From Torpedo marmorata (lineage: Eukaryota), in assembly GCA_977017645.1 (NCBI GenBank), contig OZ360231.1, positions 47,554,001 through 47,618,000 of the forward strand: DNA of 64,000 nucleotides, in the 5' to 3' direction. The translations under genes were made by a program, and so were the position numbers. This document shows, piece after piece, positions 1-64,000 of this stretch; positions within the stretch are counted from its first letter, which is position 1, and each line of letters begins with the position of its first letter. The notes below the pieces were generated by a model. It did not search any database, was not told where the DNA came from, and was given only the letters and a program-made list of their open reading frames with translations.

Positions 1-1317
1 AAAAATTATAAACAATAGTGCACGAAAAGTAAGGCAGTGTCTTTGGTTCATTGATTATTCAGGAATCTGATGGCAGCGGGGAAGAAGCTGTCCTTGTGCC
101 GTTGAGTGCTCGTCTTTAGGCTCCTGTACCTTTTTCCCGATGGAAGCAGAGTGAAGAGGGCATGGCCTGGGTGGTGGGGGTCTTTGAGGATAGAGGCTGC
201 TTTTTTAAGACACCGCCTCATGTAGATGTCCTCGATGGAGTGAAGTTTGGTGCCTGTGATGTCACAGGCCGAGTTAACAACCCTCTGGAGTTTACTCTTG
301 TCCTGGGAGTTGGCATCTCCATACCAGGCAGTGATGCAACCAGCCAGAATGCTCTCCACGGTACATCTGTAGAAGTTTACGAGAGTCTTTGGTGACATAC
401 CGAATCTCCGCAAACACCTCACAAAGTATAGCCGCTGACGAGCCTTCTTTGTGATTGCATCAACGTGGATGCTCCAGGACAGATCCTCGGAGATGTTGAC
501 ACCCAGAAATTTGAAGTTCTTGACCCTCTCCACAACTCAGCCCTCGATGAGGACTGGGTCGTGTTCCTCATCCCCTGACTTCCTCCTGAAGTCCACAATC
601 ATCTCCTTGGTTTTGCTGACGTTGAGCTCAGGTTGTTGTCATTACACCATTCAACGAGCTGATCTATCTCCCTCCTGTACGCTTCCTCATTGCCGTTTGT
701 GATTCTGCCAACAACTGTGGTGTCATCGGCAAACTTGTAGATGGCATTGGAATTGTGCCTGGCCACACAGTCATGGGTGTATAACGAGTAGAGCAGTGGA
801 CTAAGCACGCATCCTTGGGGTGCGCCTGTGTTGATAATCAGTGAGGAGGAGACGTTGTTTCCAATTCGTACTGACTGAGGTCTTCCGATGAGAAAGTCAA
901 GGATCCAGTCTCAGAGGGGGGTACAGAGGCCTAGAGTTTGTAGCTTCTTGACCAGCACTGAGGGAATAATGGTATTAAAGGCCGAGCTGTAGTCGATGAA
1001 GAGCAACCTTATGTATGAATTTTTGTTTTCGAGGTGATCCAGAGCTGAGTGGAGAGCCAGCGATATTGCATCTGCTGTGGAGCTATTGTGGCGATAGGCG
1101 AATTGCAGTGGGTCCAGATCTTTGCTTAGGTATGTGTTAATTCTGGCCATGACCAGCCTCTCAAAGCATTTCATCACAGTAGAAGTTAGTGCTACTGGGC
1201 GGTAGTCGTTGAGGCAGCTCACACTACTCTTCTTGGGTACCGGGATGATTGATGCCCTTTTGAAGCAGGTGGGAACCTCTGACTGCCGCAATGAGAGGTT
1301 GAAAATGTCCGTGAAAC
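1..1317 (-). mobile_element. 5'-truncated, frameshifted Rex1/Babar-clade LINE (RT domain to ORF end; 3' UTR runs off the window)
   Basis: ORF pieces 911-1291, 599-808 and 48-533 give [56 protein letters not shown] and the C-terminal HPGHALFTLLPSGKRYRS..SFFPAAIRFLN. Frameshifts lie near 627 and 910. Confidence 0.9.
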
Positions 1318-1659
1318 TAACAGGACTTGAAATTTAATAGTCATCTACTCATTATTGAGGCAAAATAAAAATGTTCCTACGCATCAAAATTGATGAGTTA
1401 GGCGTGTGTTTCATTTATGTATTGGAATTAGGCTTCTCGTCATGTATTGGTCAGAATAGAAAAGGAAGGGGTCTTTAGGATCCTTGCCTGAATCCGGTAC
1501 TTAGTCCTTTTTTGCGTGTGAAATGAAGCTGCTTAGATGCACCTGTACATACGATTCTGGTGGTATTGAATTCAGCCAGATTTCGTGCAGTGTTTAAAAA
1601 AAAAAGTCTCGAATTAGATTAACCAAATAAGGTGCTGACGCGCAAAAAAAATGTAAAAA

Positions 1660-1736
1660 AAAGGTAAAGGTTCCATTACTGTCACGTAATACAACATTTA
1701 GAATGTAACATACATGAAATTCTTTAATTTTTGTCG
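1660..1736 (-). mobile_element. 3' tail fragment of the 5S-derived SINE family seen at 23062 and 53326
   Basis: The reverse complement matches that SINE's tail, gacaaaaattaaagaatttcatgtatgttacattctaaatgt..tacgtgaca..atggaacctttaccttt. Confidence 0.8.
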
Positions 1737-1872
1737 ATTTTTCACATTTTAAAGCACCCGCATACTATTCAAAATTGACCCGTTTGCTAAGTGTATGAAT
1801 GTCTTCAGCGTTGTCCTTAAGCAGCCAGAGGAACTCCGACCTACGACTCGATCAATGTTCTCCACAAGACCA

Positions 1873-1993
1873 TTGCCCCAATCCAAGGCGCATCGCCTCG
1901 TTGCCCCAGTCCAAGGCGCATCGCCTCGTTGCCCCAATCCAAGGCGCATCGCCTCGTTGCCCCAATCCAAGGCGCATCGCCTCGTTGCCCCAA
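1873..1993. repeat. 28-bp minisatellite, about 4.3 copies (ttgccccaatccaaggcgcatcgcctcg)
   Basis: Units start at 1873, 1901, 1929, 1957 and 1985 (partial). There is one substitution, in unit 2. Confidence 0.95.
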
Positions 1994-2254
1994 AGCCTGC
2001 TCATTGGAAACCATTCACGTCACCCATTCGGAAACTTTGAAAATAAAGCCAAACATATCTCTGATATCCTTCATTAAATATGCGTGCACGGTTTAAAACA
2101 TAGCAGCAATATTTTGTACTGAATTGAAACTCGGACCGCATTGGCAGCAGATTCGGAGCGTCTTTGTAGTGATAGTGTGCATAATAAAACCGAATAAGCC
2201 TCAAGTAAAGATGAAACTTTTCAATCTCGCGAATGGGAGGTGCCTGCGGATGTT

Positions 2255-2470
2255 TAATCCAATGAAATTGACCATTAAAGACCATGCATTGTCCAATCAG
2301 GAGCGAGGCCAGATTGTGCAGGCGGAGTTGCTGATGCTCCGATCAATCAGCTGCAAACTTTTCCGAGTCCCAGCAGCCGACAGGCGAAGGGGACTCGCAT
2401 TGTCCTTTATGTTAATACGTTGCACCCCTCTCTCAGTGTCCCTTCTCCAGCGCGCACTTATAAAAGCGAG
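2255..2470 (+). promoter_or_regulatory. Probable VGLL3 core promoter (CCAAT boxes and TATA box)
   Basis: ccaatcag at 2293, a second ccaat near 2259, and TATAAAAG at 2459-2466, about 85 bp upstream of the ATG at 2547. Confidence 0.6.
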
Positions 2471-2546
2471 GATGCGTGGGCCAAGAACCGCCTGAGGTTT
2501 CAATTGCATTTGTCCCCACCGTTCAATTCGAGTGATCAGGTCGGTC

Positions 2547-2660
2547 ATGAGTTGTCTGGATGTTATGTATCATCAGTCTTATGGAGCGCACCAGTACTTA
2601 CCAACAGCAGCCGCAGCCGCCTACACCGCAGCGTACTATCACCACCACCACTCTCAGCAG
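2547..2660 (+). CDS. VGLL3: VGLL3 (vestigial-like 3) coding exon 1
   Basis: Encodes MSCLDVMYHQSYGAHQYLPTAAAAAYTAAYYHHHHSQQ, the VGLL2/3-type N-terminus. Ends at CAG|gtaaga, phase 0. Confidence 0.93.
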
Positions 2661-3271
2661 GTAAGAAAACTGCCAACCTACTACCTCCGATTGATAACTG
2701 ATTGACACGAAGTGGCTGGAGGGAAGGAAGGAGGGGGGGTGGGGGGCAGAGAAAGGGGAGAGGCGAGTTCGCAGCTGCCTTGTAAACTGGCTGCGAGTCA
2801 GCTGTCACATTCCGCTGTGGTTTCTTCATTCCGTTTGACAACACATGACGCGATCTCTTTGATATGTCTGACAAGCTTGCGCTGAAATTCTCTGCATAGC
2901 AGTCCGTGGTCCGAGGGGTGTGTTTTCCAAAAGTTTTAGTCTACAGACCTAAAGCACTCTCAGAGGGGGGAAAAACAAGTCCGATTCGTGTATATATTAC
3001 TTCCCGACTGAAATAAACTGTAATTTGTCTTCCTGTATGTAAATGCCCCAGGATATAACAGCCGCGGGGTTTGTAATGTGGTTCCCATGATTAAAACATC
3101 ACTCGAAATTAGCCATTGTTTTTACATTATTTCTGATGCATCCTGTTTTTTTTAAACTGCTTTTGTTTGGTGAATGGATTAAAACACAAAATAAATAAAT
3201 TTGACAATTTCAGTAAAAGTGCGACGCAAATTCACAATTCACCATGAGATTGCCTTTCCCTCAATATTATA

Positions 3272-3573
3272 TTTCAGATTTATTGTCAGAGTACATACGC
3301 GACAACCCTGAGATTTTTTTTCCTGCAGGCGAGGCAGAATTACCACTTATTGTTAGTGCAAAAAAAAACTGTACACAACGTACACATGTAAACAAATAAA
3401 GATGTAAACTAACTGACTGCGCAATACAGAGAGAAAAAAAAGATAAAGTACAAAAGTAAGTGTATTTAAACGAGTCCCTGATTGAGTTTGTTGTTGAGGA
3501 GTCTGATGGTAGAGAAGTAGCAGCTGTTTCTGAACCTGGTAGTGCGAGTCTCGTGGCACCTATATCTCTTTTC
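3272..3573 (-). mobile_element. Rex1-type LINE 3' end fragment
   Basis: Shares ttcagatttattgtcagagtaca..gaggagtctgatggt..gtggcacctata with the longer RT-bearing copy at 39608-40700. Confidence 0.85.
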
Positions 3574-4486
3574 AACTTCAGTAACACAAATACAGCTACA
3601 GTAACACTAATATTCACATCAGTGGTTTTAAATGATCACTAAATCACAACAGGGATTAAATATGGAATTAATCAACAGCTGTATCGGATGAAATAAACAG
3701 TGACCCAGTGTAAAGAAAAAAACGACTAAGTAAGTCTAAATAGCGGACAACCCACATTAATAATGTAAGTGGCAGAGTGATACGGATAATGCTATCAATT
3801 CACTGTACACGTTCACGTTAAACATATTCAAGATGTGAATAGTTCTGAGAGCAGAGGCGCTGGACCACAGAAACACCCGTGGGAAAGCGACACATTTTAA
3901 AGAGGATGTTATTGGATATTATGGGAAATGATATTCTAGAAACCACAAGCAGACAAACATTGCATTGAAAATAAAAGAAGGAGAATTGGGATCTGGAGCG
4001 CTGGAAGTTTTCCTTTTGTTTTAGAGGGACCCAGCATGTTTTCCCCACGAAATCGTGAACATTCGCATTAACTGAGGAAATTGGGCTCAAACCATTCAAG
4101 ATTCAAAACATTCTTACCACCAGCGAAATAAAAAATGCCTTTATAAAACTATCCAGCAAGAGTTCCACGAAAACAGATCACCCAAATATTTTGAACAGTG
4201 ATTTAATGGCCTTCGTGGTACCAGATCTGTGGAAGGTTCAAGCTCTAATTTGGGCGTCCCATTGAAGATTTTTTTAAAACGAATATCATCTGCAAGGAAA
4301 GTTCTGTCGGATATACCCAGGAGTTGTCTGTCTTTTTTGTTGGGGAGAGCAGGGCGCAGTACTTTAAGTCGGTAATGTGTTTCTGAAGCAGATCAGTGTT
4401 TTGGAAGGGGGTGCTGCGGCGAGGTATTGCTGATGGGCTGGGGTGAAGCTTTGCCTGAACTGCTTTTGGCTCCTATGTCCTCGTAG

Positions 4487-4727
4487 CAGAAGTTAGCCCT
4501 GTACGGCAAGATGCAGGAGTCCACGGAGAGCAACTCGCAGGGTAAAGAGAGCGAGAAGGAGCAGCCTCCCGAGGCAGAATACATCAGTTCCAGATGTGTG
4601 CTGCTCACATACTTCCAGGGGGACATAGGCGCCGTGGTGGATGAACACTTCAGCAGAGCTCTGAGCCACTTCAACGCAGAAAACCCGAGCTCAAAGACCC
4701 GCGCTTCGTCCAGCACGTTGTGGAAAG
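4487..4727 (+). CDS. VGLL3: VGLL3 coding exon 2 (Vg/Tondu TEAD-binding domain)
   Basis: Acceptor tcctcgtag, then QKLALYGKMQE..EAEYISSRCVLLTYFQGDIGAVVDEHFSRALS..TLWK (Tondu motif). Donor G|gtaggc, phase 1. Confidence 0.96.
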
Positions 4728-5945
4728 GTAGGCAACACGTCAAAGCAAAAACTTCAAATCCAATGAACAGTAATTGCTGAATATTTCTCTAAAGACTTTA
4801 AAAAAAAACATTTTCGGCTCTAGCTTACAGCGGTGGTAGTGGACACTAACATCCTGCAATGCTCAGCGCCAGAAATCTATTTAATAAAAATGGACGTTAT
4901 AATTCAACTTCAGGGGCAATGTTTGAGTATTTTATTCAAACCGATCCTATGTACGGTGGGGGTTATATGTTTTAGTTTAACTGATCACCATTTGACAAAT
5001 AGGGACAAAGTGGATGAAATGTCATTCCATCAATTCCTTAAATTGCAAAGATTAGTTTGCAAGTTTGCAAAGAGAGCGATAGGTAACCAGAACATTAATT
5101 ACTCCTGGCGGCATTTGGAAAGAGAATATATATTTTTCTTTGTTTCTGAAAAGGTTTTGTTTTACTCATTTCTAATTTAGTGTAGATATTTTCAGAGTTT
5201 TTCTGACTATAACTGTACTCTACAAATCTGACAAACATCAAGTCATGCTGAGATCTCTTACCCAGAAAGTCCCTTACCCGACTTAGCGACTGGGCCGTTC
5301 CATTTATTCACTGAGATCTTCGAGGCCAAGTAATTTTCACTCAACAGGTTACGTTATTGACGGAAACTGATTGTAACAAACGATTCTCTGTCTATTAGCT
5401 GCAGAGTCTTAATTCCGAGACGCAGCTCACAATCGCGAAATCAGACTGATTTAGTTTCAATAAAAGGGGTCTCGGAATAAGTTGTGTGCATCTCTGAGTT
5501 TGGAAGGGTTTACAGCGTGAAAATAAAGGTGGCGCAGTTGAACAAATCATAATTTGCAGAAAGCTACCAAACACTGTTTATCGACTTTGGATTTCAGACC
5601 TGAATGAAAGATAAAACGTTTTATTCCATCACTATCAATAGTTAACGCTGCATTTTTTTGAGAAATATATTCGCAGCAGTGGTGTCAACCATTGATAGAG
5701 ATGGGAGAGGAGATTTGAAGAGTTTTGAATCAACATTGATTCTGTTGATTACGTTATATCTATGAAAGAGTTTTACGGTGAGACGTTTATAAGAGTTTTA
5801 TGCAGCTTTAAGCCCCGTTTATTTTATTCACCCTTGTGCAGCGCTCTAATAAACGACTTACTGATTGTGCACTTCAGGATTCTGCAGTCACATGGCAACT
5901 CTTTTCACAGATATACCCAATTTCGAATTTCATGTTGTTTTTCAG

Positions 5946-6422
5946 AAGGATTGCCGGTTTCTACAAATCAGAAGAACAGCTTCCCTGCTTCTTTCTGGAG
6001 TAGCACGTATCAGGGCCCAACACCGCCCTGCCTGAGTGGGAGTCGTCCCGATTTCTCCGCAGCCGCCGCTGGTGTGTTTCATTCCCCTGATTCCATGGCT
6101 TGGCCTGGACACGGACTACACCAGCCAAGCGCTGCCCCACCAAACGCTGAGGCGTGGCCCTACACGTTGGCATCACAAGGGAGTTCCAGCTACCCACTGG
6201 TCCACGACGTTTACCCTCACGTTCACCACCCACATGCCCACGCCCACCATCATAATCCGCATCTCGACCCTCGTTATGGGTCATTGTTGGTGCCGTCGGT
6301 GAGGGCAGCGAGGATTGCGGCAGGACCAGGGGAGATCACAAAAACAGACGCCGCTGCTGCAGCTGCCGCTTGGACCGGAGCCTTTCATGGAACCCTAGAC
6401 GTGGCGCAGGGAGTAGACACAG
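5946..6422 (+). CDS. VGLL3: VGLL3 coding exon 3
   Basis: Acceptor gttttttcag. The peptide NSFPASFWSSTYQ..PPCLSGSRPDF..WPGHGLHQ..AWPYTLASQ..His-rich..RAARI..EITKT..AWTGAFHGTLD fits VGLL3 better than VGLL2. Donor G|gtgaga, phase 1. Confidence 0.95.
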
Positions 6423-6543
6423 GTGAGATTAATGTTTAGATCGATGGTTGCTGAATATATATGTCCTCGAAGTTTTTTTTTATAACATTGCTTGCATTAG
6501 TTACCTATTTCAAATATTATGTTTCAGCAAAGCCACGATAGAA

Positions 6544-6847
6544 TTTCAGATTCAGATTTATTGTCAGAGTACACTCATGACATCACATACAACCCTGAGA
6601 TTCTTTTTCCTGTGGGCGAGGCAGAATTACTACTTATTGGCAGTGCAAAAAAACTCTACACAACGTACACATGTAAACAAACTGTGTGCAATACAGAGAG
6701 GAAAAAATCAATAAAGTGCAAAAGTAAGAGTCCTTAAATGAGTCCCTGATTGAGTTCATTGTTGAGGAGTCTGATGGTGGAGGGGTAGCAGCTGTTCCTG
6801 AACCTGGTGGTGCGAGTCTTGTGGCACCTATACCTCTTTCCTGATGG
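6544..6847 (-). mobile_element. Rex1-type LINE 3' end fragment
   Basis: Same family as the copies at 3272 and 39608; ends in a (tctgaa)n tail on the - strand. Confidence 0.85.
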
Positions 6848-7297
6848 TAAAATGACAAGTAGTTACATTTATAAAGTGACTTTCGGAACTCTCTGGTCTT
6901 CATCCTACGCAAACCCCTCCCACTCAACCCAGGTTTTACCCAACGTGCTTTTGAGTCAATAATTTTACAAGTTCAGCCACTCAGTTAGCAGGAGCTTAGC
7001 TCATCAAAAATGCGATATGAGAAAGGACCGGATGATTGGTTTTAGTGATGCTGATTGGGGCATAAAGGTTTCCTACTTTAATATGCTGCTTTTCTTTGAA
7101 ATGTTACCTTTGGCCCATTCTACCCAAGAGAGCAGGGAGCTGGTTGGATTTAACATCTCATCCAAAAGATTACTTCCAATAGCATTTCTTCAATATTTTA
7201 TTGGAGTGACTGTTTAGATTTATGCTCAAGTTAAATTTGCAGGTAAACAATGGAAATGTTGAATTTAATGATTAAAAAAGCATTGATTTCAATGTTT

Positions 7298-7385
7298 TCA
7301 AGTTCGTTTATTATCATCCAATTGTACAAGTACAACCCGGCGAAAGAGTGTTCTCCGGTCCTCGGTGCAAGAACATGCAAATACT
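7298..7385 (-). mobile_element. Rex1-type LINE tail (second subfamily)
   Basis: tttattatcatcc..gtacaagtacaacc..ttctccggtcctcggtgc is shared with the copies at 24763, 30846 and 35445. Confidence 0.75.
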
Positions 7386-8334
7386 GTACACATATGGACA
7401 TCACAGAATAGCAATTAATATAATATGAATCATGGAAGTTAATAGCACAAAAATAGCAGAAAGTCTGTATTTATTAACTATGTGAAGGACAATTAGGGAA
7501 TAGAGTTCTTCTGGTGAAGGTACTCCCAAGATATAGATGGGTGGTGAGATCTACAACTTTGATCCAGTGATGATGAAGGAACATTGAAACACATCTGAGG
7601 AAGGGGTGTGAGTTGGATAGGCATCTGTAGGTGGTGATGTTTTCATGTGCCTGCTATTCCTGTCCTTAGTGGTAAATGTAAGTTCTATGCAATCAGAGAA
7701 CTGCATGCAAGTACTTTCTGTGCATTAGTAAAATTATATACACTTGTTGGTGTGTGGAATGAATGTTTGACAGGAGGAGATGCATGTTATTCAAACAGGC
7801 TGCTTTGTCCAGGATAGTAGGAAGTGTCTTCTGTACTGTAGGAGCCACATACATGCATTCTTGACTTGTACCCTGTAGACAGTGGATAAGTGGATCAGTA
7901 GAGCAGGTACTTGCCACAGGCTATCCAGCCTCTGTGTTCATCATAGTATTTATGTGATTAATCCAGTTGAGTTTCTGGTCAATGGTTGCCCTAGGGTGGT
8001 GGATGATTCAGTGATTGTAAAGCCATTGAACATCATGATAATTTGTTTGCCATTTGTGTGATAGAGATGTGATGTACTACTGCAGGCACAGGCTGCTTTT
8101 TTGAACAGTGACAAAAACACAATATTATGCAACCATCAAGAACATCCCACTACAAACTGTACCATAGCTATGGCCTATTATTATCTTCTACAAATTTGAC
8201 CTTACTTCATTGATCTTATACTCTACAAATTATAAAATTCAAAATGCTCAATTTCTAATGCTGATAGCTAATTACATTCTCACTGTTATATTTGTCACCT
8301 TCCAATTCATTATGCCCTTCTGAATGTCTTTTGT

Positions 8335-8368
<34 letters not shown>

Positions 8369-8425
8369 TTTAGGTAAGGTTGATCTTCACTATAAAATAG
8401 TGCTCAACACGTAATGTGGAGCTAA

Positions 8426-8585
8426 ATAAATAAGTAAACAGAAAAGCACACTACTCACATGTGCCCGACAAGCTTGTTTCGTGGATCTTTCCACTCTTCA
8501 GGGGAAGAGTGGAAGAGTGGAAAGATCCACGAAACAAGCTTGTCGGGCACATGTGAGTAGTGTGCTTTTCTGTTTACTTATTTAT
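8426..8585. repeat. Perfect inverted repeat (74-bp arms, 12-bp spacer) near two (TA)n microsatellites
   Basis: 8426-8499 is the exact reverse complement of 8512-8585. (TA)n tracts lie at about 8338-8364 and 8583-8604. Confidence 0.95.
8464..8504 (-). ncRNA. Minimal type-I hammerhead ribozyme motif (Penelope-like element type)
   Basis: The - strand reads CCC CUGAAGA GUGGA-AAGA-UCCAC GAAA C-AAGCUU-G UC GGG: full CUGANGA/GAAA/GUC core, 5-bp stem II, palindromic stem III and 3-bp stem I. Confidence 0.75.
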
Positions 8586-10862
8586 ATATATATATATATA
8601 TATAAAATAAATGCATGTGTGTCATTTTTTTTTTTTCCCTATGGCATGTTTCCAACCAATTCTCCCCTGGCAAGTCACATTTTTCCATGTTATGTTGCAC
8701 TTACCAGCTTGTAGCTTCTGTGCATCTGTTAATTGTCAGCAAGTCTTTTATAATTCTTTTTGGTATTGGATATACCGTAGGTCATCAACAAACTTCAATA
8801 TGAAGCCTATTATCCAAGTCCAAACACAAACAGGAATATTCCAATGAAACACTCATTCTGGGGCATAATATTAGCAATTCTTCTCTATTTTACACCATTT
8901 GTATTTATCCTCATATCTTACACACATAAAGTAATATGGGTATTGAATATACTCAGCAGACCGTTAGTGAGAGAAACAGGGATTGCATTTCAGATTCAGA
9001 ATTAATTTTACCCCAACTCCATTTTCTGTTCAGTAACAAATGTTCCCATCTATGATAACACCATGCACCTTTTCAACAAGTTTCAAAAAGTAATACTTAC
9101 TAAATACTCTCTGAAAATCTCTTGTCACCATACCTCTTGCTTTCCCTTTGTCAACCTCTGAATATTTAGTGCACATCTGTACAGTATTGAAATTGCCAGG
9201 TATTATTTGCTTCTAACAAATCTGTAATGGCTGTTTTAATCACTCTATACTTTCACTCAAAGTCACACAAATTCTGCCTTGAAAAAGAAATATGAAATTT
9301 TCCTCAAATGTAATGTTACTACCAATTCCATAATAAACCAGTTTAGCTCTCTCTTCCTTTGTCAACATAACATTAACAATAGGTGTCCTCCAACCATCAC
9401 AGCACATTTTGCATATCCAAGAATGATAGAAAATATTGAGGCCAGGTGCTCCACTCAATTCTTTCCAATTTCTTTCAGTTGCCCAGGGATGTACCATAAA
9501 GACTTGCTGGATTATCCACTCAAGTTCTGTTAATATTTTCAGAGCCAATGAGCCAGCTCCCATTCCTTTCACCTGGAATCACTACCCTCAGTCTCTTCAC
9601 ATCCACACCTACCTATTCTGAATGCTCAGGGCGTTCTTACTAGTCCAAAGCAACTAGAATTACAGTGGTTTGATCTCAGCACCAGCAGAGCTCTGGCAGT
9701 GCAATAAGAAGGTCCGTTCCAAAAATTGCTTTGAATGTTTTGGCTTTGAGGTATTTTTAATAGTCTTTATGTGTTCCACTTGTTCAAAGATATTAACATT
9801 TTAAAGTGAATACATTTTTAAAAGGTTAAGAAAATTTGAATACAGAACATTAAACGAAAGAAATTTATTTTTCCATATGCCGACTACTCCATAGCCCTAC
9901 ACATCCCCAGGGGTGTCAATGGGGTATCAGATGCTGCACCAGGAAATTACCTCAGTGTAAAATTAGGAAATTTCAGCTCTGGCCTTATCAATTTGTCATT
10001 GAATCTAGATCTTGCAGAGTTCACAGATTATGTATGGTAATCCCACATTTGCTGCTGAGATTCTCTACGGATCTAGTCCAATGTCTTTTCTAACTACAAA
10101 ATGGTTTTGGCTCAAATTTTCTTTTTCTATTAATTTGGAGTGGCCAGTTGAGCATATACTCCAGACTTCATAACATATTGCACAGTAAAAGAAACATAAT
10201 CTGATTCTAATTGGTACTCCAAGTGTTCCATTTAGTCATTTGGTCTCACCCTACCAGAAATATTCCCATCCTTCCTCCACTTTCTCTGCTACTGAAAACT
10301 ATATTTTTCTCTCTTTCCAGTTCTAACCTGAAACATTAACAGTTTCTCTTTCTACCATTGCTGCCTCACCTGCTGACTATTTTCTTAATTTTTAGCTATC
10401 TTAACTTGTCTTTATTATTTTGCCTTTAAAAAAAAAGAAATGCTTTTCTAAACATTTTAACATTCTATGCCAGCATTCCTTCCACAATCCCATTTAGAAT
10501 TAAGTGATGCATGAATAGAGAAGTAAAATGGATTTACATGACTCTACGCTGCAGTTTGTTTACAATTTAAAGTGAGGTTCACACAATAACATAGTGATGG
10601 AATCATCAATCACTTTAGTACTCAGCCTCACAGATGTGCCCAAACAGTCTGATGCAAGGACAGATAGAAGTTGTTCATTATCCCTTTCTAATCAGATGAA
10701 TGTTGAAAGTTGTTTATTTTAAGAATCAGTTTGAGGAGGGATTCAACTATTTTACTCCTTTATATTTGTTCCAAAAGTGTTGATGGTTTTATAGTTATTC
10801 CTGATAAAGCAGAAAATTGTATTTTAAAGCTATTGTTCCTATATTTCCAATTCTTTCATTAG

Positions 10863-10906
10863 GACTCCTACATCAAGAGAAAAACAAGGAGACCACTTGG
10901 TTCTAG
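10863..10906 (+). CDS. VGLL3: VGLL3 coding exon 4 (C-terminus and stop)
   Basis: Acceptor ttctttcattag, phase 1, giving (G)LLHQEKNKETTWF*; compare human VGLL3 GLQHQDKSKESPWY*. The four exons total 876 nt (291 aa plus stop), all in frame. Confidence 0.92.
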
Positions 10907-12600
10907 GCCAAAGCTTTCCATCTTTGTTCCACATCCTTTTAAATTAAATATCTCTTGGTATTAGCCCTTTGTGTGGTGGATCTTCCCCTGGCTAAAGATA
11001 AAAATGTGCACCCGGCAATCTGATGCACTGGAATTGGTGATGAAGCATACTTGTTCTGGAACAATTATATTCAGAAGAGTTGTTACGATTGAAAACAAAG
11101 GGGATTCAATACTGAACAAGCTGCCAGTTTTTTAAAAATTAAATGGAAAATCAAATTGTTGGCAATTATGGTGCATGAAGAGTCATGAAGTACATCAATA
11201 ACTTAACGCTGCAAGAAAGCAGATCTACTTATTTTCAGTGCCCAACAATGGATTTTATAACTATGTTGTGTAGCATTTGATGGCGTTAAAAGATCCTTAA
11301 CACAAGTAGAATGAGATTTGCATTGTACATTCTCTGAGGGTGAAGCACTGGGTGGAATATCATATAGGCACAAGAGAAAATTCTTTTATTTTTGTGGTTT
11401 AAGAAGTATGTGAAGTGTTGGATTTTTAAAATAAATTTCTAATACTGTGATTGTTAAAATGTAATATGACACTGCCAGGGATTTCTACATTTCCTCCTTA
11501 CTTATTTAAATATAGTTAACCATTTGTGGACTGCAGTAGCACTTTTACCATATCCAAAAAAAAACAGTCTAAGGTATTTTTCTTTCCTTTGGGCAACCAT
11601 AGAAATGTGCACAATGGTCCTTTTTTGATATTTATCATATTAGTTTCTCCACCACCTGGCAAATGGGACTAGCTTGTGCAGACAACTTGGTCGGCATTTA
11701 CAAGTTGGACTGAAGGGCCTGGTTCTATGCTGTACAACTCTGACTCTTGTACAAAAGGAAATAATGGGGTAAAAGTATCTCTCTGGAATTAAAATAAACA
11801 AAGATTTTTTTTAAAAAGAGGATGGTGTTTTTCACCTATATGTGTTTTCCAATGTTTGTATTGGAAAAGACTCTTCATCGAGATTCTGCAAAAATATTTT
11901 TGAAATGTTTGATGCTTGTAAAAAAAAAAGTATGTGATAAATTTGATTTATTTCCAACATTTTATAGCATCTTCAAAAAGGAAAACATAAATATTGTTTC
12001 ATCTTAGATAGAACCTTCCATTCCATTAATAACTTGATCACAATTGCTTTTACTTACCCCTGTTTGTACAATTGAATTATTTTGTCATGTAAACATTTTC
12101 TTAAAAACACTAGTCTCAGTATTAGCAAATTTTTGAAAAATAAATATTCTCCAATAGGGAGATGATAATATGGCATTTTTCTACTGTTCCCAAGTAGTAA
12201 GGAAGTGTAAGACATTATTTTGTATTCAAGATTGCGTTCTGTCAAAGGTCCAGAATCAAGAAAAAATGGATACAGCGGAAAATAATGCACGGATAACTCA
12301 TCTGCTCATGTGTTAAAATATATGCACCTCCGAGAAGAAATGTCGTTTCAGAACCAATTTCTCCCCAGCAGCGTATGACATGGAAGCATTATTAACTATG
12401 TTTTGGAAATTTTATAAAAGAAAGAAAATAGATGTCTTTTTTTAATGAATGGAGCTAGGATTCTGTGTTGAATATATTCTTTACGAGATGTTTCATATAA
12501 TATTCTTTGTTTATAATAAACATTCGTTTTGTTAAAAGTTAGTCCAAAAATTGAACATACTTTCTGCGAATTTCAGTATTATTTGTATAATAAAATGCAA
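10907..12600 (+). other. Probable VGLL3 3' UTR with candidate polyadenylation signals
   Basis: AT-rich tract after the stop, with several AATAAA (near 11430, 11793, 12138, 12515, 12588). The true end cannot be fixed from sequence. Confidence 0.5.
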
Positions 12601-12839
12601 AACTCCTTCTTGTTAATAATAATGACTGGAAATATTGTTTATAACTCCTACTTTCAACTTCTGATCAAAGGAGAACGTTTTTGTAACTCGCAGCAAAAAC
12701 AAATTAAAAGCATCAATACGCCATCCACATCTGTAAACATTTAGATCATTTTTTTAACATTTAAAAATCAAACAACTATGTTGCAGTAGACAGCAATGTC
12801 TACTTTGCCCTCTTTCCAAACTGCATGATCAGTGCGATT

Positions 12840-13340
12840 CGAGAACAAAGAGAAAAACCGCTGGAGGTCTGAGTGAGTCGAACAGCATCTCAGCATCTGT
12901 CTGCGGGGGGTGGGGGTGTTGAAGTTTCGGGTGGGGACCTTGCATCAGGGCTGAGAGTGGAAAGGGGTGAAGGATGATAGCTATCTCTCTCCAGCGGCTG
13001 TCCCCACCTTCACCCTCTCCTCCCTCACCGGGCTCCATCTGCTCCTTCTTTCTTGTCTGCTTTCAATTATCACCCACCTGCCTCTGTCTCCCAACTCCAT
13101 TCTCTCCCCCCACCCCGACCTTTGCTGCAGCCGTCCATCATCCTTCACCCCCTCCTCGGTACACCATCGCCTGCTGGCCCCCGTCTCACTCCCCTCTCCA
13201 ATCTTGGTCCTGATGTAGAGTCTCGACGTGAAGTGTCGACAATTCCCTTTCTCCTCACAAATCCCTCTCGAGCCACCGAATTTCTCCAGAAGCTTTTTGC
13301 ATGCTGCAGATTCCAGCATTCGCAGCTTCGTGTCTCCAAC
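12840..13340. mobile_element. Degenerate non-autonomous Penelope-like repeat with inverted ends and a pyrimidine-rich middle
   Basis: Inverted decayed hammerhead-like motifs near 12925-12950 (-) and 13210-13240 (+). The end motif ttctccag..cagattccagcat recurs across the window. Confidence 0.55.
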
Positions 13341-16089
13341 GAATTCGAACTGGCCATTTTTCTTCATACAGAAGCAATAAGCAAAGCGATTCCCTCAGTG
13401 ATCCAATTGTTGTGGGAGCAGATTTAAACCATCTGCCGGGATATACAAAAGCTTATTATGAATTTGTTCCCTGTTGAAATGTCTGCAGCTGTCCGTGGTT
13501 TATGTGTTAATGGGCAGTATTTCGTTACATTAAAACAGAATAGAGAAGATCAAACTATTAAACATCATGAACAGGAAGATTTAACTTCACTGACTGTTCA
13601 CTTATTTGAAGCAGCGCAACCTATCGAGAAGTTAACGCTTCTAAAGGGAACGCATTGCCGGATTTAGGACCTTTCGTTTTTCCCATTTCCAACAATGAAC
13701 ATGCCTGAGATTGTAGGAGGCGAATAGAGAGCTGAACTTTTGAAACAACTTGTAAAGAACAAAGTCTCATGTTTGTGCTGAGTAACACGAACTCTGCCCC
13801 AATTCAGCCAAGTACAGGCATCTCAATACACCGTCCGGTTTAAAAACGTCATGTGGTTATTTTTAATATTGTGTTAATGCGAGTGTTACGAATAGGACAC
13901 GCGTTTACCAACAACACACTTTAAAGTCTTGCCGTGATCTCTGCGTGAGAAACCTTGTGCTGTTTTTGCAGAATAATCAGTTACTCCCATTACTCCATTG
14001 TAGCTGCGATAATAATTCAACTCTCTGGAGTATTTGCTCCTCTGTCTTGGTGTAACCACAACTCCTCGGTGGCTATTCGATTGAAATTGTTCCTCTATTT
14101 TGATGTGAATGTTTAGATATAATTCCTGTAAGTGTATGTATTCGCCCCTTTTACCTCATCCTCCAACACCCCATTCGTTCCTTTGTTACCTGTCCTCTCC
14201 GACTCATTATTATAAGCGACATCACTACCCTGTTCTACACACTGGCATTTCTTTCCTGCTTTTCAATTTATTCTTTCCCGAAATTTCCCATGACGACATG
14301 ACTCTCTCCCATCATTAGTTTGAAGGTCAACACCTCACCTCAGATCACTGGTTCCAATCTAGTTTATTTGGAGCCTGTCAAAATGCTGCAGATATTTCTG
14401 CAAACGTCTCTGGACCCAGTGGCTATTTATCAATATCCATTCAAACACGTACACATTTTCTGCATCACTATCAACGTGTTAAACATAAATTGAGGTCAAA
14501 ATTCATCTGCTAGGGTTAATAGATGGATGGACAAGCAAATGAATCATGAAAGTCAGATTAACGTGTTGTGAAAGGTGAAAGAGAACAAAGGATTAGTGTA
14601 ACTGGGCGTTTGAGGGTCAACCGAGACGGCGTGTACGACTCTATGACTCTAAGGTTATACCCGATTAAGAGAAATAAAAGTGCATTCGTAACACTTTGTG
14701 ATATGGGAGGCGGTTTATGGCTAGGGACGAGGCCATTGAGTTGGCACTGCCTTCATTGGATCCATTTGTGTTCAGGTGAGCTGATTGATTACTTCCCAAT
14801 TGTCCAACAGTGAACACGGCTTCCCCGGCCAGGTTCACACGTGCACTCGGCGGGTCTGAACTGCAATGACAATCGGACAACATTACACGTTTCAGAGAAT
14901 AAACACGAAGCAGCGCTTGCTCGCCTTTAGTTTCCTTTATCAATTAATTCGCCTATTGTCTGTCACCGGCGCATGCCTCTGAGCACCGTGATCTCATCAC
15001 GGATGCTTCACGATCCAAATCCAGCGAGTGAAATTGAGTCCGGGGAGATTTGTTTTCGGTCTGCTGTTTAAAACCGAAGTGAATACAGGGACAATTCAGT
15101 TGGCGCAGTACAAATGCATGCTGATTAACAAATGCTTTAGTGTCCTGAAAGGGGTATACCATGAACTCCGGCTTCCTGTTTTAGCCCGGAGATATCCTTC
15201 AAGCAAGTGTGCCTGTATTTTGCAATAGGAATTGGGGGAGAAAATGCATACACATGAAACACTTTTACTATGAGAAGGTCGTCTCAGTATATTGTGAATT
15301 TGAGTTTTCAACAATCTATATTCCACGAGAATATCTTTCTCGAATACTTTCAAACTCTTCCAACTGCTCAAAGTCAAATTAATTCCAACTGTGCACAGAT
15401 GCCTTACCTTCAAAGGGCGATTCGATGCAAGAGGGTCAGTGTTCAATCCGGAAGGTACAACTTCAATCACAAAGCGCACGTGCTTTCACCGGCCGAGAGA
15501 CATGATACTGATTTTTAGAAGAGTGAGAGGATTTGCTCTCCGGCAAATTACCTCCGGCACGCTGAAACAGCAGAATATTACTTCCAGGGAGAAAATAAAT
15601 GAGGCGAAGTTCACCACAAGAAGTGGCTGCAGAATGAACACCCTATTCTCATTCTTAATTCAAAACAAACAGTAATGTTTCCTCTTGACAATTTCAATGG
15701 AAGTCACGGATTCCGAATGCGTGTAAAGGATGCAGCTGCGTGTTTCAGCGGAGTCCCGGCAGTCACCTTGCATTAAAATGACATTTTTAATGAAGTAGAC
15801 ATCTGACGTTAGTTCCCACCTCTGTCAAATTTAATGCAAGGTCTTTGAACTAATACGTGTGTGTCAAGTGTGTAACTAAATTGGTTTCAGACAGAATGGA
15901 AGGAAGCAACTCGGAGGAACAGTTATAATTTATTAGTTGCGGATTAACCTATTTCTGTTCCATGGATGAAGTGTGCTTCTGCGCAGATCATTTGTAAATG
16001 CGTAGTGTGGAGAGAGCAGCAGAATTACTTCCATTCATCTCCTTTAATCTCTAGTCTTTAATTAAGATACCTGCCTGGTTCTTGCTTAT

Positions 16090-16220
16090 ACGTTGAAGAA
16101 GAAGGGCTCAGGCTCGAAACGTCGGTAAAATATCTTTACCTCCTATGGACGCTGCGAGACCAGCATTTATTTGTGTTTTTACTGCAATCACAAGCGTCTG
16201 CAGACTTTCGTGTTTCATTA
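16090..16220 (+). mobile_element. Penelope-like terminal repeat fragment
   Basis: gaagggctcaggctcgaaacgtcggt..gtctgcagactttcgtgttt; same family as the copy at 32746. Confidence 0.6.
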
Positions 16221-18047
16221 CAAGTGGTAAAATGTTGCTTCTGACATCATATCCCACTTGTTTATGAACTACCACACAGGTTGTGAGTGCCCACAGTCAG
16301 GCAGTGTGAAACTGTTTACACAGCCTCCTTGAGTTCTTGGTGAAGACAGGGTTGTGCGCAAAATTACCGCTGCATCTTGTCTTCCTCAGTTTTAGAAACG
16401 GTTGGCCTTAATGGGGCAGTGCTTGATTGACGAAGGAGACGGGTTCCGAGAGGATTTTTAAAAATAAATAGGCGCTCCTTTATTTTTTGGAAGGCTCTAT
16501 CAGTGTTGAAATGAGTGGACGTATGAACATTCCCCAGAATGTATGAACATTCTCGAGCCGACTGGAGATAATCGAACGCAACAAGACTACAGGATGGTAT
16601 CAAGGAAGTAAACAGAAAGTTAAGTTTTCCCTAATAGAAGAATTGGGATTACAAATATGATACAAAATCCCCATAAGTATAATGTCTAAGATGCATCTCG
16701 CCGTGTAGTTGACGATTTGAAGGTTAACAGGGAAAAAAAATAAGTGATTATTTTAGCAGCAATCGACGTTGTGTCCCGATACATTTTGACATTTGTATTG
16801 ACCCCGGATTAAACCTTGCAATCCTTCGCTTTTCTATCACCCACCTAGAAAATAGTCGAAAGGAGTTTCTATCGAGAGTTTTACTGATTCTGCGACATCT
16901 CTTTATTTTTACTTTCACGGGGATGAGCTTTTCCAAGAAACGTCTGTCGCCAGTTTCAAGTCACATTGCCAAAGAAGTTCGCAACTGACAGCGACGTGGA
17001 ACGTGTATCTGCGCCGTTGCCGCGATTGACTGGAACAAGTCATTATGGCCGGCTGCAGAAACTTTCCAAATTCTTGAGGTCCTTTCTATTTGCTTTAAGG
17101 GCTCAAACTATGAAGGATACTTAAACTGAGAATTCTTTTCACAGTCAAACGAAACATAGGTATATGTTTATAGAAGCAGTCCACAGAGCCAGCCAAGGTA
17201 CGGAAATGGGAGACAGCACCCGTAATCTTCGCATTATTGGCACTTGCTCCAATCAACCGAGTTAATTAACTACAGCAGTTGGCTCCAATTTGCAATTCAA
17301 AGTTAATTTCAGAGAATTCCGTTTCACTGCTTCTCATTGGTTGATTTGTCGAGCCTGACAGCCTTCTCTCTCTCATACGTATCCATAGACGAAAAATAGC
17401 AAAATAACATTAGGACAACTCCCCAAATTAATTAGTTTGTGCAGCCAAAAGTTTCTAAGTAATAGTTCAAACGTTATTTCTGTAATTAATTATATATAAT
17501 TTTATATATAATTAAAAGTTCCTCAATTTCCAAGGTTAATAAACTAATTTAGAGGAAACACAAGTTTCAGCGAAATCATGTTGTGTCGATTCTGAATCAA
17601 CGAGAGAAGAGTTGACATGGTATTATCGGTTGGAGAGACCTGTAATAAGGCGAGACATAGTTACAATGAATCACGTGTCAGTGGACACTTCATGGTTTAT
17701 ATTTCTGCATTTCTACCTTTAGGGCAAAATTCCAAATGTAGAAACAAAATGTCCTTAGTAATTTGGTCCTTACTGCTGCTAATTTAACAAATACTTCTTC
17801 CATCAGTTAAACGGTTCAGATCATTTAGGAGGTAAATTTAGGCAATTGCTACGAATTTTGCAATCAAAGAACCAAAATGGTTCATGGTACTATTGTTGCA
17901 AATACAACGTTTTATAGTAAATTATGTTGAGCTATTTGCAATCTACTGTGATGCATAAAAATATACCTAATAATGTTGGCAACTTTGAACAAAGATGCTA
18001 ATGCTAATGAATATTACTTAAACTTTACATTTAGATACAAGGACAGT

Positions 18048-18402
18048 ATATCATTTCTTTTTGAAAATTTGGAGCCCATATATGAGAATTATGGGTATGA
18101 ATTAATTCTCTGGAAGTCGGCTCCGCTGGCGAAATTAACCTCCAATATATAAATAGAATTAGTTTGTAGTTTGTTTTCTCCTCACTTTAATTCTTTATTA
18201 TTCAACTTTTTTTTTTCTTTTATTCTTTTTTTTTCTCTGTGTTTTTAATTTTTTTTTCTTTAGAGTAGTGGTGGGGGGGTTGGGGAGGGGAGGGGAGGGT
18301 GGGAGGGAGGGAGGAAATATATCACATGTATTTGAAATGATATATTATTTTTGATCTATGTATTTTGTGATTTTAAAATTTAAATAAAATATATTAAAAA
18401 AA
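18048..18402 (+). mobile_element. 5'-truncated L1-like LINE 3' end with a 15-bp TSD
   Basis: T-rich then G-rich 3' UTR, aataaa and an A-tail, flanked by the direct repeat agatacaaggacagt (about 18033 and 18402). A related copy lies at about 49600-49890. Confidence 0.75.
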
Positions 18403-21400
18403 AGATACAAGGACAGTGTATTTTTTCTGCGATCATCGTCTATCCGACCCCTAATTGAGATTTCACCACACAGGTTGAACTCCAAATCCTTCAAAATATG
18501 AATTGTGAAACATCTGACTGTGTAACTCAATTTCAAAACACGAAAATATTTACTCATTGTTTGAATAATAATTGTTATGATAATTAATTTAAATGTATAA
18601 TGGCATCTCACTAGAATTAGTGGAACAATAAAGATAAGACCAAAACGATATTTCAACGGTGTACCGTGTTCAAAGATTCTACAAATCATTTGTAGGGAAT
18701 ATTCTAGATTATGTTAACTTGTTATTTATTTAGTATGTATTCTATTTTTGATTGTACTTAATAATCACAGGCATTTTTAACATGTTCAAGGATTGCTCAA
18801 TTTTCACTTACCATCTCACAATAGCACGTTATATTGTTTTCTTTAGCTGTTTCTGATGCATGCTCAGTCTTACGTGTGTACACCAGATTAAATATCAAAC
18901 GCAAACAGTGGCATTCGGACCAAAATAGCCCAATGTAAAATAATTTGAAATTAAATTGCGTTTTCTATTTTGCTGTGATTAAAGCAAGACAAATGGAATT
19001 TATATTTCTTTATTGCTTTCAAAATGATAAACATGCTTCATCAGATCAAGTTTGACAGTGATTTAAATATGGAGATATTAGAGCTGACAATCAAATGCTT
19101 GTTCAAAATGGCGATCTTAAACGAGCACTTTGAAGAATAAAGAGAGGTGGAGCGGCAGAGATGTTAAAGGAAAAAATACCAGAACTAAGGTCCTTGGGAA
19201 CTGAATACATGGAAGCAGGCAGTGGAGCAACTGAAACTGCAGATGCAAATGCTTTTGAGGCCAGAACTGGGTAGGAGCAGATATTCTGGGGAATTATAAC
19301 ATTTGGGATTACAGAGAAAGGGGAGGCAATGCCATATATGGATTTTAAGGCAAGGCAGTGCTTGATAAGAAAACAATAATAGGCCAGGAATACAATGAGT
19401 AAAAAATGGGTAGAACTGCATCTGAGTTAAGATCATCCAGCATAATTTTGGATTTTAGATTTACAGAGGGTAATAACAAGTGATGTCAGGTATCAAGTAC
19501 AGAGTCACAAAAGGTTTGGAAGAGTATTTATTCAGTGGATAAGTTGAGGCAGGATAGATTCGGATGATCCTACCAAGAAAGAATGAAGTATCCTTAGTTA
19601 TAGTGTAGAAATGTGGTCCATAGCATCAAGGTTGTACGCAGACAAGTTCTGGAACAGAGGTGGTGGCTCCAGACATCAGTTTGTGACATATGGGAACAAA
19701 TATAGTTTTCATATTTGGAAGGCCAAGGCATAAAACATACAATCAGAAATCCAATAAAAAATTTGGAGAATTTTCTTTTAATCAGAGGGCAGTTAGGATA
19801 TGGAATTGAAGTAAGTTAAGCAAATAGTTTTGATTCATCAACAGGAAATTAGGCAAGTGTATAAGGAAGAAAGTATATACTGATAGGATGAGATGAAGTA
19901 AAGTGGGAGGAGGATTCTGCAGAGTTACTTATTGGAATACAGGCCAATTTAAAAAAAATCCTCTCGAAACATTCAGGCAAATGGAATTGATTTCCTCCAA
20001 AAGGTGGCTTATTCAGGGTCAAAAAGCTTCTTTAAAAAGGGGCTGTATTGTTACCCGTTAATTACAGGAATTAAAGGTAATAGGAACATTAACAATGTTC
20101 AATTATTGTACATGGGAGGCCAGAAATAGAACCTCATGCATAAGATCAAGTCAAGCACAGAGCTGCTGTGCATGGACTTTAGGTAAAGCAACTAAAGGGC
20201 TAAGTAGCCTTTCCCTTTGTTATTGTCTTGCTTTGTTCTTATATTATGGAAGGAGAAAAACAAAATAAAGCAAAAATCACACTACTGTAGCTGCTGAAAA
20301 TCTGAAACTAAAAGGGCAAAAGTTAAAACCCAAACAGGAGGTCTGTTGAAGAGAATCTGTTTTGGATGCATGCCCATCATCAGACTATTAAAGAAAGAAA
20401 CAGAAATATCAGAGAGTGGAAGAGAATACACTTTTAGTAACCATTGCTTTTACTTCTGACTCTATTAATAGCCATCTGTCATGTTTCAGATCTGATGAAC
20501 ATTGTTCTCCTCACAGGTATTCATTGCCTGACATCCCCATCTTTTTCAGGTGAGTAGAAACTCAGACTTTCGTACTCTATTGGTGGATATTCATTTTGAC
20601 AATAGAAATTTATGTTAATATAATACTTTTAATTTTGAGTAACTGAATCTACATTACATGAATTCACCTTTCAAGTCAAAAATCCAGATTAGTGAAGAAA
20701 TTATACTGTATGCCTCGCATATAGATTGTAGAAGATGTAGCTTTAATCTTTGAGATTTAAATATCACTAAAGAATTTATAAAGGTCAATCTTCAAACAGT
20801 TTTTCTAGTGTGAGCGCACTTTTGAAACTTTTCAGGACTCATGACTTTCGGAAGATCATCAAAACCATTCAACACAACTATGGTTTGAGTTTAGCTGAGG
20901 CTATCCCCATGGTAACCGTGTAGGTTTTTAAAACCTTCACTCGAATCCTGTTGCCCCTTCACCCTCCTGTACAGAGTAAAAGGCTTTTAAAACTTTTGTT
21001 TTGTTTCTCTCCCAGCCGGAATCCTGATTTCAAAACAAGGATTGGTGGTTTGCTAAAAAACAAAGCACGGTGGTCCTAACCTCATAACCCAATTCTGCTC
21101 ACAGATTGTTGGGCTTACCATCATCTATATATTAAAAAAACAAATTTGTATCAAAGGTAATCACAGATTTGCAGCTAAAGAAAGTGCTAAAATCAATTAT
21201 TCTTAAATAACCTTCTGGAACAGCCCTCAAAAGATTCTGCACTGCCTTTTTAACCAGATACAATGAGAATAGTTCTGGCTTCATCCCTTTCACGTCATCT
21301 TTTCAATAACTGGTGTTCTTTAAATCATTTTCATTGCTTTTAATCTAGTGTCACACAGCAATTTGCAGGTAAAAGAACATATTCATACAAATATCTACAT

Positions 21401-23061
21401 TTCAACAACTGTCAGAAATTCCCGAATTGTATTTGTAAGTTCGATAAAGGACCTGTGTGTGAGAAAACAACATTTAAAGATATTTATAGTATTTTAAATA
21501 TGGCTGGAAATAAATGCAGTAATAACTCTAAAAATTTATTTGTTTGACTCAAAATCATTTCTACATTTCCTCTATCCAGAGTTTAATTGGAAGTCTTAAG
21601 GGAGCCCCGTGAACTGAGCTGTCAAAACATAGCATCGACTTTACTGCATTCCTGTATAATTAGACAGATGACTATGCTAACAATCATATACACAATGCCA
21701 GCTGTTTGAAGCTTAATGCTTCATAAGCATTACCATCCTTTCAAGGTACTAAACCATATGGCAATCATGGGAAGTTTTCCTTTTTTACTTAAGCTATACT
21801 TTTTATACAAACGCTGAAACCTTGTTAGCTCTGAGCGAACAATTTGAACCAATTTGTTCGCTTTTAGAAACTTATGCCAAAATATCCATCATGTGTCTGC
21901 CACAGAGCATTTTGTGCCAATGTTTGTGTAACTGCATACAGTAAAAACACAGTTTTTAATTTAAAGATGGGTGAAAGGCGAATACCAGTCATATGTGGAG
22001 ATAAGTAATTGCAGCTGCTGTATTATACTGAAGATTTTGCTTTTGACCAAGTGATGTGTTGTGGCTCTAATTAATGACAATGAGTCAAAAAAGCCATAAT
22101 TATATAAAATTTATGTCCTCGACCATCCTTTAGAATATGAAATAAAAGTTTACAAATAAATGTTTATACTGTCAATTATAAATTATAATTTTAAAAGTCA
22201 ACTTCAGCAATTCCATTTTTAATGGACCTGTTAAACTGATACTTTTATAATTTTACATATTTCTGACATGTAAATGAAACCTGTGCACATGTTAAACCAA
22301 TGCTTTTTTGTGAATACTTGCTAACTACAATGAAATAGAAAATCCATTAATAAGAACACAGCAACAACTGATAAATACCAAAGCAACAATCAGAACACTG
22401 TTTCCACTTTGTTGCAGCCAAGATCTAGGCCGTTCCTCAATATTGTGGGTATGAAATTAGTGATTCTTTATCAAAGATTGTTTTTTTTTTAAACTAACTA
22501 AATATGATGAATATTTTTGAAAGTGCTTTCTGATGAATTAACTTTGATTGAATTCGATCATTTTGTGTTAGAGAAAAAGGAAGATTGCGAATTTGGATAG
22601 GTAGCTGTCTCATTTTCTTCTATTTTAATGTTGCCAAATTTTAATGAATGACAAATGATCATGCCAATAATGGAAATGGATTGTGTAAATAGATACCACT
22701 AAAGTCTAAATCATCAAATGTCCAGACATATGACATGAAAGGTATTTACAGAACTGCTTATGTTGAAGCCTTCAAATTGTCCAAACTGAATTTAGCAGAA
22801 ATCTTGCTGATAGGAAGCCTTCAAATTTTTAAACCTTTTCACAGTATTTCAAATTACTTTGTATCAAATATATTATTAAATGTCAGGTTGCTTTGTATCA
22901 AAATCTTACCCAATTAAAAAAGGTTGAATACAGAAATTCCTACAGTTAAGTTTTATTTTAAATTTCTCATGTGAAATATTGTGAAATATCCAAAAATTTA
23001 AAGAACATAGGAAGTGTAGTTACACTGAAACTGCCAACACCCATGTAGTTCATCTGCAGTT

Positions 23062-23296
23062 GCCTGAATACGACTGGGATTGTCTGATCTCGGAAGCTAA
23101 GCAGGCACAGGACTGGTCAGTACTTGGAGGGGAGACCACCAAGGAACACCAGGTGCTGTAGGTTTCTGTGAGGGGCGCTGGACAAAATAGCGACCCTCTG
23201 TCTGCCTTACAGTAGACAAAAATTAAAGAATTTCATGTATGTTACATTCTAAATGTAGTATTACGTGACAATAATGGTACCTTTACCTTTACCTTT
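23062..23296 (+). mobile_element. 5S rRNA-derived SINE (SINE3-type), 5'-truncated
   Basis: gcctgaatacg..gtctgatctcggaagctaagcagg..tggtcagtacttggaggggagacc..ccaggtgctgtagg is 5S-like. It is followed by a non-5S body and a tgacaataa..(accttt)n tail. Confidence 0.88.
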
Positions 23297-23610
23297 CTGA
23301 GTTATATCACCAGGTACAGATTGCATTGAAATCACCCACAAGAATATTCTGCCTTGAGAAATGCATAAAGTTCACTCCCATCAAGAGTTGGTTTTTAATG
23401 TTAAAGACAGCACAAGGAAGTGACGCTCATTTCCCTCTCCACTGATAACACAGAACACTCAAAGGGACTATCAAATGGACATCTTCATTGGACTAGAGCT
23501 ATAATCCAAAAGCGTACTCGGGCTGGGGTATGAGATCACACTTCCCAACTCCCTCGACAAAAATGTTCACTTGGACTTCAATTTTTTTTTTTTTAAAAAG
23601 AGGTGCTGCA

Positions 23611-23758
23611 NNNNNNNNNNNNNNNNNNNNNNNNNNNNNNNNNNNNNNNNNNNNNNNNNNNNNNNNNNNNNNNNNNNNNNNNNNNNNNNNNNNNNNNNNN
23701 NNNNNNNNNNNNNNNNNNNNNNNNNNNNNNNNNNNNNNNNNNNNNNNNNNNNNNNNNN
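23611..23758. other. Assembly gap
   Basis: Run of N. Confidence 1.
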
Positions 23759-24555
23759 TTAACCATATAAATCCCCGATGAGGCCAACAGTATCAGATCT
23801 CCTCCAGTGAGTGATGACAAAATGAGTCAAATTCTGGGCTTTCAGTATGATGAACATTGCTACTTGACCTAACTTTATACAGTTCTTAATTTACAGCTTC
23901 AATATTTTATTATTGAAAGATCTCCTTCAACTTTTACAAATATATGAAGACCATTCCTACATTCAGAAAAATAAAGCAACAGAAGAAAATAAAAGATTGG
24001 CTTTATACTCGATACAATGATTATATTATTGACTCCTCAATCAGACTGCATTCAGAAGCAGTGAGAAAGCATGAAAATCGAGATAATCTGTCCCTACCAT
24101 TAAAACCTGGCTTCTTCCCATCCCTCCCCCATGTCACAAACAAACACAATATTTGTTGTCATCAATATATCCTTGCACACACTGCACAAAACTACAATGG
24201 CAATTGCAAAAAAAAAGGGAGGCATTATTTTCAAACAGGGGTTAGGGAGATATTCTCGCCTGTAGACGGCCCAGCTGAGACCACCAAACCAGTGTCATAG
24301 TTAAGCTCCAGCTCCATATTCCAGGTGTACTGCCAGTCACTGGGAAAGCACAATCAAGCACCCTGACATTGGAACATGGAGGCTTGGAACCTAGAGACTT
24401 GTTCATTGGACTGAGCCATGAATCAAGTGACGGCAATTCGGGGATGCGTCAGGTGGGAACCAGGAAGATAATTTATTCTGGCCCTAAAAAATATCACGGT
24501 TCAGAAGAAGAAAAATAAATAAATTGATGCTCATCAGACCTTGGTAGCAATAGGA

Positions 24556-24674
24556 AAGTGGTTCACAACCTTTTTTTCCCCACTTATATATCACCTTAAG
24601 TAATCCCTTACTAACCACAGAGCACCTATGACATATGGTATGTGTGTGGGGAAAAAAAAAGGTTGAGAACTCTG
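24556..24674. mobile_element. hAT (Charlie-like) MITE monomer
   Basis: Imperfect CAGTGGTT-type TIRs, with the 8-bp TSD caatagga on both sides. Confidence 0.8.
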
Positions 24675-24762
24675 CAATAGGATGAGCACATATTGAACCA
24701 AAATACTGACCGTTGCTCTCTCCACAAATTTTACACAGCCTGCTGAATATTTCCAGCATTCT

Positions 24763-25300
24763 CAAGTCAAGTCAACTTTATTGTCATCCGATTGCACAAG
24801 TACAACCTGACGAAACAGCATTCTCCGGTCCTTGGTACAAAACACGCAGACACATATATACAAATAAATAAATATTGTTTTGTGAATATGAGAGTCTTGG
24901 ATTGTTAGTGTGACCAGTTCTTTTGGTCATTCAGCATTTTCACTGCCCGTGGGAAGAAGCTGTTCCTCAGCCTGGTGTTGCTGGCTCTGATACTCCAGTA
25001 TCTCTTTCCCGATGGGAGCAGCTGAAAGATCCTGTGTGCAGGGTGGAAGGGGTCCTCAATGATTTTGCGCGCGCTCTTCAGACAACGATCCCGGTAGATC
25101 ACGTCGATGGGGGGAGGGAGACTCCAGTGATCCTCTCTGCCACTCTTATGGTCCTGTGGATTGACCTCCGATCCATTTCTCTGCAGCAACCATACCACAC
25201 TGTGATGCAGCTGGCCAGGACGCGCTTGATAGAGCTCCTGTAGAAGGTTGACATAATTGTGGTCAGTAGCCTTGCCCACTTCAGTCTTCTCAGGAAGAGC
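24763..25300 (-). mobile_element. Rex1-type LINE 3' fragment
   Basis: ORF 24905-25327 ends HPAHRIFQLLPSGKRYWSIRASNTRLRNSFFPRAVKMLN; (gactt)n tail. Confidence 0.85.
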
Positions 25301-26796
25301 AGTAACTTGCGCCTTCTCTTGTTTCATTTCAGATTTCCAACAGCTGCAGCATTTTTTTCCAGCTTATGCATATGGACACAGGCTTCAACCTCTGAGGCAC
25401 AAACGTTTCACTGGATATTGGAATTTAATGTAAATATTACAATGTGTTCCCTGCCCGTTTGAACTCTGGATTCTTATTTCAAGGCCTGCTTGAAAATTTC
25501 TTTGGATGTGGTGTTGGCTGTTTCCCAGTGAGAAATGAACATTGTTCTCGCTGCATTTGGACAACATGGATGACAACGGAGAGTGAGGCTTGTCAGGCCT
25601 GCAAATCTGCACTGACTAACTCACTTACACTGGCAGAAAAAAGGGTACATTCTAAATAAAATTTATTCAACACATTCATCAAAAGATATTTGTCAAACAA
25701 TAGTTTTTCAAAAATACTTTTCTATAAAAATGCAAGAACATCTACAAAAGCATTCTCCATTGATTTCTAAATGACATCCAAATAGTTGTGACAAGAGATG
25801 GGCACATCCTCCTCTCCTTAAACATGGTGGGTGAGAATGGGGTGCATGGTGACATTATGGCAATATTACCTTGAATAGCACACGATGAATGTATATCACT
25901 GAATCATAGGTTTAAGACATACTATCACAGACCTGCTTCATTTGTAAACTTACTCAGTTCAGAATGATCCAACAGTAGCAATTAGCAGTTGTAGCATGAA
26001 ATCAATGCTCTGAGTCCCAGAGTAATATTTCTGCACCAAAAACCTAATACATCTAGTTAAAACCTGCTCTACCTTAATCATAAACGATTCCAGATCTATC
26101 TGCACTATTGAAATATCACTTTTTATCTTGCACTAACTATAACTGAGAATATTTATCCTTTTATATTTATTATCTCTTTCTGTCTTGGCATATTGTGGTG
26201 ATTTAATTTATATTAATGTAGTTGGTGCATCTTGTGTACCTGTGTGGCTACAGCAAGTGAGAATTTTGGTTCGTCTTTACATTGTACTTATATATGTGAC
26301 AATAAACTCTTATCATCATCAGTTACTTTTCTTACATTCTACATCAGGAATCATTCTTAAACTTCTAGATTGTCAATTTCATTCATCAATCCAAAGAAAA
26401 GTTGCATGTGGAAAATCAGAAGGTCTTTTGGTAGTCAAAAGTTAAACTCAAAAAATCAGATAAAGCAGATTCCAATTTTATCAGATAGAGACTGGCTCCT
26501 CTAAGTTAGAAGCAGCTGTCAAGGCATTATTTCAAATAATACTGGCTTCTTCAATCTTCACATTTTACTGAGCTCTTTCATTCATTGACTGTAACATGGT
26601 ATCTGCAACGTTGAATTGTCTTCCTCGCTGCCACTTCTTTATTTTCTCTTCACTGCAATGCAAACATTGCAACACCACTTACACAAGGTTGGTATCGGGT
26701 ATTTTGGAATTTTGTTGGTCCCATTGCCTTTTCTAATTGCTGTGATCTAGTTGATGAGCATTTATTTCTGTGTAAACTATAAAGCCTATTGTCCTT

Positions 26797-27050
26797 TTTA
26801 AAAATTTAACATACGGCACAGTAACAGGCCATTTCGGCCCACGAGTCCGTGCCACCCAATTTACACCCAATTAACCTGCAACCCCCGGTACGTTTCGAAC
26901 GGTGGGAGGAAACCGGAGCCCCCGGGGAAAACCCACGCAGACACGGGGAGAACGTAGCAACTCCTTACAGATGGCGCGGGATTCGAACCCCGGTCCAGAT
27001 CGTTGGCGCTGTAAAGGCGTTGCGCTAACCGCTACGCCAACCATGCCGCC
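26797..27050 (-). mobile_element. tRNA-derived V-SINE (HE1-like) with CR1-type tail
   Basis: A box tggcgtagcggttag, B box ggttcgaatcc, V domain gcgtgggttttccccgg..tccggtttcctccca and tail gggccgaaatggcctgtt. Confidence 0.88.
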
Positions 27051-27144
27051 TAAATATGGTGCAACACCTACGGTTGGATTTTTAAAAAAAGAATCTGTTG
27101 CAATGCCCAGGATCATCTAAATCCTCCTCAATGCTTAAGTCAAA

Positions 27145-27364
27145 TTATTCATCTTCTGCATTTGTAACATAAGAATAATTGATAGCTTCCTCTTGCTGTG
27201 CACTGGAATCACTTCTCAATTTAAGTGAACTGATTTTTAGGCCATCACAGGGCAGTGGCATTACATGACGTAATGAAGTCCACTTCCATCGTCATTGGTC
27301 ACTGATGTCAGTCTTACACCAGTAGAAATGTCATCATCGTTTCTCTGCTTTTCACGTCCATCAC
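27145..27364 (-). pseudogene. ROS1-like: Damaged terminal coding exon of a ROS1-like receptor tyrosine kinase
   Basis: Frame A reads (G)DGREKQRNDDDISTGVRLTSVTNDDGSGLHYVM*, resembling ROS1 GEDGD..SDDIMPVALMETKNREGLNYMVL. After a 1-nt shift, frame B reads VMPLPCDG..EEAINYSYVTNAEDE*, resembling GLNYACLTH. The polypyrimidine tract ends in tg, not ag. Confidence 0.7.
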
Positions 27365-27498
27365 CAGGACACAAACAGAAGTTTATAAGACATGAAAATA
27401 GAATAAACAAACTAAAAGAATAAATTTTAAATCTGACATGAAAATAGAATAAACTAAAGTGCATGGCAGGCTATAAAAGAAACATCCAGGATAAATAG

Positions 27499-27773
27499 CA
27501 CTGGACAACGAAGATTTTGCTTCCTGAACACTTTTGAGTGAATTTTATGAACGAAAATCAGCAGCAAAACATTTTAGGTCAGTTGAACTAACGCAACGTG
27601 TCAGCATCATTATGCGATTAAACATGCTGAATTCAATGTTAATTTAATGTTTCTCCAACTTCCTACGTGATACAGCAAATCTGAAATTATCTTTGTGTTC
27701 AGCTTGAAGTTGTCTATCATAATCCTCTGTTTTTTTCAGGAAGCAATGTTTTGAAAAAAATTGTTGTCCAGTG
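27499..27773. mobile_element. Chapaev3 (CMC) non-autonomous MITE
   Basis: Termini CACTGGACAAC...GTTGTCCAGTG with flanks tag/taa. The internal sequence matches the element at 61685-62890. Confidence 0.75.
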
Positions 27774-29074
27774 TAATTAGTTATTCTAGAAACAAAAAAT
27801 ACAGCAGATACTGAAAGTTTACTATTCTATTATTTCATGTTACAGTATTATAATCTTACTATTTATAATCTTTGCAATATAACCTGGTATAAATAACCAT
27901 TCATTGGAACCATTCATTTGCACTTGTTGTTGAGCAATAAAGGTCACATACATTGACCAAGAAGGCATCAATTAAAATTTATTTTAAACGACATCTTTAA
28001 TCAAGACTTATTAAACATTACCACGTTAAACAGAACATGCAAGAACGGCCTAATACAAACCGAGAAATTGATTGAACCTCTGGTACAGTTTCCCCTTTCC
28101 AAGGATAACTGCATTCCCCTAACACCTACCATCATGTGAATGGATGTGGGCTGAATAAGGCAAAATCAATTGACTTAATAATTCACACTCAAAAAATACT
28201 CAATAACTGTTGCGCCTAATTATACATCAGGGCCAACGTTTTTCATTTTCTGATAACTATGAAAGCCATTATGTCCGTAGTAAGTAAACACTTCTGAAAT
28301 AGTTATGCTGCAAGTAGAAACAACACCTACTGGAAATATGTAAAATAGATAGATCACAATGTTAGTCAACGTCCAAAACTGACTAGGCATTTAGCTATAC
28401 TTACAGGGCAGAACATGTATTCAGCAGATGGAAGATGCCCACTATCAGTTTATTTCAAGTGAGTGCAGATTATTGCCTGACAGATGCATTTTTGTTGTGC
28501 TGTGATTCTATAAGAGTTTGTACATTTACAGAGTTGATTTGAGTTGCAGAAATGCAAAGAGTGATGCAAGGGTCTTTTTGCTGACTTGCAGATTTTTTTG
28601 CACAAACTAGTTGTTGTGAAGTACAAAGTGAATTTACAGAAAACTCTGCTTTAAAGTGTGGAATGGGTCAATAGGGCACATTATTGGCAATAATGCTGAA
28701 CACAAGATTCAAATGTCAGCTCCAAAGGCCAGTTTACCCATTAAATAAAACAAATCAGATTAATTTGTGATTTGTGGATGGAGAGACAGATAGATGTGCC
28801 TAGACATGGGAACATAAGCAGACATTCCCTTATGAGTGCACCGTAACTGGGAGAAAAGTGTGCAGAGCTAGAAGAGTGGCTGTAAGAGGACAGAGAGCTC
28901 ACAGCTGTAACCCCAAACACCCACATGCTCAGATAGTAATTCCCTTCCCTTAGTCTCAGCAAGGGGCAATCTGACAGGTGACCGATTCCATCAGAATGGC
29001 CTCATCAATCCCACGTGAATCAAAATTCTCCTGACATTCTACCAATTTCCTCAGATTCTGCTATTCACCTGCAC

Positions 29075-29245
29075 ACCAGGAACACTTTGTAATGGCCATT
29101 TAATCTACTGACCCACGCATCGTTGGGATGCAAGAGGAAACTGGAGTACCCAGGGAAAGCCATTCTGTCACAGGGAGAAAGTGCAAACTCCACACAGACA
29201 GCACCCAAGGTGGTCAAGATGGACCCCAGGTTGCAGGAACTTTGT
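29075..29245 (-). mobile_element. Older V-SINE copy
   Basis: ggtgctgtctgtgtggagtttgcactttctccctgtgac..gggtactccagtttcctc on the - strand (V domain). Confidence 0.7.
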
Positions 29246-29379
29246 TGAGGATTCTCATTTCTCAAGTTTCAATCTAACAGCTTCAGCAAATGCAAACATA
29301 AAAGGTCAGGCTGGCTGAAGGTGACCTCAGCTCAGTATTTCTGACTATTCATGGTAATTTTTCACTTTACCTTTCACTC

Positions 29380-30260
29380 TCTTACTTATCATGAATCTAT
29401 CGACCCAGCCTTAAGAATACTCAAGGACTCTGTCCCCATGTCTCTTAAGGGAAAGAGTTCCAAAGAGTCACGACCCTCTTGTCAGAAAAATTCCCCTCAA
29501 CTCTTTCTTAACCCTTTGGACTCTGGCCATTTTTAACCTTTCATAATATATACTCCAGACTGGGTCCATGGGTAAACCGGAGTTAGTTGATCTGTTCAGA
29601 CACTGATGCCACATTATATCTGGCCAGTCACTGTCCTGTTCATAACCTACATAGTCCTAAATACTCAAACAACAATTTTGAATGTTCTTACCTTTACTTC
29701 CAGTACTTTTTCTTGTTGTGGAACTTGGCGAAGCTGCTGTTTTTACCCCAAACTTTGCAAAGATACACTTTACAGTATGAACACCAGTATGAACCAGCTG
29801 GTGGTTGGGTATAAAACCAGTCCCGGTAAACCGGGACACGGAGTATATGCGCTTGTTGGTAGTCCCGGAAAACCAGGTCACAAAGTCCAAAGAGTGAAAT
29901 GTCTGACTCTCTATATTTAAACAATAACCACAAGTCTAATTCTTCATCCTCTCCACATCTACCTGACAAGACCCCTCAGAAATTCATATGTTTCAGTCTC
30001 CTAAATGCAGGTGAATACGAGCCTGGTCTGTCCAACCTTTCCAAAGAAAATGTGTGCATTCCAGACAAGCAGTCTCTGAACTGTTTTCAACACATTAATA
30101 TCCTTCCTTAGATAGGAGATCAATACTGTACACAGTAATCCAGATGTGGTTTCATCAATGCTCTATATTTCTGAAGCACAATCTCTCTACTTTATATTCT
30201 GCTCTTCTAACAATAAACAAAAACATCAGCTTTCCTAAATACTGGCATACTTGTCTTTTG
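29380..30260 (-). mobile_element. Decayed CR1 LINE interrupted by an unrelated insert (about 29535-29965)
   Basis: CR1-like 3' sequence (gagttccaaagagtcac..; ggagatcaatactgtacacagtaatccagatgtgg) lies on either side of a segment with repeated ccggtaaaccgg-like motifs. Confidence 0.5.
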
Positions 30261-30845
30261 TGAAACATTAGTTCTATTGTTCTCTCTCAACAGATGCTGG
30301 CTGACCTGCTGAGTATTTCCAGCATTTTTTGTTTTTATCTCAGAGCTCTGGGATCAACCATGTTTTGGTTTTTCATTTAAAACTATATTTATCATTGTGT
30401 AAACAGGTAACATGAACCTTCTAATAGCACTTTAATTCAAAGTCACAAATATCGTACCTCCTATATCCCATTGGTGCTAAAGTGACATAATTCAACATGT
30501 TAGAATAAATCATCACCCTTTAAAAAAAATGTAATAGAACATTTGTTTCTTATGAAACAGATTTGTTTTTGCTAAATCCTGTGGTATCTCTGCAGACTTT
30601 GAATATGATGTTGACCTTGTAGTCTGTTTTTAAATAGGTTTAAGTAAAAACACAGAGATGCTGGAGGAACTCAGCCGGTCTCACAGCATCCATGAGGTAA
30701 AATAGGTTTGCTCAGTCAATGTATGGTTGAACTCAACTTGAATATTCATGTATAATTAAACAGCCAAAATTAAATAAAAATAAAGAAACAAATTCCACAT
30801 GACACCATTCAAACATCTACTTCTGTTCAGAGTTGTAGAACAGTT

Positions 30846-31075
30846 CAAATCAAGTCAAGTTTATTATCATCTGATTGTACAAGTACAACCTGACGAAACA
30901 GCGTTCTCCGGTCCTCGGTGCAAAACATGCAGACACACAACCAGACATAACACACATACAGACAAATAATACATATGCAGGACAAGTATTATATCTATAA
31001 AAATAAATAAATAAATAAATAAATAGATAGATATTGTTTTGTACAAATGAGAGTCTCGGATGTTTAGTGTGGCCA
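30846..31075 (-). mobile_element. Rex1-type LINE 3' UTR/tail
   Basis: Closely matches the tail of the element at 24763. Confidence 0.8.
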
Positions 31076-31550
31076 CTGTTTGGCTTGCCAGGCGGGAGGT
31101 CACTGCAAATGGCCTCTCCTACATTACTGCATCCGTAGCAACACCTTCTCGTCGGTGCCCCCCGTTTTCACTGAGTTTGCTACGTCATGGCGCAACCGAG
31201 TGTCCGGCGGTATAACTGGATGGGTAGGCTGGGCTTGTTAGCCTTGGTTGGCAGCCAGCCTAAGAGAAGGAAAACTCTGATTTCAAACCCGGGCAGATGG
31301 GGCACGTTAGCCTTGTCAGGCCATCCATCTAGGAGAAGGACAATCTGACGTAACACCTACGACCCGAGGACCTGGCTGTTACCGTCCCAGCTTGATCGGC
31401 CGTGGCAGATAAACCCCTGGTGTAAAGGGTGGGGCCAGTACTGCGCACACTGCACTCCACCTAAAAAATCCATTGCGCAGGCTCGAAGGACATGCCCATG
31501 TCTACGATCCTTCCTAAATCTTCATTCGCGAAGCCAAGCCATGATGATGA
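31076..31550 (+). mobile_element. Probable RTE-related non-autonomous retroposon
   Basis: Two copies of an RTE 5'-UTR-like motif (ggcagccagcctaagagaaggaaaactctg; ggccatccatctaggagaagga) and an (atg)n tail. The family assignment is from memory. Confidence 0.45.
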
Positions 31551-32745
31551 CTTCCAAATATGTTAAAGCTTCCCCATAGGTTGATTCCCTGAAATCATGT
31601 TCATTGTTCGAAGACTCCCAGTGAATGTCATTGATGCCATATTCTGCTCAATGGCAGAACACAGGACAAACAACTGACGCTTGATACCACTGCCCAGCTA
31701 TAATTCCACACACGCCAATTTCTGGCAACTTGTAAAACTTGTTTGGAAGTCAGGACAATTAAACATCTAAGACATGTACCACAGTGTGAGGTCATTCACA
31801 GAGACCCTCATGAAAACTTTGTCTTCAAGTCAGATATCCTCTCTGGATTCAGACAACTATAACAGGCTACTGAGATGGCAGTGACCTCCTACGGGATTGG
31901 TCATCTTGCTCGTAGAATCCCCTGACCTGTCATTGCAAAGGCAATTTCTCCATTTTTTTCCCCACTGTCCACAATAATCTGAGAGAATTCAACATCAAAA
32001 CCTATTTTTCTATTTCATACTTTCCTCTTCAACACCCAACCTAAATGTAACAAAATTCTGATGCCTCAGCATTAATTATTTTACTTTACAATTTCTAATC
32101 TCAGCTAAATCATGAGAAATGTATTCAAGATCATAAAAGAATAAATCCAATTTTTAAAAGCTTATTTTTTCCATTGGTTTCAATTGAATAAAAGTATATC
32201 ATGTCATTATGTCATCAGACAGATGACATACTCAATTGATTTACGACTCGGGAAGATGAAAATTTACCTGGTCTCCATCTACACGAATTTGTATGGCAAA
32301 CACTTTCTCCCTCTAGCAATACTTTCCCAATCCACATCTATTTTTTTTTATCTAGATGTACATCTGGTTAACCCTGCCATTCCTCTCTTTTGCTTGGTGT
32401 TTATTGTGCTTTCGTTTCTCATCCGAGGTTCTGAAGGGAGCTGTTAGAATGGAGTGGCACTTCACAGAGAGGTTTCCAGCCCAAGGATTACTGAGGGTAG
32501 TCATACTGTGGTGATGATTCAAATGTTAAGAGTAATAAGGGATTTAGGTTATTGCAGCAACAGTAGAGAAAGTGATTCCTTCCAACAAGTTTGAGGCATT
32601 GACTTTCATTGGAAAAGGTAGTTCAGCAGAATCATCAAATGGATTACATGTCACCAAAGAATAACTGGGTAAAGATGAAAATGGGACAAATTTTACAGAG
32701 CAGGAAAAGGTGAGGTGGAAATAGAAATTGACTCACAGATCTAAA

Positions 32746-32893
32746 GATTACTTTGATGAAGGGCTCAAGCCCGAAACGTCGGTAATGTATTTCTACCTTT
32801 GCTACATAAAATACACTGTTTGACCTGCTGAGTTTCTCCAGCATTTGTGTTTTTTACTTCAACCACGGTGTCCACCGATTTTCGTGATTTACT
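32746..32893 (+). mobile_element. Penelope-like terminal repeat with a minimal hammerhead-like motif
   Basis: attact TTGATGA a gggct-ca-agccc GAAA C GTC ggtaat, followed by tgacctgctgagtttctccagcatt. Confidence 0.65.
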
Positions 32894-33088
32894 TTTAAAG
32901 ATTAACAATGCAGTATTTTAGACATTTCCAAACGGTAAAGATTTATACATAAAACGTGACTCCTTGAATATCCAAATTGCTCACTATAAATGAAGGCTAT
33001 AAAAAAACTAAAGGTGAAGGGAAGAGGATTGCAACTGACAGAAGTGATAAAAATGGGAGGTTGAGAGATTGCAAGTCATAAACAGAAA

Positions 33089-33323
33089 TAGCGATTAGTG
33101 CAATGCTATTACAGCGCCAGCGACCCAGGTTCGAATACGACGCTGTCTGTAAGGAGTTTGTACATTCTCCCTGTGTCTGCGTGGGTTTTCCCTGGGTGCT
33201 CCGATTTCCTTCCACTCTTCAAAATATACGGGGGTTGTAGGTTAATTGGGGTATTTGGGCGGTGCAGGCGCGTGGGCCGGAAGGGCCTGTTACCGTGCTA
33301 TATGTCTACATTTAAATTTAAAT
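33089..33323 (+). mobile_element. V-SINE (HE1-like)
   Basis: Same family as the copy at 26797: B box ggttcgaat, V domain, CR1 tail and (tttaaa)n end. Confidence 0.85.
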
Positions 33324-35444
33324 TCTCTTTTCCCCAGTATCCATGCTTAGTCTTGTAGATTCCAGGCAGACACCATCCATTTTAAGTGAAATTTATTTTG
33401 TTCCACTAATACAGGTAATTTTAATCTCATTGTTATCAATTTCTCTGCAAAGGGAATTTGCCCTTTTTGTTTAACCTGTCTTGGCTCTCATAATTTTACA
33501 TAGTTCCTTATAATACAACCCCACCTTAACCAAGCTCCTGTCCTGACAACATCCTCATTAATCTCTCCAACCTCTGTGGAGCCAACACCTCCTCCAGTCA
33601 TTATGAACTGAGAGGAAACAGTCCAGCTGTATCACAAGTGTACTGAAATTCACACGTCTCATAGTCTGTACCTTGATCACGAATGACAAGTAACCTGCTT
33701 GCCTTCTTACCTGTCACCTTATCCACATTTTCTGTTTTCTTCAGAGACACCTCTGCTGCTCTATTTCTTACTTCCCGATTGCTTATCGGGCACTCCCTTC
33801 CCCAAATCATTACCTCATGTTCCTCCAGACTTAGTGGCATTGGCTCTTTTTGTGACTGGAAATTTCTTCCGTGTTATTAATCACACTGATTTGTTGATAT
33901 CATCAGCAAATTTCTTAATCGATGGCCTCCATATTTAAATCTGAATCACTGACACATCCAATGAAAAATAATGTTCCTGGTGCTGTGCCCAGGGAAATCA
34001 AAACTCTGGTCACAACGTTCTGATTGACCATTCCCCTTGGCTTTTCCCCACTGAACCAATGTTTTGTCCACCTGGTCACCTTGGGCTTGTACTTTCCAAA
34101 ATCAATCTGCCTCAAGGCTCCCTTTCTACCGAACAGCAACCAGTAATGAATTAAAATCCAAGCATATAGCAAGCATTACTAATGTTCCAGTAAAATTTCT
34201 CCCATTATCATCTGGTTTGCTCCATCTCCATTACATTTATTCCTTATTCTTCCATTTACTTAGTCCCTTGGGTTCAAAGGTGATCTGTCTCCACTCCAGT
34301 ATTGTGGAATCTATGGTGACTGATGAGACTCACGTGGGACCTGCAGACTGCACCACAGGTGCTACTTGACAGGGCAGATGTTAATTCCTGATTGGAGCCC
34401 TCCCAGCATGTGGTAAAGTATTCCATAACACCACCTGCCCAAGGCTTGCTTTGGCTAAGTGCTTTCAAGTTGTTCCTTCTTTTTAAAGCAATTAAACAAC
34501 TTCAGGCTCATTTCTACACATACTCAGGAATGCTAGATTTAATTTCAATACATCCAAAGTATTCTATCAATACAGCTAGTTTATTTATAATATATTCTCC
34601 ACTGTTTTTTTATTTGGTTTTCAAACCCTCGAAGGCTTCTAGAAATGGAATATGAAACTCTAATTACACTGCATAATTTGAAACATTTCATCCATCCCAC
34701 CCCATCAGCTCATGTGTTCCTTCCCCTCCAAATCCTGTCTTCTCCCCATCCAACCCCTATGTTCTCCCCCCATTTCCCTTTCCTCGTACAGTTTAGGATC
34801 TGTGAGCACTTGCAAAAACAGTAATGAAAACACTACTCTCAGCCAAATAACTAAAATAGAAACATTACTTGCATTTTTCAAATAGTTCCTCTATTCATAA
34901 GAAAATATTAGGCATAGTGCATCACTTCTAGAGGCAATCGAACTGAATGCACAAATATAACATTACTTTTGCAACTCATGAATCACAAGGTTTTTACATC
35001 TGTTCAGCATGTCGTGCTCTTCAATCATTTGACTGTAGTTATGCCATGTGCTTCCAGAATTCACAATGAGATCACTGTCTTCTGGTGTGCACTGGTGGCA
35101 GTCTGTCAAAACTCTAGGTTTATTTTCACGAAAAAGTTTAAACAAAAGTGAAGGCCAAAATTCACAATATCTTTGCCATTCGTCAGCATTAATGTGAAAT
35201 GTTAAAGATGTAGGATCAAAGTACAATGATTTACTTATTTTGCAACTGGTTGTTCTGAAAGTGCTGTTGTCAGTGGCTTCAGTTTCAGATCTTGACAGAT
35301 CCCTGTTTCTAACAGACTTTTGCAGTCTCCATCTATTATTATTCTGAGTGTAATTTGATACCTTCTTCTAATTTAACATGGGTCCCTTCGAAAATGCACT
35401 TGGCTTGATAATAGGGGAAACCATTCATGTACCTCTGGAATCGA

Positions 35445-35800
35445 GTGTTTTGAAGAGGGCGCGCAAAATCGTTGAGGACCCCTATCGCATGCAGCATCTT
35501 CCAGCTGCTCCCGTTGGGAAAGAGATACAGGAGTATCAGAGCCAGAACCACCAGGCTGAGAAACAGCTTCTTCCCACGGGCAGTGATACTGATGAACGAC
35601 TGAAGAACTGCTCATACAATCCCTCTGAGACTCTACTATTTATTCAACAATATTTATTTATTGTTTACATATGTGTGTACATACTGCTTATGTATCATTT
35701 GTCTCTATGTGTGTTTTCACGTTTTTGCACCGTGGACTGGAGAACGCTGTTTCATCAGGTTGTACTTGCACCATCAGATGATAATAAACTTGAACTTGAA
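35445..35800 (+). mobile_element. Rex1-type LINE 3' fragment
   Basis: Matches the reverse complement of the 24763 element; ends gataataaacttgaacttgaa. Confidence 0.85.
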
Positions 35801-36552
35801 GTGTTTCATTTCTTCTTGCAACATACACTCTGAGATTTGCTGACATTCCATCAACTCCAATAATATCCATAGTTTTCTGCTCCTTCTTCAAAAGCACTCC
35901 CAATACCCCCATTACTGATTTGATATTGGACTCGAAAAGCCAGGAGACAACAAACACTTTTATGGCAGTGGTCGGAGCTGAACTCAAACTCTGAACCCAG
36001 ACACAGACTGAAACACCACCATGTGAACTTACCCTGCCTCTCAGTTTCATACCAAACCTGATCTGGCAATAGAGTTTGAAACTTCCTGATAGATAGTGTC
36101 GTGGAAAACTTTTGTCAACAAAACAAATCACATAATTACAAAACTTCTATTGGTCAATTTGATTCTTAAGTGAAAGGAAGAAGTGAATATTTGGCATAGT
36201 ATCAAAATTAGATAAAAATGACAACCATAACATGATTAGTAATTGATGGGATTCATATGATATTTTTCATAAAAATATCATTGGAAATCTAATTTCAAAT
36301 AAAATATAACTTTATTGATACAACGGAGCAGATGCTCTGGTGTGGAATGACATTCCAGCAACCAATCTCAAGTTTAATTGGTCTCTTAATGCAAAGTGGT
36401 TCAATCCTTTATTCGAGTGTGATTGCAAAGTCCTTCGTTTAAAACTAAGACAAAACTGATAAGCCGTAAGTCAAGTAAACGTCAATACGAGAAAATCTGA
36501 CAGTCAAACAATGCACACAAAAAGTATTGAATACCAAAGAGAATTTGGACAT

Positions 36553-36802
36553 TGTTAGGGGGAACATGAGGGGGAACTTCTTCACTCAGAGAGTGGTGGG
36601 AGTGTGGAACGAGCTTCAAGCTGAAGTGGTAGATGCGGGCTCGATTTTAACATTTAAGGGAAATTTGGACAGGTATATGGATGGGAGAGGTATGGAGGGC
36701 TATGGACTGAGTGCAGGTCAGTGGGATTAGGCAAGAAAAAGTGGTTCGGCACAGACTAGAGGGGCCGAAGTGGCCTGTTTCTGTGCTGTAATTGTTCTAT
36801 GG
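36553..36802 (+). mobile_element. CR1 LINE 3' end
   Basis: Encodes MRGNFFTQRVVGVWNEL..TFKGNLDRYM, followed by the tail gggccgaagtggcctgtttctgtgctgta. Confidence 0.88.
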
Positions 36803-37689
36803 TACAGGAGGCAGTGAAATACATGGCCATATTTTTTGCATGCAATTTAAAGTTGCTACTTCATCATTAAATGGTGAATTCTGAAAGATCACAGATCTTT
36901 TCAGGTCACCAGAGAGAATGAGGGAGTTAACATCAATGGAGGAACAGAGAAGAGGTCAAACAGATTGGGGAATGGGGAAGTCAAGGGGAGTCTTTAAGAG
37001 TATTGGATTGGGAATGGTTCTGAGGGCTGTAGCTGTAAAGGACATTAAGAGGACTCAAAATTGTTAGAGGCTGGAGGACACGATGAGGAGCTGAAAGCCA
37101 GAGATTGTTTACTGAGGAGACTAACAACCAGGACACAAAAGTCTTCAGATGCTGGAGTCTGGAGCAAAAAAAAACAGCTGGAGGTATTCAATGGTCTCGC
37201 AGCTTCACATGGAGTTCTACAGCAGGAATAAGGCCCTTCGGTCCAATTGGCCCATGATAACCAAGTGGTCTACCCAAATTAAAACTGGAACTTAGAATAT
37301 TCATTAAATGACCATCCCACTTCACGCATGCCTCCAGAAAAACTGGATGAGACTGCGTTCAAAGTTAAGTGGCCTTGTGTGTGAGATTTTAAAATTTTTT
37401 ACCCCTCTAAACCCATCCAAACCCATTTGATTTTGAATGTCAAAACTCCCCATTAATACAGTTACAGTGTTCTTGATTTTTACATTTTTTTAAAAATCGG
37501 ACAGAATCAAGTGCAAATTTTCAAAAGAAACTAAATATTGACAACTTTTGTGACTTCAGGAATATTTCTACCACTTTATTCATCTGTCTGCAAAGAATTA
37601 TAGGAAATGTTTGTGATTCTCTAATGAAACCAAGGTGGATGTTAGTATGATGTGAATTTTCCATATAAAAGAAGATATGATAGAATCCA

Positions 37690-39170
37690 ATGAGCGCCCC
37701 CGTCTTAAAAAAGTTTTCCTTCAGAATATTAAAAAGAATGGAGACTTGGCGTTACCTAACTTTAGGTTCTATTACTGGGCAGCTAATATTAGATATGTTA
37801 TTTTTTGGATTCATCACAAAGAAAATCTAGGTGCTTCAAGATGGATTAATCTAGAAATTAAATCCACCAAAAAGCATTCTCTTCTTTCGATACTTGGAGC
37901 ACCTTTACCTTTTTTTGGCCTCCAAATTAACTAATAATTTTGTCGTAAGACATACATTGAGAATCTGGTTTCAATTTAGGAAACATTTTGGATACCATAG
38001 ATTCTTATTAATCAGTCCTATTTTAGGTAATTCCTTCTTTTTACCTTCGGTTCAAGATATCGGTTACCATCATTGGTCAAATTTAGGTATCCAATCCTTT
38101 TTAGATATCTTTACTGACCAAAATCTTGCCTCTTTTGAACAATTATCCACCAAATTTATAATACCTAGACATCACTTTTTTTGTTATTTACAGGTTAGGA
38201 GCTTTTTGAATTCTTTAATTTTGAAGCTCCCTGAAGACCTGGAACCTAATATGATAGGGATGGTTTATAATTTCAAACCTGATTATAAAGGGGTGGTATC
38301 TGGCCTTTATGAATTACTTCTAAATTCTAGGGATAGTTCCCTGGACAGAATTAAAAAACTATGGGAACAAGATTTTCAACAGCTATTTTCTGAAACTACA
38401 TGGGACTCTATTTTGAAGCGAGTGCATTCATCCTCTCTTTGTGCTCGACACTCATTATTACAATTTAAGGTAGTACACAGGGCCCACTATTCCAAAGTCC
38501 AATTGACTAAATTCTATTCTAATCTCTCATCTAAATGTAATAAATGTATAACTGAAGAAGGTACACTGTATCATATGTTCTGGTTGTGACCTTCTCTTTC
38601 CAATTTTTGGGAAGGGGTATTTCGTACCTCATCTTTAGTTCTTAATATTACTTTGACTCCAAATCCTTTTCTTGCTCTCTTTGGAATAAGTGGGCCAACA
38701 GGTTTGATATTGACTGCTTCCCTTATCGCTAGAAGGGCCATATTAATGAGATGGAAAGATGCTGTCCCTCCCATTCAGACTCAATGGTTGTCCGATATGA
38801 TGGCATGTTTGACTTTGGAAAAATATTAGATGTTCCACTACTGAAATGAATCTTAACTTTGTTTCTTTATGGGGTTCCTTTCTTAATTATTTTCAAAATT
38901 TGTAAGATTAATTAGTTTCTGGTATTTTACCCCATTGTTTACCGTTTTTTTTATTATTAGTAGTGGACTGTTTGTGTTAAGACAGTAGCCTCCAAAGGGA
39001 GGGTATAGATAATTAGATAATTAGTATAGTGTTTCTTTTACTTCTTTTCAATGTAACATAGGTTTCAATACCATTTTTACTACTATATAAGATTTGTTAA
39101 TATTTTATTTTATTGTCATGTACCTATGTAACATTTATTTGATGAAACCAATAAAAATATTGAAAAAGAA
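37690..39170 (+). mobile_element. 5'-truncated L1-clade LINE (ORF2 C-terminal part and 3' UTR)
   Basis: GDLALPNFRFYYWAAN..LLQFKVVHRAHYS..CNKC..GTLYHMFW (L1 C-terminal Zn-finger region), with frameshifts. Ends in aataaa and an A-rich tail. Confidence 0.88.
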
Positions 39171-39607
39171 GTTTGATGTGAATGACCATCGCTCTGAATT
39201 TTTATTCCTCAGGACCTTCGCAGCCACCTACAAGAGAAAAATTAGCATTGCCTGACGCAGTTGAAATCCAAGTGTCACCAGGGATGTCTGAGGAATGGAG
39301 CTAGCATGTAAACTGTAGCACCAATCCTCACAGCAGATATCTAAGCACTGAGAATTCTTTCATAGTTTTTCCAAGTTTGCAGAATGCCAACAATGAGGAC
39401 CTTGAAAAGACTTCAGGAGTTCATTGCAAGCTTGCAAAAGCATCAGACTCCCCACCCCTTCAAGCACTCATAGATTACCTAGCAGAATATTACTGTGAAT
39501 GCCCAATTCCAAAGATGATTTGCTGCTGCCTCCGACCTTATGTCAGAAAACCTACTGTCTTTCTCTGCTCATTTGTCTTCTGATTGATAAATTCAGCACG
39601 ATATGTA

Positions 39608-40700
39608 ATATTTCAGATTTATTGTCAGAGTACATACATGACATCACATACACCCTGAGATTCCTTTTTTCTGCTGGTGAGGCACAATTACCTCTTATTG
39701 GTAGTGCAAAAAAACTGTACACAGCATATACATGTAAACAAATAAAGAACTGTAAACAGATAACGAATATAAACAAACTGACAGCAATACAGAGAGAATT
39801 TAAAAAATCAATAAAGTGCACAAGTAAGAGTTCTTAAATGAGTCCCTAATTGAGTTTGTCGTTGAGGAGTCTGATGGTGGAGGGGTAGCAGCTGTTCGTG
39901 AATCTGGTGGTGCGAGTCTTGTGGCGCCTATACCTCTTTCCTGATGGCAGCAGCGAGAACAGGGCGTGTGCTGGGTGGTGTGGATCCTTTATGATTGCTG
40001 TTGCTCTCCGACGGCAGCGTTCCCTGTAGATGTTCTCAGTAGTGGGGAGGGTTTTGCCTGTGATGTCCTGGGCTATGTCCATTACCTTTTGCAGGGCTTT
40101 ACGCTCAGGGGAATTGGTGTCCCCATAATGCAGGAGGTCAGCACACTTCCTACCACACAACTGTAGAAATTTGCCAGGGTTTCTGGTGTCATACCAAACC
40201 TTTGCAAACTCCTGAGAAAGTAGGGGTGCTTTCTTCACGATGCCATCAGTGTGTTGGGTCCAGGAAAGATCCTCCGAGAGAGTGACTCCCAAGAATTTAA
40301 TTTGCTCATCCTCTCCATCTCTGATCCCCCAATGGTCACTGGATTGTATACCTCTGGCTTTCCCTTCCTGAAGTCAACAATCAGCTCCTTAGTTTTGGTG
40401 ACATTGAGTGCGATGTTGTTGTTGGTGCACCATTCAGCCAGGTTTTCAATTTCCCTCCTATATGCTGGCTCATCACCTTTATTTATACAACCCACTACCG
40501 TGATATCGTCAGCAAATTTGTAGATGGTGTTGTTGTCATACTGAGCCACACAGTCGTAGGTGTAAAGTAAGTAGGGCAGGGGGCTAAGAACACAGCCCTG
40601 TGGTGCTCCAGTACTGATGGAGATTGGGGAGGAGATGTTCTTACCAATCCTCACTGATTGTGGTCTGGAGGTGAGGAAATCCATGATCCAATTACACGGT
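39608..40700 (-). mobile_element. 5'-truncated Rex1 LINE
   Basis: [62 protein letters not shown], followed by the tail. Confidence 0.9.
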
Positions 40701-41123
40701 GGTGTACAACCATTATTTGCTGTACAACCATTATTTAAACTCCATTCAAGGCCAAGAAACAACTGAATATCAGAACGGACATATTTGTTGAAGTAAATCC
40801 TGCTTCATAATTGATGTTACAGTATTTGCTTTGATTGATGTAGAGATCATCTAAAAAGGCTTGCTCAATTTGGTTTGTTCAATGGCTGTGTTTATTAATG
40901 AGATTGATACTGTTGGTGCTCTCCAGCAACAGTGTTGGAATCAATTGTGATTGTTTTACATATTAATGCATTAAAGGTGCTACATGTGAACATTTTTGGA
41001 GTTCTTTTTAAAAAAACAGGCCCCACACACATTTACTGGTAGCTATGCAAAAAGTCATCAATGTTAATTCAGTGGAATGTAATACAACAGACTCTCTCTC
41101 TCTTCAGTGTGCTTGCCCTAAAC

Positions 41124-41497
41124 CAGTGGTTTTCAAACTGCCCCCCTAAACTCACATTCCACCTTAAGTAATCCCTATACCATAAATGCTCTGTGATTGG
41201 TAAGGGATTGCTGAAGGTGGTATGTGAGTGGGAAGGGAAGGTTGAGAACCACTGCTCTAGACCCAATTGTTACTGAAATATTTTGCTTGAGAAAAATTGT
41301 CATTGGCCCATTTCCTTTGAAGTTATGAAACCGTGCACACAACGAGTCAATTAGGCACGATTAAAACAGTGGTTTTCAAACTTTTTATTTCCACTCACAT
41401 ACCACCTTTAGCAATCCCTTACTAATCACAGAGCACTTATGGTATAGGGATTGCTTAAGGTGGAATGTGAGTTTAGGGGGCAGTTTGAAAACCACTG
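41124..41497. mobile_element. hAT MITE made of two inverted monomer units
   Basis: Termini CAGTGGTTTTCAAACTGCCCC.. and a perfect 8-bp TSD, ccctaaac (41116-41123 and 41498-41505). Confidence 0.9.
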
Positions 41498-42619
41498 CCC
41501 TAAACCTATTCATGCCAATGCAATTGGGATGAGGTGTTACAGCAAGTGAAAACGTCTAAGTGTGTTTTTAAATGCTCAGTGCTTAGCTTCCCTGATAACT
41601 AGGTGGTTAGTGATTAGATGTACGACAATACTGCATTGCTGTTGACCCACTAATGGGCTGATTGATATCAGGGTTGCTGTCCTTGAACATATCAAATAAC
41701 TGCAGGGGAGGGAGTTCCCTGTGTATACCAATGGCATCCTGGAGGTCTTGGTATTCTCTTAGCAGGGTCAAAGTAGTACAGATTGTCCTCTTTCACTTTT
41801 GCTGAGCATGATCTTTAGAATCCCTTCCCGACTAAAGTTCAAAGCATCCATTTCAGTAAGGAATGAGAAGTAGTTGTGGATGCAATGTTTTATTGGAAAG
41901 GGCAGCTTTTTCTAATGTGGGTTATGTGATGCCAATATAATGTGACTGCTGTCTATAATTCCTTGTTTCCCCTCTCTCTCTTTCCTTAACTGTTGGGGTT
42001 ATATTTGTTACTTTATAATCTGTGGGAACCATACTAGAATCTATAACATTCTGAAAGGTGACAACCAGTGCTTTCATCATCTCCAAGGCCACCTCCTTTA
42101 AATTCCAGCCACTTACTTCAGATTATGCCAATCAAAGCAGAGAATCCACTTCAAGATAAGAAAGTGAGGACTTTTCCCTCAGGCGGTTGATGGTGGGGAA
42201 TTAGGTAATGATGATGCCATTAAATGTCATGGGGAGGGTAGAGACTTTCTCTTGTTAGGAGTTGGTCATTGCCGAGCACACTGTCGTGTGAATGGGTTTA
42301 AAAAGTAGTGCAGTTGGCACTGTACAACGTCATTTTGGTTGACAAAGGACATTGTAGGTTTGATCAGGAAAAAGCATATGACAGGCAATTGAGTGAGCCC
42401 CTTGAAGAATATAGTTGCTGTAGGAGAGGACTTACAAATAAAATTAGGAGAGGAAAAAGGGCCATGAAAAATTCTCGGCAGGCAAGAAAAATTCTCGGCA
42501 GGCAGAAAATCCCAAGAATATCTGTAAGTAAATTAAGACAGGTAGCTCTGGATAGAGTGGTCTCCTCAGGGACCGGACCACAAGTGTAATCTATGTCTGG
42601 ACCCTGGGTAATGATGCGG

Positions 42620-43335
42620 CCTCTACTGCCTCATTGGACAGAAAATTCTATAGATTCACTTCTCTCTGGGAAAAGCAGTTCCTCCTCATCTCAGTCTCCT
42701 CCAAATCTTGCGGCATTGACTTCGAGTTCTAGTCTCACTGCCAGTGGGAACAACTTCCCTGCTTCTATTTTATCTACTCCTTTCATAATTTTGAATGCTT
42801 CTATAAGAACCCCTTCTTTCTAAACTCCAATGAGCATTGTCCCAGCCTGCTCAATCTCTCTTCATAAACTAATCCCCTCATTTCCAGAATCAACCCCCTC
42901 TGCACCTCCTCCAAAGCTAGCATATTTCTCAAATGAGTAGACGAGCATTGCCCGCAGTACTCCAGGTGCAGCCACATCAGTACCATGCACAGTTGCAACA
43001 GAACCTCCCTGGTCTAATTCAATCCCTCACGCAAAGATCAACAACATCTCAATTGCATTCTTGATTACCTGCTGCACCTGCAAACTAACTTTTGGGGATT
43101 AATGTACAAACACTCCCAGTACTCTCTGTACAACAACATGCTGCAATTTTCACCATTAAAGTCATAGTCCGATCTACTATTTTTCCTTTCAAAGAGGATG
43201 ACCTCACATTTACTGACATTGTACTCCATCTGCCAGTCCTTTGCCGCCTCACTTAACCTATCCATATCTCTCTGTGGACTCCGAGTCCTCTACACAATTT
43301 GCTTTTCCACTTAATTTCATTCCATCAGCAAACTT
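42620..43335 (-). mobile_element. Decayed CR1 LINE ORF2 3' portion
   Basis: DRLSEAAKDWQMEYNVSKCEVI and HLEYCGQC..LEEVQR..YEERLSRLG..SLE are CR1 RT C-terminal motifs. Confidence 0.85.
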
Positions 43336-43519
43336 ATCAGTTCTGCTGCCAAATTTGGGATTCTTTGTGCGAGGTGCAAGCCTTTCATTGTCCAGAGTGT
43401 TAAACTCCAGTATGGAAGCACCTGCATTATATGAGCATTAGTCACTGAGTTAGCCTGACTGCTCCTCTAGTGTGGATATCCGTGTATTCTATTCCTGCCT
43501 GCCAGGCAGTGAACAATTC

Positions 43520-44125
43520 CGGGGAAGCGGAGGACTGGAGCAGGGCACCAGAGAACGGGAAGATCACCCCCCCCCCCCCGTCTGAGAAGGAGAAGCGGAG
43601 GAGATGACCCACGGGACGGTGACCACGGCGGTGGACCGGTGAGGGGCTCTGAGGCTGAAGGACCAGTGCATGCGGCGGGCTGCTGGCGACTCGAGGCGAG
43701 GAACCCGCGGAGGCTGTGGGCTGCTGGAGACTGCTGTCGGGGGACTCACGCCGGGCTGCGGACTGCTGGAGGCTGGCTCGAACTGGCTGGAGGAGTACCA
43801 GGTATCGGAACCGGGATGCGGGGGGGTGCCGAGGGCGACCTGACCGTATTGGAGGTTTGGATCTGGAGCTCGGGTTGCCGATGGTTTGGACCGGACTCTG
43901 TGTGGCTGCGGAGGCTGCGGAAGCGCTGGAGGCGAATCTATGGACACTCGGTGACTCTGAGGGGACTCTCTTTTGCTTCTCTTTCTCTGACTGTAAGGAA
44001 TGTTAGAGGCACTTAGGCAATTTCTGCCAGTGGCGAATCTGTCTGCCTTGCAGCAGGCAAAAAGAAATTTCATGGAATATGACACTGTCTTATTACTATG
44101 ACAATAAATTGAATCTTGAATCTTG
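43520..44125 (+). mobile_element. GC-rich non-coding retroposon with a Rex1-like 3' tail
   Basis: A CpG-rich body is followed by tctgtctgccttgcagcaggcaaaaagaaatttc..tgacaataaa(ttgaatc)n. Confidence 0.6.
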
Positions 44126-45918
44126 CGTTACTTCAGGGTCTACCTCACTGGCATATTGCTTGCAAGCATGAGCACAAACACACCACAAGCTTCTCAAAAT
44201 GTGGGCAATGGGACATTTGCCACAAGTGTGCTCGCGTGTGATACATACTAAACTGAAAGCAAATTCATCCCTGAACAATGAGCTTCGAGGGCTGATTCTT
44301 GATGTCAACACAATATGATAAGAGAAAGGTCAATGCAGATCTTGCAGGAATAACAAAGGGTCTAATTGTAATGTATACAACCAATGCAAGTGTGTATTCA
44401 ATGTAGGGGGACAAAGAGGCACGAGGATAGATTAAACAACTAACACTCAGTATCTGTCAAGTATTCCTTTACTACCATAAAAGTGAAAGTGTAATTAGAG
44501 AGGAGAGGAAGCATGTAAAAGAATTGAAAGGCTCAAAACTGAGGATGAGCATCACATAGTAAACACTGAATGACTAATTCCTCTAATCAACCATAAGGGA
44601 AGACATTAACAGTCCAGCCTTCTCAAATGCCTACACCCATGATATAACTGAACTTATTATAAACAAAATCAAAACATTGGGCGAGGGAATTGCATAACTG
44701 ACCAAACATCTCTCATGAGATGTGATCTGGTTTGGTGTTGAAGGGTTGTGGACCAGTAAAGGTCTTCCAGGACAAGTTACTTCTGTCCTCTCCTCACATC
44801 TTTCAACATGCAGTGTCACTCAATATTAAACAATAAAGGATACTGTGATAAATATTTTACTCTTCCAACTCCACGCTAATTGGAACATCCCAATTGATAG
44901 ACCCTCTGACTGAACATACACTATCTTATTTATTAAGCAGTCATCAACTTCAAAGTACTTGAGTTATTTGATTCTGTTTATGGCCTGAAATTAGTTTCAT
45001 CTGCACACTTAAAAAGCTAGAAGTAAACATCTTAAAAGACACGGCATGGTTTTTTTTACACAAAATGACAAACAATAAATTGTTATCCAAGGATCTTTGC
45101 TCACACTAAAACAGGTATTTTAGTAAGTAATTATAATGGTGTGTTTTACGATATTTATAAAGATTGGAAAGATCAAAAACATATCCAGGCACGTTCATAA
45201 AACAATCCCAGTTAGGAAGTATATCTGTAGTACGACTTTTACTGTGAACAAATAAAATTGATAAAAAAACAGCTAAAACAGAACCTTAGGAATACATTCC
45301 ATGATGCAATGACCCAAGACCACTATTATTTCTAATAAAATGTATCTATACTATAGCTCCACAGTGGTCTAACATGTGCAATAGTTAACAGTGGGATGTC
45401 CAATGTACCAAGAATGACAAAGGGCAGTGTGGGAATAAAATTCTTGACAGTAGCCACTACACTGATGTAAAAGTCACCCTGTCATCCTCCTAAACACCTG
45501 TCAATCACTGGAACACAGTAACCACGACACCCTGCTGTAAAAAGGCAAGTACTCTGCTGGCTGCTGATCTTCATATAAAACCCTCACTGCAGGCGCACGG
45601 TGGACTGGCTACCTGGGAATGTGAGCGCGAGGGCAGACTTGTCCATTGGCCTCAACTTAAACAAACAACTGGTGAATGTTCCCTTAAAAGATGCAGTCTG
45701 GGCTCAATTCAATTGGATATTAGAACAATAGAATTAACATCCAATTTGTATCAATTCCCCTTAGGCCAGGGACAGTCATGTTGTCTTCCATCTATGCTGC
45801 TAAGAAACACAAAGCTGTTATTCTAACACTTCAGAAGGACAAAGCTATATTCTCCCACTTTTTCCTATTTAGGGATTACAATACCATCAGTTATTCAGCC
45901 AAAGCATGGCACATTTAC

Positions 45919-46103
45919 CTTCAAATGCTTGATTGACAATACCCTGGGAGATGTCACCATTCCTGCAGCCATCATTGTAGCGCACAAGAGCATTCTGACT
46001 GCCTTGGGGGCTGCTTTTCAGGTGTTCCAGGCAGTTTTCAATGTATTGGAATGATGTCCTCTTGTGGGGTTCACTTGTCCAACACTTGAGCATCAGCTGG
46101 TGG
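45919..46103 (-). CDS. ROS1-like: Penultimate exon of a ROS1-like receptor tyrosine kinase (end of kinase domain); functional status unknown
   Basis: Acceptor tttccttgtttctaaaacag (phase 2). Encodes HQLMLKCWTSEPHKRTSFQYIENCLEHLK..GIVNQAFE; compare human ROS1 WNLMTQCWAQEPDQRPTFHRIQDQL..GVINESFEG. Donor G|gtaaat, phase 1. Confidence 0.8.
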
Positions 46104-48444
46104 CTGTTTTAGAAACAAGGAAAGATGATTGCCATGGATAAGGAGAAAGCTAACTTCATCACTTAAAAGACCGTGCGTGGAATGTCAAACTTTATAATAG
46201 ATTTGACAGCTTTTCTCTGTTTTTTTCTGATAACCACAATAGGTTCTTTGACAGTTATAAAATAGACCTTTGTTTATTTCATTTAGCGCCGCTGAATACA
46301 TTTGTAAATGCTCTGCATTAGTCACATTCCAATAACTGTCACTCTCTTAGCCAAAGAATTTTATTTTAACATGCAAAAAGAAACAACTTATTCAATGCAT
46401 TTTAGATTTTTTAAATTTAAAAGGCCTTCAGGAAACAAGACTTGTGTTTTCTCCAAAATCTGCACAACACATTTCGCGATATACTGATAATAATCTAATT
46501 AAAATGTTAAAATTATGTTGAAAATATCATTTTACTCTTAACCTTTTTCCAAAAAAACGGATAAATATAAAATTTGCAATTATATCAATAAACATTCTAA
46601 CAGGAATAGTTTGCTTTTTTGCACATTATTTTAAATATTGAGACGGGCAACCTGATTTGAGATGGGAATGATTGACATTCTCTGTTATATAATTAGCCTT
46701 TATACAAGTGGTTAAGTGAATTCACTAATACTCAAACAGAGATTGCCCGTTGATATTAGCATACCACAGATCTTGGCAATTGACTGAATAAAATCCCATA
46801 ATAGTGCCCTGAAATGAAGTGTAACACAAATATTGAAGATAATGGAAACCAATCAGAACAGGTTCCCAATTTTAACACACTCAGAAAAATGACTTAAGCT
46901 AAAACAAATATTTGAAGTAGTAATTCGGTGCTGATTTTAATATAGCATAAGTGATACCTATGCCTGCATCAGCAAATGCATGCTTGTTAATGAGCAATCT
47001 ACTTTAAATAACCACCTTGTTGTTTCAGCAATTTAAATCAGCTGAATTACTCTCCAAATGCATAATTAGAATCAAAATTGTACAGAGGTATGGACTAAAC
47101 GTTGGGGCAGATTTTGATGGAAATTTTAAGCAATTCCATGCACAACAGCCGACATTTCCTGCACAAACTCCAGGAAATTTGGGATTTCTGCGCACGGTCT
47201 TACACAAATGCACAAAATCGTTGACAGTTGTTTGGAAATGCTTTCCAGATTATGTTTCGTTACTGGACTCCTTTAGGTGTTCAGCAGTAGAGCACAAAGT
47301 TGTGGCAATTTATCAGTATATATGGCTGCAAGGGATTAAAGTACATATCAATTCTTTACATTGTTTTATCGTTTATTTCAATGTTTTGTGTTTAAAGTAT
47401 TTCAACATGTTTCTGTGCTTTAATATTTTTATCTTAATTTTTTAAAATCGGTTATATATTTTATTTAGGAACAGTTTGCATTTCACTGGTTTTGGAATAT
47501 TTCTAACTGTTTCACTCAGGCAATAATATTCACATTTAGGCCAGATCTGACTAATAAATGCCCAGAGTTCCAACCAGAACTACTGATGCTTAATAGTTTA
47601 AATAGAAGTCTCGTGCTGAGCTCCAGTGTTCGTGCTGGGGAACTGCTTCTTCAATGCTGTGCCAGTTTGGAGCTGGTGCATGATCTTAACCCTGGTGACT
47701 TCAATGGGCACTGCAGCTCTGCGAGTACAGAACAAAGAGGAAAATATGTTTTTTTTAAATTCTTTTGGCTTAGTTTGATGTTTTTTGGGTGATTTTAGCT
47801 TTAATTATTTATTTAAGGAATTGAGATAATTTATCAAATGATCTCACTTTTCCATGCATTTTTGAGTTATCATGGCAAAGCTGGTGGAAGGGCTTTACCA
47901 TCTGCAAATACGTTCAGGAATGATTCAAAGGGCAGGGCATCTTCAGTGGTCAGAGGAAGGTCCTGTGAGGATAGGTCACCGGAATCCACGACACCTGGCC
48001 AGCGTGATGAACCCCTGCATCTGGAGCAGAGGAACAAAGGAGATGGGAGACCATGGGCCGTGATTTCAATTGGTATGTCCAGATCTGCCAGATTCCACCC
48101 TCAGCAGTTCAACAACTTTGGCAGCCAATGACTTTGGAAGTGTGATTCGGTTCACTATCAAAAAGCTTCTCAGCATTTAAAGGAACTGGGCCAATTATGG
48201 TCCACCACACATGATGTGCAATTGGCATTGCCACCATGCATGACTTCACTGAGTTTGAACTGGCTTTGTCCAGAAGGTTACCATTGGGAGCCTCACACAG
48301 GTACAGAGCTGTTATAACATGAAACATTTGGCAGGCAATAACAAATTAATATTTGTAGCTAAGAGCTGACATATTTCTCAAATGCGTCCTTCTCAATTTA
48401 GTAAATTTACATTGTTTGAGACAGCAAGAAAGAAGGAAATAGTT

Positions 48445-48705
48445 GGGGTTAAACAAGAAAATCTGCAGATGGTAGGCTCCAGTGCAATACACAAATATGC
48501 TGGAGAAACTCAGCAGGTCATGCAGCATCCATTGGAAGTAAAAAGGTAACCAACGTTTCATGCCCTTGGTCAGGAATTAGGTTTACCTATTTTTTTCTGA
48601 TTCGTGATGAAGGGTTCAGACCGGAAATTGTTGGTTAACCTTTTACTTTCTATGGAAGCTGCATGACCTGCTGAGTTTCTTCAGCACATTCGTATATTGC
48701 ACAAG
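48445..48705. mobile_element. Palindromic Penelope-like non-autonomous repeat
   Basis: gtgcaatac..tgctggagaaactcagcaggtcatgcagc is inverted relative to gctgcatgacctgctgagtttcttcagca..tattgcac. Internal tgatgaaggg..gaaa motif. Confidence 0.65.
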
Positions 48706-49599
48706 GTAATAGAAGGGTTTTGCTGATGAGTTAGATGAGAACGTGGATAGGAAAAGTTTAGAGGGATATGGACCAAAAACACACAAATGGGACTAATTGA
48801 GGTCAGAATGGACAAGTTGTGCTGTGCAGCCTATGTCTGAGCTGTATGACTCCATGAGTAAGGATGAGAGGATGTTACAGTAGAGAATAAACACCGGGTC
48901 TGATGGTTCAAGGCCATTTTGTGCTGTTCTTTTTTTTTCAATTCAATATAAACTGCTGCCAACAATTTCCAAAAATAAACAAGGGATGTTACAATATTTG
49001 TTTTGAAATATCCATACATCATACCAGTGTGCCATGACAAAACGCCAAGTGGTATATTTTTCATGTTACTCACTGAGATGCAGGATTATCACTGCACTCA
49101 TCAAACCCTACACACGAGATGCCTGTCCTTTGGTGGCTGATGATTTTGGAAGTATAGATATGTCAGATAGAGGAAGATTTTGAAAAGAGTCTACATTTTA
49201 TACCATTCCAAAATCTTTGTAAGCTTCAACCGTCTGTTTATAATTGGGCAGAACTTAAATTGGGGTACAAAATGAAATGTTTAAAGTAATAAGATACAAA
49301 TTCAACCATTCTAACTGAATATTCTGATAGTGAAAGAGATTATTATATTTGTATTTCAATTCAACGTGATTTTTATGCCAAAGTACTACCTATGAGAAGC
49401 TGTAGAAATAGTTTCATACTCAAACCAGACACAATGATAACACGAGAAATATCGTGATCTCATACTAAAGATCGAGCTACTCAATAAAAAGGTGTTACAA
49501 GTGAGAAGGCTGCTTTGCCCAAGTTTTCACTGATGAAGATTATTAATGTTATTCAACCTCTCCAGCTCAGATCGGTAGTAGACTCTTGAGTTGTTTTAG

Positions 49600-49890
49600 A
49601 TTAATTTCTTTATGCTGTTCTTCAATCCTCTCCCACAATCCAGTCTTTCCTTCACCGCTTGCTTTTATCTTTTAAAATTAATTAATCAATCTTTTCTTTT
49701 TTTTTCTCTTTTATTATTTTATTTTATTTTAATTTAGATTAGGGGGATATAGGGGCTAGGGAGGGGAGGGTGGGGAAGGGGGGGGAGAAAATGTAATCAC
49801 ATGTATTTTCTTTTTGAGAATTATACGTAAATTATTTTATGTAATGTGTGATTTAAAAATTTAAATAAAATATTAAAAAAAAAAAAAAAT
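49600..49890 (+). mobile_element. L1-like 3' end with poly(A)
   Basis: Same T-rich/G-rich/tcacatgtatt..aataaaatatt(A)n layout as 18048-18402. Confidence 0.65.
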
Positions 49891-50227
49891 TAATTTAATT
49901 TCCTTCTCTCTCATTCACTCCCCTTTTCTGTTCTGGAGATTTATTTGCCAAGATTCAAGACTATTAGTTCCATTGTTTTAAGTTTTTATTCCATATTATC
50001 TCACTGCAATTCACCTCTCATCTTTTGGCAGTGGAAGAATAATTAGAATTAAAGGGTACAGATAAAAATTCCGGGCAGGACAATCAGTCATATACAGTAA
50101 ATAGTGAGAGATGCTGGAAACATTCAGCAGGTCAATGAGCATTTATGGAGAAAGAATTCAACCTTCCGTGCATTCTGAAATATTTACTTTCTCTCTCTCT
50201 CTCTCCCTCAACAGATACAGCTTCTTT

Positions 50228-50425
50228 TCAGATTTCAGATTTATTGTCAGAGTACATACATGTCTCATGTGTCATACATACAACCCTGAGATTCCTTTTT
50301 CCTTCAGGCGCGGCAGAATTACCACTAATTGGTAGTGCAAAAAGTAAACTGTATACAGCGTAAACATGTAAACAAATAAAAGAACTGTAAACAGATAACG
50401 AATGTAAACAAACTGACTGTGCGTT
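50228..50425 (-). mobile_element. Rex1-type LINE 3' UTR/tail
   Basis: Matches the tail of the element at 39608. Confidence 0.85.
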
Positions 50426-50876
50426 GCATTTCTTGGCAGATTTTACATCTCTGCACCATCTGTTCAATGTCACTGTCCATTGATGGCCACCAGACATGCA
50501 TGCGTGCCAGCGCCTTCATCCGGACCATTCCTGGATGATTGGTGTGGAGCTCTTTTAGCAAGGCCTCTTGCCATTTCTTGGGGATGATTGTTCTTGTTCC
50601 CCACAACAGGCAACCCTCTTCAATTGATATTTCATTTCACCGTGTGTGATAGGCTTTCAATTCGGGGGTAATACTGTCGGCCTCTGGCCATCCATTCAAG
50701 GTGAAGTATAGAATCTTCGACAGTGTAGCCTCTTTCTGTACCTCTTTGCTAATAGCCTTCGCTGTAATAGGCAAGTGGTGAAGTTGTTCCTGGTTGATCG
50801 CTATGGCTTCCGCCGTCCAATTAATGTTCCCTTCCACCTGTTCTGTCTCAGGCAGAGGTAAGCGCGATAATGCTTG
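50426..50876 (-). mobile_element. Gypsy LTR-retrotransposon pol fragment (RNase H end to integrase HHCC), no LTRs
   Basis: ALSRLPLP..GWP..*..GCLLWGTRTIIP..LKELHTNHPGMVRMKALARMHVWWPSMDSDIEQMVQRCKICQ, with one in-frame stop. Confidence 0.88.
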
Positions 50877-51706
50877 CACTACTGAGCATTTTTAGCATTC
50901 TCTTATTTTGATTTAAACACCAACAATTCCATGTAAAAAAGATCATATGGATTCAATATTGTAATCTTATGGGTAACACAGTAGAAGCTCCAGCAATTTA
51001 GTTTGATCCTGACCTCTGTACAATTGTGTGAAGTTCTCCATGGAACAGATGCTCACATGACAACTAAATGTGTGTTGGTATATTAGATGGCCATTGTCAA
51101 CTGCCTTTGGTATGCTGGTGAGTGGTGAAATCCTGGGGGAATTGATGGAAATATGGTGAGAATAAAATAGGATTTGTGGATAGGGCTTGATGGTTGGACT
51201 TGATGGGCTTGTTTCTGTTCTCTGTGACAAATAGCTTTATTTCTTTTGAAACACATGACCCAATTTTAACTCTGGGCCAATTTTTAGTAGGTGAGCTGTA
51301 AGAAGCCAGTATCAATGAAAAAAAAGCAAACTTAACCTTTCAAGACAATTGACATTTCACTAGAACTAACAAACATTATCTCAGTTTCTTTCTCATGGCT
51401 CATTGACCTGCTGATCATATTGGAAACTCACCACTGCTCCAGAATTGCCAGGAAATGTCATAATTAACATCACAAGCTTTATTGAGATGTTACGAGTTAG
51501 ATCTGGAAGAACGCTACAGGGAAGTCTGAGCTTACCTTGTGGAAACATGAACTAGCCCTAATCCAAGAGACAGATAAAAAGTAAATATAACATTTTCACC
51601 TTTTTTTTAATCTCATACAACTCCAATCTTCTTCCTTGGCATTTCCATCTGGTGAAAAAACCTACTGAACTTTCAATTCAGAACACTGAGATATTACAGG
51701 GAGTTA

Positions 51707-52496
51707 NNNNNNNNNNNNNNNNNNNNNNNNNNNNNNNNNNNNNNNNNNNNNNNNNNNNNNNNNNNNNNNNNNNNNNNNNNNNNNNNNNNNNNNNNNNNNN
51801 NNNNNNNNNNNNNNNNNNNNNNNNNNNNNNNNNNNNNNNNNNNNNNNNNNNNNNNNNNNNNNNNNNNNNNNNNNNNNNNNNNNNNNNNNNNNNNNNNNNN
51901 NNNNNNNNNNNNNNNNNNNNNNNNNNNNNNNNNNNNNNNNNNNNNNNNNNNNNNNNNNNNNNNNNNNNNNNNNNNNNNNNNNNNNNNNNNNNNNNNNNNN
52001 NNNNNNNNNNNNNNNNNNNNNNNNNNNNNNNNNNNNNNNNNNNNNNNNNNNNNNNNNNNNNNNNNNNNNNNNNNNNNNNNNNNNNNNNNNNNNNNNNNNN
52101 NNNNNNNNNNNNNNNNNNNNNNNNNNNNNNNNNNNNNNNNNNNNNNNNNNNNNNNNNNNNNNNNNNNNNNNNNNNNNNNNNNNNNNNNNNNNNNNNNNNN
52201 NNNNNNNNNNNNNNNNNNNNNNNNNNNNNNNNNNNTATATATTGATATATCTATGCATCTATNNNNNNNNNNNNNNNNNNNNNNNNNNNNNNNNNNNNNN
52301 NNNNNNNNNNNNNNNNNNNNNNNNNNNNNNNNNNNNNNNNNNNNNNNNNNNNNNNNNNNNNNNNNNNNNNNNNNNNNNNNNNNNNNNNNNNNNNNNNNNN
52401 NNNNNNNNNNNNNNNNNNNNNNNNNNNNNNNNNNNNNNNNNNNNNNNNNNNNNNNNNNNNNNNNNNNNNNNNNNNNNNNNNNNNNNNNNNNNNNNA
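51707..52496. other. Two assembly gaps separated by a 27-nt AT-rich island
   Basis: N runs at 51707-52235 and 52263-52496. Confidence 1.
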
Positions 52497-53325
52497 GTTT
52501 AGACTTTAGATAATAGGCATCCAAGATGGCTCGATGCTTGAGAAGATATTTTTAATATTAATCAGGAACTTAAAATATTGGTGGTTGGTGAAATTTCAGC
52601 AAACAAAACTGAGAATAAAGTTGTTGCTGATATGCTGCTAATCTTACCAGATTATGTAAATAAACTTGGGAATTGGCACATACCATTTTCACAACCTTCC
52701 AATTTGAAACAGAACACACACCTGGCCAGTGTAATGATTTGACTTCAACCCACCAAGTAACTGCATTCAGCTCTCCCTTTTGAAATGCTCGCTCTCTGGT
52801 TTCCCTGGTTGCCCATCAACTACCAGGCACATATTGATGAAACCAGCTCAAAGAGCCTCTGATGCCCTCTCCACAGTTCATCAAATCATACTTTAACTTG
52901 TTTACTGATGATATCATCTCACAGCCTTTGCTTAAAGGTGAAAAGCCTGATGAAGACAAAGACAAGGAGGGTGAAGCTGCTGACATTAGGAGAACAGGAA
53001 GGTGATTGCATAGTAATGTCTTTTTTTCCAAGTGTTAATGGATGAATTCGTAATGTGATGTGGTTCAGATCAGAAAGATCATCTTTTCAATCCCTGATTT
53101 GTGTTAAATTAATTTGACACACTTGTGGCAGAAGAAATTTGTGTTCCCATGTCTTCTGGCTAGGAGGATGAGAATCAGTTAGGATTCCTGTCACTGGCGA
53201 TTTATTGAAACTGCTTGAGTACTTTTTAGTGACGAATGGATTGACCTAACCTTTGATGCCTCTTTAATTAATAGTTGAATCACCCAAAACTCACTGATAT
53301 TGATTGGAGTATGGAGACAGCACCA

Positions 53326-53560
53326 ATAGCCTGAATACGACTGGGATTGTCTGATCTTGGAAGCTAAGCAGGCACAGGACTGGTCAGTACTTGGAGGGGA
53401 GACTGCCAAGGAACACCAGGTGCTGTAGGTTTCTGTGAGGGGCGCTGGACAAAGTAGCGACTCCCTGTCTGCCTTACGGTAGACAAAAATTAAAGAATTT
53501 CATGTATGTTACATTCTAAATGTAGTATTACGTGACAATAATGGAACCTTTAACCTTTAA
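53326..53560 (+). mobile_element. 5S rRNA-derived SINE, second copy
   Basis: Nearly identical to 23062-23296 across the 5S head, body and tail. Confidence 0.88.
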
Positions 53561-54502
53561 AACTGAAAATGCTAAAATTGCAAAGGATTTACAAAAATAA
53601 CTCATCTGTCTTCATAAATCCTCAATAACCACTCAAAGAAGTCTAGTAATTTAAATATATTTATTAGTATACATACAGTATATACACATAAATATATAAT
53701 GTATCGGCTCCCAAAGTCCAACTGCATTGTCCTGGCCAAATCCTTCCCTTAGTCAGCAGGACATAATCTTTTATCTCAAAGCCATCTGTGTAAATTTGCA
53801 TGGCACAAGCTGGCAACTAGATATATCTACAAATCACAATCAAAGTTCAAAAGTAATTTGTTAACTTTGAGATATTTTGGAACATTCTAAAGTCATGAAA
53901 TATGCGTGAGTGTTTACAAGTTTCTTTTCCTTTACACATCTGTTGCAGCTTGACTAAAGCCTTTACTATCCAGTCTGTTGGCATGGTTAAACAATTATTC
54001 CACTGCTGAGACATGGCGTTGGCTTCCTTAAGTAAAATAACAACTCGAACTTACATTCAGACTTTAACATGGTAAAATATCCCTAGAGCACGAGTATTCC
54101 ACAGGGCTGTGGTTTGTTGTTGGCTGCATAGCTTTCCTCAACAAAATTGGCAACACACTGAGCCACTGAACAAAGATCTTCAGCAGGATGAGGGAGAAGT
54201 CTTTGATTTCAGTAAAAGTAACACCTACAATTGTTTGCAGCAGATTCTGCAACAACAGATCATTGATGAGCTCCTGCCGAACAACCCTGCTCTGCAGAAG
54301 AGCAGAGTCTCAACATTACTTAAAAAAAGTCTGATCATTATCACATTCCTTCATGTGGGTGCTGGCCAGGCGCAACTTTCAACAGTGACTACTGTTCAAA
54401 AGCTGCGGAATATTTGTCTTAAATGAGATGTGAAAGGCAGTGCAAGTTTTTCTCATTTATGGCTTTTAGACATAAGTACCGAGAATTTCCCGTCATCAAT
54501 AT

Positions 54503-55410
54503 TGTTATGGACCATGACTGACCATTTGGACTGCGGACGGTCAGCAGGAAGGATGAAGTCTTTTGGAGTATACACTGGGGCCAGGTACTGAAAGAGTTAA
54601 CTTCCCCAGGACTTGGTGTACCCAGACAGAGAGAGAGACATTGTTGCACTTTTGGTGTACCCAGACAGAGAGAGACCACACAGAGAGAGAGACAGACTGT
54701 GGACAAGATACATTTGTTGCACTTTTGCAAAGGCAGGTGCAGATCTCTGCACAAAGTACACAGTTGTGAATTGCAAAGGCTAGAGAACACAGCCAAATCC
54801 AGGCTTGTGCATAGTCAGAGAAAAGACTGGCAGAATAGCACATGGCCTCCTGTCTCAGAGAAATTCTGAGTTAAAAGCAACTTCTGTGGAGAACAGGCGT
54901 GAGATCAGCGAGACTAGCTGTGAGATTCAAGCACACGCCTAAATCAGTGGTATACTGATCTGAACTCGAAATCCTTATGAACACACAAGAAGGGGACGTC
55001 ATCAGAGAAGAAAAACAAGTATTTGTAAGCATAAACAGTCATTGTCTCTCTCCAACGTTCATTCAGAAGTACTTCTACCAGACACAGAGCTGAATTTGAA
55101 GCCTGAACTTAGAGAGTGAATTTTGTGGACTATTATTTTCTTTTTTGACTGACTTGTTTTTATGACTGACCTGGGGTTTTTGGGGAAAGTTTTTCCATTT
55201 TTACATAAGGGTTGGGCACAGACTGTAATGGTCTGGGCTTTACACACACACACACACACACACCTTTTAGATAAGAATAGTGTTTATAGACGTTTATAGT
55301 GGGGTTAATTGTTGTGAAATTATATGTTTACTTGTCTTTAATAAATAGTAATTTCAATTTTACCCCTTTTGCATTGCGTCTTCTGTCGTTGCTGGTTTGA
55401 ATTTGTAACA
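54503..55410 (+). repeat. 5' LTR
   Basis: tgttatggac...tttgtaaca, near-identical to 59531-60432. Confidence 0.95.
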
Positions 55411-55413
55411 AAT

Positions 55414-55432
55414 TGGGGGCTCGTCCAAGGAT
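55414..55432 (+). promoter_or_regulatory. Primer binding site (tRNA-Pro type)
   Basis: tgggggctcgtcc sits 3 nt after the 5' LTR and matches the first 13 nt of the canonical tRNA-Pro PBS TGGGGGCTCGTCCGGGAT. Confidence 0.85.
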
Positions 55433-55544
55433 TTGAATCAAAATCCATCTTGGTAATTGAAGGAATCCCAGTTTGGTTTAAGGCATTCCTTTTGTAAAGC
55501 TAATTAAAAGCTAGTGTGTGTGTGTTAAAAAAAACCCAGCAACA

Positions 55545-58500
55545 ATGGATGTAGAACATTTTTTGGAATCACCTGAACCTGATATTTTTAAAAAGGCGAA
55601 AAAGCAACAGTTAGTGGCTATAGCAACAAAGCTGGGCATTGCTTCTGTAAAAGCATCTATGAAAAAGGCAGAGATTGGGAGAAAAATTGTCAAATACTAT
55701 ATAAAAGAAAAAAAATTTGAGGAGAGCATGTTAGAGCAGTTTCCCAAGGGTAAACCTTCTGAAAACATACAATTGGAAATAAAGAAATTGGAATTGGAAC
55801 AAAAGAAATTGGAGGCAGACAGGGAACAAAAGAATAGGGAATTGGTACAAAGGAAATTAGAATTGGAGGTAGCCAGGGGACAGAAGAGATTAGACTTAGA
55901 GAACGAGGAGAAAAATAGGATATATATGCTGGAAAAGATAAAGTTGGAAAATGAGAGGAGACAAGAAGAGCGCCAAGATCAAATTCGTCATCCTGCTGAG
56001 GGGTTTTTGGCTAGTAAAGAAGTTAGGTTGGTTCCTCCATTTGAGGAGGCAGAAATAGATAAGTACTTCCAACATTTTGAGAAGGTGGCTGTGAAATTAA
56101 AATGGCCACAAGACCAATGGTCTCTTATGTCATAAAGTTTAATAAAAGGAAAAGCTCAGCAAGCTTATTCTACTCTTACCACGGAGCAAGCTGCTGATTA
56201 TGAAACGGTGAAGAAGGCTATACTCCAGGCTTATGAGTTAGTTCCAGAGGCTTATAGACAGGTTTAGAAATTTAAAAAGATCAGCAACCCAATATTATAC
56301 AGAGTTTGCCTATGAAAAGGTTGTGTGTTTTGACCGGTGGTGCACATCTAAGGCAGTAAACAATGATTACAATCAATTGAGAGAATTGATAATAATCGAG
56401 GAGATAAAAAGGTGTGTTCCTGAGGATATTAAGGTATACTTAAATGAAAAGGAGGTGAAAACTTGGCAAGATTCAGCTAAATTAGCAGATGAATATGCTT
56501 TAACCCACAAGCCTAAGTGGACGTCAGGTAGAATTTTCCAAAAGGTCACGGTGGATAATCAGAAGCAAGTGGAAAGTAAAATTGGAAGTGGTGTTAAGGA
56601 AAGGGATGAAGGAAAGTGGAAAAGGGAAAACAATTCGGGTCCCATTTGCCACTACTGTAGGAAGGCTGGTCATATGCTAGCAAGCTGTCCAGTGTTGAAA
56701 AAGAAGAGAGAAAAGGATGCAACACCTAATGCTTGTATTCAGAGTGAGAAGATGCATAACACCCAGGAAGGAGATAAATTTACTGACAAAGTTAAAGATG
56801 TATTTAAACCTTTTGTGACTGATGGTTTTGTTTCAGTTAAGGCAGGATCAAAACAAGTTCCAGTGAAAATCTTGCGAGATACTAGAGCTGCTCAGTCACT
56901 TGTGTTAGATAGTGTCTTGGAATTTTGTGAAGCTACTGACACCGGTGACATAAATTTAATTAAAGGAATTGGTGGTGAGGTTGAGTCCATTCCTTTGCAC
57001 AAAATAGTATTGGACTCAGACTTAGTGGAAGGACCAGTTATAATAGGAGTGAGATCAGAGTTGCCAGTAGAAGGAGTTTCACTATTGTTAGGCAATGACT
57101 TGGCCAAGGGTAAAGTAGTTCCTGCTGTGCGAATGACCACTAAGCCAGTCATTGATAAGTCAGAGAAAGACTATGATATTTATCCGGCATGTGCCATAAC
57201 CAGGGCCATGTCTAAGAAAAATGTCACTGTAGAGAAGGCAGTGGAAAATAACTTGGTAAAAGAAAAAGACAGTGATAATCAAGAAAACCTGGAAAAGGTT
57301 GAGCAATCTCCTATGTTACACCCATCCACTGATAAGACACCTAAAGGCACAGATTTGTCACTATCCCGACAGGAGTTAATAGCAAGACAAAAGGACGATC
57401 CTGATCTTGCTGAGGTGAGGGATAAGGTTCCCTCTGAAGAGGAGATTAAAAAGGTGCCAGTAGGTTATTATGAAAAAGATGGGGTGTTGATGAGAAAGTG
57501 GAGACCATGTGATGTTCCTGCCAATGAAGAATGGGCAGTAGTGCAGCACGTTGTGATCCCTAAAGTATATAGGGATGCAATAATAACTTTGGCTCATAGT
57601 ACACACTTAGGTGGTCACCTTGGGGTGAAGAAAGCTATACGGAAGATAATGAAACAATTTTATTGGCCCAGTTTAAGAAGGGAGGTTGTAAGCTTTTGCC
57701 GGGCCTGTCACACTTGTCAGGTGGTCGGTAAACCTAATCAGGGTTCCCCGGTGGCACCCTTGCAACCTATCCCTGCATTTAGTGAGCCTTTCTCGAGAGT
57801 AATTGTGGATTGTGTTGGCCCATTGCCCAAAACCAAAGTGGGGAATGAGTATTTGTTAACAATTATGTGTGCAGCCACCAGATTTCCAGAGGCCATTCCT
57901 CTGAGAAACATAAAAGCAAAGTCAATTGTAAAGGCTATGGTAAAGTTTTTCACCTTGGTAGGTTTGCCAAGGGAAATTCAATCAGATCAGGGCAGTACTT
58001 TCATGTCAGGCGTTTTCCAACAAGTGGTTGATGGACTAGGAGTTAAACAGATTGTATCCTCTGCGTACCATCCAGAAAGTCAAAGGGCCTTGGAGAGGTT
58101 CCATTCGACTTTGAAAACCATGATTAGAACCTATTGTTGTGAGAAGGAAAAGGATTGGGATGAGGGGGTTCATTTGTTGTTATTTGCAGCGAGGGAGTCT
58201 GTCCAAGACTCACTTGGTTTTAGTCCATTTGAGTTAGTTTTTGGCCATGAGGTAAGAGGTCCTTTAAAATTATTAAAAGAACAGTGGATTAATCGTGATG
58301 TGCATTTAAATCTGTTAGATTATGTTTCCAAATTTAAGGATCGATTGCATAGGGCTTGTGAGATGGCAAAGGAGAATTTAAAGGCCACTCAACGGAGAAT
58401 GAAGGTTTGGTATGATCGAAAGGCGAAGATGAGAACTTTTAAACCTGGTGAGAACGTATTAGTTCTGTTTCCCATCCATTCAAATCATCTTAGAGCTAGA

Positions 58501-59397
58501 TTTTCAGGACCCTATAGAGTTAAGTCAAAAATTAATGATGTCACCTATGTCATAGAAACACCTAATCGCAGACGAGACACACAGGTCTGTCATGTGAATA
58601 TGATTAAGCCGTATTTTGAACAGGTGCCTCAAAAAGGGGCTGAACATTTACCAGAGATGCTGGTTATTGACAGGGGTAAGGAGGAGATAGATAGAACCAG
58701 TTTCAGAGAGGGTCATGGGACTGTTAATTCTCTGAATTATGTTGTAGGACAGGGGAAGTTGGCGCCAGTAGAGGCAAAGGTTGTGACTATTTCCGAGTTC
58801 CCTGTTCCAACTGGTAAGAAAACTCTGAGGAGGTTCCTGGGAATGATTGGCTACTACCACAAGTTCTGTAAAAACTTTGCTGATCTTGTGCTCCCTCTCA
58901 CAAATTTGCTTAGAAAGAAAGAAAAATTTGTATGGTCAACAGGTTGTCAGGAAGCATTTGTCAAATTGAAAGCCATGTTATGCCACCAACCTGTGCTTAA
59001 GTCACCTAATTTAGAACAGCCGTTTTCTTTAGCCGTGGATGCCAGCGATGAAGCTGTGGGTGCGGTGCTGTTACAGAAGAAGAACGAAGAGGACATTGAC
59101 CATCCGGTATCCTACTTCTCGAAGAAGTTCAATGATCATCAAAGGAATTATTCAACTATAGAAAAAGAGTTGTTGGCTCTTGTGTTGGCTCTACAACACT
59201 TTGATGTGTATATCTGTACAGCTCAAAAACCACTCATAGTGTATACTGACCATAATCCATTGGTTTTTCTTTGTAAAATGAAAAATAAGAATCGACGGTT
59301 GTTGAATTGGAGTCTAATTTTGCAAGAATATAATTTGGTAATCACTCATATAAAAGGGAAAGATAATGTAATTGCTGATTGTCTTTCTAGTTGTTAA
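55545..59397 (+). pseudogene. Disrupted gag-pol of the Gmr1-like element
   Basis: Gag has a stop at 56133-56135 and a frameshift near 56262. Then come the CCHC knuckle CHYCRKAGHMLASC; protease LRDTRAAQSL (DTG changed to DTR); integrase HHCC, VDCVGP/SDQG/ERF and GPY; and RNase H VDASD/EKELLA/TDHNPL/ADCLS. There is no YxDD motif. Confidence 0.9.
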
Positions 59398-59530
59398 ACT
59401 TTATCAATGAAAATAGTTCATATTTTGTATTTGTGGATCAACATTGTAGATTTTGTTTATATTCTTATATTTATATTTACTTTCCTAAATTTTGTTCTTG
59501 CAGACCAAAATTTCCTTTGTGGGTGGGAGG

Positions 59531-60432
59531 TGTTATGGACCATGACTGACCATTTGGACTGCGGACAGTCAGCAGAAAGGATGACGTCTTTTGGAGTATA
59601 CACTGGGGCCAGGTACTGAAAGAGTTAACTTCCCCAGGACTTGGTGTACCCAGACAGAGAGAGAGACATTGTTGCACTTTTGGTGTACCCAGACAGAGAG
59701 AGACCACAGAGAGAGAGAGACAGACTGTGGACAAGATACATTTGTTGCACTTTTGCAAAGGCAGGTGCAGATCTCTGCACAAAGTACGCAGTTGTGAATT
59801 GCAAAGGCTAGAGAACACAGCCAAATCCAGGCTTGTGCATAGTCAGAGAAAAGACTGGCAGAATAGCACATGGCCTCCTGTCTCAGAGAAATTCTGAGTT
59901 AAAAGCAACTTCTGTGGAGAACAGGTGTGAGATCAGCGAGACTAGCTGTGAGATTCAAGCACACGCCTAAATCAGTGGTATACTGATCTGAACTCGAAAT
60001 CCTTATGAACACACAAGAAGGGGACGTCATCAGAGAAGAAAAACAAGTATTTGTAAGCATAAACAGTCATTGTCTCTCTCCAACGTTCATTCAGAAGTAC
60101 TTCTACCAGACACAGAGCTGAATTTGAAGCCTGAACTTAGAGAGTGAATTTTGTGGACTGTATTATTTTCTTTTTTGACTGACTTGTTTTTATGACTGAC
60201 CTGGGGTTTTTGGGGAAAGTTTTTCCATTTTTACATAAGGGTTGGGCACAGACTGTAATGGTCTGGGCTTTACACACACACACACCTTTTAGATAAGAAT
60301 AGTGTTTATAGACGTTTATAGTGGGGTTAATTGTTGTGAAATTATATGTTTACTTGTCTTTAATAAATAGTAATTTCAATTTTACCCCTTTTGCATTGCG
60401 TCTTCTGTCGTTGCTGGTTTGAATTTGTAACA
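59531..60432 (+). repeat. 3' LTR
   Basis: Preceded by the PPT-like gggtgggagg and followed by the TSD atat. Confidence 0.95.
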
Positions 60433-60770
60433 ATATGCATACTTACCCTCCGGAGTGGCCGTTCACACAGGATGGACGTTTACACTAACTTCCTGCATTG
60501 CGGTGATTTCGGAGGGTGGACGTGGGTCGACATCATCAGGTATGTTGTATTCATTAGCCCATTGTTGCGGACCGCCTGCAGTTCAGTTTAGACTGCAGGC
60601 AGTCCGCAAAAATGTCTAAGGCTGCTGCAGTAAAAATGTCGGGACGGAAATTAGTTACTAATTTCTGTCACGACATTTTTACACAGCCAGCGTTGCGGGA
60701 AATTTCCGAGAACTTCCTGTTATGCTGAGGCTGTGTAAAAGTCATAATAGCTTCAAATTTTAAAGCTTTC

Positions 60771-61010
60771 AATTTAAATTTAGACATACAGCACGGTAAC
60801 AGGCACTTTCGGCCCATGAGACCACGCCGCCCAATTACACCCAATTGACCTACAACCCCCGGTATAATTTGAACGGTGGGAGGAAACCAGAGCACCCAGC
60901 AAAACCCATGCAGACACGGGGAAAACGTACAAACTCCTTACAGACTGAACAGGATTTGAATGCTGGTCCCGGTAACTGGCGCTGTAATAGCATTGCGCTA
61001 ACCGCTACAC
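60771..61010 (-). mobile_element. V-SINE (HE1-like)
   Basis: Same family as the copies at 26797 and 33089. Confidence 0.85.
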
Positions 61011-61684
61011 GAACCATTTCGATCAAGAACTCTCCCACTTTCAAACAAAATAACACCGCAGGGTCATCAACAAACACCCGAATACCGCAGACAATTTGAA
61101 ATGCAAATAGTTGACAAGCTTTCGGATTTCTGGCTTAGCTGCAGGTTGTCAAACCTCAGCTTCTACCAGTGCCACAATACTCAAGAAGAGCAATACTTAA
61201 TATGTAGACAATGATAGAGACCGAATCATGAGTCAGCATTTCAAATGTCCTTGAGCAACCACCAGAGATGCTATTACAGAAGCCATAGGTTCCTGTGAGG
61301 CAAAGATGATGGTGCATTCTTGGAGAACAATGTCTTTGGGTTCTAAATTCTGTAACTTTGCAAATTTCAGCATAGCTTGGATTTGCATGAATCCTCTGTG
61401 GAACATTTCCCCTGCCAGCTGAACATGTTACTGCTCAAATGCTTGGTAAATCACCCGTTGAACATACTGCCGGTATATCAGAAAGACTGGTTATTTCTGT
61501 GTTGGAATGTCTCTCCATTGGCCTGTGTACCTGTAGGGACTTGGATATTAGATGGACCCCAGAAAAGAATATATGGATAAACATCAATATGCAAGAATAA
61601 AGTCAAAGAGTAGCAGACAAGTGCCTAAATAAAACCCGACAAAATTATTGTGTTGAATGTGAAATCAAGGTATGTAATTAATTA

Positions 61685-62890
61685 CACTGGAGAACACATT
61701 TTTTTCAAAAGGTTTGCTTCCTGAAATAAAATTGGGGATTATGATAGACAACTTCAAGATGATCACAAAGATAATTTCAGATTTTCAGTATCATGAAAGA
61801 AGTTGGAGAAACATTAAAATTAACTTTTATTGAATTTAGCATGTTTAATCGCATAATGATAACATTGCATTAGGTCAACTGACCTAAAAATGTTTTGCTG
61901 CTGATTTTCATTTGTACTTAACATCTGATGCCTCTCGTGTCAGTGTCCAACAATAGTCGGCCAGCATTGATGGATTCCAGTTGCCCTGATGCCACTTTTC
62001 CATGGTCGCAATGTGCTGGTGAAACCTCTCACAATGTTCGTCTCTTACCCTTTTTATGCTTAAACACAGCAATAAAGCCGGCTCAAGTAAAAAAAAAGGT
62101 GAATTTACCTTTTATGGTGATGACCTATGTGGCTTATCCAGCGTTGCCTTTATGCTGAGCTGCGTCGGGAGCCGGCTTCCCAAGCTGAGGGAGGCGGGGC
62201 GAGTGGTGCAGTAGCACCGCCCGCCACCATGACATCAAACGTATGCGCCGAGAAGGGATAGCGGCGTATACCCTAAAATGGCGACCGAAGAGCAGGTAAG
62301 AGTGCTGGTGGAGATCTGTGCAGGCAGTCTTAGGAATCAGGCAGATCTCCTGTGCAGCATAATTAACTCTATTAAACTTATGATAAACATACAGGTTTTT
62401 AAAAATTCACGCTCCTGGGTCCCGGGCTGACGGCGTCATCGCGACGTCATCAGCCCTCACCTTTGCAGCCGCTTTCAGCGGCATTCCTTTTATGGAGGAG
62501 GTGAAGCGATTTCACTCCACCTCTATGTGTACCCCCCTAGGCGGACCTTTTATGGAGGTAAGTGAAGCGATTTAAAGACAGAAATTTTCTGTCTTTACAA
62601 TCGCTTTTTTTCCCCAATATAAAAGGGCCTACTGACTGCACCAAGATCAGCAGGGAAGAAGTCCAAGTGCGAATGCAGAAAATGAATTTTCAATGACATG
62701 TTGCACTTCATTTTTTTGTATGCTTGAGGTAAACATAAAATATGACAGGAAATTACAAAAATAGGTTATGTCTACAACACGGTTCGTGATAGGAAAATTT
62801 TAAGGTGATTTTCCTGATCAACAGCCCAAAACCCATAAAATACTGTACACCCAAAAGTGTTCAAGAAGCAAAATTTTTTGTTGTCCAGTG
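61685..62890 (-). mobile_element. Chapaev3 deletion derivative retaining the transposase C-terminus
   Basis: CACTG..CAGTG termini with a perfect tta TSD. The - strand encodes KIHFLHSHLDFFPADLGAVS|DEHCERFHQHIATMEKWHQGNWNPSMLADYCWTLTRE. Confidence 0.8.
62043..62630. mobile_element. MITE-like insert nested in the Chapaev3 transposase remnant
   Basis: Splits the AVS|DEH codons. Imperfect ends ccctttttat / ataaaaggg, with internal repeats of ccttttatgg. Confidence 0.6.
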
Positions 62891-63234
62891 TTATCTTTCA
62901 GTGCACACTTTTCAGCCCCGCAATCTGAAATAACCTGTGTCCATTCTCTTCCAGTAATGTTGATAGCAGTTCCACTTCATGGTATCAACATCTGAATTGT
63001 GAGATGTCCTTCCTGGTCTCATGTATTTCCTCATGTAATTATGAGAAGTGAATGTGCGCAATCAAAAGGCTTTCAAAATATATGAGGCAGATTAAAGCTA
63101 TAGGCTCTGTGACAGAATGTGGTGGCCACCAGCAGATTTTGTAGATTCAACTGCTTCCAGTGGAAGTACAGTGAAGAGCTTGATTATTTGAAAAGATCTG
63201 GGAATCTGGAGTAGGAAAGGTCAATAGTGCTGAA

Positions 63235-63470
63235 GCTAAAATCAAAAAGCTGCAGATGCTAGAAATCTAAAGTAAAAGCCGATAAACCTGGAAACATTCA
63301 GCAAGTCTGGCAGCATCTGTGAGAAGAGAAACAGATTTTACATTTCAGTTCAAAAACCTTTGTCAGAGTGGGAATCTGATGAAGGGTCTTCCACCTGAAA
63401 TGTTAACTCTGTTTCTTTCTGCAGATGCCTGACCTTCTGATTTTTTTCCAAACTTTTCTGGTTTGTGCTG
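63235..63470. mobile_element. Palindromic Penelope-like repeat
   Basis: ctgcagatgctagaaatct..cagcatctg..ctgatgaagggtcttccacctgaaa..cagatgcctgacct. Confidence 0.55.
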
Positions 63471-64000
63471 AAACTAAAGATCAGGTTTCAAAGGTGTGCT
63501 GTGAAAAAAAGGGATATGAAGTGGTGGCTAACCTTGGTTGTCCCCATGAGATCATGACATAATGTCCGATATAGTTCATGGAACACTGCTTGCGATATTA
63601 ATAGTCTATGCTGCCTCTCTCCATTGTTCAGGCAAACATTCACTGGAATTCTATCTGAGCCCTTTTATCTGTTAATGCCATAGATGATGACAATTACAGC
63701 ACTGGATCAGGGAAATGGCAGGCCCAGGTTAATGATTTCTTCTTCTCCAATGTTTCAATGTACATTATCCACTATTGAAAAGTATACCTCTGCTCTCATT
63801 TCATTCCCTGCAGAATGATTTTACATTGTGACCACGCTCACGGATTTTCTTATCACCATCTCAAGGGAACTTGGCATGAGTGGCAGCTGGCTGGCCACGA
63901 TTAAGTTAGCCCAGTCGACAAAATCAGCCAGCTTCCAACCCGTCCATGGAAGTGTAGATCATATAATCCACTGAAAACAAAACACTCCTTTCAAGGAATT

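Follow-up and report, generated by a model that had tools for sequence, protein, structure and literature searches.

A 5′-truncated head-to-head insertion of a very young Hydra-type Penelope-like element in VGLL3 intron 3 of Torpedo marmorata, with likely two-strand priming and likely horizontal entry of the family

In the window analysed here (64,000 nucleotides of Torpedo marmorata contig OZ360231.1), a palindrome with a hammerhead ribozyme lies in intron 3 of the VGLL3 gene. With a probability of about 0.75, it belongs to a double insertion, head to head and 5′-truncated, by which a very young Hydra-type Penelope-like element (PLE) entered (TA)n, likely produced by priming on both target strands, and its family likely entered the ray by horizontal transfer. 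The palindrome is not special as a structure, being one of many small head-to-head PLE leftovers. Structures of this kind are known, and the VGLL3 locus is an ordinary example of such debris; the interest lies in the family. If a coral-like family is active in a cartilaginous fish, a cross-phylum transfer into a vertebrate germline would be indicated. The origin of inverted pLTRs with a one-sided tail is treated as an open question in the PLE literature (PMC8557442, PMC11167929, PMC3846280). Because the family offers thousands of near-identical insertions and intact ORFs of 702 aa, it allows direct tests of strand-assigned twin priming, of the start site, and of what the ribozyme does; its footprints are unusually clean for the study of the PLE mechanism.

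Structure of the Insertion and Its Host Gene

The regions 8426–8499 and 8512–8585 are exact reverse complements of 74 bp each, separated by a 12-nt spacer, in agreement with the perfect palindrome described in the first-pass annotation. The hairpin fold has z-scores of −25 and −21 for the two strands against 200 shuffles. The palindrome is only part of the complete insertion, which comprises 221 bp at 8365–8585; the span annotated earlier as the whole feature had left out a 60-nt tail at 8366–8425. Two fragments in head-to-head orientation, one of 140 and the other of 74 nt, make up the insert, and both match a 2,403-bp PLE unit at 100% identity. Its features are as follows:

6423–10862, plus strand: VGLL3 intron 3 (exon 3 ends at 6422; exon 4 is 10863–10906)
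8338–8365, no strand: (TA)14 tract on the left side, the likely target; its last base, 8365, also belongs to the element end
8365–8504, minus strand: long arm, matching unit positions 2264–2403 at 140 of 140 nt, from the ribozyme through the long 3′ end
8366–8425, minus strand: PLE tail of 60 nt between the short and long 3′ ends; in tandem arrays, it falls within the 5′ UTR of the following unit
8464–8504, minus strand: type I hammerhead; stem I CCC (8504–8502) with GGG (8466–8464), core CUGAAGA (8501–8495), stem II (8494–8481), GAAA (8480–8477), palindromic stem III (8477–8468), predicted cut 8467/8466; distal stem I without its 5′ strand
8504–8511, plus strand: junction, an 8-nt tandem duplication of GAAGAGTG on top of the commonest junction of the family
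8512–8585, plus strand: short arm, matching unit positions 2269–2342 at 74 of 74 nt, without the CU of CUGA
8583–8604, no strand: right (TA)11 tract, the likely target

The two arms end at unit positions 2264 and 2269, and both are unchanged relative to the active element. The motif GAAGAGTG is present twice in tandem (8504–8511 and 8512–8519); the junction form without this duplication was found at 11 of the 50 sites listed among the family foldbacks. No CTGA occurs on the plus strand of the insert (0 found), consistent with the earlier remark that the mirrored plus-strand arm lacks CU and is preceded by a duplication. The (TA)n surroundings were also correctly noted, as was the position in VGLL3 intron 3, since the gene lies on the plus strand with the insert between exons 3 and 4. 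The Vg_Tdu domain is encoded in exon 2. Exon 3 is 90% identical to the VGLL3 of Mobula and Hemitrygon, 73–83% to that of sharks, and 49–59% to that of birds, and exon 4 matches the C-terminus of a skate protein. The insert brings two donor-like splice sites into the plus strand of intron 3, at 8372 (AGGTAAG) and 8553 (GTGAGT). No evidence for an effect of the insert on VGLL3 was observed.

Hammerhead Ribozyme

The minus strand reads CCC-CUGAAGA-GUGGA(AAGA)UCCAC-GAAA-C AAGCUU G-UC|GGG, with the GUC site between 8467 and 8466, and around its core stem I has 3 bp, stem II has 5 bp, and stem III is palindromic. All elements of a type I hammerhead were found, namely the CUGANGA / GAAA / NUH core, the G10.1-C11.1 pair, and three stems; the intact minus-strand core and the self-complementary stem III recognized in the first-pass annotation were both real. 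The pattern scan detected one intact motif with a cleavage triplet in the window, at 8464–8504, and Rfam returned no hammerhead match at the gathering score or at E ≤ 10. All Rfam matches to miRNA families scored below the thresholds of those families and are due to the hairpin.

The 10-nt palindrome of stem III has a self-duplex energy of −13.1 kcal/mol; it can form 3 bp alone or a 10-bp intermolecular duplex. Extension of stem I by the 5′ flank is possible in the native unit, with predicted energies of −11.6 kcal/mol for the constrained fold and −16.6 kcal/mol for the free one. The PLE hammerheads have been reported as weakly active and dependent on dimers or protein (PMC11167929, PMC4209133), and the folds predicted for the native unit (extended stem I, 10-bp dimer) would fit this weak activity. 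Compared with the PLE hammerheads described by Cervera and de la Peña 2014 (PMC4209133), the ribozyme shares the type I core, the short stem I, the palindromic stem III, and a possible dimeric fold; it differs in that stem III (3 bp alone, 10-bp duplex) exceeds the minimal motifs and in that the window copy is truncated and masked. Instead of a sharp peak at the ribozyme cut, which would have pointed to cleavage in vivo, the 5′ ends of arms showed only a blurred excess around it, with 20 of 152 at 2296–2305 and two exactly at 2302.

In the window copy, four C remain 5′ of the core, and the complement of the ribozyme sits 5′ on the same strand. For the minus-strand RNA, energies of −83.5 kcal/mol were calculated for the hammerhead fold and −144.2 kcal/mol for the hairpin, a cost of about 61 kcal/mol. 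The ribozyme of this copy is very probably inactive because it is antisense to the host transcript, its stem I is truncated, and its own full complement lies 5′ on the same strand; it is likely carried at the VGLL3 site as a silenced passenger, and folding predicts that the hairpin keeps it locked. The earlier suggestion that the ribozyme would be masked in VGLL3 pre-mRNA was not supported, since the ribozyme strand is antisense to that transcript and the plus-strand RNA thus contains no complete hammerhead. The long hairpin proposed for the pre-mRNA is predicted by folding; as a functional substrate it was not borne out, with about 120 sibling foldbacks and nothing to single out this one.

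The Parent Element and Its Copies

The copy numbers were obtained from pattern searches of the 6.2-Gb genome. The 35-nt ribozyme core has 1,754 exact copies, against 0 for the reversed control. At up to three mismatches, 2,202 matches were found, and some of the additional ones are arms cut within the first bases, like the plus-strand arm in the window. The GIY-YIG/RT parent supposed in the first-pass annotation was located genome-wide as a 2,403-bp unit coding for a 702-aa protein and occurring in tandem arrays of up to six ORFs. In total, 63 full-length ORFs share 99–100% identity, and 57 of them are without an inner stop. Across 30 of the 63 full-length copies, 27 mismatches in 70,817 bp were counted. 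The N-terminal 36-mer gave 78 exact and 6 one-mismatch matches in the genome and none at two or three mismatches; no graded older subfamily was seen at the two sites tested (N-terminal 36-mer and ribozyme core). The CpG observed/expected ratio of the element is 0.87 versus 0.33–0.50 in three other TE stretches of the window, a difference for which youth alone could be sufficient. Foldbacks with a spacer of at most 30 nt number 120 genome-wide.

Judged from its sequences, the family is a young and apparently still active Hydra-type PLE of the ray. The earlier annotation was right in describing the window copy as a recent insertion of a PLE that left an inverted terminal copy; the term "retrozyme-type" was not supported, the parent being an autonomous coding PLE and the insert inverted rather than tandem. 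Contamination as the source of the PLE was excluded because copies sit in chromosome-scale contigs and in the VGLL3 intron of the ray.

Two further observations concern the unit. At C1:255.457–255.473 Mb, six complete ORFs lie in an array of tandem 2,403-bp units that has the long tail and TA at its end; this array is possibly a source locus or a product of rolling reverse transcription. A candidate 96-nt intron (GTGAGT...CTCTAG) at unit positions 2310–2405 in the 5′ UTR would include the two RT start sites as well as the 3′ strand of distal stem I, and recalls the 75-bp intron of Penelope (PMC8557442).

Protein and Clade Assignment

The predicted structure of the 702-aa protein has a pLDDT of 91.9, and TERT structures occupied ranks 1–3 in Foldseek. 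For the RT model, VIA gave a Z of 15.8 with a DGR RT and 15.2 with telomerase. A GIY-YIG endonuclease motif (VIY...YIG) is present at the C-terminus, and the C-terminal part is 63% identical over 180 aa to a protein named in UniRef as GIY-YIG domain-containing. No family or domain was detected in the protein by Pfam, and a profile search of PDB sequences gave no match.

For the Hydra clade of C-terminal EN+ PLEs, Craig et al. 2021 (PMC8557442) give as defining features the motifs RWK and DKT, a linker of the form CxCX5C with CCHH lost, CxxC and CxH as flanking motifs, a hammerhead, and insertion into (TA)n. In the ray protein, RWK and DKT occur as RMRWKAH and ADKTTNF, the linker as CNCRPKAKC, and CxxC and CxH near the C-terminus as CNLC and CPH; CCHH is absent, with no Cys between VIY and YIG. 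The unit is 2,403 bp long (<3 kb), has its hammerhead in the pLTR, and is inserted in (TA)n. The pLTR organization of EN+ PLEs was found as 2,403-bp tandem arrays and as a tail that is one-sided in 58 of 61 inverted pairs. Thus, the element resembles the Hydra clade described in PMC8557442 in its length below 3 kb, single ORF, RWK, DKT, CxCX5C, lack of CCHH, CxxC/CxH around the catalytic E and N, pLTR hammerhead, and (TA)n targets; it is unlike the clade in its vertebrate host with 63 near-identical full-length ORFs and in its tail of about 60 nt versus 30–40. The protein probably belongs to the Hydra clade, a placement made from motifs; the trees below consist of database homologues (74 and 27 sequences).

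Two other assignments were rejected. A Naiad/Chlamys PLE, a type with an N-terminal endonuclease and no canonical hammerhead, was dropped on account of the C-terminal endonuclease motif and the hammerhead. The features of a non-LTR retrozyme were not found, because the insert has a single core in a head-to-head arrangement and the family's tandem units are coding. The non-LTR retrozymes of bioRxiv 10.64898/2026.07.22.740005 are likewise small non-coding hammerhead-bearing PLE derivatives, but they are described there as head-to-tail tandem units, in contrast to the head-to-head truncation of an autonomous element found here.

3′ Ends, Inverted Pairs and the 5′-End Hotspot

Two fixed 3′ ends occur in the family; they are separated by about 60 nt, lie below the ribozyme in the 5′ UTR, and are each joined to TA through TA microhomology. 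Genome-wide, 1,956 short and 1,607 long ends joined to TA were counted with search patterns that required TA; core-selected copies (30 loci) likewise end in TA. The arms were mapped for all listed ends on C1:1–227.6 Mb (100 short and 87 long), giving 188 arms of about 3,560 ends; this sample is a single contig stretch, and the arms of one insertion are not independent counts. Inverted (divergent) pairs within 6 kb combined one short and one long end in 58 of 61 cases, where 30.5 were expected (p = 2e-14). The palindrome is the default product of this PLE family because 140 of the 183 uncensored arms adjoin an inverted arm. The short end is a true start site, because it also terminates solo and full-length copies.

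Long arms stopped at 2330–2351, around the short start site, in 21 of 85 cases, as expected with a second primer there; in equally wide windows on either side, the figures were 2 of 87 and 3 of 64. Six of these 21 stops are joined to host DNA, for which AT-rich sequence alone could favour TA joining.

A 5′-end hotspot was found at 2257–2271, where 51 of 108 arms at risk end (short arms alone, 30/63 vs. 14/77 and 5/33). The rate was the same for solo (12/26) and inverted (39/79) arms, and the genome-wide count falls to 1,177 just upstream. The only TATATAA of the unit, at 2233–2239, lies about 30 nt upstream of the hotspot. Transcription of Penelope has been reported to start within the pLTR (PMC8557442), and we infer a transcription start of the present element at about 2260–2270. 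Full-length copies run past this proposed start site into the upstream unit.

Proposed Integration Mechanism

The following mechanism is considered somewhat more probable than the alternatives together. The endonuclease would nick both strands of the (TA)n target, and the two resulting 3′-OH ends would prime at different start sites, one at the long and one at the short, each via TA microhomology. Both priming sites would be near the 5′ end of the element mRNA, both cDNAs would run off at the transcription start about 30 nt below TATATAA, and their head-to-head joining would leave a palindrome with a tail on one side. For the full-length copies, multimeric or circular templates would have to be added to the model as a second template class. 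A weak point is that overlapping arms, as in the window copy, would need two RNAs or strand displacement.

In LINE-1 twin priming, both target nicks prime cDNA on the element RNA and an inverted 5′ segment results. Under the proposed mechanism, the PLE insertions would resemble these in having an inverted segment from two-nick priming on element RNA, and are unlike them in the two fixed internal sites, the lack of a poly(A) tail, and the arms that often overlap as inverted duplications. No report of twin priming in PLEs was found in the literature searched, which lay mostly outside subscription papers. Circular or multimeric templates have been proposed for PLEs (PMC4209133). PAc of Anolis carolinensis, a Poseidon element studied by Frangieh et al. 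2024 (PMC11167929), similarly has a tail defined by two internal start sites for RT, located downstream of its ribozyme; its targets are likewise AT-rich, with both strands nicked and extended in vitro. Unlike the present element, PAc belongs to another clade (Poseidon), its start sites are in the ORF rather than in the 5′ UTR, and their use is described without a strand difference, whereas here one site per arm was used in 58 of 61 inverted insertions.

A wider account is put forward tentatively, at slightly less than even odds. In it, the family would be the first vertebrate Hydra PLE, which passed from an anthozoan-type host to rays and is still active; the two target strands would be assigned one each to the two RT start sites, run-off at the capped mRNA 5′ end would yield palindromes, and circular or multimeric RNA would yield unit-plus and tandem copies.

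Origin of the Family

The Hydra hosts published in PMC8557442 are cnidarians, a hemichordate, an octopus, a sea cucumber, and a sea louse, that is, aquatic invertebrates only as given in that source. Among the 35 genomes reported in bioRxiv 10.64898/2026.07.22.740005 (31 vertebrate, one chondrichthyan), Hydra is recorded in coral only. In protein searches, the top long matches reached about 74% among the best 120 of 3,234 and the best 120 of 6,138 matches. The named ones among those listed were from Pocillopora, Acropora, Stylophora, Porites, Nematostella, and the bivalve Solemya. No vertebrate name was present among these 240 matches or among the cluster members shown (20 clusters, at most 15 members each, most rows without a species name). 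The ray PLE protein is 69–76% identical to eight of nine named anthozoan proteins; the values for the ninth and for Solemya are 54% and 55%. It groups with Pocillopora elements (FastTree 0.97, 74 sequences; UFBoot 91, 27 sequences) within a clade of UFBoot 100, all other named members of which are anthozoan. The ray branch is long (0.26–0.28).

The element was also found in the runs of four further organisms, with 1, 17, 105, and 112 differing places in 2,401 nt; none of the runs listed with it was of RNA, an outcome uninformative about expression. The organism with 1 differing place may be the sample of this assembly itself. Among 39 differences to the other three (organisms B–D; 40 of 117 rows), 19 fell at third, 10 at first, and 10 at second codon positions, a subset too limited to draw on. 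In organisms C and D, the common variant is about 95% identical to the ray family, with a very high summed contig depth in C; these organisms are either kin of the ray or further transfer hosts. The fish-parasitic copepod Caligus rogercresseyi is among the Hydra hosts (PMC8557442 supplement), and parasites are candidate vectors.

Recent horizontal transfer is likely because a ray carries an element whose closest named relatives are anthozoan and of which no older subfamily was seen. On these sequence comparisons, a horizontal origin from an anthozoan-type donor, possibly via an unsampled intermediate, appears quite probable. Against it, the ray branch is long and the nearest known relatives are only about 75% identical, too distant for a direct donor; moreover, most homologues are ENA, Logan, or JGI records without a name, some of which could be vertebrate. 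Given organisms B–D, the transfer could be older and common to elasmobranchs or other fish. No report of a vertebrate Hydra element was found in the literature searched, which lay mostly outside subscription papers and did not extend to Dfam or Repbase, and the family may already be in a repeat library under a generic name. The ray family is likely a new, horizontally acquired vertebrate member of the Hydra clade.

Alternative Explanations

The inverted arms could also arise by self-priming or snap-back, in which one cDNA or antisense template folds and copies itself (Arkhipova et al. 2013, PMC3846280), with the one-sided tail left by endonuclease resolution (Craig et al. 2021, PMC8557442). 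This explanation is favoured in published work (PMC3846280), many junctions are near-perfect palindromes with short microhomology, arm lengths correlate within pairs (Spearman 0.64, n = 58), and the window copy taken alone fits it, its short arm lying wholly within the long arm. However, in 28 of 58 mixed pairs the short arm extends beyond the long arm by 10 nt or more on the 5′ side, so that each arm has sequence that the other lacks, and in six of the 58 the arms do not overlap at all; neither arm can therefore have been copied from the other. Together with the standing of the short end as a true start site, seen in solo and full-length copies, this makes self-priming improbable as the general route, and two-strand priming is preferred. 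The hotspot at 2257–2271 coincides with the CUGA core and proximal stem I and might thus reflect stalling of RT at a folded ribozyme or bound protein instead of a transcription start, the PAc ribozyme being protein-assisted (PMC11167929). Stalling is nevertheless unlikely: long copies that cross the hotspot sequence a second time stop there in 0 of 31 cases (0 of 21 counting outermost units only) versus 51 of 108 on the first pass, a control weakened by selection for processive events, and the TATA box lies at the expected distance. Finally, perfect palindromes are a known class of assembly and library artefacts. That the inversion is such a foldback artefact is extremely unlikely, given the unequal arms with a tail on one side, the 8-nt duplication at the junction, the 120 siblings with varied junctions and a strict short-plus-long rule, and contigs from the run of another organism in which the same two ends are joined to TA.

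As for the source of the family, an old, overlooked vertebrate Hydra lineage could have been inherited vertically and undergone a recent burst in the ray. Such a history would be in line with the long ray branch, with the 95–99% relatives in organisms B–D, which may be kin, and with the thin vertebrate sampling for Hydra noted above (bioRxiv 10.64898/2026.07.22.740005). It is rendered quite unlikely by the nesting of the protein among anthozoan elements, at 70–76% over 390–640 aa, a level similar to the identity of VGLL3 exon 3 to sharks and above that to birds, as well as by the lack of a graded older subfamily at the two sites and of vertebrate names among the matches and cluster members shown; horizontal entry remains the preferred reading. 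A regulatory role of the hairpin or ribozyme in VGLL3 (as an ADAR or Dicer substrate, in splicing, or as an antisense ribozyme) might be suggested by the 74-bp duplex predicted in the pre-mRNA and by the two donor-like sites (8372 and 8553, plus strand) that the insert adds. It is very unlikely, since the arms are identical to the active element and thus bear no sign of selection, the insert is about 2 kb from each flanking exon, and inverted joining is the default of the family.

Other Features of the Window

The "gaaacgtc" repeats, called common in the first-pass annotation, have 3 occurrences in the window and do represent a family distinct from the PLE, as had been proposed. Two degenerate hammerhead-like "gaaacgtc" motifs of this other repeat family, with no intact CUGA, were found at 16090–16128 and 32747–32785. 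A 5S rRNA-derived repeat, probably a 5S SINE, is located at 23052–23291 (Rfam 41.2 bits), with a second copy of 96% identity at 53329–53559. The region 54503–60433 contains an LTR retroelement-like insertion, in which 911-bp direct repeats of 98.2% identity surround open frames of 206 and 1,051 aa.

Follow-up and report, generated by a model that had tools for sequence, protein, structure and literature searches.

A disabled gene beside VGLL3 in Torpedo marmorata is probably the remnant of a second ROS-class receptor tyrosine kinase

Does the vertebrate ROS class of receptor tyrosine kinases (RTKs) hold one gene or two? The question is raised by a 64,000-nucleotide stretch of the Torpedo marmorata genome (the window, on contig C43), in which exons of a ROS-type kinase lie beside a VGLL gene. 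ROS1 is a cancer drug target, and a reference survey of vertebrate RTKs describes it as refractory to duplicate retention and as one of five single-gene RTK subfamilies (Brunet 2016; PMC4898815). The survey also names five RTK ohnologues that humans have lost: Axl-like, Kdr-like, Ddr2-like, EphA4-like and Styk1-like (PMC4898815). In the literature searched, mostly open-access, we found no description of a second vertebrate ROS gene, and the 7,376-gene table of PMC4898815 may list such sequences. Our best explanation, to which we assign a probability of about 0.86, is that a second ROS-class RTK gene, here called ROSL, is present in disabled form and that the window exons make up its 3' end; on this reading ROSL is paralogous to ROS1, likely as its whole-genome-duplication (WGD) sister.

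The last kinase-domain exon of ROSL (exon A, 46103-45919, minus strand, 185 nt) is itself free of lesions. It is flanked by an AG acceptor and a GT donor, and its frame (HQLMLKCW...GIVNQAFEG) is open through the kinase end and the GIVNQAFEG segment. Identity to shark ‘ROS-like’ proteins is 79-85% (E 1e-22 to 1e-25, far beyond chance), with 57 of 68 residues identical in Heterodontus P0125. Compared with the PDB, exon A alone is undiagnostic; its best matches are PDGFRA, FYN, chicken ROS1 and SRC at E 0.001-0.005. The initial annotation paired this exon with a phase-compatible tail exon on the same strand. Exon A is as it described, and the tail exon (26484-27364, minus strand) is indeed homologous and phase-compatible, though not intact. 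Its acceptor at 27364 is TG rather than AG (within the frame, no AG follows until 63 nt further downstream), stops occur at 27263-27261, 27147-27145, ~26650 and ~26532, and frameshifts near 27238 and 26619. The exon reaches 26484, beyond the limit first proposed, and ends ...EEPVSI followed by TGA.

Both tyrosine motifs ascribed to this tail are present, in different frames and each followed by a stop. GLHYVM with its TAA (27261-27281, minus strand) aligns with the GLNY[LM] motif of ROS1, and the TAA follows the motif directly. INYSYV (region 27148-27189, minus strand) lies in another frame owing to the frameshift near 27238 and runs into the stop at 27147-27145. All four sequencing runs compared have TAT in place of the TAA after GLHYVM, a stop that is either private to this genome or an error. 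A SINE-like repeat of ~250 bp (about 26802-27050, minus strand) interrupts the coding sequence at a spike in depth; a single contig of run X2 spans it, and 27 further copies occur in the 464 kb examined. This lesion is not an assembly error, because a contig of run X1 (12 differences in 497 nt from this genome) also enters the repeat. Contig coordinates in runs X4 and X12 imply, by arithmetic, a 681-nt tail exon one base off the shark frame, a hint that the ROSL tail of these relatives is altered as well.

Elsewhere the gene is predicted to be whole. Database models from sharks, chimaera, sturgeons and a caecilian predict an intact receptor of 2,200-2,500 residues, with a signal peptide, a cysteine-rich N-terminus, FN3 repeats, propeller regions, one transmembrane (TM) helix, a kinase and a tail with tyrosine motifs. 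The catalytic motifs (G-loop, VA[VI]K, HRDLAARN, DFG and APE-type) are present in all 10 ROSL proteins checked. ROSL P0128 scores ~470 bits against the ROS1 kinase and ~300 bits against ALK, the next family, placing it in the ROS/Sevenless class. With chicken ROS1 (structure 9oyz; human kinase, 3zbf) ROSL aligns over residues 27-2302 at 1701 bits, and this end-to-end match to bird ROS1 points, at the level of sequence, to a long FN3/YWTD ectodomain and one TM helix. Like ROS1, ROSL combines fn3 and kinase domains, keeps the same catalytic motifs, has a matching first tail tyrosine motif and lies tail-to-tail beside a VGLL gene. Unlike ROS1, it has the activation loop DYY[RK]KEGE (DYYRK[RK]GE in ROS1) and a longer tail whose second tyrosine motif is not co-linear, is linked to VGLL3/POU1F1, and is a pseudogene in this genome. 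The two are 33-36% identical in the ectodomain and 70-76% in the kinase, versus 45-70% and 81-89%, respectively, among ROSL proteins.

Phylogenies separate the two genes. In a kinase tree (40 rows) the ROSL clade is supported at 100/98 and the ROS1 clade at 99/96; in an FN3-TM-kinase tree (23 rows) both reach 100/99, and the window gene falls within ROSL among elasmobranchs (96/93). ROSL is sister to the ROS1 clade in both trees, from which ALK and INSR were absent. The ROS1 clade includes chimaera, coelacanth, sturgeons, teleosts and tetrapods, and the ROSL clade includes sharks, chimaera, sturgeons, a caecilian, short marsupial models and the window gene; all shark ROS proteins retrieved are ROSL. 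Both genes occur in Callorhinchus (chimaera) and Polyodon (paddlefish). On the sequences sampled, the trees thus show two separate clades, each with cartilaginous and bony vertebrates, and a single cartilaginous-fish clade, or duplication in cartilaginous fishes only, is rejected (p-AU 6.6e-5). The split is placed before crown jawed vertebrates and after the divergence from invertebrates (97/91 in the 40-row tree and 93/87 in the 23-row tree), in agreement with the proposal of an old ROS1 paralogue; the hagfish ROS sequence is long-branched and of unsure position, and does not allow the split to be assigned to either 1R or 2R. The initial annotation went too far in considering the gene absent from mammals, as two marsupials have kinase-intact short models, without a TM exon, in the ROSL clade. 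A search of 50% clusters revealed no new ROSL lineage among the 7 of 150 rows examined.

Gene order bears on how the pair arose. The neighbour, convergent with ROSL, has three located exons on the plus strand within 2547-6422 (ATG at 2547; Tondu exon, PF07545, at 4487-4727; third exon at 5946-6422); its last exon was not located. We take it to carry VGLL3-specific sequence, the names VGLL3 and VGLL2 being assigned from synteny and characteristic sequence; the ESM Atlas returned no VGLL name or useful name for the VGLL exon. Its proposed identity as VGLL3 rather than VGLL2 is supported by linkage to POU1F1, which lies 133 kb upstream (Pit-1 exon at C43:47,420,594, 50/52 identical). A crude motif scan of the 60 kb upstream of the window, a weak test, did not find CHMP2B. 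The block POU1F1-VGLL3-ROSL on C43 has its counterpart in VGLL2-ROS1 on C25, and VGLL1-3-type genes number four in this genome, each on its own contig (C43, C25, C41 and C47). DCBLD-type exons lie near two of these four loci (C41 and C43), the one on C43 being an LCCL exon 1.4 Mb beyond ROSL; none was found beside VGLL2 in 520 kb of C25. The C43 exon is not head-to-head with ROSL, the arrangement of human DCBLD1 with ROS1. For human 6q22.1, PMC3232202 gives the order VGLL2-ROS1-DCBLD1-GOPC. No third ROS copy was detected on C41 in the 200 kb that separate the VGLL gene from the DCBLD-type gene, queried by tblastn with 12 proteins plus a 14-sequence profile.

Paralogy, the two clades and the VGLL synteny are as expected if ROSL is the WGD sister of ROS1, as initially proposed, and from them we infer a WGD origin. 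An old segmental duplication of the VGLL-ROS block before crown jawed vertebrates, with the gene equally dead here, is improbable but is the most serious competitor. The trees date the split no more closely than before chimaera and bony fish diverged, and the neighbours demonstrated to be shared are a VGLL gene and, at a distance, a DCBLD-type exon. Against this, the spread of the four VGLL1-3-type genes over as many contigs, two with DCBLD-type exons nearby, is the pattern expected of a 2R quartet. The comparison covers the VGLL pair, the DCBLD-type exon near ROSL and the four VGLL loci in one vertebrate genome rather than a genome-wide map, and the synteny of ROSL was read in this genome rather than in species with an intact copy.

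The remainder of ROSL, which spans about 245 kb, lies beyond the window end at C43:47,663,073-47,825,740. As initially reported, 46104-64000 (minus strand) holds no kinase exons: it is part of a 63-kb intron with a Gypsy/Gmr1-type LTR element at 54503-60422. The suggestion that upstream exons might lie outside the window was correct: the next is at C43:47,663,073-47,663,216, and the part beyond the window holds six further kinase exons and juxtamembrane, TM, FN3, propeller and signal-peptide exons, with many disablements. Across 34 aligned regions the count is 11 stops within exons, out of 14 listed, and 15 frameshifts, out of 19 (one frameshift is in the first kinase exon, and C43:47,686,877 is the site of a frameshift), together with four non-canonical splice sites on kinase and tail exons and three SINEs and one LINE inside exons. 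Exon remnants still match 1690 of the 2396 residues of P0128, residues 60-337 of the shark protein have no match, and exons are missing. Conserved kinase residues are changed (VAVK to EAIK, LLPVRWMAPE to HLPLGWMVPE), and the terminal branch is 0.19, versus 0.025-0.07 in sharks (23-row tree). The gene lacks an intact reading frame with catalytic motifs, and ROSL in this genome is shown to be a unitary pseudogene that cannot make protein. Of the initial description ‘kept or recently decaying’, only the decay stands. That ROSL is alive in this species, its lesions being assembly errors or a short product being made, is very unlikely: exon A and the catalytic exon retain open frames and one stop is absent from the runs compared, but against this stand some 30 independent lesions that fall into five kinds, retroposon insertions among them, beside clean VGLL3 and POU1F1 exons, the substituted kinase residues and a SINE junction common to run X1.

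The separate VGLL2-ROS1 locus that the initial annotation proposed to look for exists on C25, where two ROS1 relic exons (18,786,189-382 and 18,818,824-892; 62-87% identical to chimaera ROS1) are convergent to a VGLL2-type gene at 18,961,941. No other ROS1 exon was found in 18.45-18.97 Mb, a stretch without N, and canonical ROS1 is shown to be reduced to two broken exons. That relic state had escaped the initial annotation. Genome-wide ROS searches, two of them with a stricter first look, revealed no other ROS catalytic exon among all 104 candidates scored. With ROS1 so reduced, the genome apparently lacks any intact ROS receptor. Nothing else in the genome matches ROS as well as the window gene, and NCBI names its Heterodontus and Rhinatrema orthologues ‘ROS’, but the idea that it is the ROS1 orthologue moved beside VGLL3 is refuted by the relic exons still beside VGLL2, by the placement of the gene and its orthologues outside the vertebrate ROS1 clade, by the AU test and by the co-occurrence of both genes in chimaera and paddlefish. 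Nor do the peptides group best with a non-ROS1 RTK or the VGLL gene with VGLL2, outcomes that the initial annotation had named as counting against it.

The anticipated automatic ‘ROS-like’ label exists: NCBI lists ROSL orthologues as ‘proto-oncogene tyrosine-protein kinase ROS-like’ in Callorhinchus (XP_042189964.1), Polyodon (XP_041115905.1), Acipenser (XP_034778617.2) and Dromiciops (XP_043849361.1). These labels are automatic only; canonical ROS1 entries P0211 and P0012 bear the same one, and ROSL entries P0125 (Heterodontus) and P0136 are labelled ‘ROS’. Like the five ohnologues of Brunet 2016, ROSL would be an ancient RTK duplicate that jawed vertebrates other than mammals have retained, with losses in one lineage after another; unlike them it is unlisted in the accessible portion of that survey, and would be a sixth. 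ROS1 is described as the receptor through which lumicrine signalling by NELL2 acts in sperm maturation (PMC13044245). By analogy, a living ROSL would be clustered via its first propeller by an oligomeric secreted ligand, most likely of the NELL family; the clustered kinases would trans-phosphorylate, and tail tyrosines would then recruit SH2 proteins. Of the 12 chicken NEL-contact positions (from PMC13044245), ROSL keeps 3-5, the same range as non-sauropsid ROS1, so a NELL-family ligand is unsupported either way.

In the history that we propose, 1R/2R would have duplicated the VGLL-ROS block; the line leading to sharks and rays would have lost ROS1 early, and ROSL would have disappeared later from this (likely ray) lineage and, separately, from most bony vertebrates. 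We give roughly even odds to a broader proposal: that jawed vertebrates began with two ROS receptors, that sharks (perhaps also caecilians) use only ROSL, that rays lost both, and that ROSL is a second NELL-family receptor surviving into marsupials. If true, shark ‘ROS1’ would be a hidden paralogue, and rays, which fertilise internally and have an epididymis, would be ROS-null vertebrates. The window's own ROSL copy is a fossil only, which limits the interest of the locus itself. A second full-length ROS member revises the RTK count for the ancestor and brings orthology errors in public annotation to light. ROSL offers a natural comparison for ligand recognition, and a vertebrate genome with both ROS genes dead makes the need for ROS signalling testable.

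ROSL, a paralogue of ROS1, is an additional ROS-class gene and in Torpedo marmorata a pseudogene. The initial annotation had proposed two minus-strand exons with compatible phases, and homology and phase both bear this out. The last kinase-domain exon (exon A; 46103-45919), which encodes the kinase end and GIVNQAFEG, is flanked by an AG acceptor and a GT donor, and its 61-codon frame is open. It matches six of seven candidate database proteins in the homologue search, with identities of 79-85% to four shark or chimaera entries and 64% to one marsupial, the sixth being a fragment. The terminal C-tail exon (27364 to 26484) agrees with exon A in phase and is homologous to the shark tail through its final residues, but it is not intact: its acceptor is TG rather than AG, a TAA directly follows GLHYVM, a frameshift precedes INYSYV, additional stops are present, and it contains a SINE that occurs 27 more times in the 464 kb analysed. 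A 140-aa ORF (P0005) aligns at ~72% to exon A plus the intron upstream of it, lacks four residues and carries additional substitutions, a hint that ROSL decay extends to a related organism.

The rest of ROSL was sought in the 400 kb past the window (C43:47,554,001-47,618,000) of this 6.2-Gb assembly. Shark proteins mapped exon by exon place the gene across ~245 kb: the signal-peptide exon lies at C43:47,825,740, the tail exon marks the other end, and a 63-kb intron precedes exon A. Sequence in the genome accounts for 1690 of the 2396 residues of the shark protein P0128, and the longest unmatched stretch (60-337) corresponds to the first FN3 domains. When 34 regions were aligned to Heterodontus ROSL (P0125) with frameshifts allowed, 14 stops and 19 frameshifts emerged. 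After exclusion of three stops (intronic, at a SINE junction or poorly aligned) and four frameshifts (at exon edges or spurious), 11 stops and 15 frameshifts were retained, one of the frameshifts lying in kinase exon 1. Canonical splice signals are missing at four sites: the acceptors of kinase exons 2 and 6, the acceptor of the tail exon, and the catalytic-exon donor; at a fifth site the donor is a weak GC. SINEs have inserted into the tail exon, the juxtamembrane exon and a propeller exon, and a LINE-like ORF splits another. Four public sequencing runs were compared with the genome over 26200-27800. One contig from run X2 joins across the tail-exon SINE; a contig from X1 (12 differences in 497 nt) extends 26 nt into it; and all four runs read TAT at the first tail-exon stop. 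Together these comparisons indicate that the lesions differ in age and that the SINE, at least, is no assembly artefact. This copy yields no receptor. Separately, a ROSL intron holds a Gypsy/Gmr1-type LTR retrotransposon (54503-60422; 900-bp LTRs 98.2% identical), whose 1051-aa ORF (56242-59394) has SCAN, integrase and RNase H matches; Pfam comparison of this ORF found no RT-core match.

Homologues were taken from the best 120 of 6562 and the best 120 of 789 rows, one protein per 90% cluster. Among the matches listed, full-length relatives of 2,200-2,500 aa occur in Heterodontus, Heptranchias, Chiloscyllium, Callorhinchus, Polyodon and Rhinatrema, and partial ones in Cetorhinus, Rhincodon, Mustelus and Pristiophorus; a further search contributed Acipenser and Huso. 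The 500-aa models of Dromiciops and Trichosurus, also listed, keep all kinase motifs; no TM segment was found in them, and they could represent truncated predictions or genes in decay. The ROS1-family paralogue claimed from the window was upheld by two trees. A kinase tree of 40 chosen rows, with most birds, teleosts and insects left out, resolved ROS1 (99/96) and ROSL (100/98) clades, with chimaera and paddlefish in both and hagfish and invertebrates outside. In a 23-row FN3-TM-kinase tree, which included the pseudogene with X at breaks, each clade received 100/99, and the window gene grouped with elasmobranchs (96/93), as the sister of four sharks and with a long end branch (0.19), a position that suggests a ray. 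Forcing all cartilaginous-fish rows into a single clade costs 148 log units (p-AU 6.6e-5) and was rejected. The alignment of Heptranchias ROSL to chicken ROS1 (9oyz) spans residues 27-2302.

All named shark proteins among the 240 matches listed (one per 90% cluster) fall in ROSL; neither a shark ROS1 nor a named ray protein was found there. Shark ROS1 would be expected among them, since chimaera, coelacanth and sturgeon ROS1 did appear, although these matches are the best 120 of each search and one per cluster. Heterodontus (P0125) and Rhinatrema (P0136/P0386) ROSL carry the NCBI name 'ROS', which is hidden paralogy in annotation. Brunet et al. (2016; PMC4898815) treat Ros1 as a single-gene subfamily, and the five RTK ohnologues that they give as absent from human include no ROS gene. 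The literature searched, with the supplements of PMC4898815 outside its scope, yielded no account of another ROS gene; as far as these searches reach, the gene is known just as an automatic database label, much as the initial annotation had suspected for non-mammalian genomes.

The tail-to-tail VGLL3 neighbour claimed for ROSL is also supported: a VGLL gene (PF07545; 2547-6422, plus strand) is convergent with it, and 133 kb upstream lies a POU exon identified as that of Pit-1/POU1F1, a neighbour of VGLL3 in human. Searching the genome with the window's Tondu exon found three other VGLL genes, of which that on C25 is, by sequence, presumably VGLL2. A separate VGLL2-ROS1 locus, for which a check had been proposed, is indeed present there, with ROS1 reduced to two plus-strand exons convergent with VGLL2: an FN3 exon broken by two stops and a frameshift, and a single short kinase exon (C25:18,786,189-18,786,382 and 18,818,824-18,818,892). 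Both are nearer chimaera ROS1 (62-87%) than ROSL (37-56%), and no further ROS1 sequence was found within 520 kb on C25. Exons of DCBLD type occur at C43:49.21 Mb and C41:10.37 Mb. The human order is given as VGLL2-ROS1-DCBLD1-GOPC in PMC3232202. In this genome the layout fits a whole-genome-duplication quartet with ROS retained on two members, short of full paralogon proof. On C41, a fourth VGLL1-3-type gene (10,608,108, minus) lies 240 kb from the DCBLD-type LCCL exon (10,366,741, minus), an arrangement like that of VGLL2-ROS1-DCBLD1 in human; a search of 200 kb between the two found no trace of ROS, and they are possibly another ohnologue pair lost in mammals.

Genome-wide, the ROSL pseudogene is the best match to the ROS1 catalytic exon (13 matches; 104/104 candidates scored), and we read the remaining matches as insulin-receptor-type and other kinases. 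Elsewhere in the assembly, a 248-codon uninterrupted frame (C2:196,329,038-196,329,688, plus) encodes most of a kinase domain that we take to be MuSK-like, possibly an intron-poor MuSK paralogue or retrocopy, and three tandem tyrosine-kinase ORFs with similar scores (704-844 aa open frames) lie at C80:6,548,122, 6,605,710 and 6,693,922. With ROS1 reduced to two relic exons and ROSL dead, the genome is apparently ROS-null and seems to hold no intact ROS receptor.

ROSL orthologues share the ROS1 architecture and catalytic motifs, and one tyrosine motif in their tail aligns with GLNY, whose tyrosine docks SHP2 in ROS1. Living orthologues would signal in a ROS1-like manner. Comparison of NEL contacts between ROSL and ROS1 was uninformative. 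According to PMC13044245 and PMC13100127, NEL/NELL2 binds the first propeller of ROS1, and the receptor is activated when its ligand clusters it; we predict, with somewhat better than even confidence, that a NELL-family ligand activates living ROSL orthologues.

Follow-up and report, generated by a model that had tools for sequence, protein, structure and literature searches.

The last exon of the receptor tyrosine kinase gene in the window (the whole 64,000-nucleotide stretch analysed, G000:C43:47,554,001–47,618,000, within a 6.22-Gb assembly) is best read as the end of a decaying unitary pseudogene that was likely dead well before its splice acceptor broke; we put the probability of this reading at about 0.94. 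The gene is not ROS1, as initially annotated, but a second vertebrate ROS paralog, for which 'ROS2' is our own label. The pseudogene extends over at least G000:C43:47,580,481–47,793,047. Its ROS-type ectodomain, TM and kinase exons are colinear with residues 319–2187 of the paddlefish protein P0077 over 193 kb, and the colinear match to a full-length ROS-like protein runs from x = 239,047 to 45,920, x being the window-extended coordinate (C43 position = 47,554,000 + x). Introns are present at the native locus, and the gene is not a retrocopy. The last exon is single copy in a whole-assembly search, and no intact ROS2 copy was found elsewhere in the assembly. Unitary pseudogenes, of which GULO in primates is an example, are likewise single-copy genes dead at their own locus, with old lesions shared and young ones private; the present case differs in that ROS1 and ROS2, the family's two paralogs, are both dead in one genome.

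Table 1. Features of the ROS2 pseudogene, its neighbour and the ROS1 remnants (window coordinates unless a contig is given)
Feature	Position	Strand	Remarks
Last exon of ROS2 pseudogene, true coding span	26481..27364	-	884 nt including SINE-like insert; from basking-shark and whale-shark tail alignment
Dead acceptor TG, A of AG lost	27365..27366	-	Common to organism A; AG intact in organism B
TAA after GLHYVM	27261..27263	-	TAT in organisms A and B; adjoins 1-nt frameshift relative to sharks
Premature TAA after NYSYVTNAEDE	27145..27147	-	Lys in whale shark; no A/B difference among listed rows
SINE-like insertion in coding part of last exon	26805..27077	-	tRNA-type B box, T/A-rich flanking duplication; approximate boundaries
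Candidate alternative terminal exon	34963..35102	-	In-frame phase-1 AG, 46 codons, YxxM motif
Penultimate exon, end of kinase C-lobe	45919..46103	-	Splice sites intact, RPSF>RTSF, frame open
VGLL3-type neighbour, Vg_Tdu exon and His-rich exon	4487..6436	+	Convergent with ROS2 pseudogene; synteny marker
ROS1 FN3 exon remnant (L045/L048 pair)	G000:C25:18,786,189-18,786,382		Two stops, one frameshift; 61.5% to chimaera ROS1, 42% to shark ROS2
ROS1 kinase exon remnant (L045/L048 pair)	G000:C25:18,818,824-18,818,892		87% to chimaera ROS1 vs 60% to shark ROS2

Lesions of the last exon

The lesions first reported for this exon are borne out on the minus strand, where TG stands in place of AG at the acceptor and the frame runs through GLHYVM into an early TAA (Table 1). 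The second frame, ...EEAINYSYVTNAEDE followed by TAA, also has the sequence described, but its stop is premature, because shark tails run on (~180 residues beyond the second Tyr motif) and homology to them picks up again downstream, at 26802–26689 and 26555–26484. The true stop is a TGA at 26483–26481, after LEEPVSI, and additional stops lie at 26565 and 26532. The match to the basking-shark tail (tblastn E 4.5e-11) cannot be put down to chance, and near 27262 the window is one base short relative to sharks. Rescue of the exon by a cryptic acceptor was considered and rejected: seven AGs lie in 27411–27282, and the sole in-frame one (before 27301) ends at the 27261 stop. As initially annotated, the preceding exon keeps both its AG and its GT splice sites, and read-through from it gives GKCAMLWLNN and then a TGA ending at 45887. 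Its RTSF was read correctly as well; because shark orthologs have RPSF, only P>T is derived.

SHP-1/SHP-2 binding has been linked to Y2274 and Y2334 of ROS1. In human ROS1 (P0019), two tail motifs 60 residues apart match these tyrosines, as do the two tail Tyr motifs of ROS2. Their earlier description as phosphosites agrees with the accessible text of PMC3597588, which names both as autophosphorylation sites.

Organisms A and B are relatives whose sequencing runs covered the exons compared. Two of four runs covered the last exon, with one contig each and a depth of 9–22 in the relatives; the comparison took in two exons, with one contig per locus. Comparison with relatives, as the initial annotation proposed, gave a divided answer at the acceptor, A having the same TG and B an AG provided by an extra base. 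A differs from the window at 10 of 462 letters and B at 30 of 450, where the listed difference rows omit two of A's and four of B's. Each also carries its own deletion, of 2 nt at 27281 in A, which restores the frame by coincidence and destroys the GLHY motif, and of 7 nt at 27250 in B, which remains out of frame. Three lineages with three indel states within 35 nt are what drift would be expected to look like.

In the other exon compared, an FN3 exon, the contig of A covers the full 340 letters and that of B the first 160. Neither contig has a gap over the two frameshifts, which therefore predate the split from B, and B has its own CGA>TGA stop plus an apparent insertion. Since B keeps AG yet has both FN3 frameshifts, the acceptor loss is secondary and came after gene death. 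The order of lesions is FN3 and tail frameshifts (window, A and B), then acceptor loss (window and A), then the TAA at 27261 (window only); this private TAA, compared only with relatives' reads, may be allelic or erroneous.

Divergence between the window and B is ~7% (the 30/450 letters above and 12/160). Evolutionary rates in elasmobranchs are slow, and from this and the divergence ROS2 probably died tens of millions of years ago. Of the initial reading as a 'young unitary pseudogene', the second word stands, the gene being single copy with many upstream lesions, and the first is unsupported because two frameshifts are common to a ~7% diverged relative. It is accordingly very improbable that the dead acceptor or the tail frameshift was the founding lesion of a young pseudogene. 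Such a history would suit kinase exons still 83% identical to sharks (254/307), and no tested lesion is older than the tail frameshift and the TAA at 27145; against it stand the presence in B of AG together with both FN3 frameshifts, and lesions older than the ~7% split.

Lesions and constraint along the gene

Upstream of the window, seven in-exon stops fall in four ectodomain exons (x ~208.5k, 202.7k, 167.7k and 147.7k), a stop at x = 206826 being left out of the count as it precedes the exon start. ROS2 frameshifts are found at x = 142381, 139820, 139768 and 132877, and a TAG is formed across the FN3 exon junction 140640/139944, where sharks have Gln. The juxtamembrane exon is split by a SINE-like insert (x 135592–135337), and a LINE 3' end sits where the acceptor of the WSFG exon belongs; the 5' junction of this LINE was sought at the WSFG exon and not found. 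Retroelement insertions upstream of the window number two in ROS2. Kinase splice lesions comprise a GG acceptor at x = 127984 and an AT donor at x = 117991, followed by TGA, whereas a GC donor at x = 121575 was left uncounted because it is possibly ancestral. Several of all the lesions lie within the kinase. An in-frame cryptic AG could bypass the kinase-exon-1 frameshift at 132877; no open frame leads from the ectodomain through the kinase. Within the window, an LTR retrotransposon (~54,500–59,900; terminal repeats nearly identical, SCAN/integrase/RNase H frame of 1051 aa), presumably Gypsy-like, sits in the intron above the penultimate exon.

The ROS2 copy shows relaxed selection. Otherwise invariant kinase columns are changed at 13 of 109 positions, the Arg ahead of WM and the Pro in RPSF among them, and the same count in five intact controls gave 1/116, 0/92 and, three times, 0/115, with 5/120 in goldfish ROS1. 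In relative-rate comparisons, the window copy had 39 changes vs 10 in basking shark (307 columns, p 4e-5) and 25 vs 10 in whale shark (243 columns, p 0.017). The dN/dS-type check proposed in the initial annotation pointed the same way: substitutions between the window and A/B comprise 21 nonsynonymous and 9 synonymous among the 30 classified, on which this part of the result rests, with one organism B substitution outside the segments dropped and 27261 counted once. At an expected neutral share of 0.75, neutrality is not rejected (p 0.53) and an omega of 0.2 is (p 2e-4); the FN3 exon alone, with 9 nonsynonymous to 5 synonymous, gives a weak p of 0.048 against omega 0.2.

Any ROS2 transcript would be expected to stop within the ectodomain and would probably undergo nonsense-mediated decay, so that no membrane kinase, tailed or tailless, would be made and the last exon would drift neutrally. 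The initial annotation had offered instead a receptor that lost its docking tail. In a fuller form of this reading, a functional kinase would have its SH2-docking tail lost or swapped, with either intron read-through or the candidate alternative terminal exon (Table 1) supplying its end. The penultimate exon is indeed intact, and the VAIK-type catalytic Lys, HRD and DFG can still be read. The candidate exon, which lies in the last intron, is a conserved, single-copy, in-frame open frame; it shares 41 of its 46 residues with the end of the catshark ROS-like model P0003, the stop is the same, and identity to that model falls off just upstream of the in-frame phase-1 AG. Its YxxM is a PI3K-type motif. 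A Pfam search of the exon gave no match, and a search for a longer homolog found none, which is weak evidence. A tailless receptor is nevertheless refuted by the damage to the ectodomain and kinase exons: ahead of the kinase and inside it there are stops, frameshifts, dead splice sites and insertions, some of them common to the relatives, and invariant residues are lost. We give this reading a very low probability. That the dead acceptor and frameshift are assembly or consensus errors is scarcely credible, and refuted for the shared lesions, for although the TAA at 27261 is seen in the window alone and the reads compared come from relatives, independent runs show TG in A, no frame-restoring base at the window's position in A or B, and the FN3 frameshifts in both.

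Identity and neighbourhood of the paralog

The penultimate exon matches six of seven candidates. Identity is highest to the ROS-like models, 85% in basking shark and 82% in whale shark, with further matches in catshark, chimaera, a Logan ORF and the marsupial Dromiciops. In a kinase tree of 35 rows, built without the window row, a ROS-like clade (100/97) stands apart from ROS1 (99/99). A quick tree of 26 rows, without bootstrap, included the window kinase with X between exons and placed it among elasmobranch ROS-like proteins (SH-aLRT 97); here the ROS-like clade of 10 rows (SH-aLRT 97) is sister to ROS1 (96), and the end branch of the window kinase is 0.15 vs 0.01–0.03 for sharks. The ROS1 identity given in the initial annotation does not hold, as the trees place the gene in the sister ROS-like clade and its synteny is VGLL3-type/POU1F1. 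A ROS1 ortholog was also rejected on the grounds that the kinase is not grouped with vertebrate ROS1 and that the VGLL2-type site on C25 has separate ROS1 remnants.

Like ROS1/c-Ros, ROS2 has a long FN3 ectodomain, a TM segment and a kinase, the same phase-1 junction before the tail, and a convergent arrangement with a VGLL gene. It differs in forming a separate clade, in its VGLL3-type and POU1F1 neighbours, in a longer shark tail, and in being a pseudogene here; the window kinase is 60% identical to human ROS1 (165/275) and 66% to chimaera ROS1, compared with 80–83% to chimaera and shark ROS2. The orthologs are models of Cetorhinus, Rhincodon, Mustelus, Pristiophorus, Polyodon, Acipenser, Huso, Dromiciops, Trichosurus and Callorhinchus (A0A4W3JUD3), which databases name 'proto-oncogene tyrosine-protein kinase ROS-like', the Callorhinchus model being under a generic name. 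Nine ROS-like rows group with the window gene in a single clade, Huso lying outside the tree in a 90% cluster shared with Polyodon. In these models the kinases are open and conserved, whereas the window copy is broken throughout. ROS2 protein models come from chimaera, sharks, sturgeons, paddlefish and marsupials; both ROS1 and ROS2 are present in chimaera and paddlefish, and the sturgeon and paddlefish ROS2 models are full length (2317–2393 aa). The marsupial models P0006 and P0013 have conserved kinases and are only 500–514 aa long, and may reflect a gene that is shortened, mis-annotated or in decay. The Logan ORF (P0005, 75% to the penultimate exon) reads RMSF and has a 4-residue deletion and many radical changes; it may represent this pseudogene in a species more distantly related, with the P>T step in common.

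Literature searches in which few subscription papers were covered found no description of a further ROS paralog in vertebrates or of its loss, and ROS2 is apparently undescribed. One survey, in its accessible text, gives Ros1 as a single-gene subfamily, missing in Neoteleostei (PMC4898815). The kdr-like, axl-like, ddr2-like, ephA4-like and styk1-like RTK ohnologs of the same text are likewise extra paralogs retained by some vertebrate lineages and absent from human, and differ from the present case in that no ROS paralog figures among them (PMC4898815).

Four Vg_Tdu loci were found in the assembly. Attempts to name the VGLL genes via PDB and Atlas resolved them to family only; the available text of PMC5665465 describes a His tract as unique to VGLL3. 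A POU1F1 exon, 50/52 identical to Pit-1, lies 138 kb from the window VGLL. ROS1 lies beside VGLL2 in the order RFX6-VGLL2-ROS1. On C25 the order is RFX exon, VGLL, ROS1 remnants, with the RFX exon, which we take to be RFX6, 0.74 Mb from a VGLL at C25:18.96 Mb that looks like VGLL2. LCCL genes lie at a distance of 1.6 Mb from the window and, on C41, of 0.24 Mb from the VGLL, and none was found near the C25 VGLL; a DCBLD-type exon was sought in two genomic regions and not found. At C41:10.61 Mb (L043) there is a fourth VGLL1-3-type gene, and at C41:10.37 Mb (L070) an LCCL-domain (DCBLD-like) gene. This C41 block is likely a third paralogous block. The node uniting ROS1 and ROS2 has a support of 88, and ohnolog status therefore leans on synteny. 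The occurrence of both genes in chimaera and paddlefish, the four Vg_Tdu loci and the LCCL placements are consistent with a duplication that preceded the jawed-vertebrate split, and the two genes are probably ohnologs from an early vertebrate genome duplication.

ROS-type receptors in this genome

The true ROS1 is also decayed. Only remnants of two of its exons were found in 400 kb of N-free sequence beside the C25 VGLL2-type gene, convergent with it (Table 1). When the whole genome was searched with the catalytic exon of chimaera ROS1, the ROS2 exon (76%) came first and was followed by nothing but INSR/IGF1R-type exons; longer whole-genome queries under a stricter filter had the same outcome, with no intact ROS kinase exon. 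The next-best matches after ROS2 were INSR/IGF1R-type exons and exons that we take to be ROR-like and MuSK-like. These searches suggest an animal that likely lacks any ROS-type receptor.

An open NICOL exon, matching a solved protein, is present at G000:C1:281,689,916–281,690,014 (L115).

With moderate confidence, we propose that a second jawed-vertebrate ROS receptor (ROS2, a VGLL3-linked ohnolog) was kept in chimaera, sharks, sturgeons and marsupials, and that this elasmobranch lineage lost both ROS genes while keeping at least one intact NICOL co-ligand exon, which would make it a natural double knockout for ROS signalling in an internally fertilising vertebrate. Elasmobranchs are vertebrates that bear an epididymis. 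In mouse, Ros1 loss causes complete male infertility via failed epididymal differentiation, according to the accessible text of PMC11447831.

The last-exon lesion that was flagged is ordinary decay, and the interest lies in the ROS2 paralog and the likely loss of the ROS family. The shark, sturgeon and marsupial 'ROS-like' models are an annotation trap, not all of them being ROS1. If both paralogs are absent, a comparison with sharks in which ROS2 is kept could test the origin of lumicrine signalling, and sperm maturation would be possible without a ROS receptor in an epididymis-bearing vertebrate.
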